A model generated the notes under the pieces. That model saw only the letters and a list, made by a program, of their open reading frames with translations, did no database searches and was not told the DNA's origin. From Candidatus Nomurabacteria bacterium (lineage in GTDB: Bacteria > Patescibacteriota > Minisyncoccia > Phycocordibacterales > UBA5272), in assembly GCA_028286645.1 (NCBI GenBank), contig JAQBRF010000002.1:186518-250517 (forward strand): 64,000 nt of DNA, in the 5' to 3' direction. Shown piece by piece: positions 1 to 64,000 of the stretch; position 1 is the first letter of the stretch; each line of letters begins with the position of its first letter. Position numbers and translations under genes: made by a program.

Positions 1-2
1 TT

Positions 3-1247
3 GTGCCTGATGCGGTAGCTGTAATAAATTCTAAACAAGACGTGTGCACCTATCATGACGACATGCTTTGCGGCTGTGCTGTTGCATGGAAGCTTTCCTG
101 TGCAATTTTAAGTAAATTAAAAGAGGAAAACGGAAAGAAGAAGATAAGTAAGGGTTATAAAGAAGTTTTAGATAAAGTCCAAGTGTTAAAGCCGGGATAT
201 GAAAAGTGGCTGCTAGATCTAGTGGGTATCTCCACTATTTCCGATATGGTGCCGCTTGTAAAAGAAAATAGAGCGCTCGCCTACTTCGGCTTAAAAGTAA
301 TCAGACAAACTAAGCGGCATGGGCTAAATTATATTTTGCGATCTCAAGGAGTAGACAGGGACCATATAACAGAAGATGATATCGCCTTTACTATCGCTCC
401 CCGAATAAACGCCGCGTCTAGAATGGGAGACCCGATTCAGGCGCATAACATGCTTTATGAAAAAAATTCTATAACAGCACAAAAATATACAGAAGACTTA
501 GAAATATTAAATACTGAGAGGAAACAGGGGGTAAAGGATATTATTTCAACGCTTTTATTTGATCATGAAGTGTATACAAACGATATAGTGGTTGTAGGAG
601 ATATTTCCTGGGGGCCGGGGATACTGGGGCTAATCGCGCAAAATATAATTGATGAAACGGGGAAGCCTACTTTTGTGTATGGTCAAGGAGAAGATAAAAA
701 AACCATCAAAGGATCATGCAGGTCACGCGGAGACGTGCACGTAGTAGAGCTTATGGCTAAAGCGCATGAAATGCATCCGGAAGTGGTGGTATCTTATGGC
801 GGACACGAGCAAGCGGGAGGATTTGAGTCCACAATGGAAAACGTTGGGGAGCTGAGCAGAGTTTTAAATGAGGCCATTAAACATATAGTGGTAAAAATTT
901 TAGAAAATGAAAGTCTTTTAGTAGACTCTCATCTCCAATTAAGCGATGTGAATATGGTTACTTATAATGCTATTTCCAGGCTTGCTCCCTTTGGAGTGGG
1001 TAACCCAAAGCCTTTATTTTCATTTGAAAAAGTTGTGCCAAAGGAAGTCAGATGGTTCGGAAAAAAGAACGAGCATTTAGAAGTTATGTATCCAGGAGAA
1101 AAGAATAATGTAAAAGCAATTTTATTTTTCGCTCCAAAGGAGTTGGCAGAAAAAGTAAAAAAAGAGCATACATTGCTTGCGCATGTTGAGAAATCAGCTT
1201 TCAGAGGGAAGATTGAGCTGAGACTGAGGATAAAGGAGGTGGTTTAA
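3..1247 (+). CDS. recJ: single-stranded-DNA-specific exonuclease RecJ, C-terminal portion (5' end lies outside window)
   Basis: ORF open to window edge; RecJ-like DHH-region motif MLCGCAVAWKL and DHHA1 motif YGGHEQAGGFE. Confidence 0.6.
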   Translation: MPDAVAVINSKQDVCTYHDDMLCGCAVAWKLSCAILSKLKEENGKKKISKGYKEVLDKVQVLKPGYEKWLLDLVGISTISDMVPLVKENRALAYFGLKVIRQTKRHGLNYILRSQGVDRDHITEDDIAFTIAPRINAASRMGDPIQAHNMLYEKNSITAQKYTEDLEILNTERKQGVKDIISTLLFDHEVYTNDIVVVGDISWGPGILGLIAQNIIDETGKPTFVYGQGEDKKTIKGSCRSRGDVHVVELMAKAHEMHPEVVVSYGGHEQAGGFESTMENVGELSRVLNEAIKHIVVKILENESLLVDSHLQLSDVNMVTYNAISRLAPFGVGNPKPLFSFEKVVPKEVRWFGKKNEHLEVMYPGEKNNVKAILFFAPKELAEKVKKEHTLLAHVEKSAFRGKIELRLRIKEVV

Positions 1248-1909
1248 ACTTTAAATGGACTAAAGTTAGTATTGTTATCGTAATAATCTTCGTTTTCAAC
1301 TTTCTTAAGCCACTTTACTATTCTTATGGTTATAGGGAGTGCGATAATTTCCCACACTACTTTTACTCCCCAGGCGGATAGAATTACTTGTAACATTTCC
1401 GACCTAGACATAATACCAGTGAAAGCAATCAGTACAAAAACAATGGTGTCTATACCTTCTCCTGCTATTGTGGATGCAACAAAACGTGTAGCAATCCCTT
1501 TCCCGTCAGTTCTTACTTTCATCTTAGCCAATATATAGGAGTTGCAGAATTCTCCTACAAAATACGCGATCATAGAGGCAAGAGCAATCCGCGGCACGCT
1601 TCCTAAAATTAATTGGAAGGCATCTTGATTTGTCCAGAAAGGGGCGGCAGGCAAAAGTTCTGCAGCCTTATATGTAAGTATCATAAAGATTTGAGCAATG
1701 AAACCTGTCCAAATTACTTTCCTAGAGTATGCATACCCATATACTTCTGTAAGGATGTCTCCAAATAAATATGCCAGAGGGAAGATGATTATCCCAGCAG
1801 GCAAAGCCAGATCCCATAATAGGAAAATCTTGCTTTCAATAGTATTTGTCACCAGCAAGGTTGCAACGAAAAATCCTGTAATCACCGCAAAGTATTTGTA
1901 ATTTTTCAT
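1244..1909 (-). CDS. yhhQ: queuosine-precursor transporter family membrane protein (YhhQ/DUF165)
   Basis: Multi-TM protein; FPLAYLFGDILTEVYG and ...IDTIVFVLIAF segments parallel E. coli YhhQ FPFIFLATDLTVRIFG / ...DTLAFFFIAF. Confidence 0.6.
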   Translation of the reverse strand: MKNYKYFAVITGFFVATLLVTNTIESKIFLLWDLALPAGIIIFPLAYLFGDILTEVYGYAYSRKVIWTGFIAQIFMILTYKAAELLPAAPFWTNQDAFQLILGSVPRIALASMIAYFVGEFCNSYILAKMKVRTDGKGIATRFVASTIAGEGIDTIVFVLIAFTGIMSRSEMLQVILSAWGVKVVWEIIALPITIRIVKWLKKVENEDYYDNNTNFSPFKV

Positions 1910-2008
1910 ATGAGTTTATCCTATTAGGACGTGTATGTGATGTCAAATGCTCTATGATGATAAAAATCTGACATTTGCTCTATATGAAATAAGGGTTACA
2001 ATAGACCT

Positions 2009-2776
2009 ATGTCAAAGGATCTTGATAAAAGCATCATAGCTAAGCTCGCTGTGCTCGGTTTAACGGAGAAAGAATCGATAGTTTATATAGATTTATTAAA
2101 AAGAAAGGGGCCCACAGGTACTTCGAAAGTAGTCTTTTCTACGGGGCTACACGGACAATATATCTATACCGCTCTTTCAAGTCTGGAAAAAAAGGGATTA
2201 GTAAAGCATAGTGTAATAAATGGAAGGAAAAAGTTTGAAGCAAACTCTCCTGAAAGAATAGCTCACTTAATAGATGCTAAAAAAGTAGTGGCGGACGAAG
2301 TAACGGACGAATTGTTTAAATTAAGCAAGAAGTCATTTGATCAGAACTTTGAAATTTATCAGGGGGACGCATCCTTCTCAAGCCATCAATTAGAAATGGC
2401 AGAAAATACGCCAAATGATAGCTATTGGTATGTGATTTCTTCCCAAGAAAGAAAATTCGTAGATATTATAGGAGATTCTATAAATATATTTATGGAAATT
2501 GCTAAGGAGAGAAACATCCGGACAAGGGTAATCGGAGTGGGGGCAGACGTCGAATGGTTCCTTAGGGCAAATAAAGACTTCCCAGGATATAAATATAAAA
2601 TGCTTCCAGGATTAAAAGAGGGAGCATCTAGCTTGGTAATCAGAGATGGAAATGTTTCTTTTGAATCGTTTGATCCAATTCCGCTTTGTTATACGGTGCA
2701 TAATAAGGTGGTGGCAGAAAATTATAAAAATATATTTGAAGTTCTTTGGAATATGCTGGAAGGGGAGAAGATCTAA
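2009..2776 (+). CDS. TrmB-family HTH transcriptional regulator
   Basis: N-terminal wHTH LAVLGLTEKESIVYIDLLKRKGPTGTSKV...LEKKGLV typical of TrmB family. Confidence 0.45.
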   Translation: MSKDLDKSIIAKLAVLGLTEKESIVYIDLLKRKGPTGTSKVVFSTGLHGQYIYTALSSLEKKGLVKHSVINGRKKFEANSPERIAHLIDAKKVVADEVTDELFKLSKKSFDQNFEIYQGDASFSSHQLEMAENTPNDSYWYVISSQERKFVDIIGDSINIFMEIAKERNIRTRVIGVGADVEWFLRANKDFPGYKYKMLPGLKEGASSLVIRDGNVSFESFDPIPLCYTVHNKVVAENYKNIFEVLWNMLEGEKI

Positions 2777-2850
2777 TTTAGAAGAAAGAACTATATAAAT
2801 GTGAATAGAGGAACCAATTGCACGTTATAGGGCTTATACTAGGAAGACAT

Positions 2851-3255
2851 ATGAAAAAAATAATTATAGCTCTTATAACAGTTTCTGCTTTATCGTTTGC
2901 TTTTGCAGATGAGGCAACGTCTACCATAATCCTTCCTTCAGCACCTAAAACAGGAGACGTGAAGATAGATGAGCAGATCAAGGGACTTATCCAAGAGAGA
3001 AACACCAAAATTAAAGCAATTAACGACGAGTATCAAGTAAAGATTAAAGCTATTATAGACGGTAGAAAGATACTAATGGCCTCGACTACACTTAAATTGA
3101 AAGAGGGGAAGGACTTAGGAGGCAAGTTAAAAGGTACGTCAACAATAGATAGACTAAAAGAAAAATTAAAAGGAGAAGTAAAAGGGGCGGCAACGACCAC
3201 TATAGGGGAAAGAAAGGGATTATTCGATTTCTTTTCTGGTTTTTTTAAAAACTAA
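2851..3255 (+). CDS. small secreted Lys-rich protein (signal peptide MKKIIIALITVSALSFAFA); ORF-track start 2818 probably over-extended
   Basis: Signal peptide after internal Met; Lys-rich repeats; followed by a clear terminator. Confidence 0.4.
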   Translation: MKKIIIALITVSALSFAFADEATSTIILPSAPKTGDVKIDEQIKGLIQERNTKIKAINDEYQVKIKAIIDGRKILMASTTLKLKEGKDLGGKLKGTSTIDRLKEKLKGEVKGAATTTIGERKGLFDFFSGFFKN

Positions 3256-3261
3256 TTTAAA

Positions 3262-3294
3262 TAAAAACCGCAGGTAAAGCCTGCGGTTTTTATT
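3262..3294 (+). terminator. rho-independent terminator (AACCGCAGG-TAAAG-CCTGCGGTT + T-run)
   Basis: Perfect 9-bp stem followed by TTTTTATTT. Confidence 0.75.
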
Positions 3295-3307
3295 TAAGTA
3301 ATTGTTA

Positions 3308-3415
3308 TACCCCCACACCTAAATTAAGGGTTGGTTTAAATTAAAAAATTTAATAACCATTATTACTCGTATGTTTTTTTCTATGTAAGTTTGTGTTAAT
3401 TTAGGTGTGGGGGTA
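3308..3415. repeat. 19-bp perfect inverted repeat TACCCCCACACCTAAATTA ... TAATTTAGGTGTGGGGGTA flanking ~70 bp AT-rich core
   Basis: Read directly; a second element with the same G/C core at 60381-60477. Confidence 0.8.
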
Positions 3416-3425
3416 AACTTCCATT

Positions 3426-3911
3426 ATGAAAATAACTATTTATACAGATGGATCGTCACGCGGGAATCCGGGTAGAGGGGGATGGGGGACCATCATCACA
3501 ACTCCAGAGGAAGTGATTGAGCTCGGGGGGAGAGAAGATTTAACTACTAATAATCGAATGGAATTAATGGCGGCTATAGAAGGTTTAAAGGAAATAGGCG
3601 AAGCTTCGGAAGTAGAAGTGTTTACGGATAGTCAATATGTCAAAAAAGGAATAAGTGAATGGATAGATGGATGGATTAAAAAGGGGTGGATTGGATCTGC
3701 TAAAAAGCCAGTCTTAAATAAAGATCTTTGGGAAATGCTAAAAAAAGAAGAAGATAGATTAAAAAAAGGCGGAGCAAAGATAGTGTGGAAGTATGTACCA
3801 GGACATGCCGGAGTAGTTTTAAATGAACGCGCCGACGTCATCGCTACTATGTATGCTGATGCGATAGACTTGCAATTATATCGCGGCGCAAAAGACGAGT
3901 ATTTATTATAG
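3426..3911 (+). CDS. rnhA: ribonuclease HI
   Basis: MKITIYTDGSSRGNPGRGGWG...NNRMELMAAIEGL...VFTDSQYV...GWIKKGW...NERADVIA, classic RNase H motifs. Confidence 0.85.
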   Translation: MKITIYTDGSSRGNPGRGGWGTIITTPEEVIELGGREDLTTNNRMELMAAIEGLKEIGEASEVEVFTDSQYVKKGISEWIDGWIKKGWIGSAKKPVLNKDLWEMLKKEEDRLKKGGAKIVWKYVPGHAGVVLNERADVIATMYADAIDLQLYRGAKDEYLL

Positions 3912-3964
3912 TAATTAGTTATTGGTAATTAGTAATTAGAAAAATACTAATCAATTTAACACTT

Positions 3965-5500
3965 ATGCACTTAAGAACTCTTATTTTTATAATCGGAGTT
4001 TTAGCAGGGGTCATAATAGGAGAGTCTTCATCATTCGGAAGTGAAATAGCAGTACTTGCTATTTTAATTTCTATAATTCAAGGGGCGATCTATTTCTTTG
4101 AAAGGAAGAATGTAAAGACTGAAAAACTTTATCTGTGTTTGTTTACAATTCTTATTTCGATCGGATTATTTACTGGAATAATTAGAGAACAATTATCAGT
4201 ACAAAAAGATAACTTCACGTGCGCCGCTTGCACCTTCACCGCAAAAGTTATATCAACCCCAGAAGTAAAAGATACATATCAAGTTTTTAATATTCATCCT
4301 GAAGTGAATAATAAAAATATTTATGATGTGGAAGTAAAGACGCCTTTGTATCCCAAATATAAAGCAGGGGACAGGCTTCAGATTTCTGGGAAGGTGAGCG
4401 AACCGAAAGCCATTCTTCCACACAATGATTCAAACTCATTTGATTATGTTTCTTATTTAAAAACAAAAAATGTTGGAAGTGAAATGTTTTATCCGAAAGT
4501 TGAAATATTGCCTAGTGACGGTATAACATTTCAAGAAAGATTAATTTCTTTAAAAGAAAGTCTTATCAGTAAATTAGAAACTTATGTAAGTGCTCCGGCA
4601 TCGTCGCTTGCTTCTGGAATGTTGTTCGGAAAGTCATCAATGCCAATTGAGCTTACAAATACATTTCGTATAGCCGGACTTTCCCACATTATTGTTTTGT
4701 CAGGTTTTAATATCGCAGTTGTGATATCTTTTATACTTTTTATATTCGCATTTATTCCGCTTACTCTTCGTATTATATTTGCCGGGAGTGCAGTTGTTAT
4801 TTTCATACTAGCTGTTGGCGGAGAGGCAAGCGTAGTGCGCGCAACGATCATGGCATTCATCGGACTTTTAGCAACTTTAATCGGTAAAGAGTATGTGGCT
4901 AAACAAGCCCTCATCATCTCATTACTTTTAATAGTAATGTATGAGCCATACTCATTGCTCCATGACGTGTCGCTTCATCTTTCGTTTTTAGCAACTGCTG
5001 GGATAATTTATTTGTCTCCGGTTTTTCAAATTATTTTTAATAAAATAAAAAGCGAATCATTTAGGTCTCTTATCACCACAACTTTGTCAGCGTACATTGC
5101 GACTCTTCCATATATATTATTTACATTCGGGAAGATCTCCATGTATGCACTTTTATCAAATGTTATTGCATTGCCGCTTGTCCCCGCCACTATGCTGCTT
5201 TCATTTCTCGTAATAGTTTCGTCATATATTTGGGGAGGGTTTGGAGTATTGTTTGGATTTGTTACGACGATTTTAGCAAACGTTATTATCTGGGTGGCGC
5301 AAGTAACTGAAAAGATGCCATACTCGTATATTCCGCTTCAAATAAATTTTTATAGCATGATCATGCTATATATTCTGATTGTATTGACGCTTACTTACGT
5401 TTATAAAAAGAAAAATAATAAAGAAAATGAAACGTTACAAACAGAAAACGTACTCATAAGTGGGGTAATTGCTTACTCGACAGTAGAAAATAGAGAGTAG
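3965..5500 (+). CDS. comEC: ComEC/Rec2 competence protein, membrane channel part (no MBL domain in this ORF)
   Basis: Polytopic membrane protein with ComEC signature FRIAGLSHIIVLSGFNIAVV; N-terminal OB-like region. Confidence 0.6.
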   Translation: MHLRTLIFIIGVLAGVIIGESSSFGSEIAVLAILISIIQGAIYFFERKNVKTEKLYLCLFTILISIGLFTGIIREQLSVQKDNFTCAACTFTAKVISTPEVKDTYQVFNIHPEVNNKNIYDVEVKTPLYPKYKAGDRLQISGKVSEPKAILPHNDSNSFDYVSYLKTKNVGSEMFYPKVEILPSDGITFQERLISLKESLISKLETYVSAPASSLASGMLFGKSSMPIELTNTFRIAGLSHIIVLSGFNIAVVISFILFIFAFIPLTLRIIFAGSAVVIFILAVGGEASVVRATIMAFIGLLATLIGKEYVAKQALIISLLLIVMYEPYSLLHDVSLHLSFLATAGIIYLSPVFQIIFNKIKSESFRSLITTTLSAYIATLPYILFTFGKISMYALLSNVIALPLVPATMLLSFLVIVSSYIWGGFGVLFGFVTTILANVIIWVAQVTEKMPYSYIPLQINFYSMIMLYILIVLTLTYVYKKKNNKENETLQTENVLISGVIAYSTVENRE

Positions 5501-5532
5501 ACGGTAGAGAAGATAATACAAATTACAAATTT

Positions 5533-6114
5533 TTAAAAGAGTCCTTTCTTTTTTAATTGCTTATAAACTACGAATAGAATAGTTAGACCGATGATGAGAG
5601 AAATGGCTGTGAAAGATTTCAAAGAAACCTTTTCCCCAAAGTAGTAGCCTAAGGTGATGAGTAATGACGCCCATATAAAAGACGCGCTTAAGAAAATAAA
5701 ATAAGTTAGTCTTCTCGGGGTATGAGCAAGCCCGGAAACAATAGGAATAAAAGCCTTAACTGACGGAGTGAGTTTCCCTAAAAATATCCACCACATGCCG
5801 GATGCTTGAAAAGTGCCATGAAAGGCTTGGTGGACTTTTCCAAAAGTTTCTTCATTCATCATAAGCAATTTTCGAGCAAGAGGCTTATCATATCTTTTCA
5901 CAAGTTCATAAGAGATAATATTTCCAATTGTATTTCCTAAAGACCCTATGATAATTGCAGGAATTAATAATAAATTTCCAGTACTTACAAAGTATCCAGT
6001 AATCAAATAAAGGAGCTGGGAAGATGGTAAGTTAATGACTCCATTTGAAATCATCAAAATAAAAATCCCGACATAAGAGAAAGATAGAAGCAAAGAATGT
6101 AAATCCATGTGCAC
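5533..6114 (-). CDS. DedA/VTT-family membrane protein
   Basis: LIPAIIIGSLGNTIGNIISYELVKRYDKPLARKL matches DedA G..GN..G..Y..GR core; 4-5 TM helices. Confidence 0.55.
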   Translation of the reverse strand: MHMDLHSLLLSFSYVGIFILMISNGVINLPSSQLLYLITGYFVSTGNLLLIPAIIIGSLGNTIGNIISYELVKRYDKPLARKLLMMNEETFGKVHQAFHGTFQASGMWWIFLGKLTPSVKAFIPIVSGLAHTPRRLTYFIFLSASFIWASLLITLGYYFGEKVSLKSFTAISLIIGLTILFVVYKQLKKKGLF

Positions 6115-6169
6115 ATTCTACATGGGATAAAAGTAAGTTGCTAGTAAACTATAAAGTAAGTTTACTAGC

Positions 6170-7057
6170 ATGCAAAGTCTCAAAGAAAATATAAATTCAT
6201 TCAATCGCGAATATGGAAAAGTGTTCTTTGTTGTTATTTGCGGTGTGGGAATAATATTAACTTCTATTTTTATATATGTAACGAGTACGCCGCAAAAGTT
6301 AAAAGTTTCATTCTTAGATATTGGACAAGGTGATGCTATTTTAATTCAAACGCCAAGCGGACAAAAGTTACTAATTGATGGAGGTCCAACTAATATTATT
6401 TTAGATCGGATTTATTCTCAGATTAGTTTCTTTGATCACACTATGGATGTAATGGTGTCTACTCATCCGGACGCGGATCATGTTACTGGGCTGATTCCAA
6501 TTTTAGAAAAGTTCAATGTAAATAAAATAATCACTTCATCTGTTCCAGGTGACACCGGGATATTTAAAGAGTTGGAAAGCAGCATTCAAAATGAGAACAG
6601 TGAAACACATATTGGAAATGCGGGAGACATATTAGATTTTCATGATGGAGTAACCGCCACGATACTTCATCCATATAATGATGAAAAATTTAAAGATACA
6701 AATGAAGGGTCAGTGACACTTTTATTAAAGTATGGAGATGAAACATTTTTATTAGACGGGGATTTGCCTACAACGAAAGAGCCTCTTATTCTTACTTCGC
6801 TTTTACCGCATAACATCACTGTATATAAAGCGGGTCATCATGGAAGCAAGTATTCAAGTGGCGAGCAATTACTCACATATATAAAACCAGAGTATTCAGT
6901 AATAAGCGCTGGAAAAGATAATAAGTATGGACACCCAAATCTGGAAGCCATGGAAAGATTGCAAAAGTATTCAAAAGAAATAATATCAACTATTGATCGC
7001 GGAACTATCTCATTTATAACTGATGGAAAGATTATAGAAGTAAATACGACTAAATAG
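6170..7057 (+). CDS. metallo-beta-lactamase-fold protein, ComEC C-terminal-domain-like, separately encoded
   Basis: N-terminal TM anchor; LDIGQGDAILIQTPSGQKLLIDGGP ... STHPDADHVTGL (variant HxHxDH). Confidence 0.55.
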   Translation: MQSLKENINSFNREYGKVFFVVICGVGIILTSIFIYVTSTPQKLKVSFLDIGQGDAILIQTPSGQKLLIDGGPTNIILDRIYSQISFFDHTMDVMVSTHPDADHVTGLIPILEKFNVNKIITSSVPGDTGIFKELESSIQNENSETHIGNAGDILDFHDGVTATILHPYNDEKFKDTNEGSVTLLLKYGDETFLLDGDLPTTKEPLILTSLLPHNITVYKAGHHGSKYSSGEQLLTYIKPEYSVISAGKDNKYGHPNLEAMERLQKYSKEIISTIDRGTISFITDGKIIEVNTTK

Positions 7058-7080
7058 TTATCGCAATTGATTCGCAGAAA

Positions 7081-7458
7081 TTACACAGGATGTATAAAAT
7101 ATGGAAGATTGCTTTCTTTGCAGGCTTGCTCTAATGCATCGTAATATGGCGCCCAACTTTGATCCCGCGGTTTTGCATAAAAGTGAAGTTCAGTAATATT
7201 GTTTTCTTTGATTTGAAGTTTAAGGAGTTTGGCCAGAGCCGGAGCTTCGTGCTCTACAAGCATGTGGTCATAGTAGCCGATCTGCTCATCTTCATTTATA
7301 AGTCCAAACTTTCCTGAGATTAAGAAAAAAGGCATTAATAAACTATTGGCGATATTTCGCACCTCTAAGATTCGTAGGGATTGATACTTTTTCCATATTG
7401 GAAGCGATTCAGTATTTTTTAACTTCTGTTCGCTGCAAATGGTGCAGATGGCTTTCAT
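7081..7458 (-). CDS. hypothetical protein
   Basis: 125-aa ORF, no recognised motif. Confidence 0.3.
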   Translation of the reverse strand: MKAICTICSEQKLKNTESLPIWKKYQSLRILEVRNIANSLLMPFFLISGKFGLINEDEQIGYYDHMLVEHEAPALAKLLKLQIKENNITELHFYAKPRDQSWAPYYDALEQACKESNLPYFIHPV

Positions 7459-7512
7459 GCCACTTAGTATAGAACAAATATAAAAAGAAAACCGCCTTAG
7501 GGGGCGGGTTCT

Positions 7513-7716
7513 TTATAGTTTTATCTGGAGATGAAGACCTCTTTTCATGCAGCTGGTGCAGATCCTAACTCTCGGGCCGTTAGGGATTCTTGCCCACTGG
7601 AGGTTTGGATATACCCGGCGCTTTGGGCATGGGTTAAACTTGGTAGCTCGAACACTGTTGCTGTACTTTCCGACAACTTTCGATCCTTTATTGCAAAGTG
7701 GACATGTGGCAGCCAT
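7513..7716 (-). CDS. rpmB: 50S ribosomal protein L28
   Basis: MAATCPLCNKGSKVVGKYSNSVRATKFNPCPKRRVYPNLQWARI...RVRICTSCMKRG, zinc-ribbon L28 pattern. Confidence 0.8.
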   Translation of the reverse strand: MAATCPLCNKGSKVVGKYSNSVRATKFNPCPKRRVYPNLQWARIPNGPRVRICTSCMKRGLHLQIKL

Positions 7717-7726
7717 GGAGATAGAT

Positions 7727-7756
7727 GTTAGATTTTAGACATTAGATTTTAGATAA
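7727..7756. repeat. dispersed motif copy (TAGATTTTAGACATTAGATTTTAGATAA); gene-sense for minus-strand rpmB, ends ~10 nt before its ATG
   Basis: Read directly; forms inverted pair with 7838-7865. Confidence 0.8.
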
Positions 7757-7837
7757 TTTAAAAAGATACCCAAAAACTTTGTTTTTAAATACTATCATGA
7801 ATTTCTAGCTATCGCAAGCCTGCGTTTCACCGATTTT

Positions 7838-7865
7838 CATCTAAAATCTAATGTCTAAAATCTAG
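7838..7865. repeat. dispersed motif copy (CATCTAAAATCTAATGTCTAAAATCTAG), 19 nt upstream of ATG at 7885
   Basis: Read directly. Confidence 0.8.
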
Positions 7866-7884
7866 TCCGTGGTATGCTATTTAT

Positions 7885-8505
7885 ATGAATGAGGCTTTAA
7901 CCATGTCGGCTGGTATTTTACCCATAATAATTGTTATATTTTCTATTATTTTGCATGAGGTTGCTCACGGATACGCGGCATATGTACAAGGAGACGAAAC
8001 CGCCTACCGGGCTGGCCGATTAACCCTAAATCCACTGCCTCATATAGATATGGTGGGGTCTGTGATTGTACCGTTTCTAACGTTCTTTACGGGTGGCTGG
8101 GTCGTGGGTTGGGCTAAACCCGTCCCATACAACGTTTACAATATTCGCTCAAAAATAGGCCAAGCATTTGTCGCGGCTGCGGGAGTGCTTACTAATCTTC
8201 TAATTGCAATAATTGCCGGGATTTTTTTCAAAGCCTTTTCTACGTATGGCATAGGTTCCTCTGGAGTATTCCAAGGTCTTTATACAATAATATTAGTAAA
8301 TGTATCACTTGCCTTCTTTAATCTAATTCCTATCCCTCCATTTGATGGAATGTCTATAATTCAGGCTATTTTTCCAAGGTTCCATATAAAAAGCGCGCTT
8401 GTATATAATCCTTTCTATATGATTTTAGCAATTGTAATAGCATCTGTCCTTTATACAAGCTTCATGCCATACGTATTTAGTGCGGTTATAAGAATTTTAG
8501 GGTAG
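7885..8505 (+). CDS. site-2 protease (peptidase M50) family membrane metalloprotease
   Basis: HExxH in TM helix (ILHEVAHGYAAY), multi-TM, ~200 aa like small S2P-family proteins. Confidence 0.5.
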   Translation: MNEALTMSAGILPIIIVIFSIILHEVAHGYAAYVQGDETAYRAGRLTLNPLPHIDMVGSVIVPFLTFFTGGWVVGWAKPVPYNVYNIRSKIGQAFVAAAGVLTNLLIAIIAGIFFKAFSTYGIGSSGVFQGLYTIILVNVSLAFFNLIPIPPFDGMSIIQAIFPRFHIKSALVYNPFYMILAIVIASVLYTSFMPYVFSAVIRILG

Positions 8506-8528
8506 TTTTTCCACAGGTTTGTTAAATA

Positions 8529-9050
8529 ATGTCTTTTATATTTGTCCTTTTTAGCTATACTAAAATAACGATGAAGAAATCCTCTGTCTTTTTAAATAAA
8601 CAAACGTCTAAAACTGTTCGTAAGAGTTCATTTAAAAGAAAAGGCGCTCTTTCTAAAATCACAAGGTCCACAAAACGATTCGGGAAACAAACTTTAAGAG
8701 ATATTTTGTTATCCAAGACATTTCACTCCTCATTTAAGGTTTTAATAGGGCTATTAATATCTGGAACTGCTTTATACGGGGCATATGCCTTTATTGGGAA
8801 TACATTTGCCAACGATATAATAGTGTCTAAGTCTGAAATACTAGCCCGAGTAGGGAAACATACGGATTTGCCGCAAGATCTGCCCGAGGCGGTGGTGAGG
8901 GTGCAGGATCCTGATATCTTAAAGAAGCAACAAGCATTCTATGAAAATGTTAAAGAAGGAGACTATATAATTATTTATCCTAAACTTGCTGTAATATACG
9001 ACTTAAGGAATGATTCTATTATCGCTCTTAAAAGAACAGAGTCGCGCTAA
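8529..9050 (+). CDS. hypothetical membrane-anchored protein (Lys/Ser-rich N-terminus, one TM)
   Basis: ORF only; start may be internal Met (MKKSSVFL). Confidence 0.3.
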   Translation: MSFIFVLFSYTKITMKKSSVFLNKQTSKTVRKSSFKRKGALSKITRSTKRFGKQTLRDILLSKTFHSSFKVLIGLLISGTALYGAYAFIGNTFANDIIVSKSEILARVGKHTDLPQDLPEAVVRVQDPDILKKQQAFYENVKEGDYIIIYPKLAVIYDLRNDSIIALKRTESR

Positions 9051-9075
9051 ATTTTAGACATTTGATTTTAGATTG
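9051..9075. repeat. degenerate dispersed-motif copy (ATTTTAGACATTTGATTTTAGATTG)
   Basis: Read directly. Confidence 0.6.
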
Positions 9076-9163
9076 TTAGAGGATTCAAGAAGCGGAAGAG
9101 GGGGTTTGCAGAAAATGAAAATTATGTTAATATCTAAAAACTATGGTTTTAGGGAATTTCCTA

Positions 9164-9192
9164 TAATCTAACGTCTAAAATCTACAATCTAA
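9164..9192. repeat. dispersed-motif copy (TAATCTAACGTCTAAAATCTACAATCTAA) ending 6 nt before rpsL ATG
   Basis: Read directly. Confidence 0.7.
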
Positions 9193-9197
9193 TTTCC

Positions 9198-9626
9198 ATG
9201 CCTACCGTTAATCAACTAATTAAGAAGCCAAGAACAAGAATAATAAAGAAGTCTCGTTCTATTGCAATGAGCCGTGGTTTTAACGCGATAAAAAATAAAC
9301 CAAACTTCTATAACTCTCCATTTAAAAGAGGTGTATGTCTAAAGGTGACCACCACAACTCCTAAGAAGCCGAACTCAGCTCTTAGAAAGATTGCAAGAGT
9401 TCGCCTTACAAATGGAATGGAAGTGACTGCATATATTCCAGGAATCGGACATAAGTTACAAGAGCACTCTGTGGTCATTATCCGAGGAGGACGTGTGAAG
9501 GACTTGGCTGGTGTGCGTTATCACATTGTGCGCGGAAGATTAGATGCAACGCCGGTAGACAAGAGGATGCAAGGAAGATCTCTATACGGAGCTAAGCGTC
9601 CAAAGGCAGCAGCTGCGAAGAAATAA
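9198..9626 (+). CDS. rpsL: 30S ribosomal protein S12 (with ~15-aa insertion relative to E. coli)
   Basis: [12 protein letters not shown]...[12 protein letters not shown]...[24 protein letters not shown] motifs. Confidence 0.95.
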
Positions 9627-9686
9627 TTATTAAAAACTAAGTGGAGTATCTGAAACTTTCAGAGAACACATTACACTAACAAAGAT

Positions 9687-10157
9687 ATGAGAAGAAAAGT
9701 TAAAAATAGAAATATTGTAGGTCCAGATGGAAAATATGACTCAGCCAAAGTAGCTAAGTTTATTAACTATGTGATGATGGGGGGGAAGAAAAATGCTGCA
9801 CGAGAAATCGTTTATGGAGCTTTTGATATTATTAAGGAAAAGACAAAGACCGAAAATCCTATTGAAGTGTTTGAAGCAGCTCTTCGAAACGCAGGACCTG
9901 TAACTGAAGTGCGCTCACGACGTATCGGTGGAGCAAACTATCAGGTGCCGAGAGAGGTTCGAGAAGAAAGGCGTTTTCTTTTAGCACTAAGATGGATCTT
10001 AGAGGCAGCGAACGCTAAGAAAGGAAAGGCTATGCGATTTAAATTAGCCGATGAGCTTATGGCTGCGGCAAATAACGAAGGAGCTGCGGTAAAGAAGAAG
10101 GAAGACACTCACAGAATGGCGGAGTCAAACAAGGCTTTCGCCCATTTTGCTTGGTAA
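9687..10157 (+). CDS. rpsG: 30S ribosomal protein S7
   Basis: 156 aa; GGANYQVP...RR motif; position after rpsL. Confidence 0.95.
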
Positions 10158-10334
10158 TTTTCTCAAGAAAATGGCGCGTTACTTTGTCGTGCTAAGAATT
10201 TTATTCGGTCAACTTACTAATTGTACGTTTCTCTCATAAAATTCTTGCACTTCGCGTACTGCATCCATTTTCTTGAGAAAATAATTGATGAGACTTTTAT
10301 CTAAAATACAAGCTTTAAAATTCATATTTAAAGA

Positions 10335-10363
10335 TTGTTTACATCAGGTATTTATGTTAAAGT
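10335..10363 (+). promoter_or_regulatory. candidate sigma70-type promoter TTGTTT-17-TAAAGT upstream of fusA
   Basis: Hexamer spacing only. Confidence 0.25.
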
Positions 10364-10511
10364 ATTAACTACCTGAAAACGGGTTTTATTTTTCCCTAAA
10401 CCACCAAAGGCGGCTGGGCGACACTATTAAAAGTGTTTAGCTTAAAAATTCAAAATCCTTTCGAATTTGTATTCACTAATGACTATTAACCAATAACTAT
10501 TAACTATCTTT

Positions 10512-12656
10512 ATGGCTCGCGACTATCCACTAAACAAAACACGTAACTTCGGAGTTATCGCTCACATCGATGCTGGTAAAACTACCACAACGGAGCGTAT
10601 TTTGTTCTATACCGGAGTTTCACATAAGATCGGTGAAGTTCACGAAGGGGAAACTGTTATGGATTGGATGGAGCAAGAGCGAGAGCGCGGTATCACTATT
10701 ACTTCTGCTGCTACTACTGCATTCTGGAATCCAACATATATGACAAAAGATGACACTTCTCTTAAGTGTCGTTTCAATATTATCGACACTCCTGGACACA
10801 TCGACTTCACTATTGAAGTGAAGCGTTCACTTCGCGTGCTTGACGGTGCTGTGGTCGTGTTTGACGGAGTAGCGGGAGTAGAGCCACAATCAGAAACTAA
10901 CTGGAGATACGCGTCTGACGGAAAAGTGCCGAGAATTTGCTATATCAATAAACTAGACCGAATGGGAGCGAACTTCGATAAGGCGTTTGATTCTATATTA
11001 GACCGTCTTTCAAAGAAGGCGGTGCGAATGCATATGCCTATTGGAACTGAAGAAAATTTCAATGGGATTATTGATCTTTTAATAATGAAAGAAGTAAAAT
11101 TCTCTGGAGACAAAGGAAAAGATGTAGACTTTACTGAAATTCCTGCAGAGTTATTAGAAGAAGCAAAGAAGAGGCGTGCGGAAATGGTGGAAAAGATCGT
11201 TGAAAGCGATGAAAACATGATGACTGCATTTCTGGAAGGAAAGGAATTTTCTGTAGTAGAACTAAAAGCTGCTATAAGAAAGGCAACGATAGCGAATGAA
11301 TTATTCCCGGTATTTTGCGGATCATCATTAAAGAATCGCGGAGTGCAATTAGTACTCGACGCGGTTATTGATTATCTTCCATCACCACTTGATATTCCTG
11401 CACCAAAAGGAATCGACCCAAATACAGGAGAGGCAATAGAAGTGGAAGTATCAGACACGGCTCCGCTTGCCGCTCTTGCTTTCAAGCTTCAATCAGATCC
11501 ATTCGTGGGACAGCTTACATTCTTCAGAGTTTACGCTGGAACAATTGAAGCGGGATCATATATTTATAACTCGACAAAAGATAAAAAAGAAAGAGTAAGT
11601 CGTATCCTTCGAATGCATGCAAATGAAAGAGAAGAAGTGAAAGCGGTATATGCTGGAGAAATCGCAGCTGCTGTAGGACTTAAAGATACTGTTACATCAG
11701 ACACTATGTGTACTGAAGAGCATCCAGTAATCCTTGAAAGAATTGTTATTCCTGAATCTGTTATTTCTATGCGTGTGGAACCGAAGACAAAAGCTGACCA
11801 AGAAAAAATGGGTCTTGCGCTTTCTCGTTTGGCTATCGAAGATCCTACTTTCCGCGTGGCATCAGATTCTGAAACAGGGGAGACTATTATCTCAGGAATG
11901 GGAGAACTCCATCTTGATATCATTGTCGACCGAATGAAAAGAGAATTTAATGTAGAAGCAAATACAGGCAAGCCTCAGGTGGCGTATAAGGAAACTATTC
12001 TTGGGTCAGCTGCAGGAGAGGGCAAATATATCAAACAGTCTGGCGGTCGCGGTCAGTACGGACATGTGAAAATAAATATTAAGCCAATTGACTATAATAT
12101 TCCCACAGAAGATCTTCCAAAGAACACGAAGAGATATGACGGATTTGAATTTGTTAACTCTCTAAAAGGAGGCTCAATTCCATCGGAATTCGTTCCTGCT
12201 GTAGAAAAGGGCTTGAGAGAATCAATGGATCGCGGAACACTTGCCGGATTTAAAATGGTGGATGTATCGTGCGAGGTATATGACGGATCTTTCCATGAAG
12301 TGGACTCCTCAGAAATCGCCTTCAAAATCGCAGCCGGTATGGCGCTAGCTGACGCAGTTGGCAAAGCCAAGCCTGTGATCCTAGAACCTATAATGAAAGT
12401 GGAGATAGTCACACCAGACAAGTTTTATGGAGATATAACAGGGAATCTTTCATCAAAGCGCGGTCAGATTGAAGGAATGGATGAAAGAGGACAGGACAAA
12501 GTAGTGCGCGCTATGGTGCCGCTATCGGAAATGTTTGGATATGTAAATAACTTAAGATCCATGACAGAAGGACGTGCTTCATATACAATGGAATTTGGAA
12601 AGTATGATGTGGTGCCACAAAATATCGCAAAGGACATTGCAGAAAATAAGAAGTAA
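10512..12656 (+). CDS. fusA: elongation factor G
   Basis: 714 aa; GVIAHIDAGKTTTTERILFYTG, DTPGHIDF, full EF-G architecture. Confidence 0.95.
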   Translation: MARDYPLNKTRNFGVIAHIDAGKTTTTERILFYTGVSHKIGEVHEGETVMDWMEQERERGITITSAATTAFWNPTYMTKDDTSLKCRFNIIDTPGHIDFTIEVKRSLRVLDGAVVVFDGVAGVEPQSETNWRYASDGKVPRICYINKLDRMGANFDKAFDSILDRLSKKAVRMHMPIGTEENFNGIIDLLIMKEVKFSGDKGKDVDFTEIPAELLEEAKKRRAEMVEKIVESDENMMTAFLEGKEFSVVELKAAIRKATIANELFPVFCGSSLKNRGVQLVLDAVIDYLPSPLDIPAPKGIDPNTGEAIEVEVSDTAPLAALAFKLQSDPFVGQLTFFRVYAGTIEAGSYIYNSTKDKKERVSRILRMHANEREEVKAVYAGEIAAAVGLKDTVTSDTMCTEEHPVILERIVIPESVISMRVEPKTKADQEKMGLALSRLAIEDPTFRVASDSETGETIISGMGELHLDIIVDRMKREFNVEANTGKPQVAYKETILGSAAGEGKYIKQSGGRGQYGHVKINIKPIDYNIPTEDLPKNTKRYDGFEFVNSLKGGSIPSEFVPAVEKGLRESMDRGTLAGFKMVDVSCEVYDGSFHEVDSSEIAFKIAAGMALADAVGKAKPVILEPIMKVEIVTPDKFYGDITGNLSSKRGQIEGMDERGQDKVVRAMVPLSEMFGYVNNLRSMTEGRASYTMEFGKYDVVPQNIAKDIAENKK

Positions 12657-12713
12657 ATTATTATTTACGACTATATTTTCTTAATCCCGCGACAAAAATA
12701 CTTTTTTGGAGTC

Positions 12714-12905
12714 GTGGTCGCAGAGAACAAAGCGTTAGTAAAAAAAGGACGTCTCTCAAAAGAGACTCTCGAAGAAAATAAGGATAAAATAATACAACAT
12801 TTGTCTAAGGACTATGAAATTAATCAAAGAACAGGAGTGGGGGGAGAGATTGGCATGCAAGTAGCGAAGGCAAGATATGAAGCAACCCTCGGCTCTATTG
12901 ACTAA
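12714..12905 (+). CDS. small hypothetical ORF (63 aa)
   Basis: ORF only. Confidence 0.15.
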   Translation: MVAENKALVKKGRLSKETLEENKDKIIQHLSKDYEINQRTGVGGEIGMQVAKARYEATLGSID

Positions 12906-13020
12906 ATATAAAGGTTCAAAAAAAGATGCTACTAGCGTCCTTTTTGCTCTATGTTGATAACTTCTACAAAGTGTGGTGTAGAAAGAGTATAATTCGTTCA
13001 TTATAAATAAATTTAAAATA

Positions 13021-13950
13021 ATGAACAAGAAGATCTACACAGTTAACTTTGCACTAATTCTCGCCTCTTTATACACGTTTGCTCTATATATAATATCTGC
13101 AGACGGAAATATTTTCACAAAGATTTCCCCTAACTTTTATGATTGTGACTGCGGTGGGTATACTTATTTTAATTATTTAACAATATCTATCGTGGGTCTT
13201 ATTGCTTTTATCGTTACTTCCTCTCTTTTTATTAGGAAGTACGGCTCTATTTCTGCGGACGATGAATATGTTTCTTTCTTAAATTACATAGGCAAGGCAT
13301 TATTTTGGGTATTTGCCGCTTATATATTATATGCACCAATAACTTATTTAGTGTCAGGAGGCCCATTCTTATCTTTCATCATTAATATGATCTGGCAGGT
13401 GGTAATTCTTTTCTTATCTGGGTATTTCTTATATGCACGAGGAGCATGGAGAAGTCACAGCGCTATGGTGGTTATTTGGGCAGTAATGGCTGTGCTTGCT
13501 ATTGTTTCTTTCGTCGGAGGATTCTTTGCTTACGGAACTCCAAGTGAACAGTATAAAGTATCAGCCGATCAAGAAACCTTAATTAGATTAGACAGCGCCT
13601 CGTATGATGTGGATGATTTTATTAGTTACAATAAAGTTTTCCCAACGATTGACCAACTAATGGAAGCAACCTCAACTCAAACACCGAAAGACAAGTTTGA
13701 AAATCCTGTTACTCACCAGCAATTTACTCTTACAGAATATAAAGATGAAACTCCTAACCAATATGGAGATATATATGGCCACTATGAATTATGCTCAACC
13801 GTATTCTTAGGATATGAAAAGGCTTATGATCTTAGTAAAAATTCTAGTTTCTTGAAGTCTCGCCAAAAGCCAGGAAAATATTGTGTTACGAGAAACTATT
13901 CAATATATAACGATACAACTAGCGGTAACTCACAAAGTGGAATGGAATAG
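13021..13950 (+). CDS. hypothetical polytopic membrane protein with C-terminal soluble domain
   Basis: 6+ hydrophobic helices in first 180 aa. Confidence 0.35.
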   Translation: MNKKIYTVNFALILASLYTFALYIISADGNIFTKISPNFYDCDCGGYTYFNYLTISIVGLIAFIVTSSLFIRKYGSISADDEYVSFLNYIGKALFWVFAAYILYAPITYLVSGGPFLSFIINMIWQVVILFLSGYFLYARGAWRSHSAMVVIWAVMAVLAIVSFVGGFFAYGTPSEQYKVSADQETLIRLDSASYDVDDFISYNKVFPTIDQLMEATSTQTPKDKFENPVTHQQFTLTEYKDETPNQYGDIYGHYELCSTVFLGYEKAYDLSKNSSFLKSRQKPGKYCVTRNYSIYNDTTSGNSQSGME

Positions 13951-14006
13951 TTGGATTTCTTAATTAAGCCTAATGGGTATAAACTTAGATGTAAGTTATT
14001 ATTAAT

Positions 14007-16328
14007 ATGCTTAGCATGAAAACTACTATCTATTTAAAGCCCTTATTTATTGTTTCCCTGGTTCTTGGTATAACTTCATCTACTTTTGCTCAAGTGGCTG
14101 ATGAAAATCCAAACGGAACTTCGTGCGCCATCATTACGTCAAATACAGGTTATGGGTCACGAGATAATTCTTATAATAGTAACGTTTCTATTCTTCAGGA
14201 CTTTTTAAGTTCCAATGGATATTTAAATTCGCAGCCGACTGGCTTCTATGGGCGCCTTACACTTAATGCTGTTTCTAATTTTCAAAGAGCAAATGGCATT
14301 TCGCCCACAGGTTATGTCGGATCTATAACGCGAGCGAGAATCCAAGCTATTGATTGTAATGGAGGAACCATACCCACACCCACTCCAACGCCTACAAATC
14401 TTCCATACGGATGCACTTCTATTATTGGGTATAGTCCAATTACTGGAGCAAGATGTGATAGCGGTACCACAAATCCTAATCCAGATTCTAATACTCAATC
14501 GCAAGTAGTGGCTTTGGCCATATCCAGGCTTGCTACAAAGCTAAATGTTTATTCCTCAAGTATTAGTGTAATAAATGTAGAAAGAATTACCTGGCCGAAT
14601 GGATGTTTGGGGATTGATTATGGAGCAGGATCAATTTGTACGCAGTCATTTGTTAATGGATATAAAATAACTCTTAATTATGGAGGGCAAACGTACGAAT
14701 ATCATGCAAATAGCAGTGGAAGTCAGATTGTAGAATTTATTAATAATGTTATTAGTAATGTGAGCTTCTCAGCAACTCCTCAAACAGGAGCTTCGCCTCT
14801 TGCTGTTAACTTTATTACTTCCGGAATTCCTTATACCGCAAGCTCTCCTTATTTGATTGATTTTGGAGATGGATTTTCTGGGACATCATGGGGGGTTGGT
14901 TTTGAAAATGGATCAATGCTAAATATGATTCACACATATTCTTCCCCAGGAACTTACACTGCTAAACTTCTAAAAAACACTTGCCCTCAAGGAGCTCAAT
15001 GTTTCGCCGGACCTCAAACAATTGGCACATTAGTGGTAACAGTAAATGGAGCGGCAACTTCAGGAGGTCTATCGGTTTCTCCTTTATCTGGAAGTGCTCC
15101 GCTTACCGTTTCAGTTTCAGGCACATCTGTGGGCGGCAGTTATTCAATTGATTTCGGAGATAATACTACTCCGTTGGTAAGCCATGCTACGTGTTTATAT
15201 GGAATGAATTGTTCTGGGGCTATATCTATTAATCAAACTCACACATATCAATTACCTGGTACATACACCCTAACCTTCAACGATATTTTGTCCAGTTATC
15301 CTTACTACACAAGTTATACAAAAACTATTACTGTTTCTGGAGGGTCGTCATCTAACTTACTAACAGCCATACCAACAACAGGATCTTCCCCGCTATTGGT
15401 TACCTTAAGTGTTCCGTCAGTTATACAAGGTAAGATGAACGCCTGCGTATATACACAAGGATTTTATGGAGCATCCGGGCAAGGAATAGATGTTAACTGG
15501 GGGGACGGAACTTTTTCTCCGGTGTTTTCTGATAGCAAGAGAGGTCAAAGCTGTTCGGATGAATTAAAGACTCACACATATACAACTCCTGGAACCTATA
15601 CAATAACTATGCGAAGCTGGCACCCAGGCCCGACAGATCAAGCGGTGATTGACTGGCAAGGGACTTCAACCATTGTCGTGGGTGGGACCCGGGCAGCAAA
15701 TGAAACATTTATAGCTACTCCGACTTCCGGCAATGCTCCATTAAATGTTTCATATCGTATAGATAACGCAGATGCCTCGCTTTATGCTTATTCGATTTCA
15801 TATGGGGATGGCACCTCTCCATCCCTCATAGCGCCTCCTGCGGGGTCAGGTAATTGCACTGGTTTCGGTAATGGCTGTTTCATTTCGGATTCCCATATAT
15901 ATTCACAACCGGGGACGTATACCGCGACTCTTTATAGAACAATCAATGTTGTATGTGCGGGAGGAATGGTGTGTAATGCTGGGGTGCGCGAAACTGTTAA
16001 AACAGCGACTATCACTGTGGGAGCTGCTTCTTCTAATAGCGTAAGTCTGTCTGCGTATCCTACATCAGGCAATGCGCCACTTGGTGTAGGCTTTTCCGCT
16101 TCTTACCTTCCCGCTAGCAGCTATTTTGTAATTAAATTCGGCGATGGAAATCAGTTAAGTTTATCTGGAAGCAACCAACAGGTATGTACCGCATCATATC
16201 CTGTAACATGTACAAGTTTTAATGGCTTTAATATTAGTCATGTATATAATACTCGAGGCATGTATACCGCAGAGGTGCTTACATCAGAAAATGTTTCTCT
16301 TGCGACAACGAACATAACAGTTAATTAG
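14007..16328 (+). CDS. secreted surface protein: signal peptide, Cys-bracketed peptidoglycan-binding (PG_binding_1-like) module, then ~5 PKD-like repeats
   Basis: SILQDFLSSNGYLNSQPTGFYGRLTLNAVSNFQRANGISPTGYVG; repeated ...TGxAPLxVxF...DFGDG / WGDGT / YGDGT PKD signatures. Confidence 0.55.
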   Translation: MLSMKTTIYLKPLFIVSLVLGITSSTFAQVADENPNGTSCAIITSNTGYGSRDNSYNSNVSILQDFLSSNGYLNSQPTGFYGRLTLNAVSNFQRANGISPTGYVGSITRARIQAIDCNGGTIPTPTPTPTNLPYGCTSIIGYSPITGARCDSGTTNPNPDSNTQSQVVALAISRLATKLNVYSSSISVINVERITWPNGCLGIDYGAGSICTQSFVNGYKITLNYGGQTYEYHANSSGSQIVEFINNVISNVSFSATPQTGASPLAVNFITSGIPYTASSPYLIDFGDGFSGTSWGVGFENGSMLNMIHTYSSPGTYTAKLLKNTCPQGAQCFAGPQTIGTLVVTVNGAATSGGLSVSPLSGSAPLTVSVSGTSVGGSYSIDFGDNTTPLVSHATCLYGMNCSGAISINQTHTYQLPGTYTLTFNDILSSYPYYTSYTKTITVSGGSSSNLLTAIPTTGSSPLLVTLSVPSVIQGKMNACVYTQGFYGASGQGIDVNWGDGTFSPVFSDSKRGQSCSDELKTHTYTTPGTYTITMRSWHPGPTDQAVIDWQGTSTIVVGGTRAANETFIATPTSGNAPLNVSYRIDNADASLYAYSISYGDGTSPSLIAPPAGSGNCTGFGNGCFISDSHIYSQPGTYTATLYRTINVVCAGGMVCNAGVRETVKTATITVGAASSNSVSLSAYPTSGNAPLGVGFSASYLPASSYFVIKFGDGNQLSLSGSNQQVCTASYPVTCTSFNGFNISHVYNTRGMYTAEVLTSENVSLATTNITVN

Positions 16329-16387
16329 CCTATAATTAATCTTAGTTATCCCTAAACGCATACAGTCTCATTTGGTATCATTTAAAT

Positions 16388-17503
16388 ATGAAAAAACTTA
16401 TTTTGGCACTTATGCTAACTTCCGGAATTTTGTATTCATACGCAGATACTTGTACCGATATTTCTATAAACCTTTCAAAAAAAGGAAATACAAACAGCCA
16501 AGTCCTTATCCTTCAAAACTTTCTTTTTAATAAAGGCTTATTAAATGCAAAACCGAATGGGTATTTCGGTCCTCAAACATTTACAGCAGTAAAACTATAT
16601 CAGAAGTCAAAAGGCATTACGCCAACAGGAGACGTGGCAGCGCTTACGAGATCATCTATAAAAAATGAAAGCTGCAATGGAACCACACCTGCTGTTTCGT
16701 CTCCCACAACATCGACAATGGCCACTACAACTTCACAAGTTATGGTTACGCCTTTAGTGCCTTCGGTTATTTCCATAAAAGTTTCTCCTTCTGTTATAAA
16801 TACTATTGATTACGCCACATTTATCTCCGGAGGAAAAATGGATACGCCGTTAACGATACGAGGATCAGGATTTAGCTCTTCTACAAATCAAGTTATTTTA
16901 AAATTAACTGGATCAAACAGAACCTTTGATTTAGGAAATTTCCCGTCCGTAAATGGGACGACAACTATTGTATCCTCAAGTTTTATAACAAACACATATC
17001 CCTGTGGGACGAGCTGCACCGAGCTTCTTCCGGTTGGCAATTATAGTGTGATTGTGAAAAATGAGGGAGGGGAAAGCAATGCGGGAGGAATAATAGTAAG
17101 AAATATAATCGCAACTGGCACATCAGGAAGTATTTCTACAGCAATAAAGCAGCAAAGCACTCAGGCAAAGCTTGCCACCTTTACAATAGGGACCAATACA
17201 TCGATTTCTCTTGAAGAGATGAACATCTCTCTAACTTCTTCACTTTCAAGCGGAGCAGGGATTTCAAATTTAAAATTAAAAGATGAATTATCCGGTGAAG
17301 TAATAGGAGGGTCATCATCATTTGATTTAGGCAAGAGAATGATAATTGAAAATCAATCAAAGATTTATTCTTTATATGGCGATATTGATGTACCCGTATC
17401 TGTCGGCGTAACTATTAACGCAGTCTTAAAAGTAAAAGAATTTATCGGAAATAATTTTATATATATAACAATTCCAACTGTTTTTGATACTATTTCTGGG
17501 TAA
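16388..17503 (+). CDS. secreted surface protein with same N-terminal PG-binding module, Thr-rich linker, Ig-like domains
   Basis: Signal peptide; VLILQNFLFNKGLLNAKPNGYFGPQTFTAVKLYQKSKGITPTGDV. Confidence 0.5.
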   Translation: MKKLILALMLTSGILYSYADTCTDISINLSKKGNTNSQVLILQNFLFNKGLLNAKPNGYFGPQTFTAVKLYQKSKGITPTGDVAALTRSSIKNESCNGTTPAVSSPTTSTMATTTSQVMVTPLVPSVISIKVSPSVINTIDYATFISGGKMDTPLTIRGSGFSSSTNQVILKLTGSNRTFDLGNFPSVNGTTTIVSSSFITNTYPCGTSCTELLPVGNYSVIVKNEGGESNAGGIIVRNIIATGTSGSISTAIKQQSTQAKLATFTIGTNTSISLEEMNISLTSSLSSGAGISNLKLKDELSGEVIGGSSSFDLGKRMIIENQSKIYSLYGDIDVPVSVGVTINAVLKVKEFIGNNFIYITIPTVFDTISG

Positions 17504-17525
17504 AAATGATATCCCCCAAAGGCCC

Positions 17526-17553
17526 TTGCATAAATTTTTACACGTTGTAGTAT
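17526..17553 (+). promoter_or_regulatory. candidate promoter TTGCAT-16-TAGTAT at left edge of GC-rich island
   Basis: Near-consensus hexamers in AT-rich DNA just before the G/C-rich leader. Confidence 0.35.
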
Positions 17554-17623
17554 AGGGGGGTCAAACCGCCTTGCCCCCATCCGGGGGTAAAGGAGAGGGG
17601 AGGCAACCTTCAGGAGACTCAAA

Positions 17624-18070
17624 ATGAAGAAGTTCGTTCTCGCGGCTCTCGCAGCCGCAATGTTGCTCACGGGTCCCATGGTGAATGCGGCGCCCCCGGA
17701 AGTCGGCGTGGCCAAAGCTCAGACGACCGAAGCGGTGCTCAAGGCCAAGCCGACGTCCGTCGTGACCGAGATCATGGTGCTCCAGGCGCCGAGCGCGCGC
17801 GAAATCGCGACCAGGCACGCCGACGCGGTCGCAGGATCGACGTATCTCGCGACCCAGGACATGATCGGCTTCCAGGAAATCGCCGCGAACCAGTCGAGCT
17901 CGGCCCGCGTGTTCACGTCGACATCGTCCGCGGGCCTGGTCGCCTTCGACGGCGCAATGGTGAACACCTCGCGCTTCGTGCCGACGCACCCCGCCCTTTA
18001 CGGTGAAATGGCATCCGCGTTCACGCACGGCGTCGCGCCGCCCGTCGTCACCGCCTTGCCGGCGATCTAA
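17624..18070 (+). CDS. secreted hypothetical protein (signal peptide MKKFVLAALAAAMLLTGPMVNAAP), high-GC
   Basis: Strong SD (AAAGGAGAGGGGAGG...CAGGAGACTCAAAATG) 8 nt upstream; terminator follows. Confidence 0.45.
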   Translation: MKKFVLAALAAAMLLTGPMVNAAPPEVGVAKAQTTEAVLKAKPTSVVTEIMVLQAPSAREIATRHADAVAGSTYLATQDMIGFQEIAANQSSSARVFTSTSSAGLVAFDGAMVNTSRFVPTHPALYGEMASAFTHGVAPPVVTALPAI

Positions 18071-18110
18071 CAAGCCGGCCGCTCCGATTCGCCGTCCTGG
18101 CGAATGCACT

Positions 18111-18140
18111 GCCCACCTCCACGGTGGGTTTTTTATTTTT
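18111..18140 (+). terminator. rho-independent terminator (CCCACC-TCCA-CGGTGGG + T-run)
   Basis: Read directly. Confidence 0.7.
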
Positions 18141-18235
18141 ATCTATTTATTTTTTAAGTAATAATTAATTATTTGTGACATAAAATCTTGTGACATGGTT
18201 CATGGATTTTTGATATTTAACCATTATTTAAAATA

Positions 18236-18264
18236 TTGACCAGTAGTAATAAGTATTGTAGGAT
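18236..18264 (+). promoter_or_regulatory. candidate promoter TTGACC-17-TAGGAT upstream of bactofilin-like gene
   Basis: Hexamer spacing; in AT-rich spacer that also carries TTGTGACAT x2. Confidence 0.3.
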
Positions 18265-18344
18265 GAAAAGTAATCTGTTCCAATTATTTCGAATTACCCA
18301 TGGAACGGACTTCCTTATCGTAATCACAATGGAGAGCCAGAATC

Positions 18345-19124
18345 ATGTTCAACAAAGACGCATTGTTCGGCCAGAGAGGTGACACCACCGATGCAAACGT
18401 GACCGGTATGCCGGGGTCCCACCCGCACCCTCGCCCCGTAAGTCCGGCCTTGCCGGCAGATCCGTCGCCCGCCCCTTCAGCAAACCTCGCGGACACTCCT
18501 TCAATGCTTCTCAACGAGGCTGCGTCGGAGTCTGAGGGGGCGGTAGCTCGTGCACGCTCTCGTGCTCCAGCGCCTTCTGATTCTGTGGTTGTGAATCGGG
18601 CGCACCGGCTGGCCGCAGAGCCTGTACGCGTCGAAGACTCCTCTGAAACTACGTCGACAATCGCAAAAAGCTGGAATATCAAAGGAGTGGGCTCCGCCAT
18701 CACAGGCGTCGGCACTCTCATCGTCGAGGGGGAGGTGGAGAGCGAGATCGAATGTCGCGTCATCAGGATTCTCCCCGGCGGCCTTGTCACCGGCCCGGTG
18801 ACAGCGGAAGTGGCCGAAGTCTATGGCACCGTTATAGGGGAGCTCACGGCGACCAAGCGCCTGGTGCTCTTCTCTACAGGCAACATTTCCGGACGAATCC
18901 GTTACGGGAAAATCCACGTCGAAGAAGGTGCGGAAATTTCGGGAGACGTCAACACTCTCGCGGCTGTGCATGCAGCGGTTGCCGAAGTAGCGGCAGACGA
19001 AATGGCCGCTTCCAGACTCGCGGCGGTCGCAAGCTCAAGCACCCAGCCTTCCACATCCGGAGATGACTCAAACGTGGCAGAATCGGAAGAACATGCCGAA
19101 GATGCCGGCGGATCGACTTCCTAG
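18345..19124 (+). CDS. bactofilin-domain cytoskeletal protein with Pro-rich N-terminus and acidic C-terminal tail
   Basis: Beta-helical repeat pattern IKGVGSAITGVGTLIVEGEVESEIECRVIRILPGGLVTGPVTAEVAEVYGTVIGELTATKRLVLFSTGNISGRIRYGKIHVEEGAEISGDV resembles BacM/CcmA-type bactofilins; SD GGAGAG 11 nt upstream. Confidence 0.6.
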   Translation: MFNKDALFGQRGDTTDANVTGMPGSHPHPRPVSPALPADPSPAPSANLADTPSMLLNEAASESEGAVARARSRAPAPSDSVVVNRAHRLAAEPVRVEDSSETTSTIAKSWNIKGVGSAITGVGTLIVEGEVESEIECRVIRILPGGLVTGPVTAEVAEVYGTVIGELTATKRLVLFSTGNISGRIRYGKIHVEEGAEISGDVNTLAAVHAAVAEVAADEMAASRLAAVASSSTQPSTSGDDSNVAESEEHAEDAGGSTS

Positions 19125-19172
19125 CCGAAATAAACCGGCGGGATCACAAATAAGGACGCTTTACCGCTTCAC

Positions 19173-19199
19173 GCAGCTCTTCGGGGCTGCATTTTTTTA
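19173..19199 (+). terminator. rho-independent terminator (GCAGCTCTTCGGGGCTGC + T7)
   Basis: Read directly. Confidence 0.7.
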
Positions 19200-19236
19200 T
19201 CTCTACACAAAAGTTTTGTAAAACTTGGTATAGGGT

Positions 19237-20388
19237 TTATTTTATTTCTACAAACTTCCCATTTTTAATAGTTTTAATTACAAACTGAGAGTCTTTAATT
19301 CCATGAATATCATTAAATTGGATATTTGGGACTGTTACTCCTGGAATATTAGTTTTTTCTACGGCTGTTTTAATATCAATTCCATTCTCGTAATGTTTCC
19401 TTAATGCATTTATGGCTACATTGGTAGCGTCGTATGCGTTAGTCACACTTGGCCCTGAAGGCTCAGTTCCATATTTAGAAATAAAGTTTGCTTTGAATTC
19501 TTCATACCCACCAGAAGCTTCAGGATATGTATAGATAACCCCGTTCATCGTTGAGCTAAATTGTTTTACAAGTTCTGCATCCTGTACATCTGCTGAGCTA
19601 AATAGCTGCACCGTAAGACCTAAGTCGTGTGCTTGCTTTAGAAATTTTCCTTTTTTTTCTGGGTTAGGAAAACTCGCGTATATGCCATCTATATTCATAT
19701 TTTTTAACTCAGCTATTTCTGTCCTAAAGTCTATATAGTTTGTAGGAAGTGTATATTCCTTTATTACTTTTATATTATGTGCATCGGCTTCATCTTTAAA
19801 AATCGACATAAGGATAACACCAAAAGGATCTTGGTCGTGCATTATAACTATATTTCTCTTATTGTTTTGATTCATGTAACTCTCCATCGCTTGTACCTCT
19901 TTCCTTTGAGGGAAATATGTCGAAAATATGTAATCAATTGGCAGTTTGCCATATATAACAGCTTCTATTGCAGCAGAAGGAGTGATTGAAACTATTTTAT
20001 TGTTATTTATCACAGGATAACCGCTCTGGTAAGTATCACTCCATGTGGGGCCAATTATTATCTCTGCTTTATCTGAGTCAATTAATTTGCTTACAGCATT
20101 TACTGTTCCTTTTTGAGAACATTCTGTGTCTTCGGTGATGAGTTCTAAGGGGTGTCCATTTATACCGCCTGATTTATTCGCTTCCTCAATGGCCAAAGTA
20201 ATGGACTTAAGTTCGTCCTCGCCCCACGAAGAGCAGTAGTTAGTGAGTGCAAGTGCCCCCCCAACTTTTACGGTGTCTCCATTTTCCTTGTGCGCCCCAA
20301 GTATGGAAGGGCGTTGCCCTAGGAAGAAGCTTATTAATAAAATAATAAATACTACGCTTAAAAAGCCCAATAAAATGTTTTTGGTCAT
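19237..20388 (-). CDS. periplasmic substrate-binding protein, type-I PBP fold (branched-chain amino acid / LivJ-like)
   Basis: N-terminal TM/signal anchor; VKVGGALALTNYCSSWGEDELKSITLAIEEANKSGGINGHPLELITEDT... ; no adjacent permease/ATPase. Confidence 0.5.
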   Translation of the reverse strand: MTKNILLGFLSVVFIILLISFFLGQRPSILGAHKENGDTVKVGGALALTNYCSSWGEDELKSITLAIEEANKSGGINGHPLELITEDTECSQKGTVNAVSKLIDSDKAEIIIGPTWSDTYQSGYPVINNNKIVSITPSAAIEAVIYGKLPIDYIFSTYFPQRKEVQAMESYMNQNNKRNIVIMHDQDPFGVILMSIFKDEADAHNIKVIKEYTLPTNYIDFRTEIAELKNMNIDGIYASFPNPEKKGKFLKQAHDLGLTVQLFSSADVQDAELVKQFSSTMNGVIYTYPEASGGYEEFKANFISKYGTEPSGPSVTNAYDATNVAINALRKHYENGIDIKTAVEKTNIPGVTVPNIQFNDIHGIKDSQFVIKTIKNGKFVEIK

Positions 20389-20545
20389 GTTTTTAAGAAG
20401 AAAGCTAGTTAATAATTACTATCTTAGCTTAAATCTATTTTGACTGAATTGATATTTTATTGTGTAGTATTTTACCCCGAAGAATGAAAATCCTTTGATA
20501 GCAAAGGTTTTTAACGGCAGAAAGTTGTAGGTATAAGACCTACAA

Positions 20546-21325
20546 TTATTCAGAAGTCTCCCAAATAATATTAAAAAGGATAGTAATCATGTTGGCTAAT
20601 GCTTCTGATTCTATCCACATGGCCATCTGCTCTTTATAAGAAACTATAATCACATTATTACCGAAAGCATCTATATTTGGCTCAAAGGTAAGGTTTTTAT
20701 TGGTCCGCTCAATAACATTTGATACTTTGTACCCCAGTTGCCCTTCCTTCCCGCATATACCTTTTCCAGATTTTCCTTTTTTTTCAAATGTTTTGCTCCA
20801 TTTAAGCCAATATTCCTGGGACAAATGCTTAAAATCTGGATTAAATTGAGCACCAAGGAAACAAATGAATTCGCCCCCCTCTAACTCTTTCTGCTCTTTG
20901 TCGTACATATCTCTAATCTGATCTAGTCCATAATAGTATTTTATTTTCATCAGTCTAGAGCTAACTCTTGGAAGAGAAAGAAGAGACTCTATAACCTTTG
21001 ACATATCTTGAGAAGCAGAATCTATTCTTTTTCTCTCTTGCTCTACTAAATCTCTTAAAGTGTTTGGATGTGCGGCTATAAACTTTGAGCTACTCCTTCC
21101 TGTGGGCTGAATTAAACCTTTATTTATAAGCCGGTCGCATTCTGTATAGAGCTGTTGGCGATTGATTCCTGTAATGGTAGATATTTGTAGAATGGAAAGA
21201 ATCCCAGAAGAGAGCAGGGTGCTGTAAACAACGATCTGATTGTCAGTTAGTCCTAGTTCCTTAAGAAAGAGAGTGACTTCTTTAGTGGGGGTTATCTTTT
21301 TAGGTAAAACTACATTTCTTTTCAT
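20546..21325 (-). CDS. TrmB-family HTH transcriptional regulator (second paralog)
   Basis: wHTH TLFLKELGLTDNQIVVYSTLL...ITGINRQQLYTECDRLINKGLIQ. Confidence 0.4.
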   Translation of the reverse strand: MKRNVVLPKKITPTKEVTLFLKELGLTDNQIVVYSTLLSSGILSILQISTITGINRQQLYTECDRLINKGLIQPTGRSSSKFIAAHPNTLRDLVEQERKRIDSASQDMSKVIESLLSLPRVSSRLMKIKYYYGLDQIRDMYDKEQKELEGGEFICFLGAQFNPDFKHLSQEYWLKWSKTFEKKGKSGKGICGKEGQLGYKVSNVIERTNKNLTFEPNIDAFGNNVIIVSYKEQMAMWIESEALANMITILFNIIWETSE

Positions 21326-21383
21326 TAAATTAGTATAGCTTCTTTGTCTTTATTAAATAAGAGATAAGACCCCAAAATAAAAA

Positions 21384-21412
21384 TTGCATAATTTATCCTT
21401 ATATGATAAGAT
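21384..21412 (+). promoter_or_regulatory. candidate promoter TTGCAT-17-TAAGAT for tuf
   Basis: Hexamer spacing only. Confidence 0.35.
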
Positions 21413-21550
21413 TATTTCTACTCACTTGGCATTTCCTTAACTTGCTTGGCTAAGGAGTACTGCAGTTAATTATTATCAGTTTCTTTATTTATATAACTTA
21501 ATAGTCCAATATCTCCGTCAAAGGCGGATGACAAGACCAAACAAAAACAT

Positions 21551-22744
21551 ATGGCAGAAACATTTAATCGCGACAAACCACACGTAAACGTAGGAACTAT
21601 CGGTCACGTAGACCATGGAAAGACTACTCTTACAGCAGCTATTCTTAACGTGCTTCACCTTAAGGATGCAACTGTAAAGATGAAAGATGTTAATGATATC
21701 GACAAGGCGCCCGAAGAAAAGGCCCGAGGTATTACTATTTCTCTATCTCACAGTGAATACTGGACAGAAAATCGTCACTACGCTCACATTGATGCGCCAG
21801 GACATGCTGACTATATTAAGAACATGATTACCGGTGCCGCACAGATGGACGGAGCTATTCTAGTAGTAGCCGCAACTGATGGACCAATGCCACAAACTCG
21901 CGAGCACATCCTCCTAGCCAAGCAGGTTGGAGTGCCTCGAATCGTAGTATTCATGAATAAGTGCGATATGGTAGAAGATGCAGAAATGCTTGATCTCGTT
22001 GAAGAAGAAATTCGCGAGCTTCTTACAAAGCAGGGTTACGACGGAGCAAATACTCCAGTTATCCGAGGTTCAGGCCTTAAAGCTCTTGAAGCAAAGGACA
22101 TTAATGATCCTTGGGCAGTGAAGATTGTTGAGCTTATGACTGCGCTTGATACTTGGATTCCAGTTCCAGAGCGTGATATTACAAAGCCATTCCTTATGCC
22201 TGTAGAAGACATCTTCTCAATCGAAGGACGTGGAACTGTGGTAACAGGACGTATTGAAAGAGGGACAATTAAACTTAACGAAGAAATTGAAATCGTGGGA
22301 CTTAAAGATACTGCAAAGACTGTGGTAACTGGTATTGAAATGTTCAATAAGCAACTATCTGAAGGAGTGGCCGGAGACAACGCCGGAATCCTTATCAGAG
22401 GTCTTAAGAAAGAAGATATTATGCGAGGACAAGTTCTTGCAAAGCCTGGAAGCGTGAAGCCTCATACAGATTTCGAAGCAGAAGTATACATTCTTAAGAA
22501 GGATGAAGGAGGAAGACACACTCCATTCTTAAATGGTTATAAGCCACAATTCTATGTACGCACAACGGACGTAACAGGAGAAGTGACTCTTGCACCAGGA
22601 ACAGAAATGGTTATGCCAGGAGATACTGTTAAGTTTACAGTTAAGCTGCTTGCCCCAATCGCTCTTGAGGAACAAGGACACTTTGCTATCCGCGAAGGAG
22701 GTAAAACTGTAGGAGCCGGAGTCGTTACAAAGATAATTGCCTAA
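21551..22744 (+). CDS. tuf: elongation factor Tu
   Basis: 397 aa; [29 protein letters not shown] motifs. Confidence 0.95.
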
Positions 22745-22819
22745 AACCTCCGAAGGAGGTCGGCCGACAAATCAAAGATTTGTTTAGGCGTAAAGATCTC
22801 TAAAATTATTTAAACAATT

Positions 22820-23209
22820 ATGGCAGCAACAACTACAGCAGCAAAAAAGACCAAAAGCGCGGCAAAGGCTGCTCCGAAGGTGACCAAGCTTAAACAAGCA
22901 GAAGTACAAAAGCTACGCATTCGCATTCGCGCATATGAAAGCAAAATACTTGATGCTTCAGTTAAGCAAATCATCGATACAGCAAGACGCTTCGAAGCTG
23001 TAATCTTAGGTCCTATTCCACTTCCAACTGAAATCAAGAGATACACAGTAAATAGATCATCATTTATTTATAAAGATGCTCGAGAACAGTTCGAAATGCG
23101 AATCCATAAAAGACTTATCGATATAGTTAACCCGAACGCTAAGCTTATCGAAGCATTAACCAACCTGTCTCTTCCTTCAGGAGTAGACATTGATGTAAAG
23201 ATGGCTTAA
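22820..23209 (+). CDS. rpsJ: 30S ribosomal protein S10 with ~25-aa Ala/Lys-rich N-terminal extension
   Basis: QKLRIRIRAY...GPIPLPT...KDAREQFEMRIHKRLIDI core. Confidence 0.9.
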   Translation: MAATTTAAKKTKSAAKAAPKVTKLKQAEVQKLRIRIRAYESKILDASVKQIIDTARRFEAVILGPIPLPTEIKRYTVNRSSFIYKDAREQFEMRIHKRLIDIVNPNAKLIEALTNLSLPSGVDIDVKMA

Positions 23210-23266
23210 ATAGATTGTAGATTGTAGAAATGCAGATACAATCGAAAATATCTAGAAATACACAAC

Positions 23267-23869
23267 ATGAAATTCTCACTAGCTACAAAACAGAATATGA
23301 CTGAATTCTTTGGAGAAGATGGAACCGTCCATCCTGCAACTATTCTTCGCGCTTCCGCGCTCACTGTGACCGCGATTAAGAATATTGATAAAGACGGTTA
23401 TCATGCTATCCAAGTAGCTCAAGGGGAACAAAAGAAGGAAAGGCTTTCTAAAGCGCTTCTCGGACATCTTAAAGGAAATTCATACAAAGTTGTAAAGGAA
23501 TTTAGAACAGAAGGCGGAGACTTGAATATAGGCGCGACAATTGCTTGCGATATTTTCTCAAAAGGAGACATCGTGACAATTTCAAGTATTTCTAAGGGTA
23601 AAGGTTTCCAAGGTGGAATGAAAAGACACGGGATGAAAGGAGGGTGGGGCCAGCACGGACAGAAGCACTCTGCTCGAGAAATTGGATCAATTGGTTCAAC
23701 TGGACAGCAAAGGGTGAACAAAGGAAAGAGAATGCCAGGAAGAATGGGAAGTGATCGCATAACACAAAAGAATGTAAAGATTCTTGATGTGGATGTAGAA
23801 AATGGGCTCATCCTTATTAAAGGGGCAGTTGCTGGTAAGCGTGGAACTTTGGTAGAGCTCAAGGGCTAA
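23267..23869 (+). CDS. rplC: 50S ribosomal protein L3
   Basis: SKGKGFQGGMKRHG motif; synteny. Confidence 0.9.
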   Translation: MKFSLATKQNMTEFFGEDGTVHPATILRASALTVTAIKNIDKDGYHAIQVAQGEQKKERLSKALLGHLKGNSYKVVKEFRTEGGDLNIGATIACDIFSKGDIVTISSISKGKGFQGGMKRHGMKGGWGQHGQKHSAREIGSIGSTGQQRVNKGKRMPGRMGSDRITQKNVKILDVDVENGLILIKGAVAGKRGTLVELKG

Positions 23870-23878
23870 ATAAAACTT

Positions 23879-24538
23879 ATGCAAGTAAACATATATACAA
23901 CTGAAGGAAAGAAATCAAAGACTCTAGAGCTGCCAGAGAATATTTTTGGTGCTAAGTGGAATGCTGATCTTGTTGCTCAAGTAGTAACTTCACAAGCTTC
24001 AAACCGCCGCGCGGGAACTGCGCATACTAAAAACCGCGCTGAAGTGAGAGGTTCACATAAAAAACCATGGGCTCAGAAAGGTTCAGGACGTGCTCGTCAT
24101 GGTTCTGCTCAGTCACCCCTATGGAAAGGGGGAGGTGTTACATTCGGGCCTAGAAACGAAAAGAGTTATAAAAAGACTATCACTAAGAGCATGAGAAGCG
24201 GAGCGCTTTTCTCACTTCTATCTGCGAAGCTAAAGGCTGGTAAAATAATTTTCGTGGAATCAGTCCCTTCTGTTTCCAAAACAAAAGATGCTGATGTATT
24301 AATGAAAGGCCTTACTAATATTGAAGGATTCAAAACTCTTACATATAAAAAGCCAAATAATGTATATATGACTGTGCAAGGAGTTGACGCAGCGGGAAAA
24401 AGAGCATTTAGAAATCTTCCATATATGACACTTCATAATGTTGAAGACTTAAACCCGCTTGATATCGCTAACTCAAGATACCTTGTAATTGCAAACCCAG
24501 AGGAATCAATCAAGTACTTATCTTCAAAATTGAAATAA
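23879..24538 (+). CDS. rplD: 50S ribosomal protein L4
   Basis: Synteny and L4-like sequence. Confidence 0.9.
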   Translation: MQVNIYTTEGKKSKTLELPENIFGAKWNADLVAQVVTSQASNRRAGTAHTKNRAEVRGSHKKPWAQKGSGRARHGSAQSPLWKGGGVTFGPRNEKSYKKTITKSMRSGALFSLLSAKLKAGKIIFVESVPSVSKTKDADVLMKGLTNIEGFKTLTYKKPNNVYMTVQGVDAAGKRAFRNLPYMTLHNVEDLNPLDIANSRYLVIANPEESIKYLSSKLK

Positions 24539-24542
24539 ATAT

Positions 24543-24854
24543 ATGGCAACCAAGAAAACAACAACTAAAGACGAAGTAGCAGAAGTAAAAAAGCTTATTA
24601 TTTCTCCTCGCATTACTGAAAAAGCATCAGCTCAATCATCTGCAAATGCTTACACATTTGTTGTTGAAAAAAATGCCAATAAAAAAGATCTCATGGAAGA
24701 AATCAAGAAACAGTATAAAGTAACTCCTAAAGCTATTAATATCACCAATCTGCCTCGAAGAAGCACTTTTATTAGAGGCAGAAAGGGTTTCACCACCGGG
24801 ATCAAGAAAGCAATTGTTTTCTTAAAGAAGGGGGACACCATTAACTTGTCCTAA
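24543..24854 (+). CDS. rplW: 50S ribosomal protein L23
   Basis: Synteny; 103 aa. Confidence 0.9.
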   Translation: MATKKTTTKDEVAEVKKLIISPRITEKASAQSSANAYTFVVEKNANKKDLMEEIKKQYKVTPKAINITNLPRRSTFIRGRKGFTTGIKKAIVFLKKGDTINLS

Positions 24855-24861
24855 ATAAGAC

Positions 24862-24877
24862 GTTAGATTTTAGATAA
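24862..24877. repeat. half copy of dispersed motif (GTTAGATTTTAGATAA), 16 nt upstream of rplB ATG
   Basis: Read directly. Confidence 0.6.
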
Positions 24878-24892
24878 CACGAATTCAAACTT

Positions 24893-25732
24893 ATGAAAAC
24901 ATACAGACCCACAACCCCATCACGAAGAAAAATGTCTACGGTATCATACCGAGGAGTAATCACTGCAAGCGAGCCATACAAGCCGTTAACTCGTGGATTT
25001 CGTCGTGGATCAGGAAGAAATGCGTATGGAAGAATCACTTCACAACATCGTGGAGGAGGACATAAGCGATCTTTCCGAGAAATTGACTTTTCATATGACA
25101 AATTAGACATTCCTGCGAAGGTTCAGACAGTTGAATATGATCCAAACAGATCAGGATTCATCGGGCTTGTAGCATATGCTGACGGAGCAAAGCGTTATGT
25201 TCTTTTACCGAAATCAATGAAAGTGGGGGATAAATTTATAGTTTCAGAAAAAGCAGACCTTGTGGCTGGAAACAGAACAGCCCTTAAGAGCATTCCTGTA
25301 GGAACATTTGTATATAATATCGAACTCAAACCAAGGACCTCTGCTAAGCTTGTTCGTTCAGCGGGAGTATATGCGCAAGTGGTAGCCCATGATGAAGGAT
25401 ATACATCAATCAAGCTTCCTTCATCGGAAGTAAGAAAGGTGACAGATACGTGTTTTGCCTCAATTGGGGAAGTATCTAATGATGAATATCGTTTAAGAAA
25501 TTTAGGTAAGGCAGGACGATCACGCCATCTAGGCATCAGACCAAAGACACGTGCTATGGCCATGAACCCGGTAGACCATCCATACGGAGGAGGAGAAGGA
25601 GCACAGCCTCGAGGAACTCGTCGTCCAAAGACCCGCCATGGAAAGATCACTGGAGGCCATAAGACTAGAACTCCAAAGAAATACTCAAATGTTCACATTG
25701 TTTCAAGACGAGTAGTAAGAAAGAAAAAATAG
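24893..25732 (+). CDS. rplB: 50S ribosomal protein L2
   Basis: 279 aa; GGGHKR, GRNAYGRITSQHRGGG motifs. Confidence 0.95.
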   Translation: MKTYRPTTPSRRKMSTVSYRGVITASEPYKPLTRGFRRGSGRNAYGRITSQHRGGGHKRSFREIDFSYDKLDIPAKVQTVEYDPNRSGFIGLVAYADGAKRYVLLPKSMKVGDKFIVSEKADLVAGNRTALKSIPVGTFVYNIELKPRTSAKLVRSAGVYAQVVAHDEGYTSIKLPSSEVRKVTDTCFASIGEVSNDEYRLRNLGKAGRSRHLGIRPKTRAMAMNPVDHPYGGGEGAQPRGTRRPKTRHGKITGGHKTRTPKKYSNVHIVSRRVVRKKK

Positions 25733-25788
25733 CATGAATACTGTCTTTACTTTAGCTAAAAAACTGATATAATTAAGCCCTATTAACT

Positions 25789-26133
25789 ATGACACGATCA
25801 CTTCACAAAGGACCATATGTAGACGAAAGAGTACTAAAAAAGGTGCTCGGCAAGCGTCCTGACCAAACAGGGGTGATTAAGACATGGATCAGAAGAAGTG
25901 ATATTTCTCCTGAAATGGTTGGGTTTACTTTCGGAGTTTATAATGGAAAAACTCACATTGAAGTTTTGGTAACAGAAGATATGGTGGGACATAAGCTCGG
26001 CGAATTCTCTCCAACACGGAAGTTCATCCGCCATGGAGGAAAGATGCAGAAGGAAATTGACCAGAAGAAGTCACAATCAGAAATCACTCAAGCTAAATCT
26101 GCTAAAGCTACAGTAGAAACAAAGAAGAAATAA
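25789..26133 (+). CDS. rpsS: 30S ribosomal protein S19 with ~20-aa Lys/Gln-rich C-terminal extension
   Basis: [13 protein letters not shown] motif. Confidence 0.9.
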
Positions 26134-26138
26134 TACAT

Positions 26139-26495
26139 ATGAAAGCCTCTATTAAAAACTATCGCCAAGCGCCGCGTAAAATTCGCCTTATTACAGATCT
26201 TGTAAAGGGTAAATCTGCCGCACAAGCGCAAGCGATATTAACTCATTTGATTAAAAGAGGCTCACTTCCGGTTAAAAAGCTTCTTGATTCAGCCGTGTCT
26301 AATTCCGGAGAAAAAGCAGAAAATTTAATTGTAAAGAAAATAACAACAGAAAAAGGCGTCGTTATAAAAAGATGGATGCCGCGAGCCATGGGACGTGCGT
26401 TCCCAATTCACAAGCATACAAGCAACATCGTAATCGAATTGGCTTCTAAGAATTCAAAGAAGGATGAAAGCATTAATCTAAAATCTAATGTCTAA
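26139..26495 (+). CDS. rplV: 50S ribosomal protein L22
   Basis: Synteny, L22-like sequence; last 8 codons + stop lie inside a dispersed-motif copy. Confidence 0.9.
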   Translation: MKASIKNYRQAPRKIRLITDLVKGKSAAQAQAILTHLIKRGSLPVKKLLDSAVSNSGEKAENLIVKKITTEKGVVIKRWMPRAMGRAFPIHKHTSNIVIELASKNSKKDESINLKSNV

Positions 26496-26502
26496 CATCT
26501 AA
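26474..26502. repeat. dispersed-motif copy (TAATCTAAAATCTAATGTCTAACATCTAA) overlapping rplV 3' end and 12 nt upstream of rpsC ATG
   Basis: Read directly. Confidence 0.7.
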
Positions 26503-26513
26503 TAACTATTTAT

Positions 26514-27188
26514 ATGACACACGTAGTACACCCATATTCACATAGACTTGGAATCATACGCGACTGGAAGTCACGCTGGTTCGGCAAGGACACCACAAAG
26601 TATGTAGATCATCTTCGTACTGATGTTTTAGTTAGAAGCTGGCTTACTAAACGTCTTCGAGGTATGCATCTTTCTGTAATTGAAATTGAAAGAAGTGAAA
26701 AGCAGTACAGAATAATGATCCACACATCACGCCCTGGTATGATTATCGGACGAAGCGGGGAGGGGATTGAAAAACTTCGAGTTGCTTTAAAGAAGGAGAT
26801 GCACCGATCAAAGATCGTTATTCCTCAGGATATGAAGCTAGATATAGTTGAAGTTAATAATCCAGAAGCGGACGCTGCAATTGTGGCTTCAATGGTAGCA
26901 GAAGGAATCGAAAAGCGTCTTCCTTTCAGAAGAGTTCTTAAGAGTACGATAGAAAAAGTTATGGCCAACAGAGATGTGATGGGAGCTGCTATTGCGGTGT
27001 CCGGACGTCTAGGAGGGGCTGAAATGGCGCGACGTGAAATGATGAAGCGTGGAGGTATTCCACTTCAGACGCTTCGCGCTGACATCGATTTCGCTCGCGA
27101 TAAAGCATACATGACATATGGAGTAATCGGTATTAAGGTATGGATTTATCGAGGAATGAAGTTTGATAAGAAAGAGCAGCCCAAATAA
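26514..27188 (+). CDS. rpsC: 30S ribosomal protein S3
   Basis: KH-domain S3 sequence; synteny. Confidence 0.95.
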   Translation: MTHVVHPYSHRLGIIRDWKSRWFGKDTTKYVDHLRTDVLVRSWLTKRLRGMHLSVIEIERSEKQYRIMIHTSRPGMIIGRSGEGIEKLRVALKKEMHRSKIVIPQDMKLDIVEVNNPEADAAIVASMVAEGIEKRLPFRRVLKSTIEKVMANRDVMGAAIAVSGRLGGAEMARREMMKRGGIPLQTLRADIDFARDKAYMTYGVIGIKVWIYRGMKFDKKEQPK

Positions 27189-27199
27189 TTTAAAAATAT

Positions 27200-27619
27200 A
27201 TGTTATTCCCCAAGAAAGTTAAACATCGAAAGTGGCAGACAGCACGACTCTCAAAAGAGAAGCTGCTTCGACCTGAGACAAAGGGGATTACAGTTTCGTT
27301 TGGCGCTTTTGGATTAAAAGCAGAAACTCCAGCCCGAGTAGCCGCAAATCAAATCGAAGCAGCAAGACGTGTTATGACTCGCCATGCCGGCAAGACTGCG
27401 AAAGTTTGGATTAGGATTTTCCCAGATCGTCCAGTTACTAAAAAAGCTGCAGAAACTCCGATGGGTAAAGGAAAAGGAGATCCAGATCGATATGTATTTG
27501 AAGTTCGTCCAGGAAGAATCTTATTTGAAATAGATGGAGTGTCGGAAGTGGTAGCACGCGAAGCTCTTCGAAAGGCTGGAGCCAAGCTTCCAATTAAGTG
27601 TTTCGTAGTAGCAAGATAA
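27200..27619 (+). CDS. rplP: 50S ribosomal protein L16
   Basis: Synteny; L16 sequence. Confidence 0.95.
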   Translation: MLFPKKVKHRKWQTARLSKEKLLRPETKGITVSFGAFGLKAETPARVAANQIEAARRVMTRHAGKTAKVWIRIFPDRPVTKKAAETPMGKGKGDPDRYVFEVRPGRILFEIDGVSEVVAREALRKAGAKLPIKCFVVAR

Positions 27620-27623
27620 ATAT

Positions 27624-27893
27624 ATGGAAAAAAATACTCAACAAGAAAATATTGCAAACCGAAAGAAGATTACCGGCGAAGTAGTTTCGGATAAAATGGA
27701 TAAAACCGTGGTAGTAAATACATCACGTTATGTTGCTCATAAGAAATACGGAAAGAGATACAAAATAAACAAGAGATACAAGGCGCATGACGAAAACAAC
27801 GAATACAAAGTTGGAGATAAGGTGATCATCGAAGAGTCTCGTCCAATATCTAAAGATAAGACGTTTGTAGTAATTGGCCACGTAGGAAAATAA
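27624..27893 (+). CDS. rpsQ: 30S ribosomal protein S17
   Basis: VVSDKMDKTVVV...HDENNEYKVGDKVIIEESRPISK matches S17; no rpmC between rplP and rpsQ. Confidence 0.9.
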   Translation: MEKNTQQENIANRKKITGEVVSDKMDKTVVVNTSRYVAHKKYGKRYKINKRYKAHDENNEYKVGDKVIIEESRPISKDKTFVVIGHVGK

Positions 27894-27904
27894 TTTAGAA
27901 ATAT

Positions 27905-28285
27905 ATGATACAAGCAGGAACAAATGTAAAAATAACAGATAACTCAGGCGCAAAGTTCGGCCGTGTTTTCAAGATACTTGGAGGATCAAAGAGGAGATAC
28001 GCGTCCTTGGGAGATTTGGTAGTGCTTTCAGTTAAGGTCGCAGAGCCTCGTAAGCAGACAAAGAAGAAGGATATCGTATACGCGGTAGTGGTTAGAACTA
28101 TAAAGCAGGTTAGAAGAAAGGATGGATCATATATTTCTTTTGATGATAATGCTGTGGTTATAGTGGACAAGGTAAAGAAGGAGCCTCGAGCGGGACGTGT
28201 TTTCGGACCAATTCCCCGAGAGCTTTCAGAGTCGGGTGTAGACGGATATAAGAAAATAGCCTCATTAGCTCCTGAGGTAATATAA
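27905..28285 (+). CDS. rplN: 50S ribosomal protein L14
   Basis: MIQAGTNVKITDNSGAK N-terminus. Confidence 0.95.
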   Translation: MIQAGTNVKITDNSGAKFGRVFKILGGSKRRYASLGDLVVLSVKVAEPRKQTKKKDIVYAVVVRTIKQVRRKDGSYISFDDNAVVIVDKVKKEPRAGRVFGPIPRELSESGVDGYKKIASLAPEVI

Positions 28286-28322
28286 CTAGATGGTAGATAT
28301 TAGACATTAGATTTTAGATAAA
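28286..28322. repeat. dispersed-motif copy (CTAGATGGTAGATATTAGACATTAGATTTTAGATAA), 13 nt upstream of rplX ATG
   Basis: Read directly. Confidence 0.75.
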
Positions 28323-28334
28323 TACAAAAATACC

Positions 28335-28637
28335 ATGCACATAAAAAAAGGAGACAAAGTAATAGTGATCGCTGGGAAGGAAAAAGGAAAATCCTCTACT
28401 GTCGTTCGTATTCTTCGTGAAGAGAACAAGGTTATCTTAGAAGGATTGAACATGGTAAAACGCCATACTCGTCCACTAAAGGCGGGAGAAAAGGGAGGTA
28501 TCGTAAATATTTCAATGCCGATCCACGCTTCAAATGTGAAGCTCGCGGAAAAGAAGGTTAAAGGTGAAAAGAAGGAAGATAAGAAGCCTGCAGCAAAGAA
28601 AAGGTCAGCCAAAAAAGTCGTTAAAGCAGAAGAATAA
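28335..28637 (+). CDS. rplX: 50S ribosomal protein L24 (Lys-rich C-terminal tail)
   Basis: KKGDKVIVIAGKEKGK...KRHTRP KOW motif. Confidence 0.9.
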   Translation: MHIKKGDKVIVIAGKEKGKSSTVVRILREENKVILEGLNMVKRHTRPLKAGEKGGIVNISMPIHASNVKLAEKKVKGEKKEDKKPAAKKRSAKKVVKAEE

Positions 28638-28666
28638 AAAAAGCCGCTCGTTGAGCGGCTTTTTCA
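28636..28666 (+). terminator. rho-independent terminator (AGCCGCTCG-TTG-AGCGGCT + T-run) inside the ribosomal cluster
   Basis: Read directly. Confidence 0.7.
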
Positions 28667-28885
28667 CACGAAGAACGTTGTTACTATGGATGGCAACCAC
28701 ACCATTGTGCCGAACCATACCCATAAAGTTAAAGCCAGCACTCCGACCATCCACACTATTCTGCTGGTTTTGCAGCTCTCTCCTATTTCGAAGGTCACTT
28801 TAGTTATAACGTATGAAACAAGGCTGAGGACAAAAAAGAAAGATATGGTTTTATCCCACTGGAGCATCTCCAAGATTTCGATCAT
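28664..28885 (-). CDS. small two-TM membrane protein (73 aa)
   Basis: ORF with two hydrophobic helices. Confidence 0.3.
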   Translation of the reverse strand: MIEILEMLQWDKTISFFFVLSLVSYVITKVTFEIGESCKTSRIVWMVGVLALTLWVWFGTMVWLPSIVTTFFV

Positions 28886-28901
28886 GTATCCTCCCGGAGC
28901 T

Positions 28902-29105
28902 TTAGTTTAGGGGTAAACGCGGCATTAAGATTTCTGCGGACATTAGAAGCAGTGTGGCGATAAATGCCCATTTCCCCACGAACCAAATTCGCTGCCATGT
29001 TAGGTCAGGCGAGTTTCTCTTTATAAAGCCCGCTATTGCCAAGGGGCCAAATAAAAAAAAGAGCAGGCCTAGCATTACTGCAACTGCTGATATAGAGCTA
29101 TACAT
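28902..29105 (-). CDS. small two-TM membrane protein (67 aa)
   Basis: ORF with two hydrophobic helices. Confidence 0.3.
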   Translation of the reverse strand: MYSSISAVAVMLGLLFFLFGPLAIAGFIKRNSPDLTWQRIWFVGKWAFIATLLLMSAEILMPRLPLN

Positions 29106-29195
29106 CTTCTACCCCCGGCAGTAAGTATCTCTTAATTATACCATATATGTTATGAATAGTCAATAGGAATGAAATGGTGTTAAAATAATCTAATT

Positions 29196-29879
29196 ATGAG
29201 AGTTTTAACTTGGAATATCGCAAGTATTATTATCTTTAAATTTCTAAGATTTATAAAGCATAATGGTAAAAATATAGACCACTGGGCATTTCATCCGTTT
29301 ATAAATGCAGACTTTGTCTCGAAGCTTATTGGCAATATAAACCCCGATATTATTTTTCTTCAGGAATTTCAATTTAAAGAAGATGCTGAATCCATAAATG
29401 GCTTAATTGAATATCCATACAAGACCTTTATTCTTACATCTTTGCCTCATAATACTTATACTCTGATAGCTTCTAAACAGCCGTTTGTTATTGAAACACA
29501 TAATGGAATTACGCTTATTAAATATGAAAACATAATTTATATTCCTATTCATTTGCATGCCTTTTCATCCAGAAAACGTTCTCAGGAACTTATAAACATT
29601 TTAGGTTTATTCTCAGAAGGAGAAAGATATGTAATTATTGGAGACGCGAATATGGCATCTCGCGGAAGCAAGTATATCTTTTCTAAAGATAGAAAAAGCT
29701 ATAAAAAGATTTTAAGTAAATTAAATGATATTACATCAAATATAAAATCAACAACTATTTTTTTACTCTCTCTAGATAAGGTATTTGTATCAAAAGATAT
29801 TAATATAAAACACGTGGAAAGATTAAAAGAAAGAGGGAAGTATATGGACCATTATCCTGTTTATTTTTATTTTGAATAA
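29196..29879 (+). CDS. endonuclease/exonuclease/phosphatase (EEP) family protein, cytoplasmic, catalytic residues intact
   Basis: LTWNI ... DIIFLQEF ... IGDANM ... MDHYPV are the EEP N/E/D-N/D-H motifs; no signal peptide. Confidence 0.6.
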   Translation: MRVLTWNIASIIIFKFLRFIKHNGKNIDHWAFHPFINADFVSKLIGNINPDIIFLQEFQFKEDAESINGLIEYPYKTFILTSLPHNTYTLIASKQPFVIETHNGITLIKYENIIYIPIHLHAFSSRKRSQELINILGLFSEGERYVIIGDANMASRGSKYIFSKDRKSYKKILSKLNDITSNIKSTTIFLLSLDKVFVSKDINIKHVERLKERGKYMDHYPVYFYFE

Positions 29880-29924
29880 AAAAAGCCGCCCTTGCCAAAG
29901 GGGCGCTTGGTTATAATTGATCCT

Positions 29925-30140
29925 CTAGTATGGGGATGTCTGTGGAGTGCTCAGCAGCATCAGGGTCAAAATAACTCCGATTATGATGAGCAATGCTGCG
30001 CCTGAAATGGTGATGCCTCGCTTCCACCACCGCTCATATCGTGATCCGGTTTTCTGTTTCCGGTGTTCTACTTCTGCGAACCGGTGAATGCCAGCCAGGA
30101 GGAGGCCAAGCACAAGGGCTACCCAAAATCCATGATGCAT
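29925..30140 (-). CDS. small two-TM membrane protein (71 aa), GC-elevated, SD-like AGGGGT upstream
   Basis: ORF; composition visibly more G/C-rich than flanks. Confidence 0.3.
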   Translation of the reverse strand: MHHGFWVALVLGLLLAGIHRFAEVEHRKQKTGSRYERWWKRGITISGAALLIIIGVILTLMLLSTPQTSPY

Positions 30141-30480
30141 GTTGCAATACCCCTAAAGAGAAGCTACGTATACATATTACTGCAATATCTTCTTTTGTCA
30201 ATAAACATAGACAAAGTTTTTTAATATGAAAATAAGCTATTTTACAATAGTCACTTTTTATAGTAGAGTATAAGTCTATTACAAATAACGGACTTTCGGG
30301 TTCAAGAAGCGACGTATGACGTTTTGCCGGAGATGATCTGAGCAAGCCAATCGTGCTTAAAATAATAAGGAGCTTCGCGACAATAATATTTTGCCTAATA
30401 TCACTTTTTAGAAAATTAAGAAAAAGTAACATTAGGTGATGATTTTAAAAAATCGCTTCGCTCATTAAAATCAATCAAAT

Positions 30481-31062
30481 ATGGCAGTAAAAAAAACAGG
30501 GGAATTTATGGGAGTAGAAGAAAAGCAGAAAGTTGCATTTGAAAAGCTTTCAAAGGAATTTGGTTATAAGAATGCTATGGCCGCACCGCACTTGGTGAAG
30601 GTTTCTGTTTCTGTGGCGACTGGATCAGCAATGAAAAGAGATAAGAAAAGAAATGAAGTGGTAATGGATCGTATATCAAAGATTACCGGACAAAAGCCAA
30701 CTCTTAGAAAAGCCAAGAAAGCTGTGGCATCATTTAAGACTCGTATAGGAGATGAAATCGGAGTAGCAGTGACTATTCGTGGAGCTCGCATGTATGGCTT
30801 CCTAGACAAGCTTCTTAATGTTTCACTTCCTCGTACAAAAGACTTTAGAGGAGTCTCACGAAGATCAGTCGATGATATCGGAAATATAACTTTCGGAATA
30901 AAAGAACATATAATTTTCCCGGAAATTAAAGATGAAGAGCTCAAGGATGTGTTCGGTCTAGCTATTACAATAGTAACTACTGCAAAGACAAAGCCAGAAG
31001 CTACAAAGTTTTTCGAAATAATCGGAGTGCCATTTAAGGCAGAAGAAGGAAATAAGAAATAA
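30481..31062 (+). CDS. rplE: 50S ribosomal protein L5
   Basis: L5 sequence; synteny. Confidence 0.95.
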   Translation: MAVKKTGEFMGVEEKQKVAFEKLSKEFGYKNAMAAPHLVKVSVSVATGSAMKRDKKRNEVVMDRISKITGQKPTLRKAKKAVASFKTRIGDEIGVAVTIRGARMYGFLDKLLNVSLPRTKDFRGVSRRSVDDIGNITFGIKEHIIFPEIKDEELKDVFGLAITIVTTAKTKPEATKFFEIIGVPFKAEEGNKK

Positions 31063-31132
31063 GGAAATTACAAAAACTATAAAATCATATAGTTTTTGTT
31101 TTTTGTATCCAGTCGTAGTACTATTGAAGTAC

Positions 31133-32503
31133 ATGGAAAACCAACCGCCAAATGAAGTCTCTAAGATAAATACTCCGGACTCCTCAGTTAATGAAAAGGC
31201 TATTGAAGAATATTTGATTAGCCTAAATGCAGACGAACGAAGACTCGCTCTAGAATTGGTTATAGAAGCAAAGGGAGATATATCTAAAATTGGCGCAATT
31301 TACGATAAAGCCAGCGTATATATAAAATCAATATTAGGAGCAGTAGTTTTTGCTACGGCTATGCAAGGAGATGTCCCAAAGACAGAACATTTACAGGCTC
31401 ATGGTTTAGAATTAGCGGATGACGTTGAAGCATTAAGGAAAGAAATAAAATCTATAACAGATTTTGATTTTATAGAAATGGCAAATAGTAATAGTAGAGT
31501 TGCCACGCTAATGAAGGCTGAGACTCCGAGCCAATTAACAATTGTCCACCTTGGACAATCTCATAAGACAGATATAGAAACAAATGATGCAAATAGTTAT
31601 GAAATAATTCAAAGCCAAAAACAGATTTCCAGAATATTGTCATCTTTTGCAGTTCCCGCTACGCGTGTTTTTGTTGAAGGGTACTATGAAGAGACAATGA
31701 AAGCCGTAGAAGATGTAGTGAGTATTTCAAACAAATTTGAGGCTCTGGATTCATTTACTGATATTGCATACGAATATTATTATTTTATTCAATCCTATCA
31801 AACCACTGAATCTATCGCAGTTATAAACAAAATAGTTTCTGATAAATTAAATAAAATTGGCTTTAAAGAAATTTTACCGCTTCAATTAAGCAACGGTAAG
31901 GACAAGTTATCGTTAGTTGCTCCAGCAAATCTTCCTACCAAGTCTTCTTTTTCTACTGATTCTGAAAGTCATGCATTGCTAAATGGATCAAGCGTATTGC
32001 TTAATACAAAAGGTGTTATACAGATGATGCCCGCGGAAACAGAGCGCGGGAGCATTAACCCATTCATGATGACCGATGTCCTTAAAGAAAAGGGAAAGAA
32101 GTTAGGAGAGATACTTTTAACTATTAATCCGAAAGTTTATAAATATACAGCAGATAATATTCTCCCTGAGATTTCGGCATTTTCTTCATATGAGATTACA
32201 CAACTAACCCAGGGAGATAATTGTCAGAAGAATGTAAAATGCCAAATGCTAGCAAAAGAAATATTGGAAAATGATATCCCTAAAATCTCTACAGCTATTT
32301 ATGAGGATAGAGAGAATGTGGCAATAGAGCAAATAGCAAAATATGCTAAAAGTGGTCAAAAAGTTATACCTCTTGTATTTGGACAAGGGCATGACTTTAC
32401 TGGAGCGGTTGTAAAGTGGAATAAATCTCATCCTGATAAGCAATTTAACTTGATAACCATCAAACCGCCTTCTTTTGCTTATGGCCCCAGCACATCCCAG
32501 TAA
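31133..32503 (+). CDS. hypothetical protein, possibly TraB/GumN-like (ORF-track TTG start 31103 likely over-extended; ATG at 31133)
   Basis: TIVHLGQSH near N-term and VIPLVFGQGHDFTGAVV near C-term resemble TraB-family GT.HL / G.GHL.G motifs; weak. Confidence 0.3.
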   Translation: MENQPPNEVSKINTPDSSVNEKAIEEYLISLNADERRLALELVIEAKGDISKIGAIYDKASVYIKSILGAVVFATAMQGDVPKTEHLQAHGLELADDVEALRKEIKSITDFDFIEMANSNSRVATLMKAETPSQLTIVHLGQSHKTDIETNDANSYEIIQSQKQISRILSSFAVPATRVFVEGYYEETMKAVEDVVSISNKFEALDSFTDIAYEYYYFIQSYQTTESIAVINKIVSDKLNKIGFKEILPLQLSNGKDKLSLVAPANLPTKSSFSTDSESHALLNGSSVLLNTKGVIQMMPAETERGSINPFMMTDVLKEKGKKLGEILLTINPKVYKYTADNILPEISAFSSYEITQLTQGDNCQKNVKCQMLAKEILENDIPKISTAIYEDRENVAIEQIAKYAKSGQKVIPLVFGQGHDFTGAVVKWNKSHPDKQFNLITIKPPSFAYGPSTSQ

Positions 32504-32541
32504 ATAAAATGAAGAAGGTAGTATATACTACTTAAATATTT

Positions 32542-33144
32542 ATGGAAAATACTCTGATACTTATCGGCATGTCGGGAATTGGGAAAAGCCATTACTCCAG
32601 ACGGCTAACAGCAAACTATGGTTATAAAGTTCTGGAGGTAGACAAGATGATAGCAGAAGAGCTCGGTAGGCATGATGTATACGATGTAACCAATTTTCTA
32701 GGACACCCTTATAGTGAAGAATATAAAGAAAAATGTAAACAATATTTGGAACTAGAAGAAAAGTTTACAAATATTGCTTTAGATTATGCAGAAGCCCATC
32801 CCGAGGAACTTGTCATCATTGATCCCACAGGAAGCATGGTGTACTTGCCACCAGAGACTCTTGAAAGGTTTGGAAAATTTAACTATACGATTTACCTAGA
32901 CGTTGATGACTCAAAAGTAGGCACGATGGTCGCAAAGTATTTTAATGATCCGAAGCCGGTGATCTGGGGCGAGTTCAATGATTTTACTGAAGATAATTTT
33001 AAAGAAAGAATTTTAGAGCAGTATCCTAAGTTATTAAATAAAAGGCGAGAGTTATATGCCAAGCATAGCAAAATTGTAATCCCATATCGAGATCACGAAG
33101 ATGGATTTTTAGATGTTAAAGAGTGGTTAAATCAACATAAATAA
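32542..33144 (+). CDS. P-loop kinase, shikimate-kinase-like fold
   Basis: Walker A ILIGMSGIGKSHYSRRL; VIIDPTGSMVY resembles SK ATGGG region. Confidence 0.4.
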   Translation: MENTLILIGMSGIGKSHYSRRLTANYGYKVLEVDKMIAEELGRHDVYDVTNFLGHPYSEEYKEKCKQYLELEEKFTNIALDYAEAHPEELVIIDPTGSMVYLPPETLERFGKFNYTIYLDVDDSKVGTMVAKYFNDPKPVIWGEFNDFTEDNFKERILEQYPKLLNKRRELYAKHSKIVIPYRDHEDGFLDVKEWLNQHK

Positions 33145-33185
33145 TCATACTTGACAAGAGTTTGGAGGAATGGTAGGGTGCTAAT

Positions 33186-34565
33186 ATGATAAAAGGAATA
33201 AAAAACAGCGCTTTAGCGCTTGCAGTTACAGGATTTTTTATAAGTAATATAGTTTCAGTATCGGCTGCGTATTTTGACAACGCTCCAGCACCTGCTTGCG
33301 GCATCCAAATTACAGGCAGTCTTTCACAAGGCTCTACAAACCCAGAGGTCTATATTTTACAAGGCTTTCTTAAGCAATCGGGATATTTAAATGCTATTCC
33401 TAATGGAACATTTGGAGCTCAAACTAAGCTCGCGGTAAAGTCATTTCAGAGAGATAACGGTATCCAGCCTACTGGATCAGTTGGTCCGGCGACGAGAAAT
33501 GCTATCAATGAAAGAATCTGTGATAGTGACCAGTCTGTCTTAGGAGATGACTATGGATATTCGGGATATTCTGGATACTCCGGATATCAAACAGGAGTTA
33601 CATATGTTGCTCCAAACGATCCGTACGTTAAGGTTATTACTCCTCAAACAAGTAATCCTGCAATTTATTCAAATCCTGGAACAAGCTATGTTTCTTCAAC
33701 ATATCAGTCAACTCCACCCTATACTTCGATTCCTTCATACGCTCCTCCTGTAGTTAATTCAAATTCCTCAGTATTTTCACAAGGCGGAAGTGCAAATATA
33801 ATTTATTCTTCTGCCATTGGTTATACATATGGTCTTACACCTCAGCCAGGATCTCTTACCATAAATAATCCACAGGCTAACACCTCTTACAGAGAAGGGG
33901 ATACAGTATATCTATCTTGGACTACAAATAATTTAACATCAAATAATCAGTTTCAGATCATATTAGAAAGTGTAAATGCCAATCAAAATAAAGTTGTCTC
34001 AGTTACATCTGGAAATAGCGCGTCATTTACCTTGACTAAAGAACTACTTGATTCAATCTGCTCAGGCACATGTGACTACAATTACAATAGCCAAAACGCT
34101 CAATATAAAGTAGTTCTTGCTACTCCGATCACAGATATATCAGGACAGTCATCAATATTTAGAGCAAGTGTTCCTATAAATGTAACAAGACCGTTCTCTT
34201 ATAATGGTACTGCAACTATTTCTCCAAATAAGACGCCGGTAAACAGTGGAGAAGTATTCAGGCTTTACGTAAACACTCCAGCTAATCTGAATAATAGTAA
34301 TTATCTTTACCCAACTCTTACATTTAGATTAAGAGCAATATGCCCATCTAATGTAACTGTAAGTATCGCGGGCGCACAATGTGGAAGCGAGTTTACACTT
34401 CCTTATACTTATTCAAATAATCAGCAGGAAGTTCCAGTTACTATCAACAACGCTGGCTATTATCCTCAAAAAGTAACATTTGAAATCGTTACTTATAACG
34501 GGGGAGTGGAAGTAAGCAAGTCTCAAACAGAAGTATCAGTAAATGGATTATCATTTAGCTACTAG
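33186..34565 (+). CDS. secreted surface protein with Cys-bracketed PG-binding module (third paralog), Tyr/Ser/Gly-rich linker, Ig-like C-terminal domains
   Basis: Signal peptide; VYILQGFLKQSGYLNAIPNGTFGAQTKLAVKSFQRDNGIQPTGSVG. Confidence 0.5.
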   Translation: MIKGIKNSALALAVTGFFISNIVSVSAAYFDNAPAPACGIQITGSLSQGSTNPEVYILQGFLKQSGYLNAIPNGTFGAQTKLAVKSFQRDNGIQPTGSVGPATRNAINERICDSDQSVLGDDYGYSGYSGYSGYQTGVTYVAPNDPYVKVITPQTSNPAIYSNPGTSYVSSTYQSTPPYTSIPSYAPPVVNSNSSVFSQGGSANIIYSSAIGYTYGLTPQPGSLTINNPQANTSYREGDTVYLSWTTNNLTSNNQFQIILESVNANQNKVVSVTSGNSASFTLTKELLDSICSGTCDYNYNSQNAQYKVVLATPITDISGQSSIFRASVPINVTRPFSYNGTATISPNKTPVNSGEVFRLYVNTPANLNNSNYLYPTLTFRLRAICPSNVTVSIAGAQCGSEFTLPYTYSNNQQEVPVTINNAGYYPQKVTFEIVTYNGGVEVSKSQTEVSVNGLSFSY

Positions 34566-34597
34566 TTAGACTAGGTTTTAGACCAGAGACATTGGAT

Positions 34598-34640
34598 TAA
34601 AGACAAAGGCGGCTCATACGGTGCCGCCTTTGTCTTGTTA
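34598..34640 (+). terminator. stem-loop terminator candidate (AGACAAAGGCGGC-TCATACGGT-GCCGCCTTTGTCT)
   Basis: 13-bp stem; weak U-tract. Confidence 0.45.
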
Positions 34641-34756
34641 ATAAGATTGATCACTTTTCAATTATAAGATATATACTTGTATTAGAAATTATTAATTTAG
34701 AAAAAAGAATTTTAATGTGCCAATGACTGACGACTATTGGCTATAGACTATTTATT

Positions 34757-35590
34757 ATGCCTCCACAAGAATCGAACCAAGCTTCCAATCAGCCTACTTC
34801 AGAACCTGTAATTCCTATAGCTTCTATCCCGACTCCAACTTTTACTCCACCACCTGTAGCTCCTACACCTCTACCCACGACACCACCAGTACCCCCAGTT
34901 TCTCCTGTAAATGTGCCTCCAGCTAGTACAGATCCAAAGAAGTCTCACCTCCTTCCTGTGTTACTTGGTATTTTACTTCTTGTGCTTATTGCTGCCGGCG
35001 GATACGCATACTATAAATGGGGACAAGCTCCCGCGGAACAATCTGTAGTAGTGCTCACTCCTCAGCCAGTAAAAGAAGAAAAGAAAGTAGAAGCGATTCC
35101 TACAGTGTCTTCACCCATTTCACTTAGTAGTGGAGGCCTTGGAATAGTGAGCTTCGGATCTTCTACTATAGATGTTATTGCAAAGATCAGTAGTGTTTAT
35201 GGTACCTCAACGAAAGACACTGGGTGGACAAGCAGTTTCTCTACATATGGGACATGCCCAGGAAAACAAATACGAGTAGTTGAATGGGGTAAATTAAAAG
35301 TATTCTTCGGGGATACTGTTTTTGGAAAGCAAAGTTTTTTCCATTATGAATATACAAATAACAGCACTACGACAGTTGGTTCGGGAATAACGACGGGGAC
35401 AGGGCTCACATTAGATGTTTCAGAAGATCTGCTTAAGAATCTTTATCCGACGGCTCAAATTACTACAGATCAAAATAACACACAATGGTTTACTCTTGGA
35501 GTAAATGCCTCCACCACTGCTAGTTTCCTCGGAACTATAAATAACGGGAAAATAGCTTCAATTGCTGGTGGTATACAGTGCGGAGAATAG
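34757..35590 (+). CDS. Pro-rich N-terminus / single-TM / extracellular-domain protein, hypothetical
   Basis: PTPTFTPPPVAPTPLPTTPPVPPVSP then TM LLPVLLGILLLVLIAAGGYAYY. Confidence 0.35.
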   Translation: MPPQESNQASNQPTSEPVIPIASIPTPTFTPPPVAPTPLPTTPPVPPVSPVNVPPASTDPKKSHLLPVLLGILLLVLIAAGGYAYYKWGQAPAEQSVVVLTPQPVKEEKKVEAIPTVSSPISLSSGGLGIVSFGSSTIDVIAKISSVYGTSTKDTGWTSSFSTYGTCPGKQIRVVEWGKLKVFFGDTVFGKQSFFHYEYTNNSTTTVGSGITTGTGLTLDVSEDLLKNLYPTAQITTDQNNTQWFTLGVNASTTASFLGTINNGKIASIAGGIQCGE

Positions 35591-35758
35591 CTCATAGAGC
35601 TTCTAGTTTACTTATCTATTAGAATATGATAGTATTTTAGAACTGTCTGTAATCCGTGTATCTCCGCAAGTTTTAAACACACGTTTAGAATTTACGGACA
35701 TAAGCGCGATATTCAGATGGCATAATTCCGTAAATCCTTACGGTAACTAATTATATAA

Positions 35759-35944
35759 ATGGCAAAAACATCAACCATCGCAAGAGCAAATAAGAAGCCT
35801 AAGTTTTCAACACGAAAAGTTAACCGTTGCTTTAAGTGCGGTCGAAAACGAGGATTTATGAGAGATTTCGGTCTTTGCAGAACTTGTTTTAGAGAGCTTG
35901 CAAACGAAGGAATGGTTCCGGGAATTAAGAAAGCCTCATGGTAA
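35759..35944 (+). CDS. rpsN: 30S ribosomal protein S14, zinc-binding type Z
   Basis: 61 aa; [23 protein letters not shown]. Confidence 0.9.
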
Positions 35945-35961
35945 GTAAATAGATAAATTAT

Positions 35962-36345
35962 ATGGATCAAATAGCAAACATGCTTACTTCAATAAAAAAT
36001 GCTGGCCTTGTAAAGAAAGCCACAGTTACTATTCCTTCATCAAAAATGAAGGTGGCAATTTTGGAGCTTTTAAAGCAGGAAGGGTATGTAAAAACATATC
36101 ATGTTACGGATTCTGCTAAGCCTGAGGTAGAAATCGTCTTGGAATACAAGAAAGATGAACCGAAAGTTAAAGGAGTAAAAAGAATTTCTAAGCAATCAAA
36201 GCGTGTCTACACTGGAGTAAAAGATATTACACAGGTTAAGTATGGGTTTGGAATGTCAGTGCTTTCTACCCCAAAAGGTATTTTAAGTGATAAACAAGCC
36301 CGGAAGGAATTGGTCGGAGGCGAAGTGTTATTCACAATTTGGTAA
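35962..36345 (+). CDS. rpsH: 30S ribosomal protein S8
   Basis: MDQIANMLTSIKNA N-terminus. Confidence 0.95.
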   Translation: MDQIANMLTSIKNAGLVKKATVTIPSSKMKVAILELLKQEGYVKTYHVTDSAKPEVEIVLEYKKDEPKVKGVKRISKQSKRVYTGVKDITQVKYGFGMSVLSTPKGILSDKQARKELVGGEVLFTIW

Positions 36346-36352
36346 TAAATAT

Positions 36353-36886
36353 ATGAGCAGAATAGGAAAACTACAAATAAATATACCAACAGGCGTCGAA
36401 GTAAACTTTGACTCATCTTTTGTGCGCGTAAAAGGCCCTAAAGGAGAGCTATCACGTGCTTTGCGCGAAGAAGTTGCTTTCAAGAATGAAAGCGGTGTTA
36501 TAACTTCAGAACCAAGAAGAAACGATAAGTTCTCTCGTGCGCTTTGGGGAACATATATGTCTCATATTAGGAATATGATACAAGGAGTTGTTACTCCATT
36601 TGAAAAGAAGCTTTTAGTGGACGGAGTCGGATTTAAATGGGAAGTAAAAGGAACTAATCTACAGCTATCATTAGGATTCTCACATCCTGTAATTATGCCG
36701 ATTCCTGAAGGTGTTACTGTTACCGCAGAGAAAAACGCGCTTACTATTTCTGGAATCGATAAAGAAGCAGTTGGGTTATTTGCAAACAAAGTACGAAGTA
36801 AAAAGAAGCCTGAACCATATAAGGGTAAAGGAATTCGTTACAGCACAGAAGTTGTTCGTCGTAAGCAGGGTAAGAAATCTGAATAA
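36353..36886 (+). CDS. rplF: 50S ribosomal protein L6 (ORF-track start 36287 over-extended into rpsH)
   Basis: MSRIGKLQINIPTGVEV start. Confidence 0.9.
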   Translation: MSRIGKLQINIPTGVEVNFDSSFVRVKGPKGELSRALREEVAFKNESGVITSEPRRNDKFSRALWGTYMSHIRNMIQGVVTPFEKKLLVDGVGFKWEVKGTNLQLSLGFSHPVIMPIPEGVTVTAEKNALTISGIDKEAVGLFANKVRSKKKPEPYKGKGIRYSTEVVRRKQGKKSE

Positions 36887-36903
36887 TCCTGTAAGTTAAA
36901 TAT

Positions 36904-37254
36904 ATGAATAAAAATATTAAAACAGAAAAGAGAATAAGGCTACATAAGAAAATCCGTACAAGAGTAGGGGGAACTGGAGAGCGACCGAGACTTGCAGTAT
37001 TCAGATCAAATAAATATATGTATGCTCAGCTTATAGACGACACATTAGGCCAAACCCTTGCTTCGGCATCTGACCTTTCTATTTCTGGAAAAATAAATAA
37101 AGTAGAGCGTGCAAAGACTGTAGGAAAGACCCTTGCAGAAGAAGCAAAGAAGAAAAATATATCTCAAGTAGTTTTTGACCGGGGAGGATTTTCGTACAGA
37201 GGTCGAGTACGAGCATTAGCAGACGCTGCGCGAGAAGGCGGCTTGCAATTTTAA
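36904..37254 (+). CDS. rplR: 50S ribosomal protein L18
   Basis: [18 protein letters not shown] motif. Confidence 0.9.
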
Positions 37255-37266
37255 TTAAAAATATTT

Positions 37267-37941
37267 ATGGAAGAAAACAAAGAAATCAAAATAGACGCGA
37301 CTCCTACTGTTGTACCAACAGGTAATGTTGCTGTGGCTCAGGAACCACAAGCTAGACAAGTTCGTGGAGCTCGTGGAGGACAGTCTGGAAAGGGTGGCAA
37401 ACAAGGAGGTCGCGGAGGGAGACCTCGCACACCTCGAGAAAAGCCAGAATTTGATAGCAAGACTATCAGTATTCGTCGCGTGACTCGCGTGGTTTCTGGA
37501 GGACGAAGATTTACTCTTTCTGTAGCGCTTGTCGCAGGAGATAGAAATGGCCGTATTGGTCTTGGAACTGGAAAATCACTAGATACTCAGGTCGCTATTG
37601 AAAAAGCTTTGAAAGCTGCGAAGAAGAATATGATTCGTTTAAGATTAAACAAGAACAAGTCCCTTCCTCATGACATTGATGCCAAGTTCAAGTCATCACG
37701 CGTTATGATCATGCCGAACAAGGCTCGCGGATTAATTGCTGGATCTTCTGCTCGTACTATTTTATCTCTTGCTGGAGTAAACAATGTTACTGCAAAGTTT
37801 TATTCAGGAACAAAAAATAAGTTAAATAATGCTCGTGCAACCATGAAAGCTCTACAAGAGATTGCTTATGCTCACGGTGAAGCGCCTGTCGAAGTTGCGA
37901 AGATTCCTGAAGCGCCAGTTGAAGCAGCAGTTAAATCATAA
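37267..37941 (+). CDS. rpsE: 30S ribosomal protein S5 with RGG-rich N-terminal extension
   Basis: S5 dsRBD + C-terminal domain; synteny. Confidence 0.9.
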   Translation: MEENKEIKIDATPTVVPTGNVAVAQEPQARQVRGARGGQSGKGGKQGGRGGRPRTPREKPEFDSKTISIRRVTRVVSGGRRFTLSVALVAGDRNGRIGLGTGKSLDTQVAIEKALKAAKKNMIRLRLNKNKSLPHDIDAKFKSSRVMIMPNKARGLIAGSSARTILSLAGVNNVTAKFYSGTKNKLNNARATMKALQEIAYAHGEAPVEVAKIPEAPVEAAVKS

Positions 37942-37952
37942 TTAAAAAATTT

Positions 37953-38480
37953 ATGCAGATACATGAAATAAAACGCGTTCACGCGCTTAAGAAAGGAAAA
38001 CTCGTTGCTCGTGGAGGCAAGCGCGGTAAGACTGCCGGAAAGGGTGGAAAGGGACAGACAGCTCGTGCTGGTCACAGAGTTCGTCCTGCAATGAGAGATA
38101 TCATCAAGAAGCTTCCTAAGTTAAGAGGCCATAGCAAAAATCGTGCCAAGTCAGTATTTTACAGAGGATTAGAAGCTGTAGTTAATGTACGCGAGCTTAA
38201 TGTATTTAAGGCTGGAGAAGTAGTAACTCCTACATCACTAGTTGCGCAAGGATTAATTGGAGATAAGTTTGGTAAGAATCCAAAAGTAAAGATTCTAGGT
38301 ACTGGAGAAATCAGCGTGGCCCTCACTATTGAAAGATGCGACCTATCAACTTCTGCTCGCGAAAAAATTGTAAAAGCAGGGGGAATAGTTCCAGAGATAA
38401 AAGTAGAAGAAGTTAAAGAAAAGAAAGAAAAGCCAGTAAAAGTGGCAAAAGCTAAACCCGCTAAATCAAAGAAGAAATAA
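37953..38480 (+). CDS. rplO: 50S ribosomal protein L15 (Lys-rich C-terminal extension); no rpmD between rpsE and rplO
   Basis: GGKRGKTAGKGGKGQTARAG motif. Confidence 0.9.
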   Translation: MQIHEIKRVHALKKGKLVARGGKRGKTAGKGGKGQTARAGHRVRPAMRDIIKKLPKLRGHSKNRAKSVFYRGLEAVVNVRELNVFKAGEVVTPTSLVAQGLIGDKFGKNPKVKILGTGEISVALTIERCDLSTSAREKIVKAGGIVPEIKVEEVKEKKEKPVKVAKAKPAKSKKK

Positions 38481-38550
38481 CAAAAATCCGCCATTGAGCG
38501 GACTTTTTGTTCCTTGACGCTCAAAGCCAAGGGAGTACACTTTATAGCAT

Positions 38551-39198
38551 ATGAAATTTAATCAAGATCCAAGCAAACCTGAGGCTGGAATAGAGGCGGT
38601 TATAGAAAGCGGAGAATTCCCGGAAACTCAAGAAGAGCGAGAGGCTAGATTGGGACAATTGAGGATGGATGAAACTCTACATGAGGCGCATGTTGAAGCA
38701 AGTATAGAAGATCAAAAAGCAAGATTCCAGAAATATAAGCAAGAAGCGGAAGAAAAATTATCTAAGCTCAGTAGTAATGATTCATATAAATATGTTATAG
38801 GAGATAAGTACAGTCCTTTCTATACTTTCTTTTATTCATTGCAGGGAAAGCCTTTAGAATTAGGAGAAGGGGGAAGATTTATAATTGCCAACTTAGAAGA
38901 AATAAAAGCATTAGCTAAAAAAGGATTAGCAATTTATTATCAGGCTCTAAAAGAAAATCCCCCGACACAAAAAGAAGTCATCAATGATAGCATGCCTCAT
39001 TTAGCAAGAGCAATCAGTAATGATCTTTTAGCAGAGAGAACTTTGAAAGGTAATAATGACCCCAAGGAGTACTATCACATTCTCGATGAAGAAGATTACA
39101 GAAAATTGCGTTTTCTCGGAGATCAAGGCGGACATAATAGCGAAGAAAGAGATAGAGAAAAATATCTCACGACACTAGAATTTATAAAAAAGCTATAG
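38551..39198 (+). CDS. hypothetical acidic protein inserted between rplO and secY
   Basis: ORF only. Confidence 0.3.
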   Translation: MKFNQDPSKPEAGIEAVIESGEFPETQEEREARLGQLRMDETLHEAHVEASIEDQKARFQKYKQEAEEKLSKLSSNDSYKYVIGDKYSPFYTFFYSLQGKPLELGEGGRFIIANLEEIKALAKKGLAIYYQALKENPPTQKEVINDSMPHLARAISNDLLAERTLKGNNDPKEYYHILDEEDYRKLRFLGDQGGHNSEERDREKYLTTLEFIKKL

Positions 39199-39409
39199 TT
39201 ATTTATTTACTATGAGCTTCAATGAACTTCCTCAGAAAGAGAAAGAATGAAGGATGAGGCAGATATCATTTTTGGTGAAGATGTCATAGAAGAAAGCATT
39301 AAATATATGAAAGAAAAGAGTTCCCTTGTAGAAGCTAATAAACTTTCTGATTGATCTGAAAGAAGCGCATGCAGAAGGCTAAAAGCTACTGGCTAGAAGC
39401 TACTTTTAG

Positions 39410-39418
39410 TGTTATAAT
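39410..39418 (+). promoter_or_regulatory. extended -10 element TGTTATAAT 9 nt upstream of secY ATG (near-leaderless transcript implied)
   Basis: Perfect TATAAT with TG at -15/-14. Confidence 0.35.
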
Positions 39419-39427
39419 ACCTAAATT

Positions 39428-40696
39428 ATGAATACAATCAAGGCTATTTTTACTGATAGAGTTCTCCGAGGCCGTATTATTTTCGTTATTGCTATCCTTA
39501 TCCTTACTCGCATACTAGCCGCTATTCCAATTCCTGGGGTGACTCCAGCGGATATCGCAGGATTTCTAGGAAACAGCTCAAGTGGCATATTTGGGCTTTT
39601 AAACATATTTTCAGGAGGAGGACTTTCTACATTTTCTATAGTGATGCTTTCCGTAGGTCCATATATTACATCTTCCATTATTATGCAACTAGGAACAGTG
39701 CTCTCGCCTCGTCTTAAAGAGATGTATCAAGAAGAAGGGGAAACAGGCAGAAGAAAGTTCGTACAATACGGACGTATTCTTACACTTCCATTTGCGTTGA
39801 TCCAAGGATATGCGCTTCTGACTCTTTTAATGAGACAGGGCCATATTCCTCATTTAACTACTCCGATGCTTGTAACAAATTTAATGATTATTACTGCAGG
39901 AACCATGCTCATGATGTGGCTTGGAGAACAGATTAACGAAAGAGGTATCGGAAATGGAGTATCATTAATAATTTTCGCCGGAATAGTAGCAGCGCTTCCT
40001 CAAAAGCTAAGCCAATTTTTCATCACATTTGATGTGTCTCAAATACCAATGGTAGTGGGACTGCTTATTCTTTCTCTTATAGTTATAGCTGGGGTTGTAT
40101 ATGTTACAGAGGCAGAGCGCCCTATCCCAGTGACATACGCTCGGCAGTCCAGAATAGGCAGCGGCGGAACTCTTACTCAGTCTACATATTTACCCCTCCG
40201 GCTTAATCAAGCAGGAGTAATACCTATAATTTTCGCAGTCTCTATTCTTCTTTTCCCGCAGCTTATAGCCCAGCTATTAGTTACTTCAAGCAGCGCAGGG
40301 CTTCAAACAGTTGCTCGGGAGGTGATTAATTTATTAGGGAACATCTGGATCTATGGAGCGATTTATTTCTTGCTTGTAGTTGCGTTTACATACTTTTATA
40401 CAGCGGTCATGTTTGACCCTGAAAAGACATCAGAGAATTTGCAGAAGAATGGCGCATTCGTTCCAGGATTCCGTCCAGGAGCTGCTACGGCGGATTACAT
40501 CGGTTATGTACTAGCACGAGTCACTTTGTTCGGAGCAGTATTCTTAGGAGTAGTAGCGGTGCTTCCTGTGGTAGTTCAAGGAATTACTGGATTAACTGCT
40601 GCAACGATTGGTGGAACATCGCTTCTGATTGTGGTGAGTGTGGTATTGGATCTTATCAAGAAAATCGACGCGCAGCTTTCAATGAAGGAATACTAG
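39428..40696 (+). CDS. secY: preprotein translocase subunit SecY
   Basis: 422 aa, 10 TM, SecY sequence; synteny. Confidence 0.95.
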   Translation: MNTIKAIFTDRVLRGRIIFVIAILILTRILAAIPIPGVTPADIAGFLGNSSSGIFGLLNIFSGGGLSTFSIVMLSVGPYITSSIIMQLGTVLSPRLKEMYQEEGETGRRKFVQYGRILTLPFALIQGYALLTLLMRQGHIPHLTTPMLVTNLMIITAGTMLMMWLGEQINERGIGNGVSLIIFAGIVAALPQKLSQFFITFDVSQIPMVVGLLILSLIVIAGVVYVTEAERPIPVTYARQSRIGSGGTLTQSTYLPLRLNQAGVIPIIFAVSILLFPQLIAQLLVTSSSAGLQTVAREVINLLGNIWIYGAIYFLLVVAFTYFYTAVMFDPEKTSENLQKNGAFVPGFRPGAATADYIGYVLARVTLFGAVFLGVVAVLPVVVQGITGLTAATIGGTSLLIVVSVVLDLIKKIDAQLSMKEY

Positions 40697-40741
40697 TTTT
40701 TCCATGGTCAGATAAGTGATTTTCTGTGTTAGTATTATTCC

Positions 40742-41338
40742 ATGGATAAACAATTCTTTATTTTAATAGGACGGTCGGGGAGTGGAAAAGGAACGCAGGC
40801 TGATTCGCTAAAGGCTTATTTAGAAAAAAAGGGGGCGTCCAAGGTTATACATATAACTACCGGTGGAGCTTTTAGAAAGTTTATAGAAGGGGAAACACAT
40901 GCGGGGAAATTGGCTAAAGAAATTACCAATAGCGGAGGATTGCTTCCAGAATTTCTCGCAGTATGGAATTGGTCAAATATTTTTATTGAAAGCATCGAAG
41001 GGAATGAAACTATATTACTCGACGGTGCACCACGGCGCATGGTGGAAGTTGAAGCTATTCATAGCGCACTTCATTTCTTTGGATATGATCATGCAACTGT
41101 CGTATATATTGATGTAAGTGAAAGCTGGGCATTAGACAAGCTATCTTCACGAGGCAGAGAAGATGACGCCAGCTTAGAAGACACAAGAAAGAAGATGGAA
41201 TGGTTTAATGAAGATGTATTGCCAGTGCTAGATCACTATTCCCGTGATCCACTTTTTAAATATATCCATGTAAATGGCGAGCAGACAGTAGAAGAAGTTC
41301 ATAATGAAATTGTTGCTAAATTAGAGGTATTGAATTAG
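40742..41338 (+). CDS. adk: adenylate kinase
   Basis: GRSGSGKGTQ, ITTGG, LLDGAPRR motifs; synteny after secY. Confidence 0.85.
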   Translation: MDKQFFILIGRSGSGKGTQADSLKAYLEKKGASKVIHITTGGAFRKFIEGETHAGKLAKEITNSGGLLPEFLAVWNWSNIFIESIEGNETILLDGAPRRMVEVEAIHSALHFFGYDHATVVYIDVSESWALDKLSSRGREDDASLEDTRKKMEWFNEDVLPVLDHYSRDPLFKYIHVNGEQTVEEVHNEIVAKLEVLN

Positions 41339-41373
41339 TATTACCATTAGCTAATTACCCATCGCTTTTATTT

Positions 41374-42141
41374 ATGAAATACGATATTAAATTAAAAACC
41401 GAAACAGACATAATTAACTTACGTGAAAGCGGAAGAAGACTTGCTGTCGCTTTAAAAGAAACTGCAAAAGAAGTTAGACCAGGAGTGACTACAGGATATT
41501 TAAATGACTTTTTTCATAAATTGGTAGTAGATCAGGGGGACGAGCCGGCGTTTTTAAACTATCAGCCATTTGGAGCGGATTATCCATATCCAGGGAGCAT
41601 TTGTATATCAGTAAATGAAGAAGTGGTGCATGGCATTGGAGGAGATAGAGTTTTAGAAGAAGGGGATATTGTCGGACTTGATGGCGGTATAAAGCATAAA
41701 GGGATGATATCAGATTCTGCTATTACTGTAGGAGTCGGGGGAATAAGTGATGAAGACAAGGAATTAATGGAGGTGACCAAGAATGCTCTTATGGCGGGGA
41801 TAAATGCAGCGGTGGGTGGAAAGTATGTAAATGATATTTCAAAGGCTATTGAAAAGTCTATTCCTAAGAAGTACGGAGTAGTAAAGATTCTTTCAGGTCA
41901 TGGTGTGGGGTACAAGGTCCATGAAGAGCCGTATGTGCCTAACTTTGATGACGGTGTAAAAGGGCCAAAGCTCGTGCCAGGACTTGTGCTTGCGCTTGAG
42001 CCAATGGTAAACCACGGAACGGACGAAGTATATTTGGACAAGGACGGATATACATTTATAACAAAAGACCATAAAAAGTCAGCGCATTTTGAGCATACTA
42101 TTTTAATAACAGAAGGAAAGGCAGAGATATTAACAGCCTAG
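41374..42141 (+). CDS. map: methionine aminopeptidase type I
   Basis: VHGIGGDRVLEEGDIVGLDGG, GHGVGYKVHEEP. Confidence 0.9.
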   Translation: MKYDIKLKTETDIINLRESGRRLAVALKETAKEVRPGVTTGYLNDFFHKLVVDQGDEPAFLNYQPFGADYPYPGSICISVNEEVVHGIGGDRVLEEGDIVGLDGGIKHKGMISDSAITVGVGGISDEDKELMEVTKNALMAGINAAVGGKYVNDISKAIEKSIPKKYGVVKILSGHGVGYKVHEEPYVPNFDDGVKGPKLVPGLVLALEPMVNHGTDEVYLDKDGYTFITKDHKKSAHFEHTILITEGKAEILTA

Positions 42142-42194
42142 TTGACTTCTTAAAGCAGAGGAATACACTTTATATATGGAAATGAATACACCTT

Positions 42195-42413
42195 TTGAAT
42201 CAGACCCCCCACAATATTAAGTTTCTTTCACCGGAAGATAATATAAAAGATATGGAAGCTAGGTTAGGAATGTATGAATCTATTCCTAGTCCCACAGAAG
42301 AAGATCTCCGGCAAATTAATTACTTAAGAAGCAATATTGAGATTCAAAAACAAGCAATTAAAGACAAAGATAGTAAAAAAGACAAAGATAGTAAAAAGGA
42401 AATTATACATTAA
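42195..42413 (+). CDS. small hypothetical protein with KDKDSKK tandem tail
   Basis: ORF only. Confidence 0.2.
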   Translation: MNQTPHNIKFLSPEDNIKDMEARLGMYESIPSPTEEDLRQINYLRSNIEIQKQAIKDKDSKKDKDSKKEIIH

Positions 42414-42469
42414 TAACTCTCTTCTAGTATTCACTGGTAACTGTCAACTGAAAACTGTAAACTGTTCCT

Positions 42470-45184
42470 ATGAATTCCCAATTCTCCACGCCTGAAGAAG
42501 AAATTGCTTATTTGCGAGCACAAGTAAAAGAAAAACAAGAAAAAGCCAAAGGATTTGAAGATCGCTTCACTCCTATTGATCATGCAAATGAAGTTGTTAG
42601 AGAATATAGAGAAACTCCTACAGAAAAAGTAATAACTCCAGAGTTTCAAGCAAGTTCGGCCACACATAAAAAGTTATTAGAATGGCTTGCTCCGAAATCA
42701 ACCGATGAGCAGATATTCATGCTTTCTCAAGTTATAGCAGAAAAGGGCATAAAAAATGCTTTTAATCTTCTTGAGAAAATGAATAGTCCCGAGCTTGACG
42801 ATGACTTTGAAAGATATTTGGCACAATACATCATTTCAGGACATGAAATAAAAAACGATATTTCAAAGGATGAGTGGAAAGCGCTTCACATGAGACTTTT
42901 TGAAATAGTATTGCCGGACGCGGATGGATCCAATGGAAAGTCGATGAAAGAAATGATGGCTCTTATGGAACAATGGTATGCCTCTATGCAAGCACTCGCC
43001 CGAGATGCCACAAACAAGGAAAAGAATTATTACTCTCTTGAAGTCGGGGTTTCTAATGGTTCGACGACTGCATCATTTTATTGTGCTGTTCACATTGATT
43101 ATGCTGATCTTTTCGAGAAGGTGGTTCTGGGAGTGTTCCCGACAGCACAAATTAGGGAAAATAAAGAAGATTATAATATTTTCCATGAACATGCCATAAC
43201 TACAGCATCTTACGCTACTCATAGCACGCACCCCGCCTTACCTATTAAGACATATGCGGATATGGAGGCTGATCCGATGTCCCTTATTCTTTCTTCCTTT
43301 ACTAAGATTGCAAAAGACGGAGAAGGCTTAGCTCTTCAATTGTTAATTCGACCAGCAGGGGATGTGTTCGCAAAGAGATTTGGAGAGATGTTGGAAGACT
43401 TACGCAAGGGAGAAACAATGAAGCGGGTTATTGATAAACAAAGTGCGCTTAAAGAAACTTTGTTTTTATTAAATTCGATGTTTTCGTCCCCTAAACCGAA
43501 AGAGGAGGAAAAAGAAAAGAAGCAAACCTTCATTGATGAAAATGCAATTAAGTATGTTCAGGATAAATTATCCAAAACAATCATCGAGTCTAATTTAAGG
43601 ATCATCTCTTCTGCGAGCTCTCTGCCTCGTGCGCAAGCTATCAGACATGATTTAGAAAGCTCGTTTATTCAATTCACTCAAGTGGGGGGCAATAGCATTG
43701 TCTTTAAGGAAGTAACAGGGAGCCGCCAGAAAGCCATGCTTCATAGATATTCATATAGATTATGGAATGAAGACGAAAGTTATCCTCTTAACTTAACAGA
43801 ACTTGCTTCAATCTTCCATTTTCCTACGCAATCTAAAGATGTATCAAATGTGCGTGAGCAAACGGCCGCCATGGCCCAGCCTCCGCTTGATATGCCGCAG
43901 GACGGCGTAATTCTGGGGGTAAATAATTTCCGCGGAGAAGAAAAGACGATTCACTTTAGTCGAGAAGATCGTATGAGGCATTTATATGTTATAGGACAGA
44001 CAGGAACCGGTAAGACGGGAATTCTCAAGAATTTAATTATTCAAGACATTAAAAATGGCGATGGATGCTGTTTCATTGATCCGCACGGGTCTGACCTCTT
44101 AGATATTTTAGCGAATGTCCCGCCTGAGCGAGCAAAAGATGTGATTTACTTTGACCCGGCGTATACAGAACGCCCCATGGGATTAAATATGCTGGAGTAT
44201 GATAGAAATTTCCCTGAACAAAAGACTTTTGTGGTAAACGAGCTCTTGGGTATTTTTGATAAGCTTTTTGATATGAAAGCAACGGGAGGTCCGGGATTTG
44301 AGCAATACTTCAGAAATGCGACCATGCTAGTTATGGAGCACCCAGAGTCTGGCAATACACTTTTGGAAATTTCTAAAGTATTTTCTGATAAGGATTTCAG
44401 GGATTATAAATTATCAAAATGTAAAAATCCTATGGTGTTACAATTCTGGCAAAATGCTGAAAAGACCACAGGAGATCAAGGGCTTCAGAACTGGACGCAG
44501 TACGTAAATAGTAAATTCGATGTCTTCATGACTAATGACATTATGCGTCCTATTATTGCTCAGGAAAAAAGCTCATTTAATTTTAGAGATATTATGGACA
44601 CCAAAAAGATATTTCTCGTTAATTTATCAAAAGGACGACTGGGAGATCTAAACTCTTCTCTTCTAGGTCTTATTATTGTAGGGAAGTTTTCACAAGCGGC
44701 GCTCTCCAGAGTAAATATAGTCGATGTTAAAGAAAGAAAAGATTTTTACTTGTATATTGATGAATTCCAAAACGTATCAACGCCTTCAATTGCCACGATT
44801 TTATCTGAAGCTCGTAAATATAGGCTATCACTTAACATTGCTCATCAGTACATAGGCCAGCTTACGGAAGAAATAAAAGGCGCGGTTTTCGGCAACGTCG
44901 GGTCTATGGCCGTATTTCGCGTAGGGCCTGACGATGCAAAATATTTAGAAACTCAGTTTGCTCCAATATTTACCGCAACTGATATAATGAGGATAGAAAA
45001 TCGTCATGGATATTTAAAGACTCTTGTAAATGGAGAGCCTAAAAAGCCTTTTGATATAAAAACACTTAATACCGAGCACGGAGACGCCAGCCGTATCGAG
45101 CCATTGAAAGAATTAAGCTACTTAACATATGGAAGACCGAGAGAAGAAGTGGAGGCAGAAGTGCTCAAGAAGTTCCAATTATAA
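42470..45184 (+). CDS. P-loop ATPase of the VirD4/TraG/TrwB (T4SS coupling protein, AAD_bind)-like class with ~480-aa novel soluble N-terminal domain
   Basis: Walker A YVIGQTGTGKTG followed by ...CCFIDPHGS; Walker B LYIDEFQNV; ARKYRLSLNIAHQ; no N-terminal TM helices. Confidence 0.5.
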   Translation: MNSQFSTPEEEIAYLRAQVKEKQEKAKGFEDRFTPIDHANEVVREYRETPTEKVITPEFQASSATHKKLLEWLAPKSTDEQIFMLSQVIAEKGIKNAFNLLEKMNSPELDDDFERYLAQYIISGHEIKNDISKDEWKALHMRLFEIVLPDADGSNGKSMKEMMALMEQWYASMQALARDATNKEKNYYSLEVGVSNGSTTASFYCAVHIDYADLFEKVVLGVFPTAQIRENKEDYNIFHEHAITTASYATHSTHPALPIKTYADMEADPMSLILSSFTKIAKDGEGLALQLLIRPAGDVFAKRFGEMLEDLRKGETMKRVIDKQSALKETLFLLNSMFSSPKPKEEEKEKKQTFIDENAIKYVQDKLSKTIIESNLRIISSASSLPRAQAIRHDLESSFIQFTQVGGNSIVFKEVTGSRQKAMLHRYSYRLWNEDESYPLNLTELASIFHFPTQSKDVSNVREQTAAMAQPPLDMPQDGVILGVNNFRGEEKTIHFSREDRMRHLYVIGQTGTGKTGILKNLIIQDIKNGDGCCFIDPHGSDLLDILANVPPERAKDVIYFDPAYTERPMGLNMLEYDRNFPEQKTFVVNELLGIFDKLFDMKATGGPGFEQYFRNATMLVMEHPESGNTLLEISKVFSDKDFRDYKLSKCKNPMVLQFWQNAEKTTGDQGLQNWTQYVNSKFDVFMTNDIMRPIIAQEKSSFNFRDIMDTKKIFLVNLSKGRLGDLNSSLLGLIIVGKFSQAALSRVNIVDVKERKDFYLYIDEFQNVSTPSIATILSEARKYRLSLNIAHQYIGQLTEEIKGAVFGNVGSMAVFRVGPDDAKYLETQFAPIFTATDIMRIENRHGYLKTLVNGEPKKPFDIKTLNTEHGDASRIEPLKELSYLTYGRPREEVEAEVLKKFQL

Positions 45185-45406
45185 GATTATTTTATAATGG
45201 ACTTTATAAGTGTACTAGGTATACTTATCCTATGTTGGGTTTCGTAATCCTTATCCTTTCTCTAATCGTATATATACCTCTTGCAGCAGTTTTACTTTAT
45301 GTATGGTGGAAGTATGGGAGAGGTGAGAAAGGGGTGACGGTCGCTAGAAATTTCTTTCTGGCCGGATCTTTCGTCCTGCTTTTTTCTATGCTGTTTATAT
45401 AGATGT

Positions 45407-45955
45407 ATGAAATTTGAAAAAGAACATATTTTAGAAGAAGGGGAAGAGATAATTTCTACCATTAGAAAGCATTGGATAGTATATGTGCATGATTTTTTCT
45501 TACATGCTTTTGGTTGCCTCTTGTTAATTGTTGCCGTCTATTATTTTTCAAGTGGAGATTTATTTAAAAATTATTCAAATGAAACTGCGTACGGCACGAT
45601 GGTCCTGATATTATTTGTCCTTATTTTCTGGACAAGCTTTTTTTATTCATGGACGAAAGATTATTTTGACGTCTGGTATGTTACGAATAAGCACATAGTA
45701 GCTGTAAATCAAAAGGAGATTTTAAGCAGGGATGAAGCATTTATGGAACTTCTCCGCATTCAAGACGTCTTCTTCGAGAAAAATGGCTTTCTTTCAAATA
45801 TCTTTGATTATGGACAGTTAAAAGTCCAGAGTGCAGGCACAGAACAGCAGTTTGTTATGGAATACGTAAAAGAAGTAGAGACTGTAGCTCATAAAATAAT
45901 GCTTCTTCGTGATGAAGCGCATAATAAATTCCCTACGCCTACATCAGGTTTATAA
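45407..45955 (+). CDS. two-TM membrane protein, bacterial PH-like (DUF304-like) domain, hypothetical
   Basis: Two hydrophobic helices flanking short loop, then soluble domain. Confidence 0.3.
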   Translation: MKFEKEHILEEGEEIISTIRKHWIVYVHDFFLHAFGCLLLIVAVYYFSSGDLFKNYSNETAYGTMVLILFVLIFWTSFFYSWTKDYFDVWYVTNKHIVAVNQKEILSRDEAFMELLRIQDVFFEKNGFLSNIFDYGQLKVQSAGTEQQFVMEYVKEVETVAHKIMLLRDEAHNKFPTPTSGL

Positions 45956-45971
45956 ATTTATATTTAGAACC

Positions 45972-46553
45972 TTATTTGACTCGTTCTACGTATTCACCAG
46001 TCTCAGTATTCACTACAATCTTTTCTCCCACTTCGATAAAAAAGGGAGTAGTAACTTGCGCGCCGGTTTCTAGAGTCACTAGTTTTCCGCCTCCAGAAGC
46101 CGTATTTCCTTTAATAGCAGGAGGGGCATCTTTAACTTCAAAAGTCATTTTTATTGGAAGCTTAAGTCCTATTACTGTTTCTTCATCCTCATATTCAAAT
46201 ATCTGAAGTTCTACAATAGTATCTCCTTTTAAGAATTTGGCTTTATCTCCAATTATATTTTCGTCTACTGTAAATCTATTTTTAGGATCTTTCGGATCTG
46301 TAAACCAAAATTCTCCTTTTGATGCATAAATAAACTTTGCTTCTCTTTTTGTAACATCAGCTTCATCTGCTGTTTCTGTCGAGTGAAATGTGGCAGGAAT
46401 AACTTTTCCATTAATGAGGTTTCTCATCTTTACTTGGTTCTGTGGCTTTCTCTGCTGAGTACGCGCTACATGAGACTCAAGCACTTCAAAAGGCTCATCT
46501 TTATAGATAATGTACTTTCTCTCTTTAATTTCGTTGTATTCTAGTTTAGCCAT
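45972..46553 (-). CDS. efp: elongation factor P
   Basis: 193 aa; EF-P three-domain sequence. Confidence 0.9.
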   Translation of the reverse strand: MAKLEYNEIKERKYIIYKDEPFEVLESHVARTQQRKPQNQVKMRNLINGKVIPATFHSTETADEADVTKREAKFIYASKGEFWFTDPKDPKNRFTVDENIIGDKAKFLKGDTIVELQIFEYEDEETVIGLKLPIKMTFEVKDAPPAIKGNTASGGGKLVTLETGAQVTTPFFIEVGEKIVVNTETGEYVERVK

Positions 46554-46560
46554 AAGACTA

Positions 46561-46596
46561 GGTATTAGATTTTAGACATTAGATTTTAGATAAACC
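46561..46596. repeat. dispersed-motif copy (GGTATTAGATTTTAGACATTAGATTTTAGATAAACC), gene-sense for efp, 7 nt upstream of its ATG
   Basis: Read directly. Confidence 0.8.
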
Positions 46597-46698
46597 TAAT
46601 ACAAATACTGATAATCTCAAGATTATAGCAGAAAATAGGGGAATTTCAATTTTTGACAATTTGATTTTAAAGTAGCAGGATAGGGAGATTCGACTCTT

Positions 46699-46911
46699 TT
46701 GGAGTTTCCAGTGTTCTTCCAAGTCTTTTTAAAATCTCAAGATAAAGTTCCCTGTGCTACATGTGGAATGCGAACATATGTTTGTGCGTATACGGGGGAT
46801 ATCGATTGTCCCTATACAAAGGGAAAGCTTTTCTGCTCAGTAGAATGTCAGTACACTCTTAAGTGGAGGGAGAAATTTCAAATATTTACCCTTAAAGGGA
46901 AGGAAGGGTAG
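46699..46911 (+). CDS. small Cys-rich (7 Cys) putative zinc-ribbon protein
   Basis: ORF; CATCG...CAY...CPY...CSVEC. Confidence 0.2.
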   Translation: MEFPVFFQVFLKSQDKVPCATCGMRTYVCAYTGDIDCPYTKGKLFCSVECQYTLKWREKFQIFTLKGKEG

Positions 46912-46941
46912 TCGCGACCTGATTGGCCGCGATTTTTTTAT

Positions 46942-47802
46942 TTATTCACTCCTTCCAAATTGCTTTGGAAAAGTCTCTGCATTATCTTTTGCAAATTGCT
47001 CTTTATCTTTATACGCTGGAATAATTTTATATTCTAATATAGCCATCCCCGCATTTACTAACAATTTATGCGGAATAAAGCTAGTGGCAAAGTTAAGAGC
47101 GCTAAGCATTGCTCTTTCAGGGTGGCTTTTAAAATTTGCGAGCTCTGACTTAACATCAAATCCCTTATTAATATAGCTTGCAAAGATACGCGATCTTCCT
47201 GGAACCATTCGTCCGAGATTAGATCCTGCTTCTATTTTATCCATTAGCGACGTACTCTCGGATCTTATTTTACTTATATCTCTTGTCACAGGTTTAAGGG
47301 TCTCCTTTCCAAGGAATGAAACTAGCGCCATACTGGCACTCACTATTTCGGTTGGAGTCTGCTCACCCTTACTTACTCTTGGGACCGTGTCTCCCAATTC
47401 GGCATTTTGTTTTTCAATAAGCTCTATATCTTCGTCGGAAGTATTTTTATAATCCTCTATATTTTCCACGCTTGATGAATCTGGGGATGGAGGTTGTTCT
47501 GTATCTTTTGTTTGGGCTAATGCGGACACTGAAGAAATTCCAATTAAAAATATTGCAGCATTTCCGAGAAGGGAAAGTTTCTCTTTCATTTTTCCTAGTA
47601 ACCCTCTCTTTTCTATCAGTTTTTCTTTTAGTTTTATTTCTTCTTCCGTTTTTGCATGAATTTCATTTATGCGTGATGAAGTAGCCTCAATCCTCTCTAA
47701 GAGTATTTCTTTCTTATTTTCGACAGATTCAAGCAGTGAGGAAGGGGATTCTATCGCGCTATCAACCGGCCTTTCGTTTGGATTTAATGAATGAGATTCC
47801 AT
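46942..47802 (-). CDS. hypothetical coiled-coil protein with central hydrophobic segment
   Basis: ORF; heptad-like KLKEKLIEKRGLLGKMKEKL region. Confidence 0.3.
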   Translation of the reverse strand: MESHSLNPNERPVDSAIESPSSLLESVENKKEILLERIEATSSRINEIHAKTEEEIKLKEKLIEKRGLLGKMKEKLSLLGNAAIFLIGISSVSALAQTKDTEQPPSPDSSSVENIEDYKNTSDEDIELIEKQNAELGDTVPRVSKGEQTPTEIVSASMALVSFLGKETLKPVTRDISKIRSESTSLMDKIEAGSNLGRMVPGRSRIFASYINKGFDVKSELANFKSHPERAMLSALNFATSFIPHKLLVNAGMAILEYKIIPAYKDKEQFAKDNAETFPKQFGRSE

Positions 47803-47805
47803 ATT

Positions 47806-47970
47806 ACATATTTGCGATTATTTTATCTATTTTTTCTATATCTTCTCGAATTCTAATTCTCTTCTCTAATCCGGCCACTTCTTGATCAAGCTCATTTAAA
47901 ACACCAGAAATCTCTTCAGTTGCTTCTCCCGCTCTTTCAATATAAAGCTTGTAGATACCTTCCTCTGTCA
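47806..47970 (-). CDS. candidate 54-aa small ORF (below ORF-track cutoff) between recA and downstream gene; ATG overlaps recA stop region
   Basis: Manual translation MTEEGIYKLYIERAGEATEEISGVLNELDQEVAGLEKRIRIREDIEKIDKIIANM. Confidence 0.2.
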
Positions 47971-47973
47971 TAT

Positions 47974-49074
47974 CTATTCCGCAGGATCTTCATTTTCTTC
48001 TGGGTCTGCCTTACCTTCGTATGCTAATGCGCCGGACTCTAAGCATTTCTGAATTTCTTTCGTTAGTTTGTCCTGTACTTTTTTATTTTCTCTTAAATAT
48101 GTTCTAGCAGCATCATATCCTCGGCCAAGCTTCTCATCGCCATATGCATAACTAGCTCCTGATTTTTGAATAACCTTAAATTTCTCACCGAGAGCCAGAA
48201 GTTCTCCTTCTCTAGAGATTCCTTCGTTATACATAATGTCAAACTCTGTGGTCTTGAAGGGGGCAGCAACTTTGTTCTTTACGATTTTAACTTTCGTGCG
48301 TGCTCCCACCACATCTTCTCCCTTTTTAATTTGAGCGATTCTTCGTATGTCTATTCTTACTGAAGCATAAAACTTAAGCGCCTTTCCTCCTGGAGTTGTT
48401 TCGGGATTTCCGAACATAATTCCAATTTGCATACGTATTTGGTTGATGAAAACAATTACCGTCTTAGATTTGTGCGCTATTCCCGTTAGCTTTCTAAGAG
48501 CTTGCGACATTAATCTTGCTTGCTTTCCAACGTGCTGCGCTCCCATATCTCCCTCAATTTCATCTTTTGGAGTAAGCGCTGCTACTGAGTCGATGACAAC
48601 CACATCCACTTGTCCGCTTCTTACAATAGATTCTGTAATTTCAAGTGCCTGCTCTCCGTTATCTGGCTGTGAGATAAGAAGTTCATTTATATTTACGCCA
48701 AGCTTCTTGGCATACTCTGGATCCATAGCATGCTCGGCATCAATGAACGCGCAAATGCCACCGAGCTTCTGAGCTTCTGCGATGACGTGTAGTGTAAGAG
48801 TTGTCTTGCCTGATGATTCTGGTCCAAATATTTCGACTATTCTTCCGCGTGGGAGTCCTCCTACACCAAGGGCAGCGTCTAATCCTAAAGACCCAGTAGG
48901 CACAACCCCCACATCAACCTTCGGAGCTTCGCCTAATTTCATCATCGAGCCTTCCCCAAATTTATTTTGAATCTCACGCAAAAGGGCATCTGAATTTCCA
49001 GTTCTATTTCCTTTCTCGTCCATATTTTTTACACCTATTGTCTTACTTGGCTTTGCAACTTTTTTCTTCATCAT
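47974..49074 (-). CDS. recA: recombinase RecA (N-terminal Lys-rich extension; true start may be an internal Met)
   Basis: [10 protein letters not shown] Walker A; full RecA core. Confidence 0.95.
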
Positions 49075-49176
49075 AGGAATAGTTTTTTAGTTAATGGTTA
49101 ATTGTTACTAATGGCTAAGGATTTTAGATGGATGCTGATATGAATTTAGCTAACATCGCTATCTAATATCTACCAT

Positions 49177-49533
49177 CTAGTCCTTGGGTATTACTCGCAG
49201 CGTCTTTGTAACTTCCGCGCCGTACTGGTCCTTCGCGCTTATTATAATTATAGTATATGGATAGTATGGAACCAAGGTTTCTTTAAAGTGCCCTTCAGTG
49301 TCTATAGTTATTTGGCGGCCCTGAAGAGTGATTTCCCGTGATCTTAAAACCCTTCCAGAGACCTCAAAAGTAGTGCTTGCTACTGGATCGCCGTCTCCTG
49401 GCGAGTATATTGTTATTGAAGGCCCGGAAAGGAGGGGATAAGCCCTAAAAATGCCATAAAATACCGCGATTAGCACCAGTAGGCCTATTATATAAGGCTC
49501 TAATTTTTTTCTTAAATCGTAGGTTTCTATCAT
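49177..49533 (-). CDS. hypothetical membrane-anchored protein
   Basis: N-terminal TM, soluble beta-rich domain. Confidence 0.3.
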   Translation of the reverse strand: MIETYDLRKKLEPYIIGLLVLIAVFYGIFRAYPLLSGPSITIYSPGDGDPVASTTFEVSGRVLRSREITLQGRQITIDTEGHFKETLVPYYPYTIIIISAKDQYGAEVTKTLRVIPKD

Positions 49534-49545
49534 AATCCATTAGAG

Positions 49546-51828
49546 TTAATTCCTAAAGATGTCGTCCGCTGTGGCGTCTACTGAAGACTCTTCGGTAGTA
49601 TCGGAAGGGGCAGGGTTTCCAGAAAGAACTTCTCTGTATCTCTCACCAGACCTAGCAGGGCCTATTATATTATGTCTTTCCAGATCATTAATTATACGAG
49701 CGGCTTTATTATATCCCCATCGAAAGGCAGTTTGGAGTGAAGAAGTGGAAGCTTTCCCAGTAGAAGTGACATAATCCTTTGCACTCATATAATCTTCATC
49801 GTCTTCTGGCTCGCTTCCGCCATCTCCATCATTTGAGATGTTCCCGCTTGCAATACCGACTCTAACTTTTGAAATATCAATGCTATCTGGTATGAAATCC
49901 AAATATGTCTGCTTTATATTTGCTACTACGGCTTTTATTTCTTCTGTAGAAATAAAAGGAGCTTGTATTCTAACGAGGCGGGGGTTGTCCGATGCCATAT
50001 AAAGCATATCTCCATTTCCAAGCAAATCTTCTGCTCCCGAAGCATCTAAAATAGTTCTAGAGTCAATCTGAGAAGTTGTCTTAAGCGCGATACGAGCTGG
50101 AATGTTTGCCTTAATAGTTCCGGTGATAACTTTTACATCAGGCCGCTGGGTTGAAAGTATGAGGTGTACTCCGGCGGCACGACCTTTTTGAGAGAGCGAT
50201 GTGATAAGCGGGCTTATTTCTTTTGGATACGAAAGCATGAAGTCGTTGTATTCGTCGAAGATAATAACTATATATGGCATCTTAGGCGGAACCCCTTCCA
50301 GCTCTTCACCGATTTTAGATTTTTTACGAGCTTTCTCGAGAGCGGGGGCTAATACTTTTTTATTGTAATCTGTTACGTTTACCTGGCCATATTCTGAAAG
50401 AATTTCATATCGGCGCTCAAGTTCTTGTACAGCCCAGTTGAGTGCCTTAATAGCGCTTTTCGGTTCTTTAATAATAGGGGTATAAAGATGGGGAAGATTG
50501 CTGTACATTGTAAACTCTACTCTTTTTGGATCAAGGATAATCAGCTTTAAATCATAAGGCGAGTTCTTGTAAAGAAGAGACATTAGGAGATTTTGGAGGG
50601 TGACAGATTTACCTGTACGTGTAGCACCAGCCACAAGCAAATGCGGCATTTTTTCTAAGTCTCCAAAGATGGGCTTACCAACGATTGATTTTCCTATTGC
50701 TAAGTTAAGGGGTCCGCTTTCGATGAACTCAGTAAGCTCAAGCATTGATCGGAGACCAAGAGTGGCTTTTCTTTCATTAGGGACTTCGATACCAACCAGA
50801 GATTTCCCTGGAATAGGTGCTTCAATACGTAAAAACTCAGATCCAAGTTCCATGGCAAGATTATCATGAAGGGTAACTATCTTAGATAGGTTCACTCCTT
50901 GCGCTGGTTTAAGGGTAAATTGGGTAACTGTTGGTCCAACTGTTACTTCTCCCATTTCTACATGAATACGGAAATGTTCTAACGTTCTCTGAATAGTCTG
51001 CATTTTCGCTCTAGAATCTCCTGCGCCACTTTTTCCAGAATCTACATTAAGAAGTTCAAGCGGTGGAGGAACAAACTCAGGAGTAAGAATTACCGGTCTT
51101 GCTTTTATTTCTCTTTTCGAGGCCTCTTCCTCCTCTATCGGAGAAAGCTCTCCAAATATTTCGCGTCTTAAGTCAGGTCCATCTTTTCCGTGTACCACTA
51201 CTTCTTCAATTTCTTGGGGGACTTCTTCTTCTATTTTATCTTCTAAAAGAATGGCTTCATCATCGATTGGCTTATTTCTAAATAATCCAAACATTTTTTG
51301 TAGCTGAATAAATGGATATGAAAGGATAATAAATAGAGGAGACAAAGATGGTTTTCTTTCTAGAATTACAATTCCTCCAATGGCAGCTATTCCGCCTAGT
51401 AAGGCAACGCTTGGATAGTATGCGAAATATTTTACAAGGGGCCCTGTTATAAGGACGCCTAATAATCCGGCAAATGTTGGGCTAAAGAAAAGCGTTCCTA
51501 AGCCTGATATTCCTAATAATAAAAAAAGCCAGCCAAGAGCCATCATAAATCTTATATTTGGCAGCTCCTCTTTCCATAGATAATAAGCAATGTAAAAACA
51601 TATAAGAGGGGTTACATAAGAAAAGAATCCGATTATGGATTCAATTCCCGAAAAGAGAATCTCTCCTCCATCTCCTCCTGCGTGTACCATGGAAAATATT
51701 AAAAGAGCTCCTATCATTACGAAGATAACAGAAAGTACGCCTAATATTGTTTCTGCAAGTACTGGGTCTTTTACTCTCTTACGTCTTCCTCGAGGGAGCG
51801 CATCTCCACGTGTGTCTTCCTTTGCCAT
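49546..51828 (-). CDS. ftsK: DNA translocase FtsK/SpoIIIE
   Basis: N-terminal TM helices; HLLVAGATRTGKSV Walker A; C-terminal gamma wHTH. Confidence 0.9.
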   Translation of the reverse strand: MAKEDTRGDALPRGRRKRVKDPVLAETILGVLSVIFVMIGALLIFSMVHAGGDGGEILFSGIESIIGFFSYVTPLICFYIAYYLWKEELPNIRFMMALGWLFLLLGISGLGTLFFSPTFAGLLGVLITGPLVKYFAYYPSVALLGGIAAIGGIVILERKPSLSPLFIILSYPFIQLQKMFGLFRNKPIDDEAILLEDKIEEEVPQEIEEVVVHGKDGPDLRREIFGELSPIEEEEASKREIKARPVILTPEFVPPPLELLNVDSGKSGAGDSRAKMQTIQRTLEHFRIHVEMGEVTVGPTVTQFTLKPAQGVNLSKIVTLHDNLAMELGSEFLRIEAPIPGKSLVGIEVPNERKATLGLRSMLELTEFIESGPLNLAIGKSIVGKPIFGDLEKMPHLLVAGATRTGKSVTLQNLLMSLLYKNSPYDLKLIILDPKRVEFTMYSNLPHLYTPIIKEPKSAIKALNWAVQELERRYEILSEYGQVNVTDYNKKVLAPALEKARKKSKIGEELEGVPPKMPYIVIIFDEYNDFMLSYPKEISPLITSLSQKGRAAGVHLILSTQRPDVKVITGTIKANIPARIALKTTSQIDSRTILDASGAEDLLGNGDMLYMASDNPRLVRIQAPFISTEEIKAVVANIKQTYLDFIPDSIDISKVRVGIASGNISNDGDGGSEPEDDEDYMSAKDYVTSTGKASTSSLQTAFRWGYNKAARIINDLERHNIIGPARSGERYREVLSGNPAPSDTTEESSVDATADDIFRN

Positions 51829-51923
51829 ATAGATTAATCTTATGAAAAAAGTATATCAAAAATATTCTTTATTATATAAGGAATAACTTGGTACTAGATA
51901 GTAGAGGACAGATGTTAGATTTT

Positions 51924-51959
51924 AAATGACATTCTTTCCGAAAGGAAAGAATGTCATTT
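51924..51959. promoter_or_regulatory. perfect 16-bp stem / GAAA-loop hairpin (AAATGACATTCTTTCC-GAAA-GGAAAGAATGTCATTT) flanked by dispersed-motif half copies
   Basis: Read directly; in divergent intergenic region upstream of ftsK. Confidence 0.6.
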
Positions 51960-52166
51960 CGCTTTTATTAATCTACCATCTAAAATCTGTTGTCTATATA
52001 TCTCCTGTATACAGGGACATAAAATTTCTATTCGACAAGTCTTTACAGGATAAATAAAAGGCATAGAATGGACACATATAAAATAATATATAGGACATTT
52101 TAAGAAGAAAGGTAGAGGGAAGGAAAAGTTATTTTATATAAGAGACATTAGCCCGTATGTTGTAAG

Positions 52167-53072
52167 TTGAAAGGACATATAAGAGACATTATGCAAGAAG
52201 AGACAAAAATTGATTATAATAATTTAGTAGCTAAAAAATCTGAAAAACTTGTTACTGCACTGTATCTGGTTACGGATTTAATGACCGACAACGAAGCTAT
52301 AAAACATGCTCTTAGGAAGAACGCCGTGACTCTTTTGTCCTCTATGAATACATTATCTCAAATGGACGTTAAAGACAGAATAAAGGAATTTAAAGTTTCT
52401 CTTAAAACTGTGACCGAAATAACGTCTTTGCTGCATGTGTCTATTACCACGGGCATTGTCTCAGAGATGAATGGCAAATTACTAATGGACGGATTCCGGG
52501 CTCTTCAGCTTGCCCTAGAAAAAAGACAGCCAATTCTCACTAAAGAAATGTTACACATAGAAGGTGAGGAAAACTTAAATAAAGAAGAGAGCTTCTCTTC
52601 TGCTGTGACGTCTACATCATACGATGTCATCACCCCGCTTTCATTAGTAAGGCTGCATAGTAGCGAGAAGGATTTAAGAGAAACAGAAGAAGCTTTAAAA
52701 CACTCCAGACTGCTTTCTAAGTTTGATAATATAAAGGATAACAAAAGACAGGAATATAATAATATGTCCGATAGACAAGATCACAAAAGGGACACTCATC
52801 CTCAAAAGGAGTCTACTCATAGTTTATTAATGCAACATGCTTCTAAGACAGATGCATCTCTCGCCTCATCTTTTCAAATGCGGAAGCAATCTAGAAGGGA
52901 CCAGATCCTAGCTCTTTTTATTAAAGGGGTAGATATAAGTATAAAGGACATATCTTCGCGCATTAAAGGTTGCAGTGAAAAAACCATCCAAAGAGAATTG
53001 AATGCTCTGCTTGAAGATAACGTAATTGATCGAATCGGCGAGAAAAGATGGAGTAGATATGTCCTTAAGTAA
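52167..53072 (+). CDS. hypothetical protein with C-terminal winged-helix DNA-binding domain
   Basis: C-terminus ...DISSRIKGCSEKTIQRELNALLEDNVIDRIGEKRWSRYVLK. Confidence 0.3.
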   Translation: MKGHIRDIMQEETKIDYNNLVAKKSEKLVTALYLVTDLMTDNEAIKHALRKNAVTLLSSMNTLSQMDVKDRIKEFKVSLKTVTEITSLLHVSITTGIVSEMNGKLLMDGFRALQLALEKRQPILTKEMLHIEGEENLNKEESFSSAVTSTSYDVITPLSLVRLHSSEKDLRETEEALKHSRLLSKFDNIKDNKRQEYNNMSDRQDHKRDTHPQKESTHSLLMQHASKTDASLASSFQMRKQSRRDQILALFIKGVDISIKDISSRIKGCSEKTIQRELNALLEDNVIDRIGEKRWSRYVLK

Positions 53073-53586
53073 AATAGGATAGTAGGTTTTAGACGCACGC
53101 ATCAAATGTAGAGGTTTCAATGAATTATATCTTCGTATTAATCTGCCATTTATTCTCTAATATTCTAATCTCTGGTTTTTTGACTTTACCCTGTAAATGT
53201 GGGAGAATAACGTCCTAGTACAGTAATGTACTACGGGCAGTATTATCCACACATATTTGCAACCTAAAATTGCAATATATATATGGAACAACTATACTGT
53301 CTGCAGACGTCTCTGTTTGAGAGCGTCCTCTGGTATTTGAGATACAATTTATAAGGTATCTTGAAGACAGATAAGATCGTTGACAACAGAATAGTGACGC
53401 AGATTAAAAGTAATAATTAAGGTATGAAAATATTTTTAATTTTTACTAATTTTCGAAATCAACATTCGGTCCGAAACGGTCGTCTGTCAAAAAAGCGATA
53501 TGTTTAGTTATGTCGAAACTAAATAAACATATTGCGTGGTGCGTATTAATAAACACATCATTTCACAAATCTTATAAGCATAGTTT

Positions 53587-56500
53587 ATGTCTAAAACTCA
53601 AATGAAGATTGCTACATCAATAGCAATCGTCGGAGGTATGATCGCTAGTGCACTTAGTGCATCAGCGGCTCTCAACCTTCCAACAGTGAGCTGCTCATAT
53701 ACGTTTAATACGAATATGAGACTTGGCTCAAGAGGTACAGATGTTATGAATCTTCAAAAGACTCTTAACATGTGGCCACAGACACGTGTAGCAGTATCAG
53801 GTGCAGGTTCTTCAGGAATGGAGACTTCAACATTTGGTCCAGCAACTCGTGCCGCAGTGAATAAATTCCAAGCTCTACATCTTGTAGAACTAGGAATCAC
53901 TGCACCAACAGGAAATGTGTACGCAGGTACACGTGCCCTACTTAACATGGCATGCGCCGGTCAGTCGACTCTTCCAGCAGGTTGTACATCAACTTCTGGA
54001 TTCAGCCCAACTACAGGACAGTCATGTGGAAACGGTCAGCCTACAACAACAACTCCTGGTCAGACAAGTGGCCCAGTTAGCGCAGTGCTATCAGGTTCAC
54101 AGCCTACAGGAACTATTGTTTCAGGACAGGCCGGTGCTCGTTTAGCTGACATTACTTTCACTGGAAACGGTACAGTTACAAACGTACAGTTACAGAGAAT
54201 CGGAGTGTCATCTGACGCAACACTAAATAATGTCTACCTATATGATGGAAATGTTCGTATCACAGATGCAGCATCCGTTATAACAGGTGGTTACATTAAC
54301 TTCAACGCTCCTTCAGGACTCTTTACTGTAAATGGATCACGTACAATAACTGTACGCGCTGACATTGCAGCAGGGACTACAGCGGGTCAGACAGTTGGAG
54401 TAAAACTTAACAGCGTAACTGCAGGAGGAAATAAGACTACATTTACAAATGTAGTTGGAAATACTCTTTCAACAGCGTCTGTTACTACAGCTTCAGTTAA
54501 CTTTGCAACAATTGCAACAACAACACGAACTGTCGATGCTGGAACTACAAACTTCAACGTTTGGTCAGGTTCAGCTAACGTCGGAACACGTGATGTATGG
54601 TTCAGAGCCGCAACTTTCAAGTTCGTCGGTTCAGCTCCAGTTGATTCACTAGCAAACCTTAGCCTCTATGTAGACGGTACTAAGGTAGCTGGTCCTGCAA
54701 CAGTTAATGCTGCAAACAACAACAAAGTAACATTTGATTTCGGTAATGCACCATATCTTCTAAAGACTGGTACACACACAATCGATGTCCGCGGAGATGT
54801 TGTAAAGGGTTCAAACAGAACAATTACTTTCTCAGTTGAGAACGTATCTGATCTAATGTTTGAAGACTCACAGCTTTCTGGCGTTAACATCGCCGCCGTT
54901 GTAAACAACCAACCGTTTACACAAAGCGGTGCAACGTATGGAACAATTACTGTTAACAGAGGAACTGTAACAGCAAATGTAGACCCAGCATTTACAGCTA
55001 ATCGCGTAACTGGTGGTGCTACAAATGTTCCAATCTCACAGTTTATTCTTAAGGCATACGGTGAAGATGTAAAAGTTAACACTCTTACAGTAACTCCTAC
55101 ACTTTCAGGTGCTCAGATCTCCGGATCTACAACTCCTGTAGTAACCGGACTTCAGAATGTAAGCCTATATGTAAACGGTGGTCAAGTTGGAACTTCACAA
55201 AATATGACTGGAAATTCACAAGCGTTAACCTTTAACTTAGGTTCATCTCTAGTTGTTCCAGCTGGTCAGACAGTAACTCTTACTGTAAAAGCTGACACAG
55301 TGAACGGAAACAATTCTGCTTATACAGCAGGTACTGTTTCTGCTTCAATCAGCGGTTCAAACAATGCACAAGGACAAAGTTCATATGAACTTACATCTGT
55401 GCCAGGTGCTGCTGTAACAGGTAATACTCTTACAATAGGTGCCGGAGCTGGTACATTTGCTCGAACATCAGGATTTGCTGCTACTACAGTTTCTCCTAAT
55501 TCAACAAATGTAAGAGTTGGATCATTCACACTACAGGCAAATTCATCTGAAGCAGTGCGAGTTAACTCAATTGGAGTTAACACAAACGTTTCAGGTTATG
55601 CTCAAACAAATATCAGTAACTTAAGAGTGCAGACCGGCTCAACAGTTCTTGGAACTCCAGTAGGAAATCCAGCAACTGGAACCACAACATTCTCATTTAA
55701 TGACGTTACAATTCCTGCAAATGGAACAATGACATTCGATGTGTATGCTGATATCGGTGGTGCTACAACTGGCTCAACTACAGTTGCTATGGACATTACT
55801 TATCGTGGTGCTGTAAGTAACACAACAACAACCTCATCAGCTGCAGGTTCAACTGTTACTACATCAGCCGCAACTCTATCTGCCCCAACATTGAACTCAA
55901 GCTCACCAGTTTCACAGTTCGTAGTTGGTGGATCAACATTTGGAATTGCAACATTCAAGCTAGGTACAGTTACATCTGGAACTCAGGCGAATGTTCGTGA
56001 ATTACGCTTCACAACAACAGGAACAGATGCTATTGAAAGCATCACTGTTGGAGGTGTAACTTCATCGGTAATTTCTAACGGAACAACAACTGTTTCAGGA
56101 ATCAACATCCCTATCTCTTCAAGCGGTACAGATGTTCCTGTAATAGTTAAGTTCGCACAATTCCAGAACAATGCAGTGGGTCAATCAGGCTCACTACAGT
56201 CAGGTGCTACTACAACTGTAACCCTAGGTTACATTGAAGCAACATCTGGATCAGGTTCAGTAGTTTCTACTACAACAACAGCAACTTCTAACGCTATGAG
56301 ACTAGTAGGATCAAAGCCTACAGTTTCAGTAAGTGCAGGAGCAACAAATTACCTTCAGTTAAATGCTGAAAGTAAGGTTGGTGAAGTAACGGTAACTGCT
56401 GACGCTAACGGAAGAATCTCTGTCGATCAGATAAGATTCAATGTTAGTGCTAACGGTGTATCTGCAGCAACATTCGGTTCATTCAGAATTGCTGACGGAA

Positions 56501-56790
56501 ACACAACTATCAGCAACAGCTCTACAGTTGTTACTTCAACAAGTACTAACTCAGCTGTTGTCACATCTACGTTCTCACCAAGTTACGACATAACTGCAGG
56601 TACATCAAAGACCTTCACACTATTCGGAACAATCGGAGGAACACAGACAGGTAGCGCAATCCCACAGGCTGTATCATCAGTCGATGCATCTAACTTCCTT
56701 TGGAAAGATGTTATTGGAGGAAACACTCAGTACTCTGGTGTTCTAATCTTTAACTTCCCAACAAATAGTTACGCTACTCGTTCACAATAA
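53587..56790 (+). CDS. 1067-aa secreted surface protein: signal peptide, Cys-bracketed PG-binding-like module (fourth paralog), long Thr/Ser/Gly/Val-rich beta-repeat region
   Basis: N-terminal module bracketed by Cys, conserved FGP.T..AV..FQ core; low-complexity Ig-like repeats. Confidence 0.5.
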   Translation: MSKTQMKIATSIAIVGGMIASALSASAALNLPTVSCSYTFNTNMRLGSRGTDVMNLQKTLNMWPQTRVAVSGAGSSGMETSTFGPATRAAVNKFQALHLVELGITAPTGNVYAGTRALLNMACAGQSTLPAGCTSTSGFSPTTGQSCGNGQPTTTTPGQTSGPVSAVLSGSQPTGTIVSGQAGARLADITFTGNGTVTNVQLQRIGVSSDATLNNVYLYDGNVRITDAASVITGGYINFNAPSGLFTVNGSRTITVRADIAAGTTAGQTVGVKLNSVTAGGNKTTFTNVVGNTLSTASVTTASVNFATIATTTRTVDAGTTNFNVWSGSANVGTRDVWFRAATFKFVGSAPVDSLANLSLYVDGTKVAGPATVNAANNNKVTFDFGNAPYLLKTGTHTIDVRGDVVKGSNRTITFSVENVSDLMFEDSQLSGVNIAAVVNNQPFTQSGATYGTITVNRGTVTANVDPAFTANRVTGGATNVPISQFILKAYGEDVKVNTLTVTPTLSGAQISGSTTPVVTGLQNVSLYVNGGQVGTSQNMTGNSQALTFNLGSSLVVPAGQTVTLTVKADTVNGNNSAYTAGTVSASISGSNNAQGQSSYELTSVPGAAVTGNTLTIGAGAGTFARTSGFAATTVSPNSTNVRVGSFTLQANSSEAVRVNSIGVNTNVSGYAQTNISNLRVQTGSTVLGTPVGNPATGTTTFSFNDVTIPANGTMTFDVYADIGGATTGSTTVAMDITYRGAVSNTTTTSSAAGSTVTTSAATLSAPTLNSSSPVSQFVVGGSTFGIATFKLGTVTSGTQANVRELRFTTTGTDAIESITVGGVTSSVISNGTTTVSGINIPISSSGTDVPVIVKFAQFQNNAVGQSGSLQSGATTTVTLGYIEATSGSGSVVSTTTTATSNAMRLVGSKPTVSVSAGATNYLQLNAESKVGEVTVTADANGRISVDQIRFNVSANGVSAATFGSFRIADGNTTISNSSTVVTSTSTNSAVVTSTFSPSYDITAGTSKTFTLFGTIGGTQTGSAIPQAVSSVDASNFLWKDVIGGNTQYSGVLIFNFPTNSYATRSQ

Positions 56791-56873
56791 TCTGCGCCAC
56801 AATATTCTGCTTGACCGGTATTTCATAAGAAATACTTAGGTTAAAGAATAACTAACAAAGATTAGTTGTAGAA

Positions 56874-56902
56874 AAAACCACCCGAAAGGGTGGTTTTTTC
56901 GT
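56874..56902 (+). terminator. rho-independent terminator (AACCACCC-GAAA-GGGTGGTT + T-run); tail GTGGTTTTTTCGTT duplicated at ~56976-56995
   Basis: Read directly. Confidence 0.7.
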
Positions 56903-57049
56903 TTCCTTTTCCCAACCCGGAAGGCTCCCGATTTCTTAGATTTTAATAAATCTTTTGAAATCGCAGTACTTATAAGTGGTGGTTTTTTCGTTGTCATTAA
57001 TGAAGCCTGAAAGCAGTAAAAATTAGATTTCTTTGCTCTGTCGGCAAGA

Positions 57050-57078
57050 TTGCTAAGTCTAAAAATTTCTGTTAGTAT
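57050..57078 (+). promoter_or_regulatory. candidate promoter TTGCTA-17-TAGTAT for rplJL, followed by ~170-nt leader containing GGCTAACGGCTAACGGCT tandem repeat
   Basis: Hexamer spacing; L10 leaders are commonly autoregulatory. Confidence 0.35.
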
Positions 57079-57251
57079 GGATTTTGTAAACCAAAGAAGT
57101 CAGTGAAAATAGTTTATTTTCATAAATCTGGCGGAGGTAACTTATATAGATAAACTCTGTATATTTACTCTAAATTTGTTTTATCAGATAGTTAGTTATC
57201 TGTTTATTGAATTCCGCTAGCGGCTAACGGCTAACGGCTTATAGCTACCAC

Positions 57252-57743
57252 ATGGCATTATCACGCACAAAGAAAGCCGAACTTATAAAGGGTTATGAAG
57301 ATGCCCTTAAAGGTTCAAAAAGTGCTGTGTATATTAAGTTCAAGGGGCTTTCGGTTCAGGACACAAGCATTCTCCGCGGACAGTTATTTAATGAAAATAC
57401 TCATTATACAGTAGTAAAGAAAACTCTTTGGAAGCGAGCAACAGATGCTGCTAAAATCCAAGGAGAAACACCTACTACAGGAGAAGAGCTTGCGGTTGTT
57501 TGGGGAGAAGATCTCCTGGCTCCTGCTCGAATCTCATATGAATTTAGTAAGACTCATAAGGACAGTTTCGCAATTTTAGGAGGCATTTTTGATGGGGTTT
57601 TCAAAAACCAGCAAGAAATGCTAGCTATTGCGACTATTCCTCCTCGTGAAGTTCTGTTATCACAGCTTGCATACCTTCTAAAATCTCCAATAACAAGACT
57701 TGCTATTGGTTTATCAGAAGTTGCAAAGACAAAGTCAGCATAA
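57252..57743 (+). CDS. rplJ: 50S ribosomal protein L10
   Basis: L10 sequence; precedes rplL. Confidence 0.9.
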   Translation: MALSRTKKAELIKGYEDALKGSKSAVYIKFKGLSVQDTSILRGQLFNENTHYTVVKKTLWKRATDAAKIQGETPTTGEELAVVWGEDLLAPARISYEFSKTHKDSFAILGGIFDGVFKNQQEMLAIATIPPREVLLSQLAYLLKSPITRLAIGLSEVAKTKSA

Positions 57744-57846
57744 AGGTAAATTGATTTAAGATTAAAGATTCACGATTTAAGAATTTATTCATAAATCATA
57801 AATCCTAATTCATAAATCAAAATTATAAAAATAATTTTTAACAAAC

Positions 57847-58209
57847 ATGGATAAATTTAAAGATCTATTAGATAAGATTGACGGGATGTCAGTTCTTGAG
57901 CTTAACGATTTAGTTAAGGCTATTGAAGAAAAGTTCGGAGTCTCAGCTCAAGCGGTTGCAGCAGCACCAGCTGCAGCAGCTGCTGCAGATGAAGGAAAAG
58001 ACGCATACACTGTTCACTTAGCTTCAGCTGGAGAACAGAAGATCGCAGTTATGAAAGTGGTGAAAGAGGCTCTTGGTCTTGGTCTTAAGGAAGCAAAGGA
58101 TATGGTAGACGGAGCTCCAGTAGATCTTAAGGCTAATGTTAAGAAGACAGAAGCAGAAGAAATGAAGAAGAAACTGGAGGAGGCAGGGGCCAAGGTAGAG
58201 TTAAAGTAA
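57847..58209 (+). CDS. rplL: 50S ribosomal protein L7/L12
   Basis: Ala-rich hinge [14 protein letters not shown]; conserved CTD. Confidence 0.9.
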
Positions 58210-58214
58210 ACAAA

Positions 58215-58248
58215 ATAAAAATCCCCATTGAGGGGATTTTTATTTTGT
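58215..58248 (+). terminator. rho-independent terminator (AAAAATCCCC-ATTG-AGGGGATTTTT)
   Basis: Read directly. Confidence 0.75.
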
Positions 58249-58261
58249 TTAAACTACTTTG

Positions 58262-58400
58262 GTCCCGGCTTGGGAAGGGGTCGGGAAACGGGAGTTTCCC
58301 GATGTAGGAGAACAGCGAGCTTGCGAGCGATAGGAACCGCGGGTTCCTATGGAGAAGCTAATGCTTCGACGGCTGGTGCGAAAGTTGATTCATTTAAATT
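58262..58400 (+). ncRNA. candidate structured RNA / leader: two strong hairpins (TCGGGAAAC-GGGA-GTTTCCCGA at 58281-58302; ATAGGAACC-GCG-GGTTCCTAT at 58330-58350) in a GC-elevated segment
   Basis: Perfect 9-bp stems read directly; no family assignment possible. Confidence 0.2.
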
Positions 58401-58530
58401 AGTAGATGCGGTTCGGAGTATTTATAGAAAAATACATTTTATTCTTTGCGAAATAACGTAACCCACGATAGTATAGAACCTTACCCATGCTCATTTCTGG
58501 GCGGGAGTTGTTCAAAAAAAGGGGATTGGA

Positions 58531-58704
58531 TTGATAAAGAATGTCCTGATTGCTTGCGTTGTTGCCCTGATTGCTCTTTCCTGCAAGGGGGAGAGAAAAA
58601 AGAAAAAACAGCAACCTCCTGCAGAAAGCGTCGAAGCCTATAAGCAAGATGATCTTAACGAAGCCCTTATGGGTTTCCCGGGGGTTCCTTTCAAAAAGCG
58701 GTAG
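58531..58704 (+). CDS. candidate 57-aa lipoprotein (TTG start; MIKNVLIACVVALIALSC lipobox), SD AGGGGA upstream
   Basis: Manual translation in frame not reported by ORF track; classic signal peptide + LSC lipobox. Confidence 0.3.
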   Translation: MIKNVLIACVVALIALSCKGERKKKKQQPPAESVEAYKQDDLNEALMGFPGVPFKKR

Positions 58705-58715
58705 CGAGAGCCTTT

Positions 58716-59393
58716 ATGGCTTATGGTCTCGGGTCATCCCGGGGCCTTTTATTTTACCTCCGTTTTCTGTACAATGTAAGACATATGGAACTTCTGTCGC
58801 GATTGCTTGGCGGTGTAGATAGGGTGAAAATCATGCGTTTTTTCTTGCATCATGACGACGGAACTTTTACACCGAAAGACATTGTAGACAAAACAAAGTC
58901 CAAGAATAACATTATAAGAAAAGAACTCGGAGCCCTGTCAGCTATTGGATTTATAGAAAGAAAGAGGACTCGAACTATTTCAAAAAATGGAAAAGGCAAG
59001 GAAATCCTCGGATATAGGTTAAACCAAAGTTTCCCGCATAATCAAGCGCTTAAAGATTTACTCTTTGATTTTGAATTATTAGATAAAAGAGAGTTAGCAT
59101 CCAGATTTAAAACTGTTGGACGCATAAAGCTATTTATAGTTTCGGGAGTATTTGTAGGTGAAGAAAAATCCCGTGTTGATATATTGATTGTAGGAGAGGC
59201 CATTAAAAAACCAAAAGCAGAAAAGATTTTAGAAACGCTGTCGGCAGAACTTGGACGAGAAGTAGTCTATTCGATTATGGATGTAGAAGAATATGAATAT
59301 AGATACAAAATGTACGATAAATTCGTAAGAGACATATTTGATATGCCACACGAAAAGGTAGTAGATAAAATTACAGAAAAAGTTTTTATATAG
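58716..59393 (+). CDS. hypothetical winged-helix protein (alternative start at Met 58785, MELLSRLLGG)
   Basis: wHTH-like KDIVDKTKSKNNIIRKELGALSAIGFIERK. Confidence 0.3.
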   Translation: MAYGLGSSRGLLFYLRFLYNVRHMELLSRLLGGVDRVKIMRFFLHHDDGTFTPKDIVDKTKSKNNIIRKELGALSAIGFIERKRTRTISKNGKGKEILGYRLNQSFPHNQALKDLLFDFELLDKRELASRFKTVGRIKLFIVSGVFVGEEKSRVDILIVGEAIKKPKAEKILETLSAELGREVVYSIMDVEEYEYRYKMYDKFVRDIFDMPHEKVVDKITEKVFI

Positions 59394-60324
59394 AAGGGGT
59401 AAACTGAAGCAGGTAAGATTTATAGATTGAGATATATTTATTGAAACGATCCTGATCTTCTTTTGTGGTAGTTGCCGGGGTTCCCACTTTTGTAAAAACT
59501 GTATTTGTAAGTCCCATAGTTTTAGCTTTTTGATTCATATAATCTACGTAGGTAGGTTCACCTAAAGCGTAGGTATAAATCTTGCTTACATCATCATCTT
59601 CCTTTAATAAAAGTCTGGGGATTAATCTCCTTCTTGTCGTTACAGTAACTCTGTCAGTATCTAGTATGTCATTATCTTGAGGCAAAACTTCAAGCGAGAC
59701 TATCGCAACCATCTGTCTAGTCATTGTCATGTCTTCTATTTTATCGCTTGAAGTTGCCGTAGGAAGGAAATCGTTTTCGCCTCCACGAGTAATAATAATA
59801 GGAGTTCCTTTTTCAATAAACTCATATACAGTCTTAGCGTCTTCATCTCCTATTCGTATGCACCCTCCGCTGTATTCGCTAGACACTTTTTCTCCGCCTT
59901 CATAATAAGGAATGCCATGAATGAAAAAGTTGCCGAAAACGTGAACGCTATAGGGCATATAAACGTGCCCTATAGAGCTGAAGTGATTTCGTATTTTATA
60001 ATCATTTACATATTCTCCTCCGATTGTTTCATAGTATTTGCCTTGAGGCCCTTGAGCGACTATCGGCATGGTGGCAACGGTCGTGCTTCCATCGTGCAGT
60101 TCGAGCGTCATTTGATCTAAATGAACTACTACATACTTACCAGTTCTTACATATGGCAAAGGGGTATCATTTTTAATATCAATTTTAGTGTCGAGAGTTT
60201 GTATAACATTCTGAACTACGGGGCTTTCTTTAAATGAAGGAGAGATTATATGGATAATTCCGCCAATAAACAAAATCACTACGAGGATGGCGATTATTTT
60301 ACTTAAGTTAAAAGATGTAAACAT
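59386..60324 (-). CDS. L,D-transpeptidase (YkuD-family) with N-terminal TM anchor (ORF-track TTG start at 60399 over-extended)
   Basis: FFIHGIPYY...SGGCIRIGDE catalytic His/Cys motif. Confidence 0.55.
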   Translation of the reverse strand: MFTSFNLSKIIAILVVILFIGGIIHIISPSFKESPVVQNVIQTLDTKIDIKNDTPLPYVRTGKYVVVHLDQMTLELHDGSTTVATMPIVAQGPQGKYYETIGGEYVNDYKIRNHFSSIGHVYMPYSVHVFGNFFIHGIPYYEGGEKVSSEYSGGCIRIGDEDAKTVYEFIEKGTPIIITRGGENDFLPTATSSDKIEDMTMTRQMVAIVSLEVLPQDNDILDTDRVTVTTRRRLIPRLLLKEDDDVSKIYTYALGEPTYVDYMNQKAKTMGLTNTVFTKVGTPATTTKEDQDRFNKYISIYKSYLLQFTPSI

Positions 60325-60380
60325 ATGTTTCCGACTATACCATATAAGTGGATAATCGCGAAAATGTGACAATTTTAAAG

Positions 60381-60477
60381 GTATACCCCCCCACACCAAA
60401 GCTTGTTTATAAAACTTTTTCTAAAACCCTAAATATGTACATAAACATCTTTATATAACTTTGGTGTGGGGGTATAC
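60381..60477. repeat. inverted repeat GTATACCCCC(CC)ACACCAAAG ... CTTTGGTGTGGGGGTATAC flanking ~57 bp; same G/C core as 3308-3415
   Basis: Read directly. Confidence 0.8.
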
Positions 60478-60613
60478 TAAAGGTACCTTTATATGTCGAA
60501 GTATAAAGGTGTTTGCCCCGTAGTAAACATTTTATTTAAGTCTTTGTATAAAGATTGATTCTAAGTTTAATTACAGGGCATAATACACACTTTTATAATT
60601 AATAATTTCTAAT

Positions 60614-61297
60614 ATGTATAACAATTCACTAAATATTTTGGGACAAGCCTTAGTCGACACAGGGCTCACATTAATAGCGTTCCTTCCAAGCGTTGTTATC
60701 GCAATAATAATATTTGCACTAGGATGGCTCGCTGGAACTATTCTCGGTCGCGCCGTTTATCATCTTATTACTGTATTACGCATAGACACAGCTCTTCATA
60801 AGGCGGGCTTTGATAAGCTAAGTCAAAGAGCTGGTATGCGAGTATCTCTTGCAGGATTTCTTGCTAGCCTAATTAAGTGGTTGATAATAGTGGCGTTCAC
60901 TATTGCTTCTGCAGAAATTCTAGGCCTTACACAAGTAACACAGCTTCTAAGAGATATTCTAGTATTTATTCCGCAAGTAATTATCGCAGCTATAGTCTTG
61001 GTTATCGCAGCTCTTGTCGGAGATTTCGTTGCAAGATTGGTTGATCACTCAACGCGGGCCACAGGATTAAAAGGTCACTTTGCGGCACAAGTTGCTAAGT
61101 GGGCAATTATAATTATCGGAGGTATTTTCCCGGCACTTGCTCAATTGAAGATTGCACCAGGACTAGTTGAGGTGCTTTTCACAGGAATCGTATTCGCAGT
61201 TTCACTTGCTCTTGGTCTGTCGTTTGGACTTGGAGGGCGCGAGGCTGCTGCAAGAACAATAGAAAAGATGAAGTTTGAAGGGCCTACAGGTCTATAA
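60614..61297 (+). CDS. polytopic membrane protein with repeated conserved-TM-helix segments (MscS N-terminal-like), hypothetical
   Basis: 5-6 TM helices; no MscS beta domain. Confidence 0.3.
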   Translation: MYNNSLNILGQALVDTGLTLIAFLPSVVIAIIIFALGWLAGTILGRAVYHLITVLRIDTALHKAGFDKLSQRAGMRVSLAGFLASLIKWLIIVAFTIASAEILGLTQVTQLLRDILVFIPQVIIAAIVLVIAALVGDFVARLVDHSTRATGLKGHFAAQVAKWAIIIIGGIFPALAQLKIAPGLVEVLFTGIVFAVSLALGLSFGLGGREAAARTIEKMKFEGPTGL

Positions 61298-61312
61298 GAT
61301 TAGTATTAACAG

Positions 61313-61336
61313 AATGCAAACAAAAAGCCGAAAGGC
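61313..61336 (+). terminator. rho-independent terminator (AAAAGCC-GAAA-GGCTTTT)
   Basis: Read directly. Confidence 0.65.
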
Positions 61337-61384
61337 TTTTTGTTTATGTGATAGGATTTATAATAAGCTAAAAGGAGGGTAGAC

Positions 61385-61579
61385 ATGATCTTTCGAAAAG
61401 ATGACAAGGTTTACATTTTGCTCTGTCCCCAAACTCGCGAGGACTGTCTGAGCGGTCAAGGGCTTGGAGAAAACAGCGCTTATTGCGCTCGTTGCTTCAA
61501 GTATCATCTCCTCGGCGAATGCGAAAAACAGCCTATAACGGAGGCCGAGGCCCAAGATTTCGAGGCCCGCCTGGGCTGA
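61385..61579 (+). CDS. small Cys-containing protein (64 aa), GC-elevated, strong SD AAGGAGGG
   Basis: ORF with CxxC; SD 6 nt upstream; terminator follows. Confidence 0.3.
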   Translation: MIFRKDDKVYILLCPQTREDCLSGQGLGENSAYCARCFKYHLLGECEKQPITEAEAQDFEARLG

Positions 61580-61604
61580 AATACGAGGTTTGCGCTGCGT
61601 GGTA

Positions 61605-61637
61605 TTAGCCCCAGATTTATGGGGCTTTTGTTTTTGT
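61605..61637 (+). terminator. rho-independent terminator (AGCCCC-AGATTTAT-GGGGCT + T-run)
   Basis: Read directly. Confidence 0.65.
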
Positions 61638-61656
61638 TCATTTTCTCTAATAACTC

Positions 61657-61685
61657 TTGACTTCTATAGACCGTTTTGTTAAGAT
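61657..61685 (+). promoter_or_regulatory. candidate rRNA promoter TTGACT-17-TAAGAT
   Basis: Hexamer spacing; ~320 nt upstream of 23S 5' end. Confidence 0.4.
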
Positions 61686-62004
61686 ACTCCTACTGCTTAA
61701 TGTTAAAAACACAAGAAAAAACTGACTAACTAAACGGAGGAAAGTGACATCTTGTCCCTTGCCGCCGAAAGGCGTTTTTATTTTCTTAAATATTAAGCAG
61801 ATGTCGAACTTTGACAATAGAATCCCATGCACGACACGCGTTAACTAACTGTTATTCCAGTAGTAGAATTTTATCACTGGGGTCTAGCGGAGTTCGTGAC
61901 ATGGAAAACATGAAATAGACAATTAAATTACATATGCGATCTTTGTCGTATATGTGATTAGCACATTAAGAGAAGGAGCGGTCCTAATCTTAGTGGTAGT
62001 TATG

Positions 62005-64000
62005 TTTCCTAATAGGAACATAAGAGCATACGGTGAATGCCTAGGCTCTAAAGAGCGAAGAAAGACGTGATCAGGCTGCGATATGTTTCGGGGAGGTGCC
62101 TTATAACCTACGATCCGGAAATTTCTGAATGGGGAAACCCTCTTGGAGTAATGTCCAAGAGTCTAATGGAGCATTCCATAGACGCGCACCCAGGGAAGTG
62201 AAACATCTCAGTACCTGGAGGAAAAGAAAATAAAAATTATTCTGCAAGTAGCGGCGAGCGAAAACAGAGAAGCCCAAACCAAAAGTAGTAATACTTTTTG
62301 GGGTAGTAAGACAAAAACGTAGATTTCTAGAAGAGTTACAAAAGATAAGTATAGATAAAGTTGTTGGAAAGCAACGCCATAGAAAGTGAAAGCCTTGTTA
62401 TCGAAATATTTATCTCTCTTTTGTTTTTGATCTTGAGTAGTTCGAGACACGAATAGCTCGGATGAATCAGCCGGAACTAACCGGCAAGGCTAAATATCTT
62501 TAGAGACCGATAGTGAACTAGTACCGCAAGGGAAAGGTGAAAAGAACCCCGGGAGGGGAGTGAAATAGAACTGAAACCGTATGTTTACAAAGAGTAGAAG
62601 AGGTATTTATACCTCGACTGCGTGCCTATTGAAGAATGAGCCAACGAGTTGTAGGTTACTGCAGGCTAAGGGGCATAAAGTCCTGGAGCCATAGCGAAAG
62701 CAAGTATGATAAGTGCGACCAAATTGTAGTAGCTTACAGACCCGAAGCCGGATGAGCTTACCATGAGCAGGGTGAAGTATACCGAAAGGTATATGGAGGC
62801 CCGAACCAGTAGACAGTACAACTTCTTTGGATGACTTGTGGTAAGGAGTGAAAAGCTAATCGAATTCGGTAATAGCTGGTTCTCTCCGAAATAGTTTTTG
62901 GACTAGCGTCGCGTGTTCCCTCTGGGGGTAGAGCACTGGAAGGTTTTTACTAGTAGCAATACGGAAAAACCTATCAAACTCCGAATACCAGAGGTTAAAA
63001 ATGCGGCAGTAAGACCACGGGGGCGAAGCTCCGTCGGTCAAAAGGGAAACAGCCCAGATCTCAAGTTAAGGTCCCTAAGTATATATTAAGTGTAAGCGAG
63101 GAGGTGGAGTTTCATTGACAATGAGGATGTTGGCTTAGAAGCAGCCATCATTGAAAGAAAGCGTAATAGCTCACCCATCGAGAGACTCTGCGCCATAAAT
63201 GATCGGGACTCAAATATATCACCGAAACTGAGGGCTTGATAACTTTTCGAAGTTTTCAAGCGGTAGGAGAGTGTTCCACTCTGCGTTGAAGCGGAAGGGG
63301 TAACCCACCGTGGAGCGTGTGGAAGTACGAATGTTGGCACAAGTAACCGCAATGGGGGTGAGATCCCCCCACGCCGAAAGAATAAGGTTTCCTTTGCAAT
63401 GATTGTCAGCGAAGGGTTAGTCGGGCCTAAGGAGATGGCAAACGCCGGATCCGATGGACATAAGGTTAATATTCCTTAACTCGGTACTAATGTGATGGGA
63501 TGACGGAGGGTAGTATATAAGGCGTCTTATTGGATTGACGTTTATTATGTAAGAACGAGAGGCAGGGAAATCCACCTCTCTGACTTTAATGTCAAGTTCA
63601 AGCATCGTATGAAGGCGCGGGGCAACCCAAACCAACTTTATAAAGCACGCTTCCGAGAAAAGTCTCTACATTCTGTGAATACAGAACGTCTATATGTGTC
63701 TTGGTTTATTCTAAGATACATATAGATGCTTAAGTTAGTATTGATCCGTACCGCAAACCGACACAGGTATTCAGGTCGAGTAGACCAAGGCGAACGAGTG
63801 ATATCTCCCAAAGGAACTAGGCAAAAAAGCGATCGTAAGTTAGCGATAAGATCTGCCCCCATCACTTTGTTTTTAAACAAAGTGCGGGTCCTAGAGAATT
63901 GGATAGAGACAACCGTAACTATGCTAGAGCTAGCATGGTTACAAAAAATGTTTGTGTTTATTAGTGAGTGATCGTGTATTTCATTGAGAATTTTTGTTCT
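62005..64000 (+). rRNA. rrl: 23S rRNA, 5' ~2 kb (continues beyond window); start approximate (+/-30)
   Basis: AAGAGCATACGGTGAATGCCTAGG...GAAGAAAGACGTG, GGGAAGTGAAACATCTCAGTACC...GTAGCGGCGAGCGAAA, CCGATAGTGAACTAGTACCGCAAGGGAAAGGTGAAAAGAACCCCGGGAGGGGAGTGAAATAGAACTGAAACCG match universal 23S domain I-III. Confidence 0.9.

Follow-up and report, generated by a model that had tools for sequence, protein, structure and literature searches.

Coupling proteins (T4CPs) assemble as hexamers, have a DNA-stimulated ATPase activity and bind the relaxosome or the substrate. The canonical members (TrwB of R388, VirD4, TraD, TraG, DotL and Cag-beta) are characterized by a RecA-like domain with Walker A and Walker B motifs and by an all-alpha insert, features that the 904-aa protein described here shares, the insert being seen in its predicted structure. 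This protein differs from them in lacking an N-terminal transmembrane (TM) anchor, in carrying ~470 additional N-terminal residues and in being encoded away from any relaxase or T4SS gene, and its similarity to them is very low (15-16% identity). VirB4 (TrwK of R388) has the same overall layout as our protein, with an N-terminal alpha/beta domain of ~350-400 aa and the ATPase at the C-terminus.

Quinonero-Coronel et al. (PMC12102498) described orphan T4CP homologues of the VirD4 type from Patescibacteria in 2025. According to that article, such homologues are present in 2,918 of the 3,035 Patescibacteria genomes, and 2,417 genomes of the same set encode on the chromosome a T4SS of the monoderm conjugation type. 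T4CP homologues are found in 96% of the genomes versus 80% for VirB4, and just 148 of the 5,713 homologues lie near virB4. In Ca. Southlakia epibionticum the T4SS genes are essential and the t4cp homologue, which is not necessarily of the DUF8128 type, is non-essential; the authors keep exaptation of these homologues as a possibility (PMC12102498).

The gene family studied here is almost certainly the same gene set. The homologues of PMC12102498 match T4CP HMMs, are nearly universal in the phylum and stand away from virB4. The family itself (Pfam DUF8128 plus ATPase) is already on record, and so are orphan genes of this kind. An earlier, sequence-only reading had called the ATPase an orphan, which is correct for the locus and is no new point, since orphan T4CP homologues have been reported for Patescibacteria generally (PMC12102498). 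The parts of that article searched here contain no mention of the DUF8128 architecture, of missing TM helices, of a fused or split small partner, of a position after secY-adk-map, or of relatives on plasmids.

Architecture of the protein

The ATPase gene lies on the forward strand at 42470..45184, stop codon included, of the window, which is the whole 64-kb stretch analysed, numbered from its first letter. From an ATG start it encodes 904 aa that combine DUF8128 with a T4CP-like ATPase. Every motif quoted by the sequence-only reading was located in this ORF. Walker A (GQTGTGKTG) occupies aa 509-517 (43994..44020, forward strand) and FIDPHGS aa 535-541; Walker B (LYIDEFQNV) lies at aa 761-769 (nt 44750-44776) and is followed by ARKYRLSLNIAHQ at aa 781-793 (nt 44810-44848), the two forming a block at 44750..44848, all on the forward strand. 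All of them can be aligned with TrwB, at its Walker A, its Walker B and its subsequent conserved motifs. Among 89 homologues of 34-83% identity, G509, G512, G514, K515, D764, E765 and Q793 are invariant. The ORF and its motifs are far beyond chance, since more than 400 database homologues were found, the best 120 of them being 72-83% identical over the full length.

The AlphaFold model of the protein has a mean pLDDT of 84.3. No TM helix is predicted, because no 19-residue Kyte-Doolittle window exceeds 1.29 and no segment rises above 1.6; the N-terminal TM helices are absent, as had been claimed. We describe the product as a three-part protein, composed of a fused helical partner (aa 1-130), DUF8128 (aa ~131-470) and a TrwB-like nucleotide-binding domain (aa 471-904).

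The ATPase domain is of the coupling-protein type

The C-terminal domain (aa 471-904; 43880..45181, forward strand) was identified as a T4CP-type P-loop ATPase from Pfam, NCBIfam and PDB matches. The window protein narrowly passes the Pfam gathering thresholds of TrwB_AAD_bind (23.4 bits against 20.5) and TraG-D_C (24.8 bits against 22), and it matches SXT_TraD of NCBIfam in part (E 8e-13); it reaches none of the NCBIfam TraD/VirD4 equivalog cut-offs. When 26 relatives of ~800 aa were scanned, TrwB_AAD_bind was found in all 26, TraG-D_C in 25, T4SS-DNA_transf in 18 and the VirB4-type AAA_10 in just three. Distant family members match TrwB_AAD_bind and T4SS-DNA_transf across nearly the whole profiles, the match in one of the relatives (P0219) covering profile positions 10-312 of 387.

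An all-alpha insertion, delimited from the secondary structure of the model at aa ~584-710 (44219..44599, forward strand), appears to sit where T4CPs carry their all-alpha domain. The TrwB_AAD_bind matches of the relatives span this insertion, and W660, S681, K682, F686, R693 and Q698 are conserved within it. The proteobacterial T4CPs are nevertheless very distant: the C-domain HMM assigns 11 bits to TraD of F, versus 6.8 to FtsK and 6.2 to the VirB4-type TraC of F, and Bacillus plasmid VirB4s fall below 0. The domain also stands outside the VirB4 sequence family, as no AAA_10 or CagE_TrbE_VirB match was obtained for the window protein.

We consider it very unlikely that the protein belongs instead to the HerA/FtsK type, as a helicase or translocase acting on DNA in repair or segregation. 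DUF87, the HerA central domain, is matched in 26 of the 26 scanned relatives with E-values similar to those of TrwB_AAD_bind, HerA 4d2i was retrieved by Foldseek at 1.5e-10, and PADLOC gave weak HerA matches. For the window protein, however, DUF87 (17.0 bits against 23.2) and FtsK_SpoIIIE (12.7 against 24) remain below threshold whereas the T4CP families pass. A family profile compared with PDB sequences found TrwB at 1.2e-8, DotL at 2.9e-5 and HerA at 5e-3, and Foldseek aligned the ATPase domain to TrwB with a TMt of ~0.6 and an rmsd of ~5 A over ~420 columns, so TrwB is placed above HerA in both sequence profile and TM-score. Neither a HAS-barrel nor the FtsK alpha/gamma domains were found in the window protein, no NurA gene is its neighbour, a separate bona fide FtsK is encoded at 49546-51828, and the closest plasmid homologues are located in conjugation loci.

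The T4CP-like interpretation of the sequence-only reading stands, TrwB being the best match by both PDB profile and Foldseek and the relatives matching T4CP profiles; the searches led neither to a HerA/FtsK placement of the ATPase nor to a housekeeping family for the N-terminal domain. We regard the 904-aa protein as a soluble member of a distinct T4CP-lineage branch of the FtsK/HerA-superfamily P-loop ATPases.

The N-terminal region comprises a fused partner and DUF8128

The N-terminal ~480 aa had been described as a novel domain devoid of motifs, a description that has to be withdrawn: the region consists of PF26449 (DUF8128) preceded by a fused small partner protein. The first part, a helical extension in the model (aa 1-130; 42470..42859, forward strand), has a conserved core at aa 66-121 (nt 42665-42832). 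It corresponds to a fused version of a small acidic protein of 115-190 aa, of which the ~800-aa class encodes a separate copy directly upstream. In a representative search the ~800-aa relatives align to the window protein only from aa ~137 on. An HMM of aa 1-140 searched against 971 ORFs produced 35 matches, 27 of which are the -1 neighbour. The extension and the small upstream protein were aligned by hhalign with a probability of 89% (E 2.3e-6), and two motifs are common to both in the alignment.

The DUF8128 core, an alpha/beta region, extends over aa ~131-470 (42860..43879, forward strand). The window protein was assigned to PF26449 through its homologues and not by a direct model match, because close full-length homologues carry PF26449: the precomputed annotation is present on homologues 72-83% identical over the full length and also on the ~800-aa relatives. 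E167, E191, A226, P258, Y262, N375, F399, R430, E444 and H450 are invariant in the core. Modelled alone, it has a pLDDT of 86.3 and a pTM of 0.85, and its 14 top PDB matches in Foldseek are all TrwK/VirB4 (E 9e-7 to 3.5e-4), the only strong matches of the isolated domain. The full-length model likewise places TrwK/VirB4 chains on top (E 7.6e-15, ~900 columns). The predicted fold of DUF8128 resembles the N-terminal domain of VirB4/TrwK, with modest TM-scores (TMq <=0.50), and no similarity between the two was found by sequence profile. Unlike VirB4 genes, the window locus has no virB3 or virB8 neighbours.

A conserved chromosomal locus

The gene follows map, which carries the Pfam label of a methionine aminopeptidase (41374..42141, forward strand) and is the last gene of rplO-secY-adk-map. 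Counting the related loci with at least 1.5 kb of upstream sequence, map precedes the ATPase gene in 60 of 70, at a median gap of 156 bp. Across two tiers of relatives, median identities are 72.9/50.0% for the ATPase, 73.9/58.6% for SecY and 82.7/53.5% for Map; the ATPase evolves about as slowly as SecY. It is a core gene of Paceibacteria that changes slowly, is inherited vertically and stands behind rplO-secY-adk-map. Its neighbours in the window include map, efp, recA and ftsK. In the ~800-aa class, dnaX is found one or two genes downstream in most of 31 loci, together with occurrences of cysS and corA, and an orthologue 53% identical to the window protein has dnaX directly downstream.

Pfam scans, which included 20 further ORFs, revealed no VirB4, VirB6, VirB8, relaxase or conjugative pilin in the 64-kb window, in agreement with the initial claim that T4SS genes are missing from the vicinity. 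No T4SS gene was seen among the conserved neighbours of 162 related loci.

The synteny of the gene behind rplO-secY-adk-map largely refutes the idea of a mobile element, of an anti-phage defence protein resembling the MADS ATPase mad8, or of a remnant of an integrated conjugative element, which we consider extremely improbable. Such an origin could be suggested by a PADLOC mad8 match (E 4.7e-11) confined to the ATPase domain (aa 501-803), by the presence of relatives on plasmids and by the top plasmid hit to the ATPase domain, a Bradyrhizobium protein encoded among CHAT and TPR proteins. It conflicts with the fixed chromosomal position and the core-gene conservation. The G+C content of the gene is close to that of its surroundings, and no integrase, methyltransferase or other mad gene is nearby in the window. 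The family is virtually absent from viral contigs: 2.9 million of them gave 11 matches in all, which are weak and, with few exceptions, limited to the ATPase domain.

Two ORFs for membrane proteins follow on the same strand. The first, absent from the sequence-only reading, encodes 56 aa with two TM segments (45232..45402, forward strand), and the second 182 aa (45407..45955, forward strand). The latter had been described as a two-TM, PH-like protein. Its two hydrophobic segments were recovered, and a PH-like C-terminus is only plausible, since bPH_3 (E 0.007) and bPH_2 (E 0.028) both stay below threshold.

There is little probability that these proteins supply the missing membrane anchor as part of a two- or three-gene system. 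The three genes share one strand, are separated in the window by short gaps (47 bp, then 4 bp), and keep their order in 12 loci whose ATPase is at least 72% identical, two of which (L001 and L002) hold the same protein. The suggested system with the 182-aa neighbour does not extend further: among the fetched loci it is present in these 12 only, and none of the 70 loci at ~50% ATPase identity has the pair. Beside such ATPase orthologues the 182-aa gene is replaced by ndk or other genes, and tblastn matches to the 56-aa ORF occur only in loci with an ATPase at least 72% identical. Even among close relatives, some (L006 and L011 being examples) have the pair 1-1.7 kb away from the ATPase gene. 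Conservation is also lower for the two membrane proteins (58% and 52%) than for the ATPase (73%).

Relatives on plasmids of Bacillus and Clostridium

Proteins with a DUF8128-like N-terminal domain and a T4CP-like ATPase are encoded on plasmids of B. subtilis (NZ_CP154917, 885 aa; NZ_OX419581, 913 aa) and C. botulinum (pRSJ10_1, 800 aa), where they are annotated as 'DUF87 domain-containing' or 'ATP-binding' proteins. They are ~24% identical to the window protein and lack the fused N-terminal partner. The N-domain HMM detected them at E 7e-26, 9e-29 and 7e-16, respectively, and the C-domain HMM at 106-158 bits. In BLASTP, the window protein and the 885-aa Bacillus protein are collinear over aa 253-861 (E 7e-36). 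Judged by sequence, the window protein is homologous in both domains to these TM-less Bacillus plasmid ATPases; most of the plasmid relatives likewise have no TM helix.

The two Bacillus proteins are encoded directly upstream of 'replication-relaxation family' (relaxase-like) genes, as are marginal relatives in B. thuringiensis, S. aureus and Streptomyces. The Bacillus plasmids carry Tcp-like T4SS genes, and the two B. subtilis plasmids have a separate VirB4-like ATPase as well. The Bacillus proteins occupy the position of a coupling protein, upstream of a relaxase-like gene and with a Tcp-like T4SS. We found no experimental characterisation of the Bacillus and Clostridium relatives.

Possible roles in Patescibacteria

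We tentatively favour, at a little short of an even chance, a role for the 904-aa protein as a soluble coupling-type motor of the chromosomal Patescibacterial T4SS. It would form a hexameric ATP-driven motor, as other T4CPs and VirB4 do, and docking on membrane components through the VirB4-like DUF8128 domain would replace the TM anchor. The motor would recruit a substrate, either DNA or protein, and energise its transfer through the chromosomal T4SS encoded at another place in the genome, with the fused N-terminal partner as an adaptor or regulator. In favour of this role are the coupling-protein type of the ATPase, the predicted likeness of DUF8128 to the VirB4 N-terminal domain, the Bacillus plasmid relatives upstream of relaxase-like genes, the core-gene status, and the wide occurrence of VirD4-type homologues and of a chromosomal T4SS in the phylum (PMC12102498). 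Several observations count against it. T4SS genes were found neither in the window nor among the conserved neighbours in the 162 loci, the operon context is housekeeping, and the phylum has almost no relaxases. The likeness to the VirB4 N-terminal domain comes from a predicted structure only, and the canonical proteobacterial T4CPs are very distant. According to PMC12102498, few homologues (148/5,713) lie near virB4, homologues are found in more genomes than VirB4, and the S. epibionticum t4cp homologue is non-essential whereas the T4SS genes are essential.

Somewhat less probable, and on balance doubtful, is exaptation as a housekeeping translocase, in which a conjugation-derived motor would work independently of the T4SS and serve a core function, its gene being expressed together with the ribosomal/secY operon, for example in DNA import through ComEC, in movement or resolution of chromosomal DNA, or in powering another envelope machine. 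This is consistent with the fixed place after secY-adk-map, with the SecY-like substitution rate, with the housekeeping neighbours (dnaX, cysS, corA) of the ~800-aa class and with the lack of T4SS neighbours in the window and related loci. A comEC gene is present in the window, and the excess of homologues over VirB4 (96% against 80% of genomes) and the non-essential homologue of S. epibionticum, as given in PMC12102498, point the same way. Nevertheless, nothing was found that links the protein positively to an alternative machine: comEC lies at a distance of 37 kb, and a conserved membrane partner did not emerge. The plasmid proteins to which both domains are homologous occupy the position of a coupling protein, and the presence of two paralogues in each genome, together with incomplete MAGs, may account for the excess over VirB4.

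A broader proposal, which we judge unlikely, is that DUF8128-ATPases constitute a third branch between VirB4 and coupling proteins, in which a VirB4-type N-terminal domain was joined to a T4CP-type motor. The branch would have been domesticated in Patescibacteria as a near-universal, T4SS-independent core machine, often in the form of two paralogues that each have a separate or fused small helical partner, and co-expressed with the ribosomal/secY operon. If true, this machine could, for example, be the motor that is missing from DNA uptake or from exchanges with the host cell.

Significance

Patescibacteria, which live attached to other cells, account for a large share of the diversity of bacteria. 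In the one species tested the T4SS is essential, yet neither a coupling protein nor a relaxase has been recognised for it. As the motor that is missing there, the DUF8128-ATPase family is the obvious candidate; otherwise it would be a conjugation ATPase put to a new housekeeping use. Its anchorless architecture, its VirB4-like N-terminal domain and its fused or split small partner offer handles for experiments, co-folding and co-occurrence analyses, and the Bacillus plasmid relatives provide a genetically tractable system for a coupling protein of the DUF8128 type. The family also bears on the divergence of VirB4 and coupling proteins.

A conserved motor of the T4CP lineage

The gene at 42470..45184 (+) starts with ATG and encodes a protein of 904 aa, in which an N-terminal extension (aa 1-130) is followed by a DUF8128 domain (aa ~131-470) and an ATPase domain resembling type IV coupling proteins (T4CPs; aa 471-904). 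The open reading frame and the motifs quoted in a sequence-only reading are all present at confirmed coordinates: GQTGTGKTG (aa 509-517), FIDPHGS (aa 535-541), LYIDEFQNV (aa 761-769) and ARKYRLSLNIAHQ (aa 781-793), which in an alignment are the counterparts of Walker A, Walker B and the next conserved motifs of TrwB. The protein passes the Pfam thresholds for TraG-D_C (24.8 bits against 22) and TrwB_AAD_bind (23.4 against 20.5), and more distant family members cover the TrwB_AAD_bind and T4SS-DNA_transf profiles nearly end to end. NCBIfam matches to TraD and VirD4-like models are partial and far under the equivalog cut-offs, and VirB4-type AAA_10 is matched by just 3 of 26 relatives scanned. 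A HerA/FtsK-type identity is a minor alternative; the protein stays below the Pfam thresholds for DUF87/HerA (17.0) and FtsK_SpoIIIE (12.7), and HerA (5e-3) follows TrwB (1.2e-8) and DotL (2.9e-5) when all PDB sequences are ranked by a profile of 89 homologues.

The AlphaFold model of the protein (mean pLDDT 84.3) aligns with TrwB over ~420 columns at a TM-score of ~0.6, and contains a helical insertion (aa 584-710) at the place where the all-alpha domain of T4CPs sits. Kyte-Doolittle analysis in 19-residue windows gave no transmembrane (TM) helix (maximum 1.29). These analyses show that the window protein is a P-loop motor of the T4CP lineage, both intact and conserved. An HMM of the ATPase half (C-domain) gave 71-319 bits for T4CP-like ATPases on monoderm and archaeal plasmids, 11 for F TraD, 6.8 for the window's own FtsK and 6.2 for F TraC, the F proteins serving as references in place of R388 TrwB/TrwK. 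On these scores, the branch of the window protein lies far from proteobacterial T4CPs.

DUF8128 and a fused small partner

Database homologues of the window protein are annotated with Pfam PF26449 (DUF8128); the Pfam scan of the window protein itself gave no N-terminal match because the model set scanned was without PF26449. When aa 1-470 were searched against 1.8 billion cluster representatives, 872 clusters were matched (E<=1e-3), in two length classes: matches begin at query residue ~4 in a ~900-aa class and at ~137 in a ~800-aa class, and both keep the T4CP-like C-domain.

Modelled alone, aa 131-470 (pLDDT 86.3, pTM 0.85) found R388 TrwK/VirB4 chains as all of its best 14 PDB matches (E 9e-7 to 3.5e-4; TMq <=0.50, ~400 columns), followed by unrelated ferredoxin-like folds at TM 0.2-0.3. 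The full-length model likewise matched full-length TrwK chains best (~900 columns, E 7.6e-15), with TrwB ranking behind. At the sequence level, DUF8128 showed no relation to the VirB4 N-domain when its profile was searched against all PDB sequences, when individual members were scanned with Pfam at E<=10, or when hhalign was run against two Bacillus plasmid VirB4s. The resemblance of DUF8128 to the VirB4 N-domain therefore stays at the level of the predicted fold.

The extension that distinguishes the longer class has a counterpart in the shorter one. Of 80 metagenomic loci with a member of the ~800-aa class, most carry a small co-oriented gene directly ahead of the ATPase gene, at a distance of -3 to ~150 bp, and 53 of these upstream proteins, roughly 115-190 aa long, fall into two families by BLAST clustering. 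An HMM of aa 1-140 of the ~900-aa class matched 35 of the 971 ORFs in these loci, and 27 of the 35 are the -1 gene. Aligning the N-extension alignment with that of the upstream small protein by hhalign gave a probability of 89% (E 2.3e-6); pairwise BLASTP between the extension and single upstream proteins was marginal, the signal coming from the profiles. The joint alignment shares an N-terminal motif, TPEEEI...L..K, and a C-terminal one, ...EKG(I/V)..A..VA.KM.DPY.LD..HD.L, whose window version is STDEQIFMLSQVIAEKGIKNAFNLLEKMNSPELDDDFERYL. Pfam and PDB searches gave no family and no relative for the small protein or the extension. Judged from these alignments, the first ~130 residues are a fused partner protein, a Rosetta-stone fusion, and this fusion in the ~900-aa class argues that the small upstream protein works together with the ATPase, as its dedicated partner. 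The earlier description of the N-terminus as a novel domain without motif thus gives way to a fused partner followed by DUF8128.

A core gene behind secY-adk-map

In the window, the ATPase gene is preceded by rplO, a 215-aa ORF, secY, adk and map. Downstream on the same strand lie a 56-aa two-TM ORF (45232-45402) and a 182-aa ORF (45407-45955) with two hydrophobic segments and sub-threshold bacterial-PH matches only; beyond these, the opposite strand carries efp, a 286-aa ORF, recA, a 118-aa ORF and ftsK. Among 20 further window ORFs scanned with Pfam were comEC, EF-G and genes for ribosomal proteins, peptidoglycan-binding proteins and the like; no VirB4, VirB6, VirB8, relaxase or conjugative pilin was found in these scans. 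With T4CP Pfam families passed, no TM helix and no type IV secretion system (T4SS) genes nearby, the core of the sequence-only reading, an anchorless orphan T4CP-like ATPase, was right. Promoter and terminator counts at the locus did not exceed shuffle expectation and were uninformative.

Several further features of the window were recorded. The comEC gene (Competence + DUF4131; 3965-5500), which bears on a DNA-uptake alternative, lies 37 kb upstream and is unlinked to the ATPase gene. Three proteins with N-terminal PG_binding_1 (14007-16328, 16388-17503 and 33186-34565), one of them with PKD repeats, are encoded amid ribosomal-protein genes. The 215-aa ORF between rplO and secY (38551-39198) has no Pfam match, and tblastn gave no counterpart for it among 82 related loci; large ORFs at 53587-56790 (1067 aa), 31103-32503 (466 aa) and 46942-47802 (-) also lack Pfam matches, the last being the 286-aa ORF between efp and recA, which was found in none of the related loci. 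The map-ATPase spacer (42142-42469) is 328 bp long, whereas the median in relatives is 156 bp. Within it lies a 72-aa ORF (42195-42413) in which a direct repeat of 20 bp gives KDKDSKK two times; with a homologue in 0 of the 82 loci, this ORF is probably non-coding.

All named homologues in large searches are from Patescibacteria (among the names are Paceibacterota, Nomura-, Yonath-, Campbell-, Portnoy- and Colwellbacteria, Minisyncoccia). Among the 82 related loci, 70 had enough upstream sequence, and in 60 of these map lies directly upstream of the ATPase gene (median gap 156 bp), usually preceded by adk, secY and rplO, also where the ATPase is just ~50% identical. Median identities in the close and distant tiers were 72.9% and 50.0% for the ATPase, 73.9% and 58.6% for SecY, 82.7% and 53.5% for Map, and 55.3% and 31.6% for Adk. 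The gene's G+C content is unremarkable. From this synteny and these identities, the DUF8128-ATPase behaves as a vertically inherited core gene, not a mobile one. Viral contigs gave just 11 weak matches, nearly all limited to the ATPase domain, and a phage origin was rejected on that ground; a role in defence or as part of a mobile element is a minor reading beside the core-gene behaviour.

The 56-aa and 182-aa genes were detectable in 12 loci alone (two of the 12 carry the same protein), where the ATPase is at least 72% identical; elsewhere ndk or different genes replace them. Since they are limited to close relatives, they were rejected as partners, and the proposed system with the PH-like neighbour is unsupported; a downstream membrane partner, which their adjacency in the window had suggested, is a minor reading.

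The ~800-aa class also lies amid housekeeping genes (dnaX, cysS, corA, GtrA-like), with no T4SS genes there. In most of the 31 dnaX-holding loci among the 80 (L087-L166), dnaX is one or two genes downstream, and it directly follows an orthologue that is 53% identical to the window protein in another locus (L016, 7412-8449). Recurrent upstream neighbours of this class are a membrane protein resembling GT39 and a small protein resembling DUF5663. In two loci, DUF8128-ATPase paralogues lie in tandem (L148, 242-2737 and 3276-6143; L162, 7944-10433 and 10676-13561), one of about 830 aa and the other of 955-961 aa. Within a locus the two share 33-37% identity, and each L148 copy is 52-59% identical to its L162 counterpart. 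Hetero-oligomers of the two paralogues are a possibility.

Relatives in the coupling position of plasmids

When 72,556 plasmids were searched by tblastn with the C-domain, 514 records matched, mostly from Bacillus, Streptomyces, Staphylococcus, Clostridium, haloarchaea and Sulfolobus. The N-domain HMM matched the N-termini of TM-less plasmid proteins of B. subtilis (913 aa, E 9e-29; 885 aa, E 7e-26) and C. botulinum (800 aa, E 7e-16), and was marginal on proteins of B. thuringiensis, Streptomyces and S. aureus pWBG707. By BLASTP, the window protein and the 885-aa B. subtilis protein are collinear from aa 253 to 861 (E 7e-36), spanning both domains. On Bacillus, Streptomyces and Staphylococcus plasmids, a 'replication-relaxation family' gene directly follows the ATPase gene; annotated conjugal-transfer genes come next on Bacillus and Staphylococcus plasmids, including TcpD/TcpE-family proteins on two Bacillus plasmids. 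Two B. subtilis plasmids encode a separate VirB4-like ATPase of 847-854 aa, and the VirB4 proteins of the Bacillus plasmids are unrecognised by the C-domain HMM. The plasmid ATPase genes thus occupy the coupling-protein position, and the window protein and plasmid proteins in that position have the N-domain in common. The DUF8128-ATPase architecture is therefore not an invention of one lineage but a T4CP type that belongs to monoderm conjugation systems. The pLS20 family was rejected as the home of these TM-less Bacillus proteins, since pLS20 VirD4 is a canonical T4CP with two TM helices (PMC8557374); their plasmids belong to a different group.

Two plasmids differ in context. On C. botulinum pRSJ10_1 (locus L173, 2047-4847), a TrbC/VirB2-family protein and the 800-aa DUF8128-ATPase form an isolated two-gene module with a 4-bp overlap, and no other annotated T4SS genes lie within 45 kb (wider view, L176). 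The plasmid protein that matches the ATPase domain best (34% identity; 319 bits with the C-domain HMM) is on Bradyrhizobium sp. 131 plasmid p131_1 (locus L167, 7104-9230); its N-terminal ~300 aa are different and unmatched, and its neighbourhood of CHAT-domain and TPR proteins looks like that of a conflict system.

A candidate coupling motor

A survey of 3,035 Patescibacteria genomes (Quinonero-Coronel et al. 2025, PMC12102498) counted 5,713 VirD4-type T4CP homologues in 2,918 genomes, just 148 of them near virB4, found VirB4 in 2,417 genomes and relaxases nearly absent. The orphan status of these homologues is thus already known, and our tandem paralogues fit the survey's ~2 homologues per genome. 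Wang et al. 2023 described the T4SS cluster of Ca. Southlakia epibionticum as being without recognisable coupling and relaxase proteins (PMC10633639). DUF8128 has no mention in the literature searched, and the parts of these two papers (PMC12102498, PMC10633639) that were searched do not describe the architecture, the VirB4-like N-domain, the small partner in its fused and separate forms, the constant place behind secY-adk-map or the plasmid relatives.

We tentatively propose, with slightly less than even confidence, that the window protein is an anchorless coupling-type motor for the chromosomal Patescibacterial T4SS. It would assemble as a hexamer, as TrwB and VirB4 do, recruit a substrate and translocate it through that T4SS. 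The N-domain of VirB4 contacts VirB3 and VirB8 in R388 structures; by analogy, DUF8128 may dock the motor onto membrane components. The main rival, which we regard as less probable than the coupling motor, is an exapted translocase acting independently of any T4SS. The housekeeping operon context speaks for it, as do, in the survey, the wider distribution of T4CP homologues than of VirB4 and the finding that in Ca. Southlakia epibionticum T4SS genes are essential and the t4cp homologue is not; the authors state there that exaptation 'cannot be ruled out' (PMC12102498). The evidence, however, names no alternative machine.

The family is of value mainly because it gives the Patescibacterial T4SS, whose coupling motor is missing, a well-defined candidate that can be tested, or else as an example of a conjugation machine that was domesticated for a core role.
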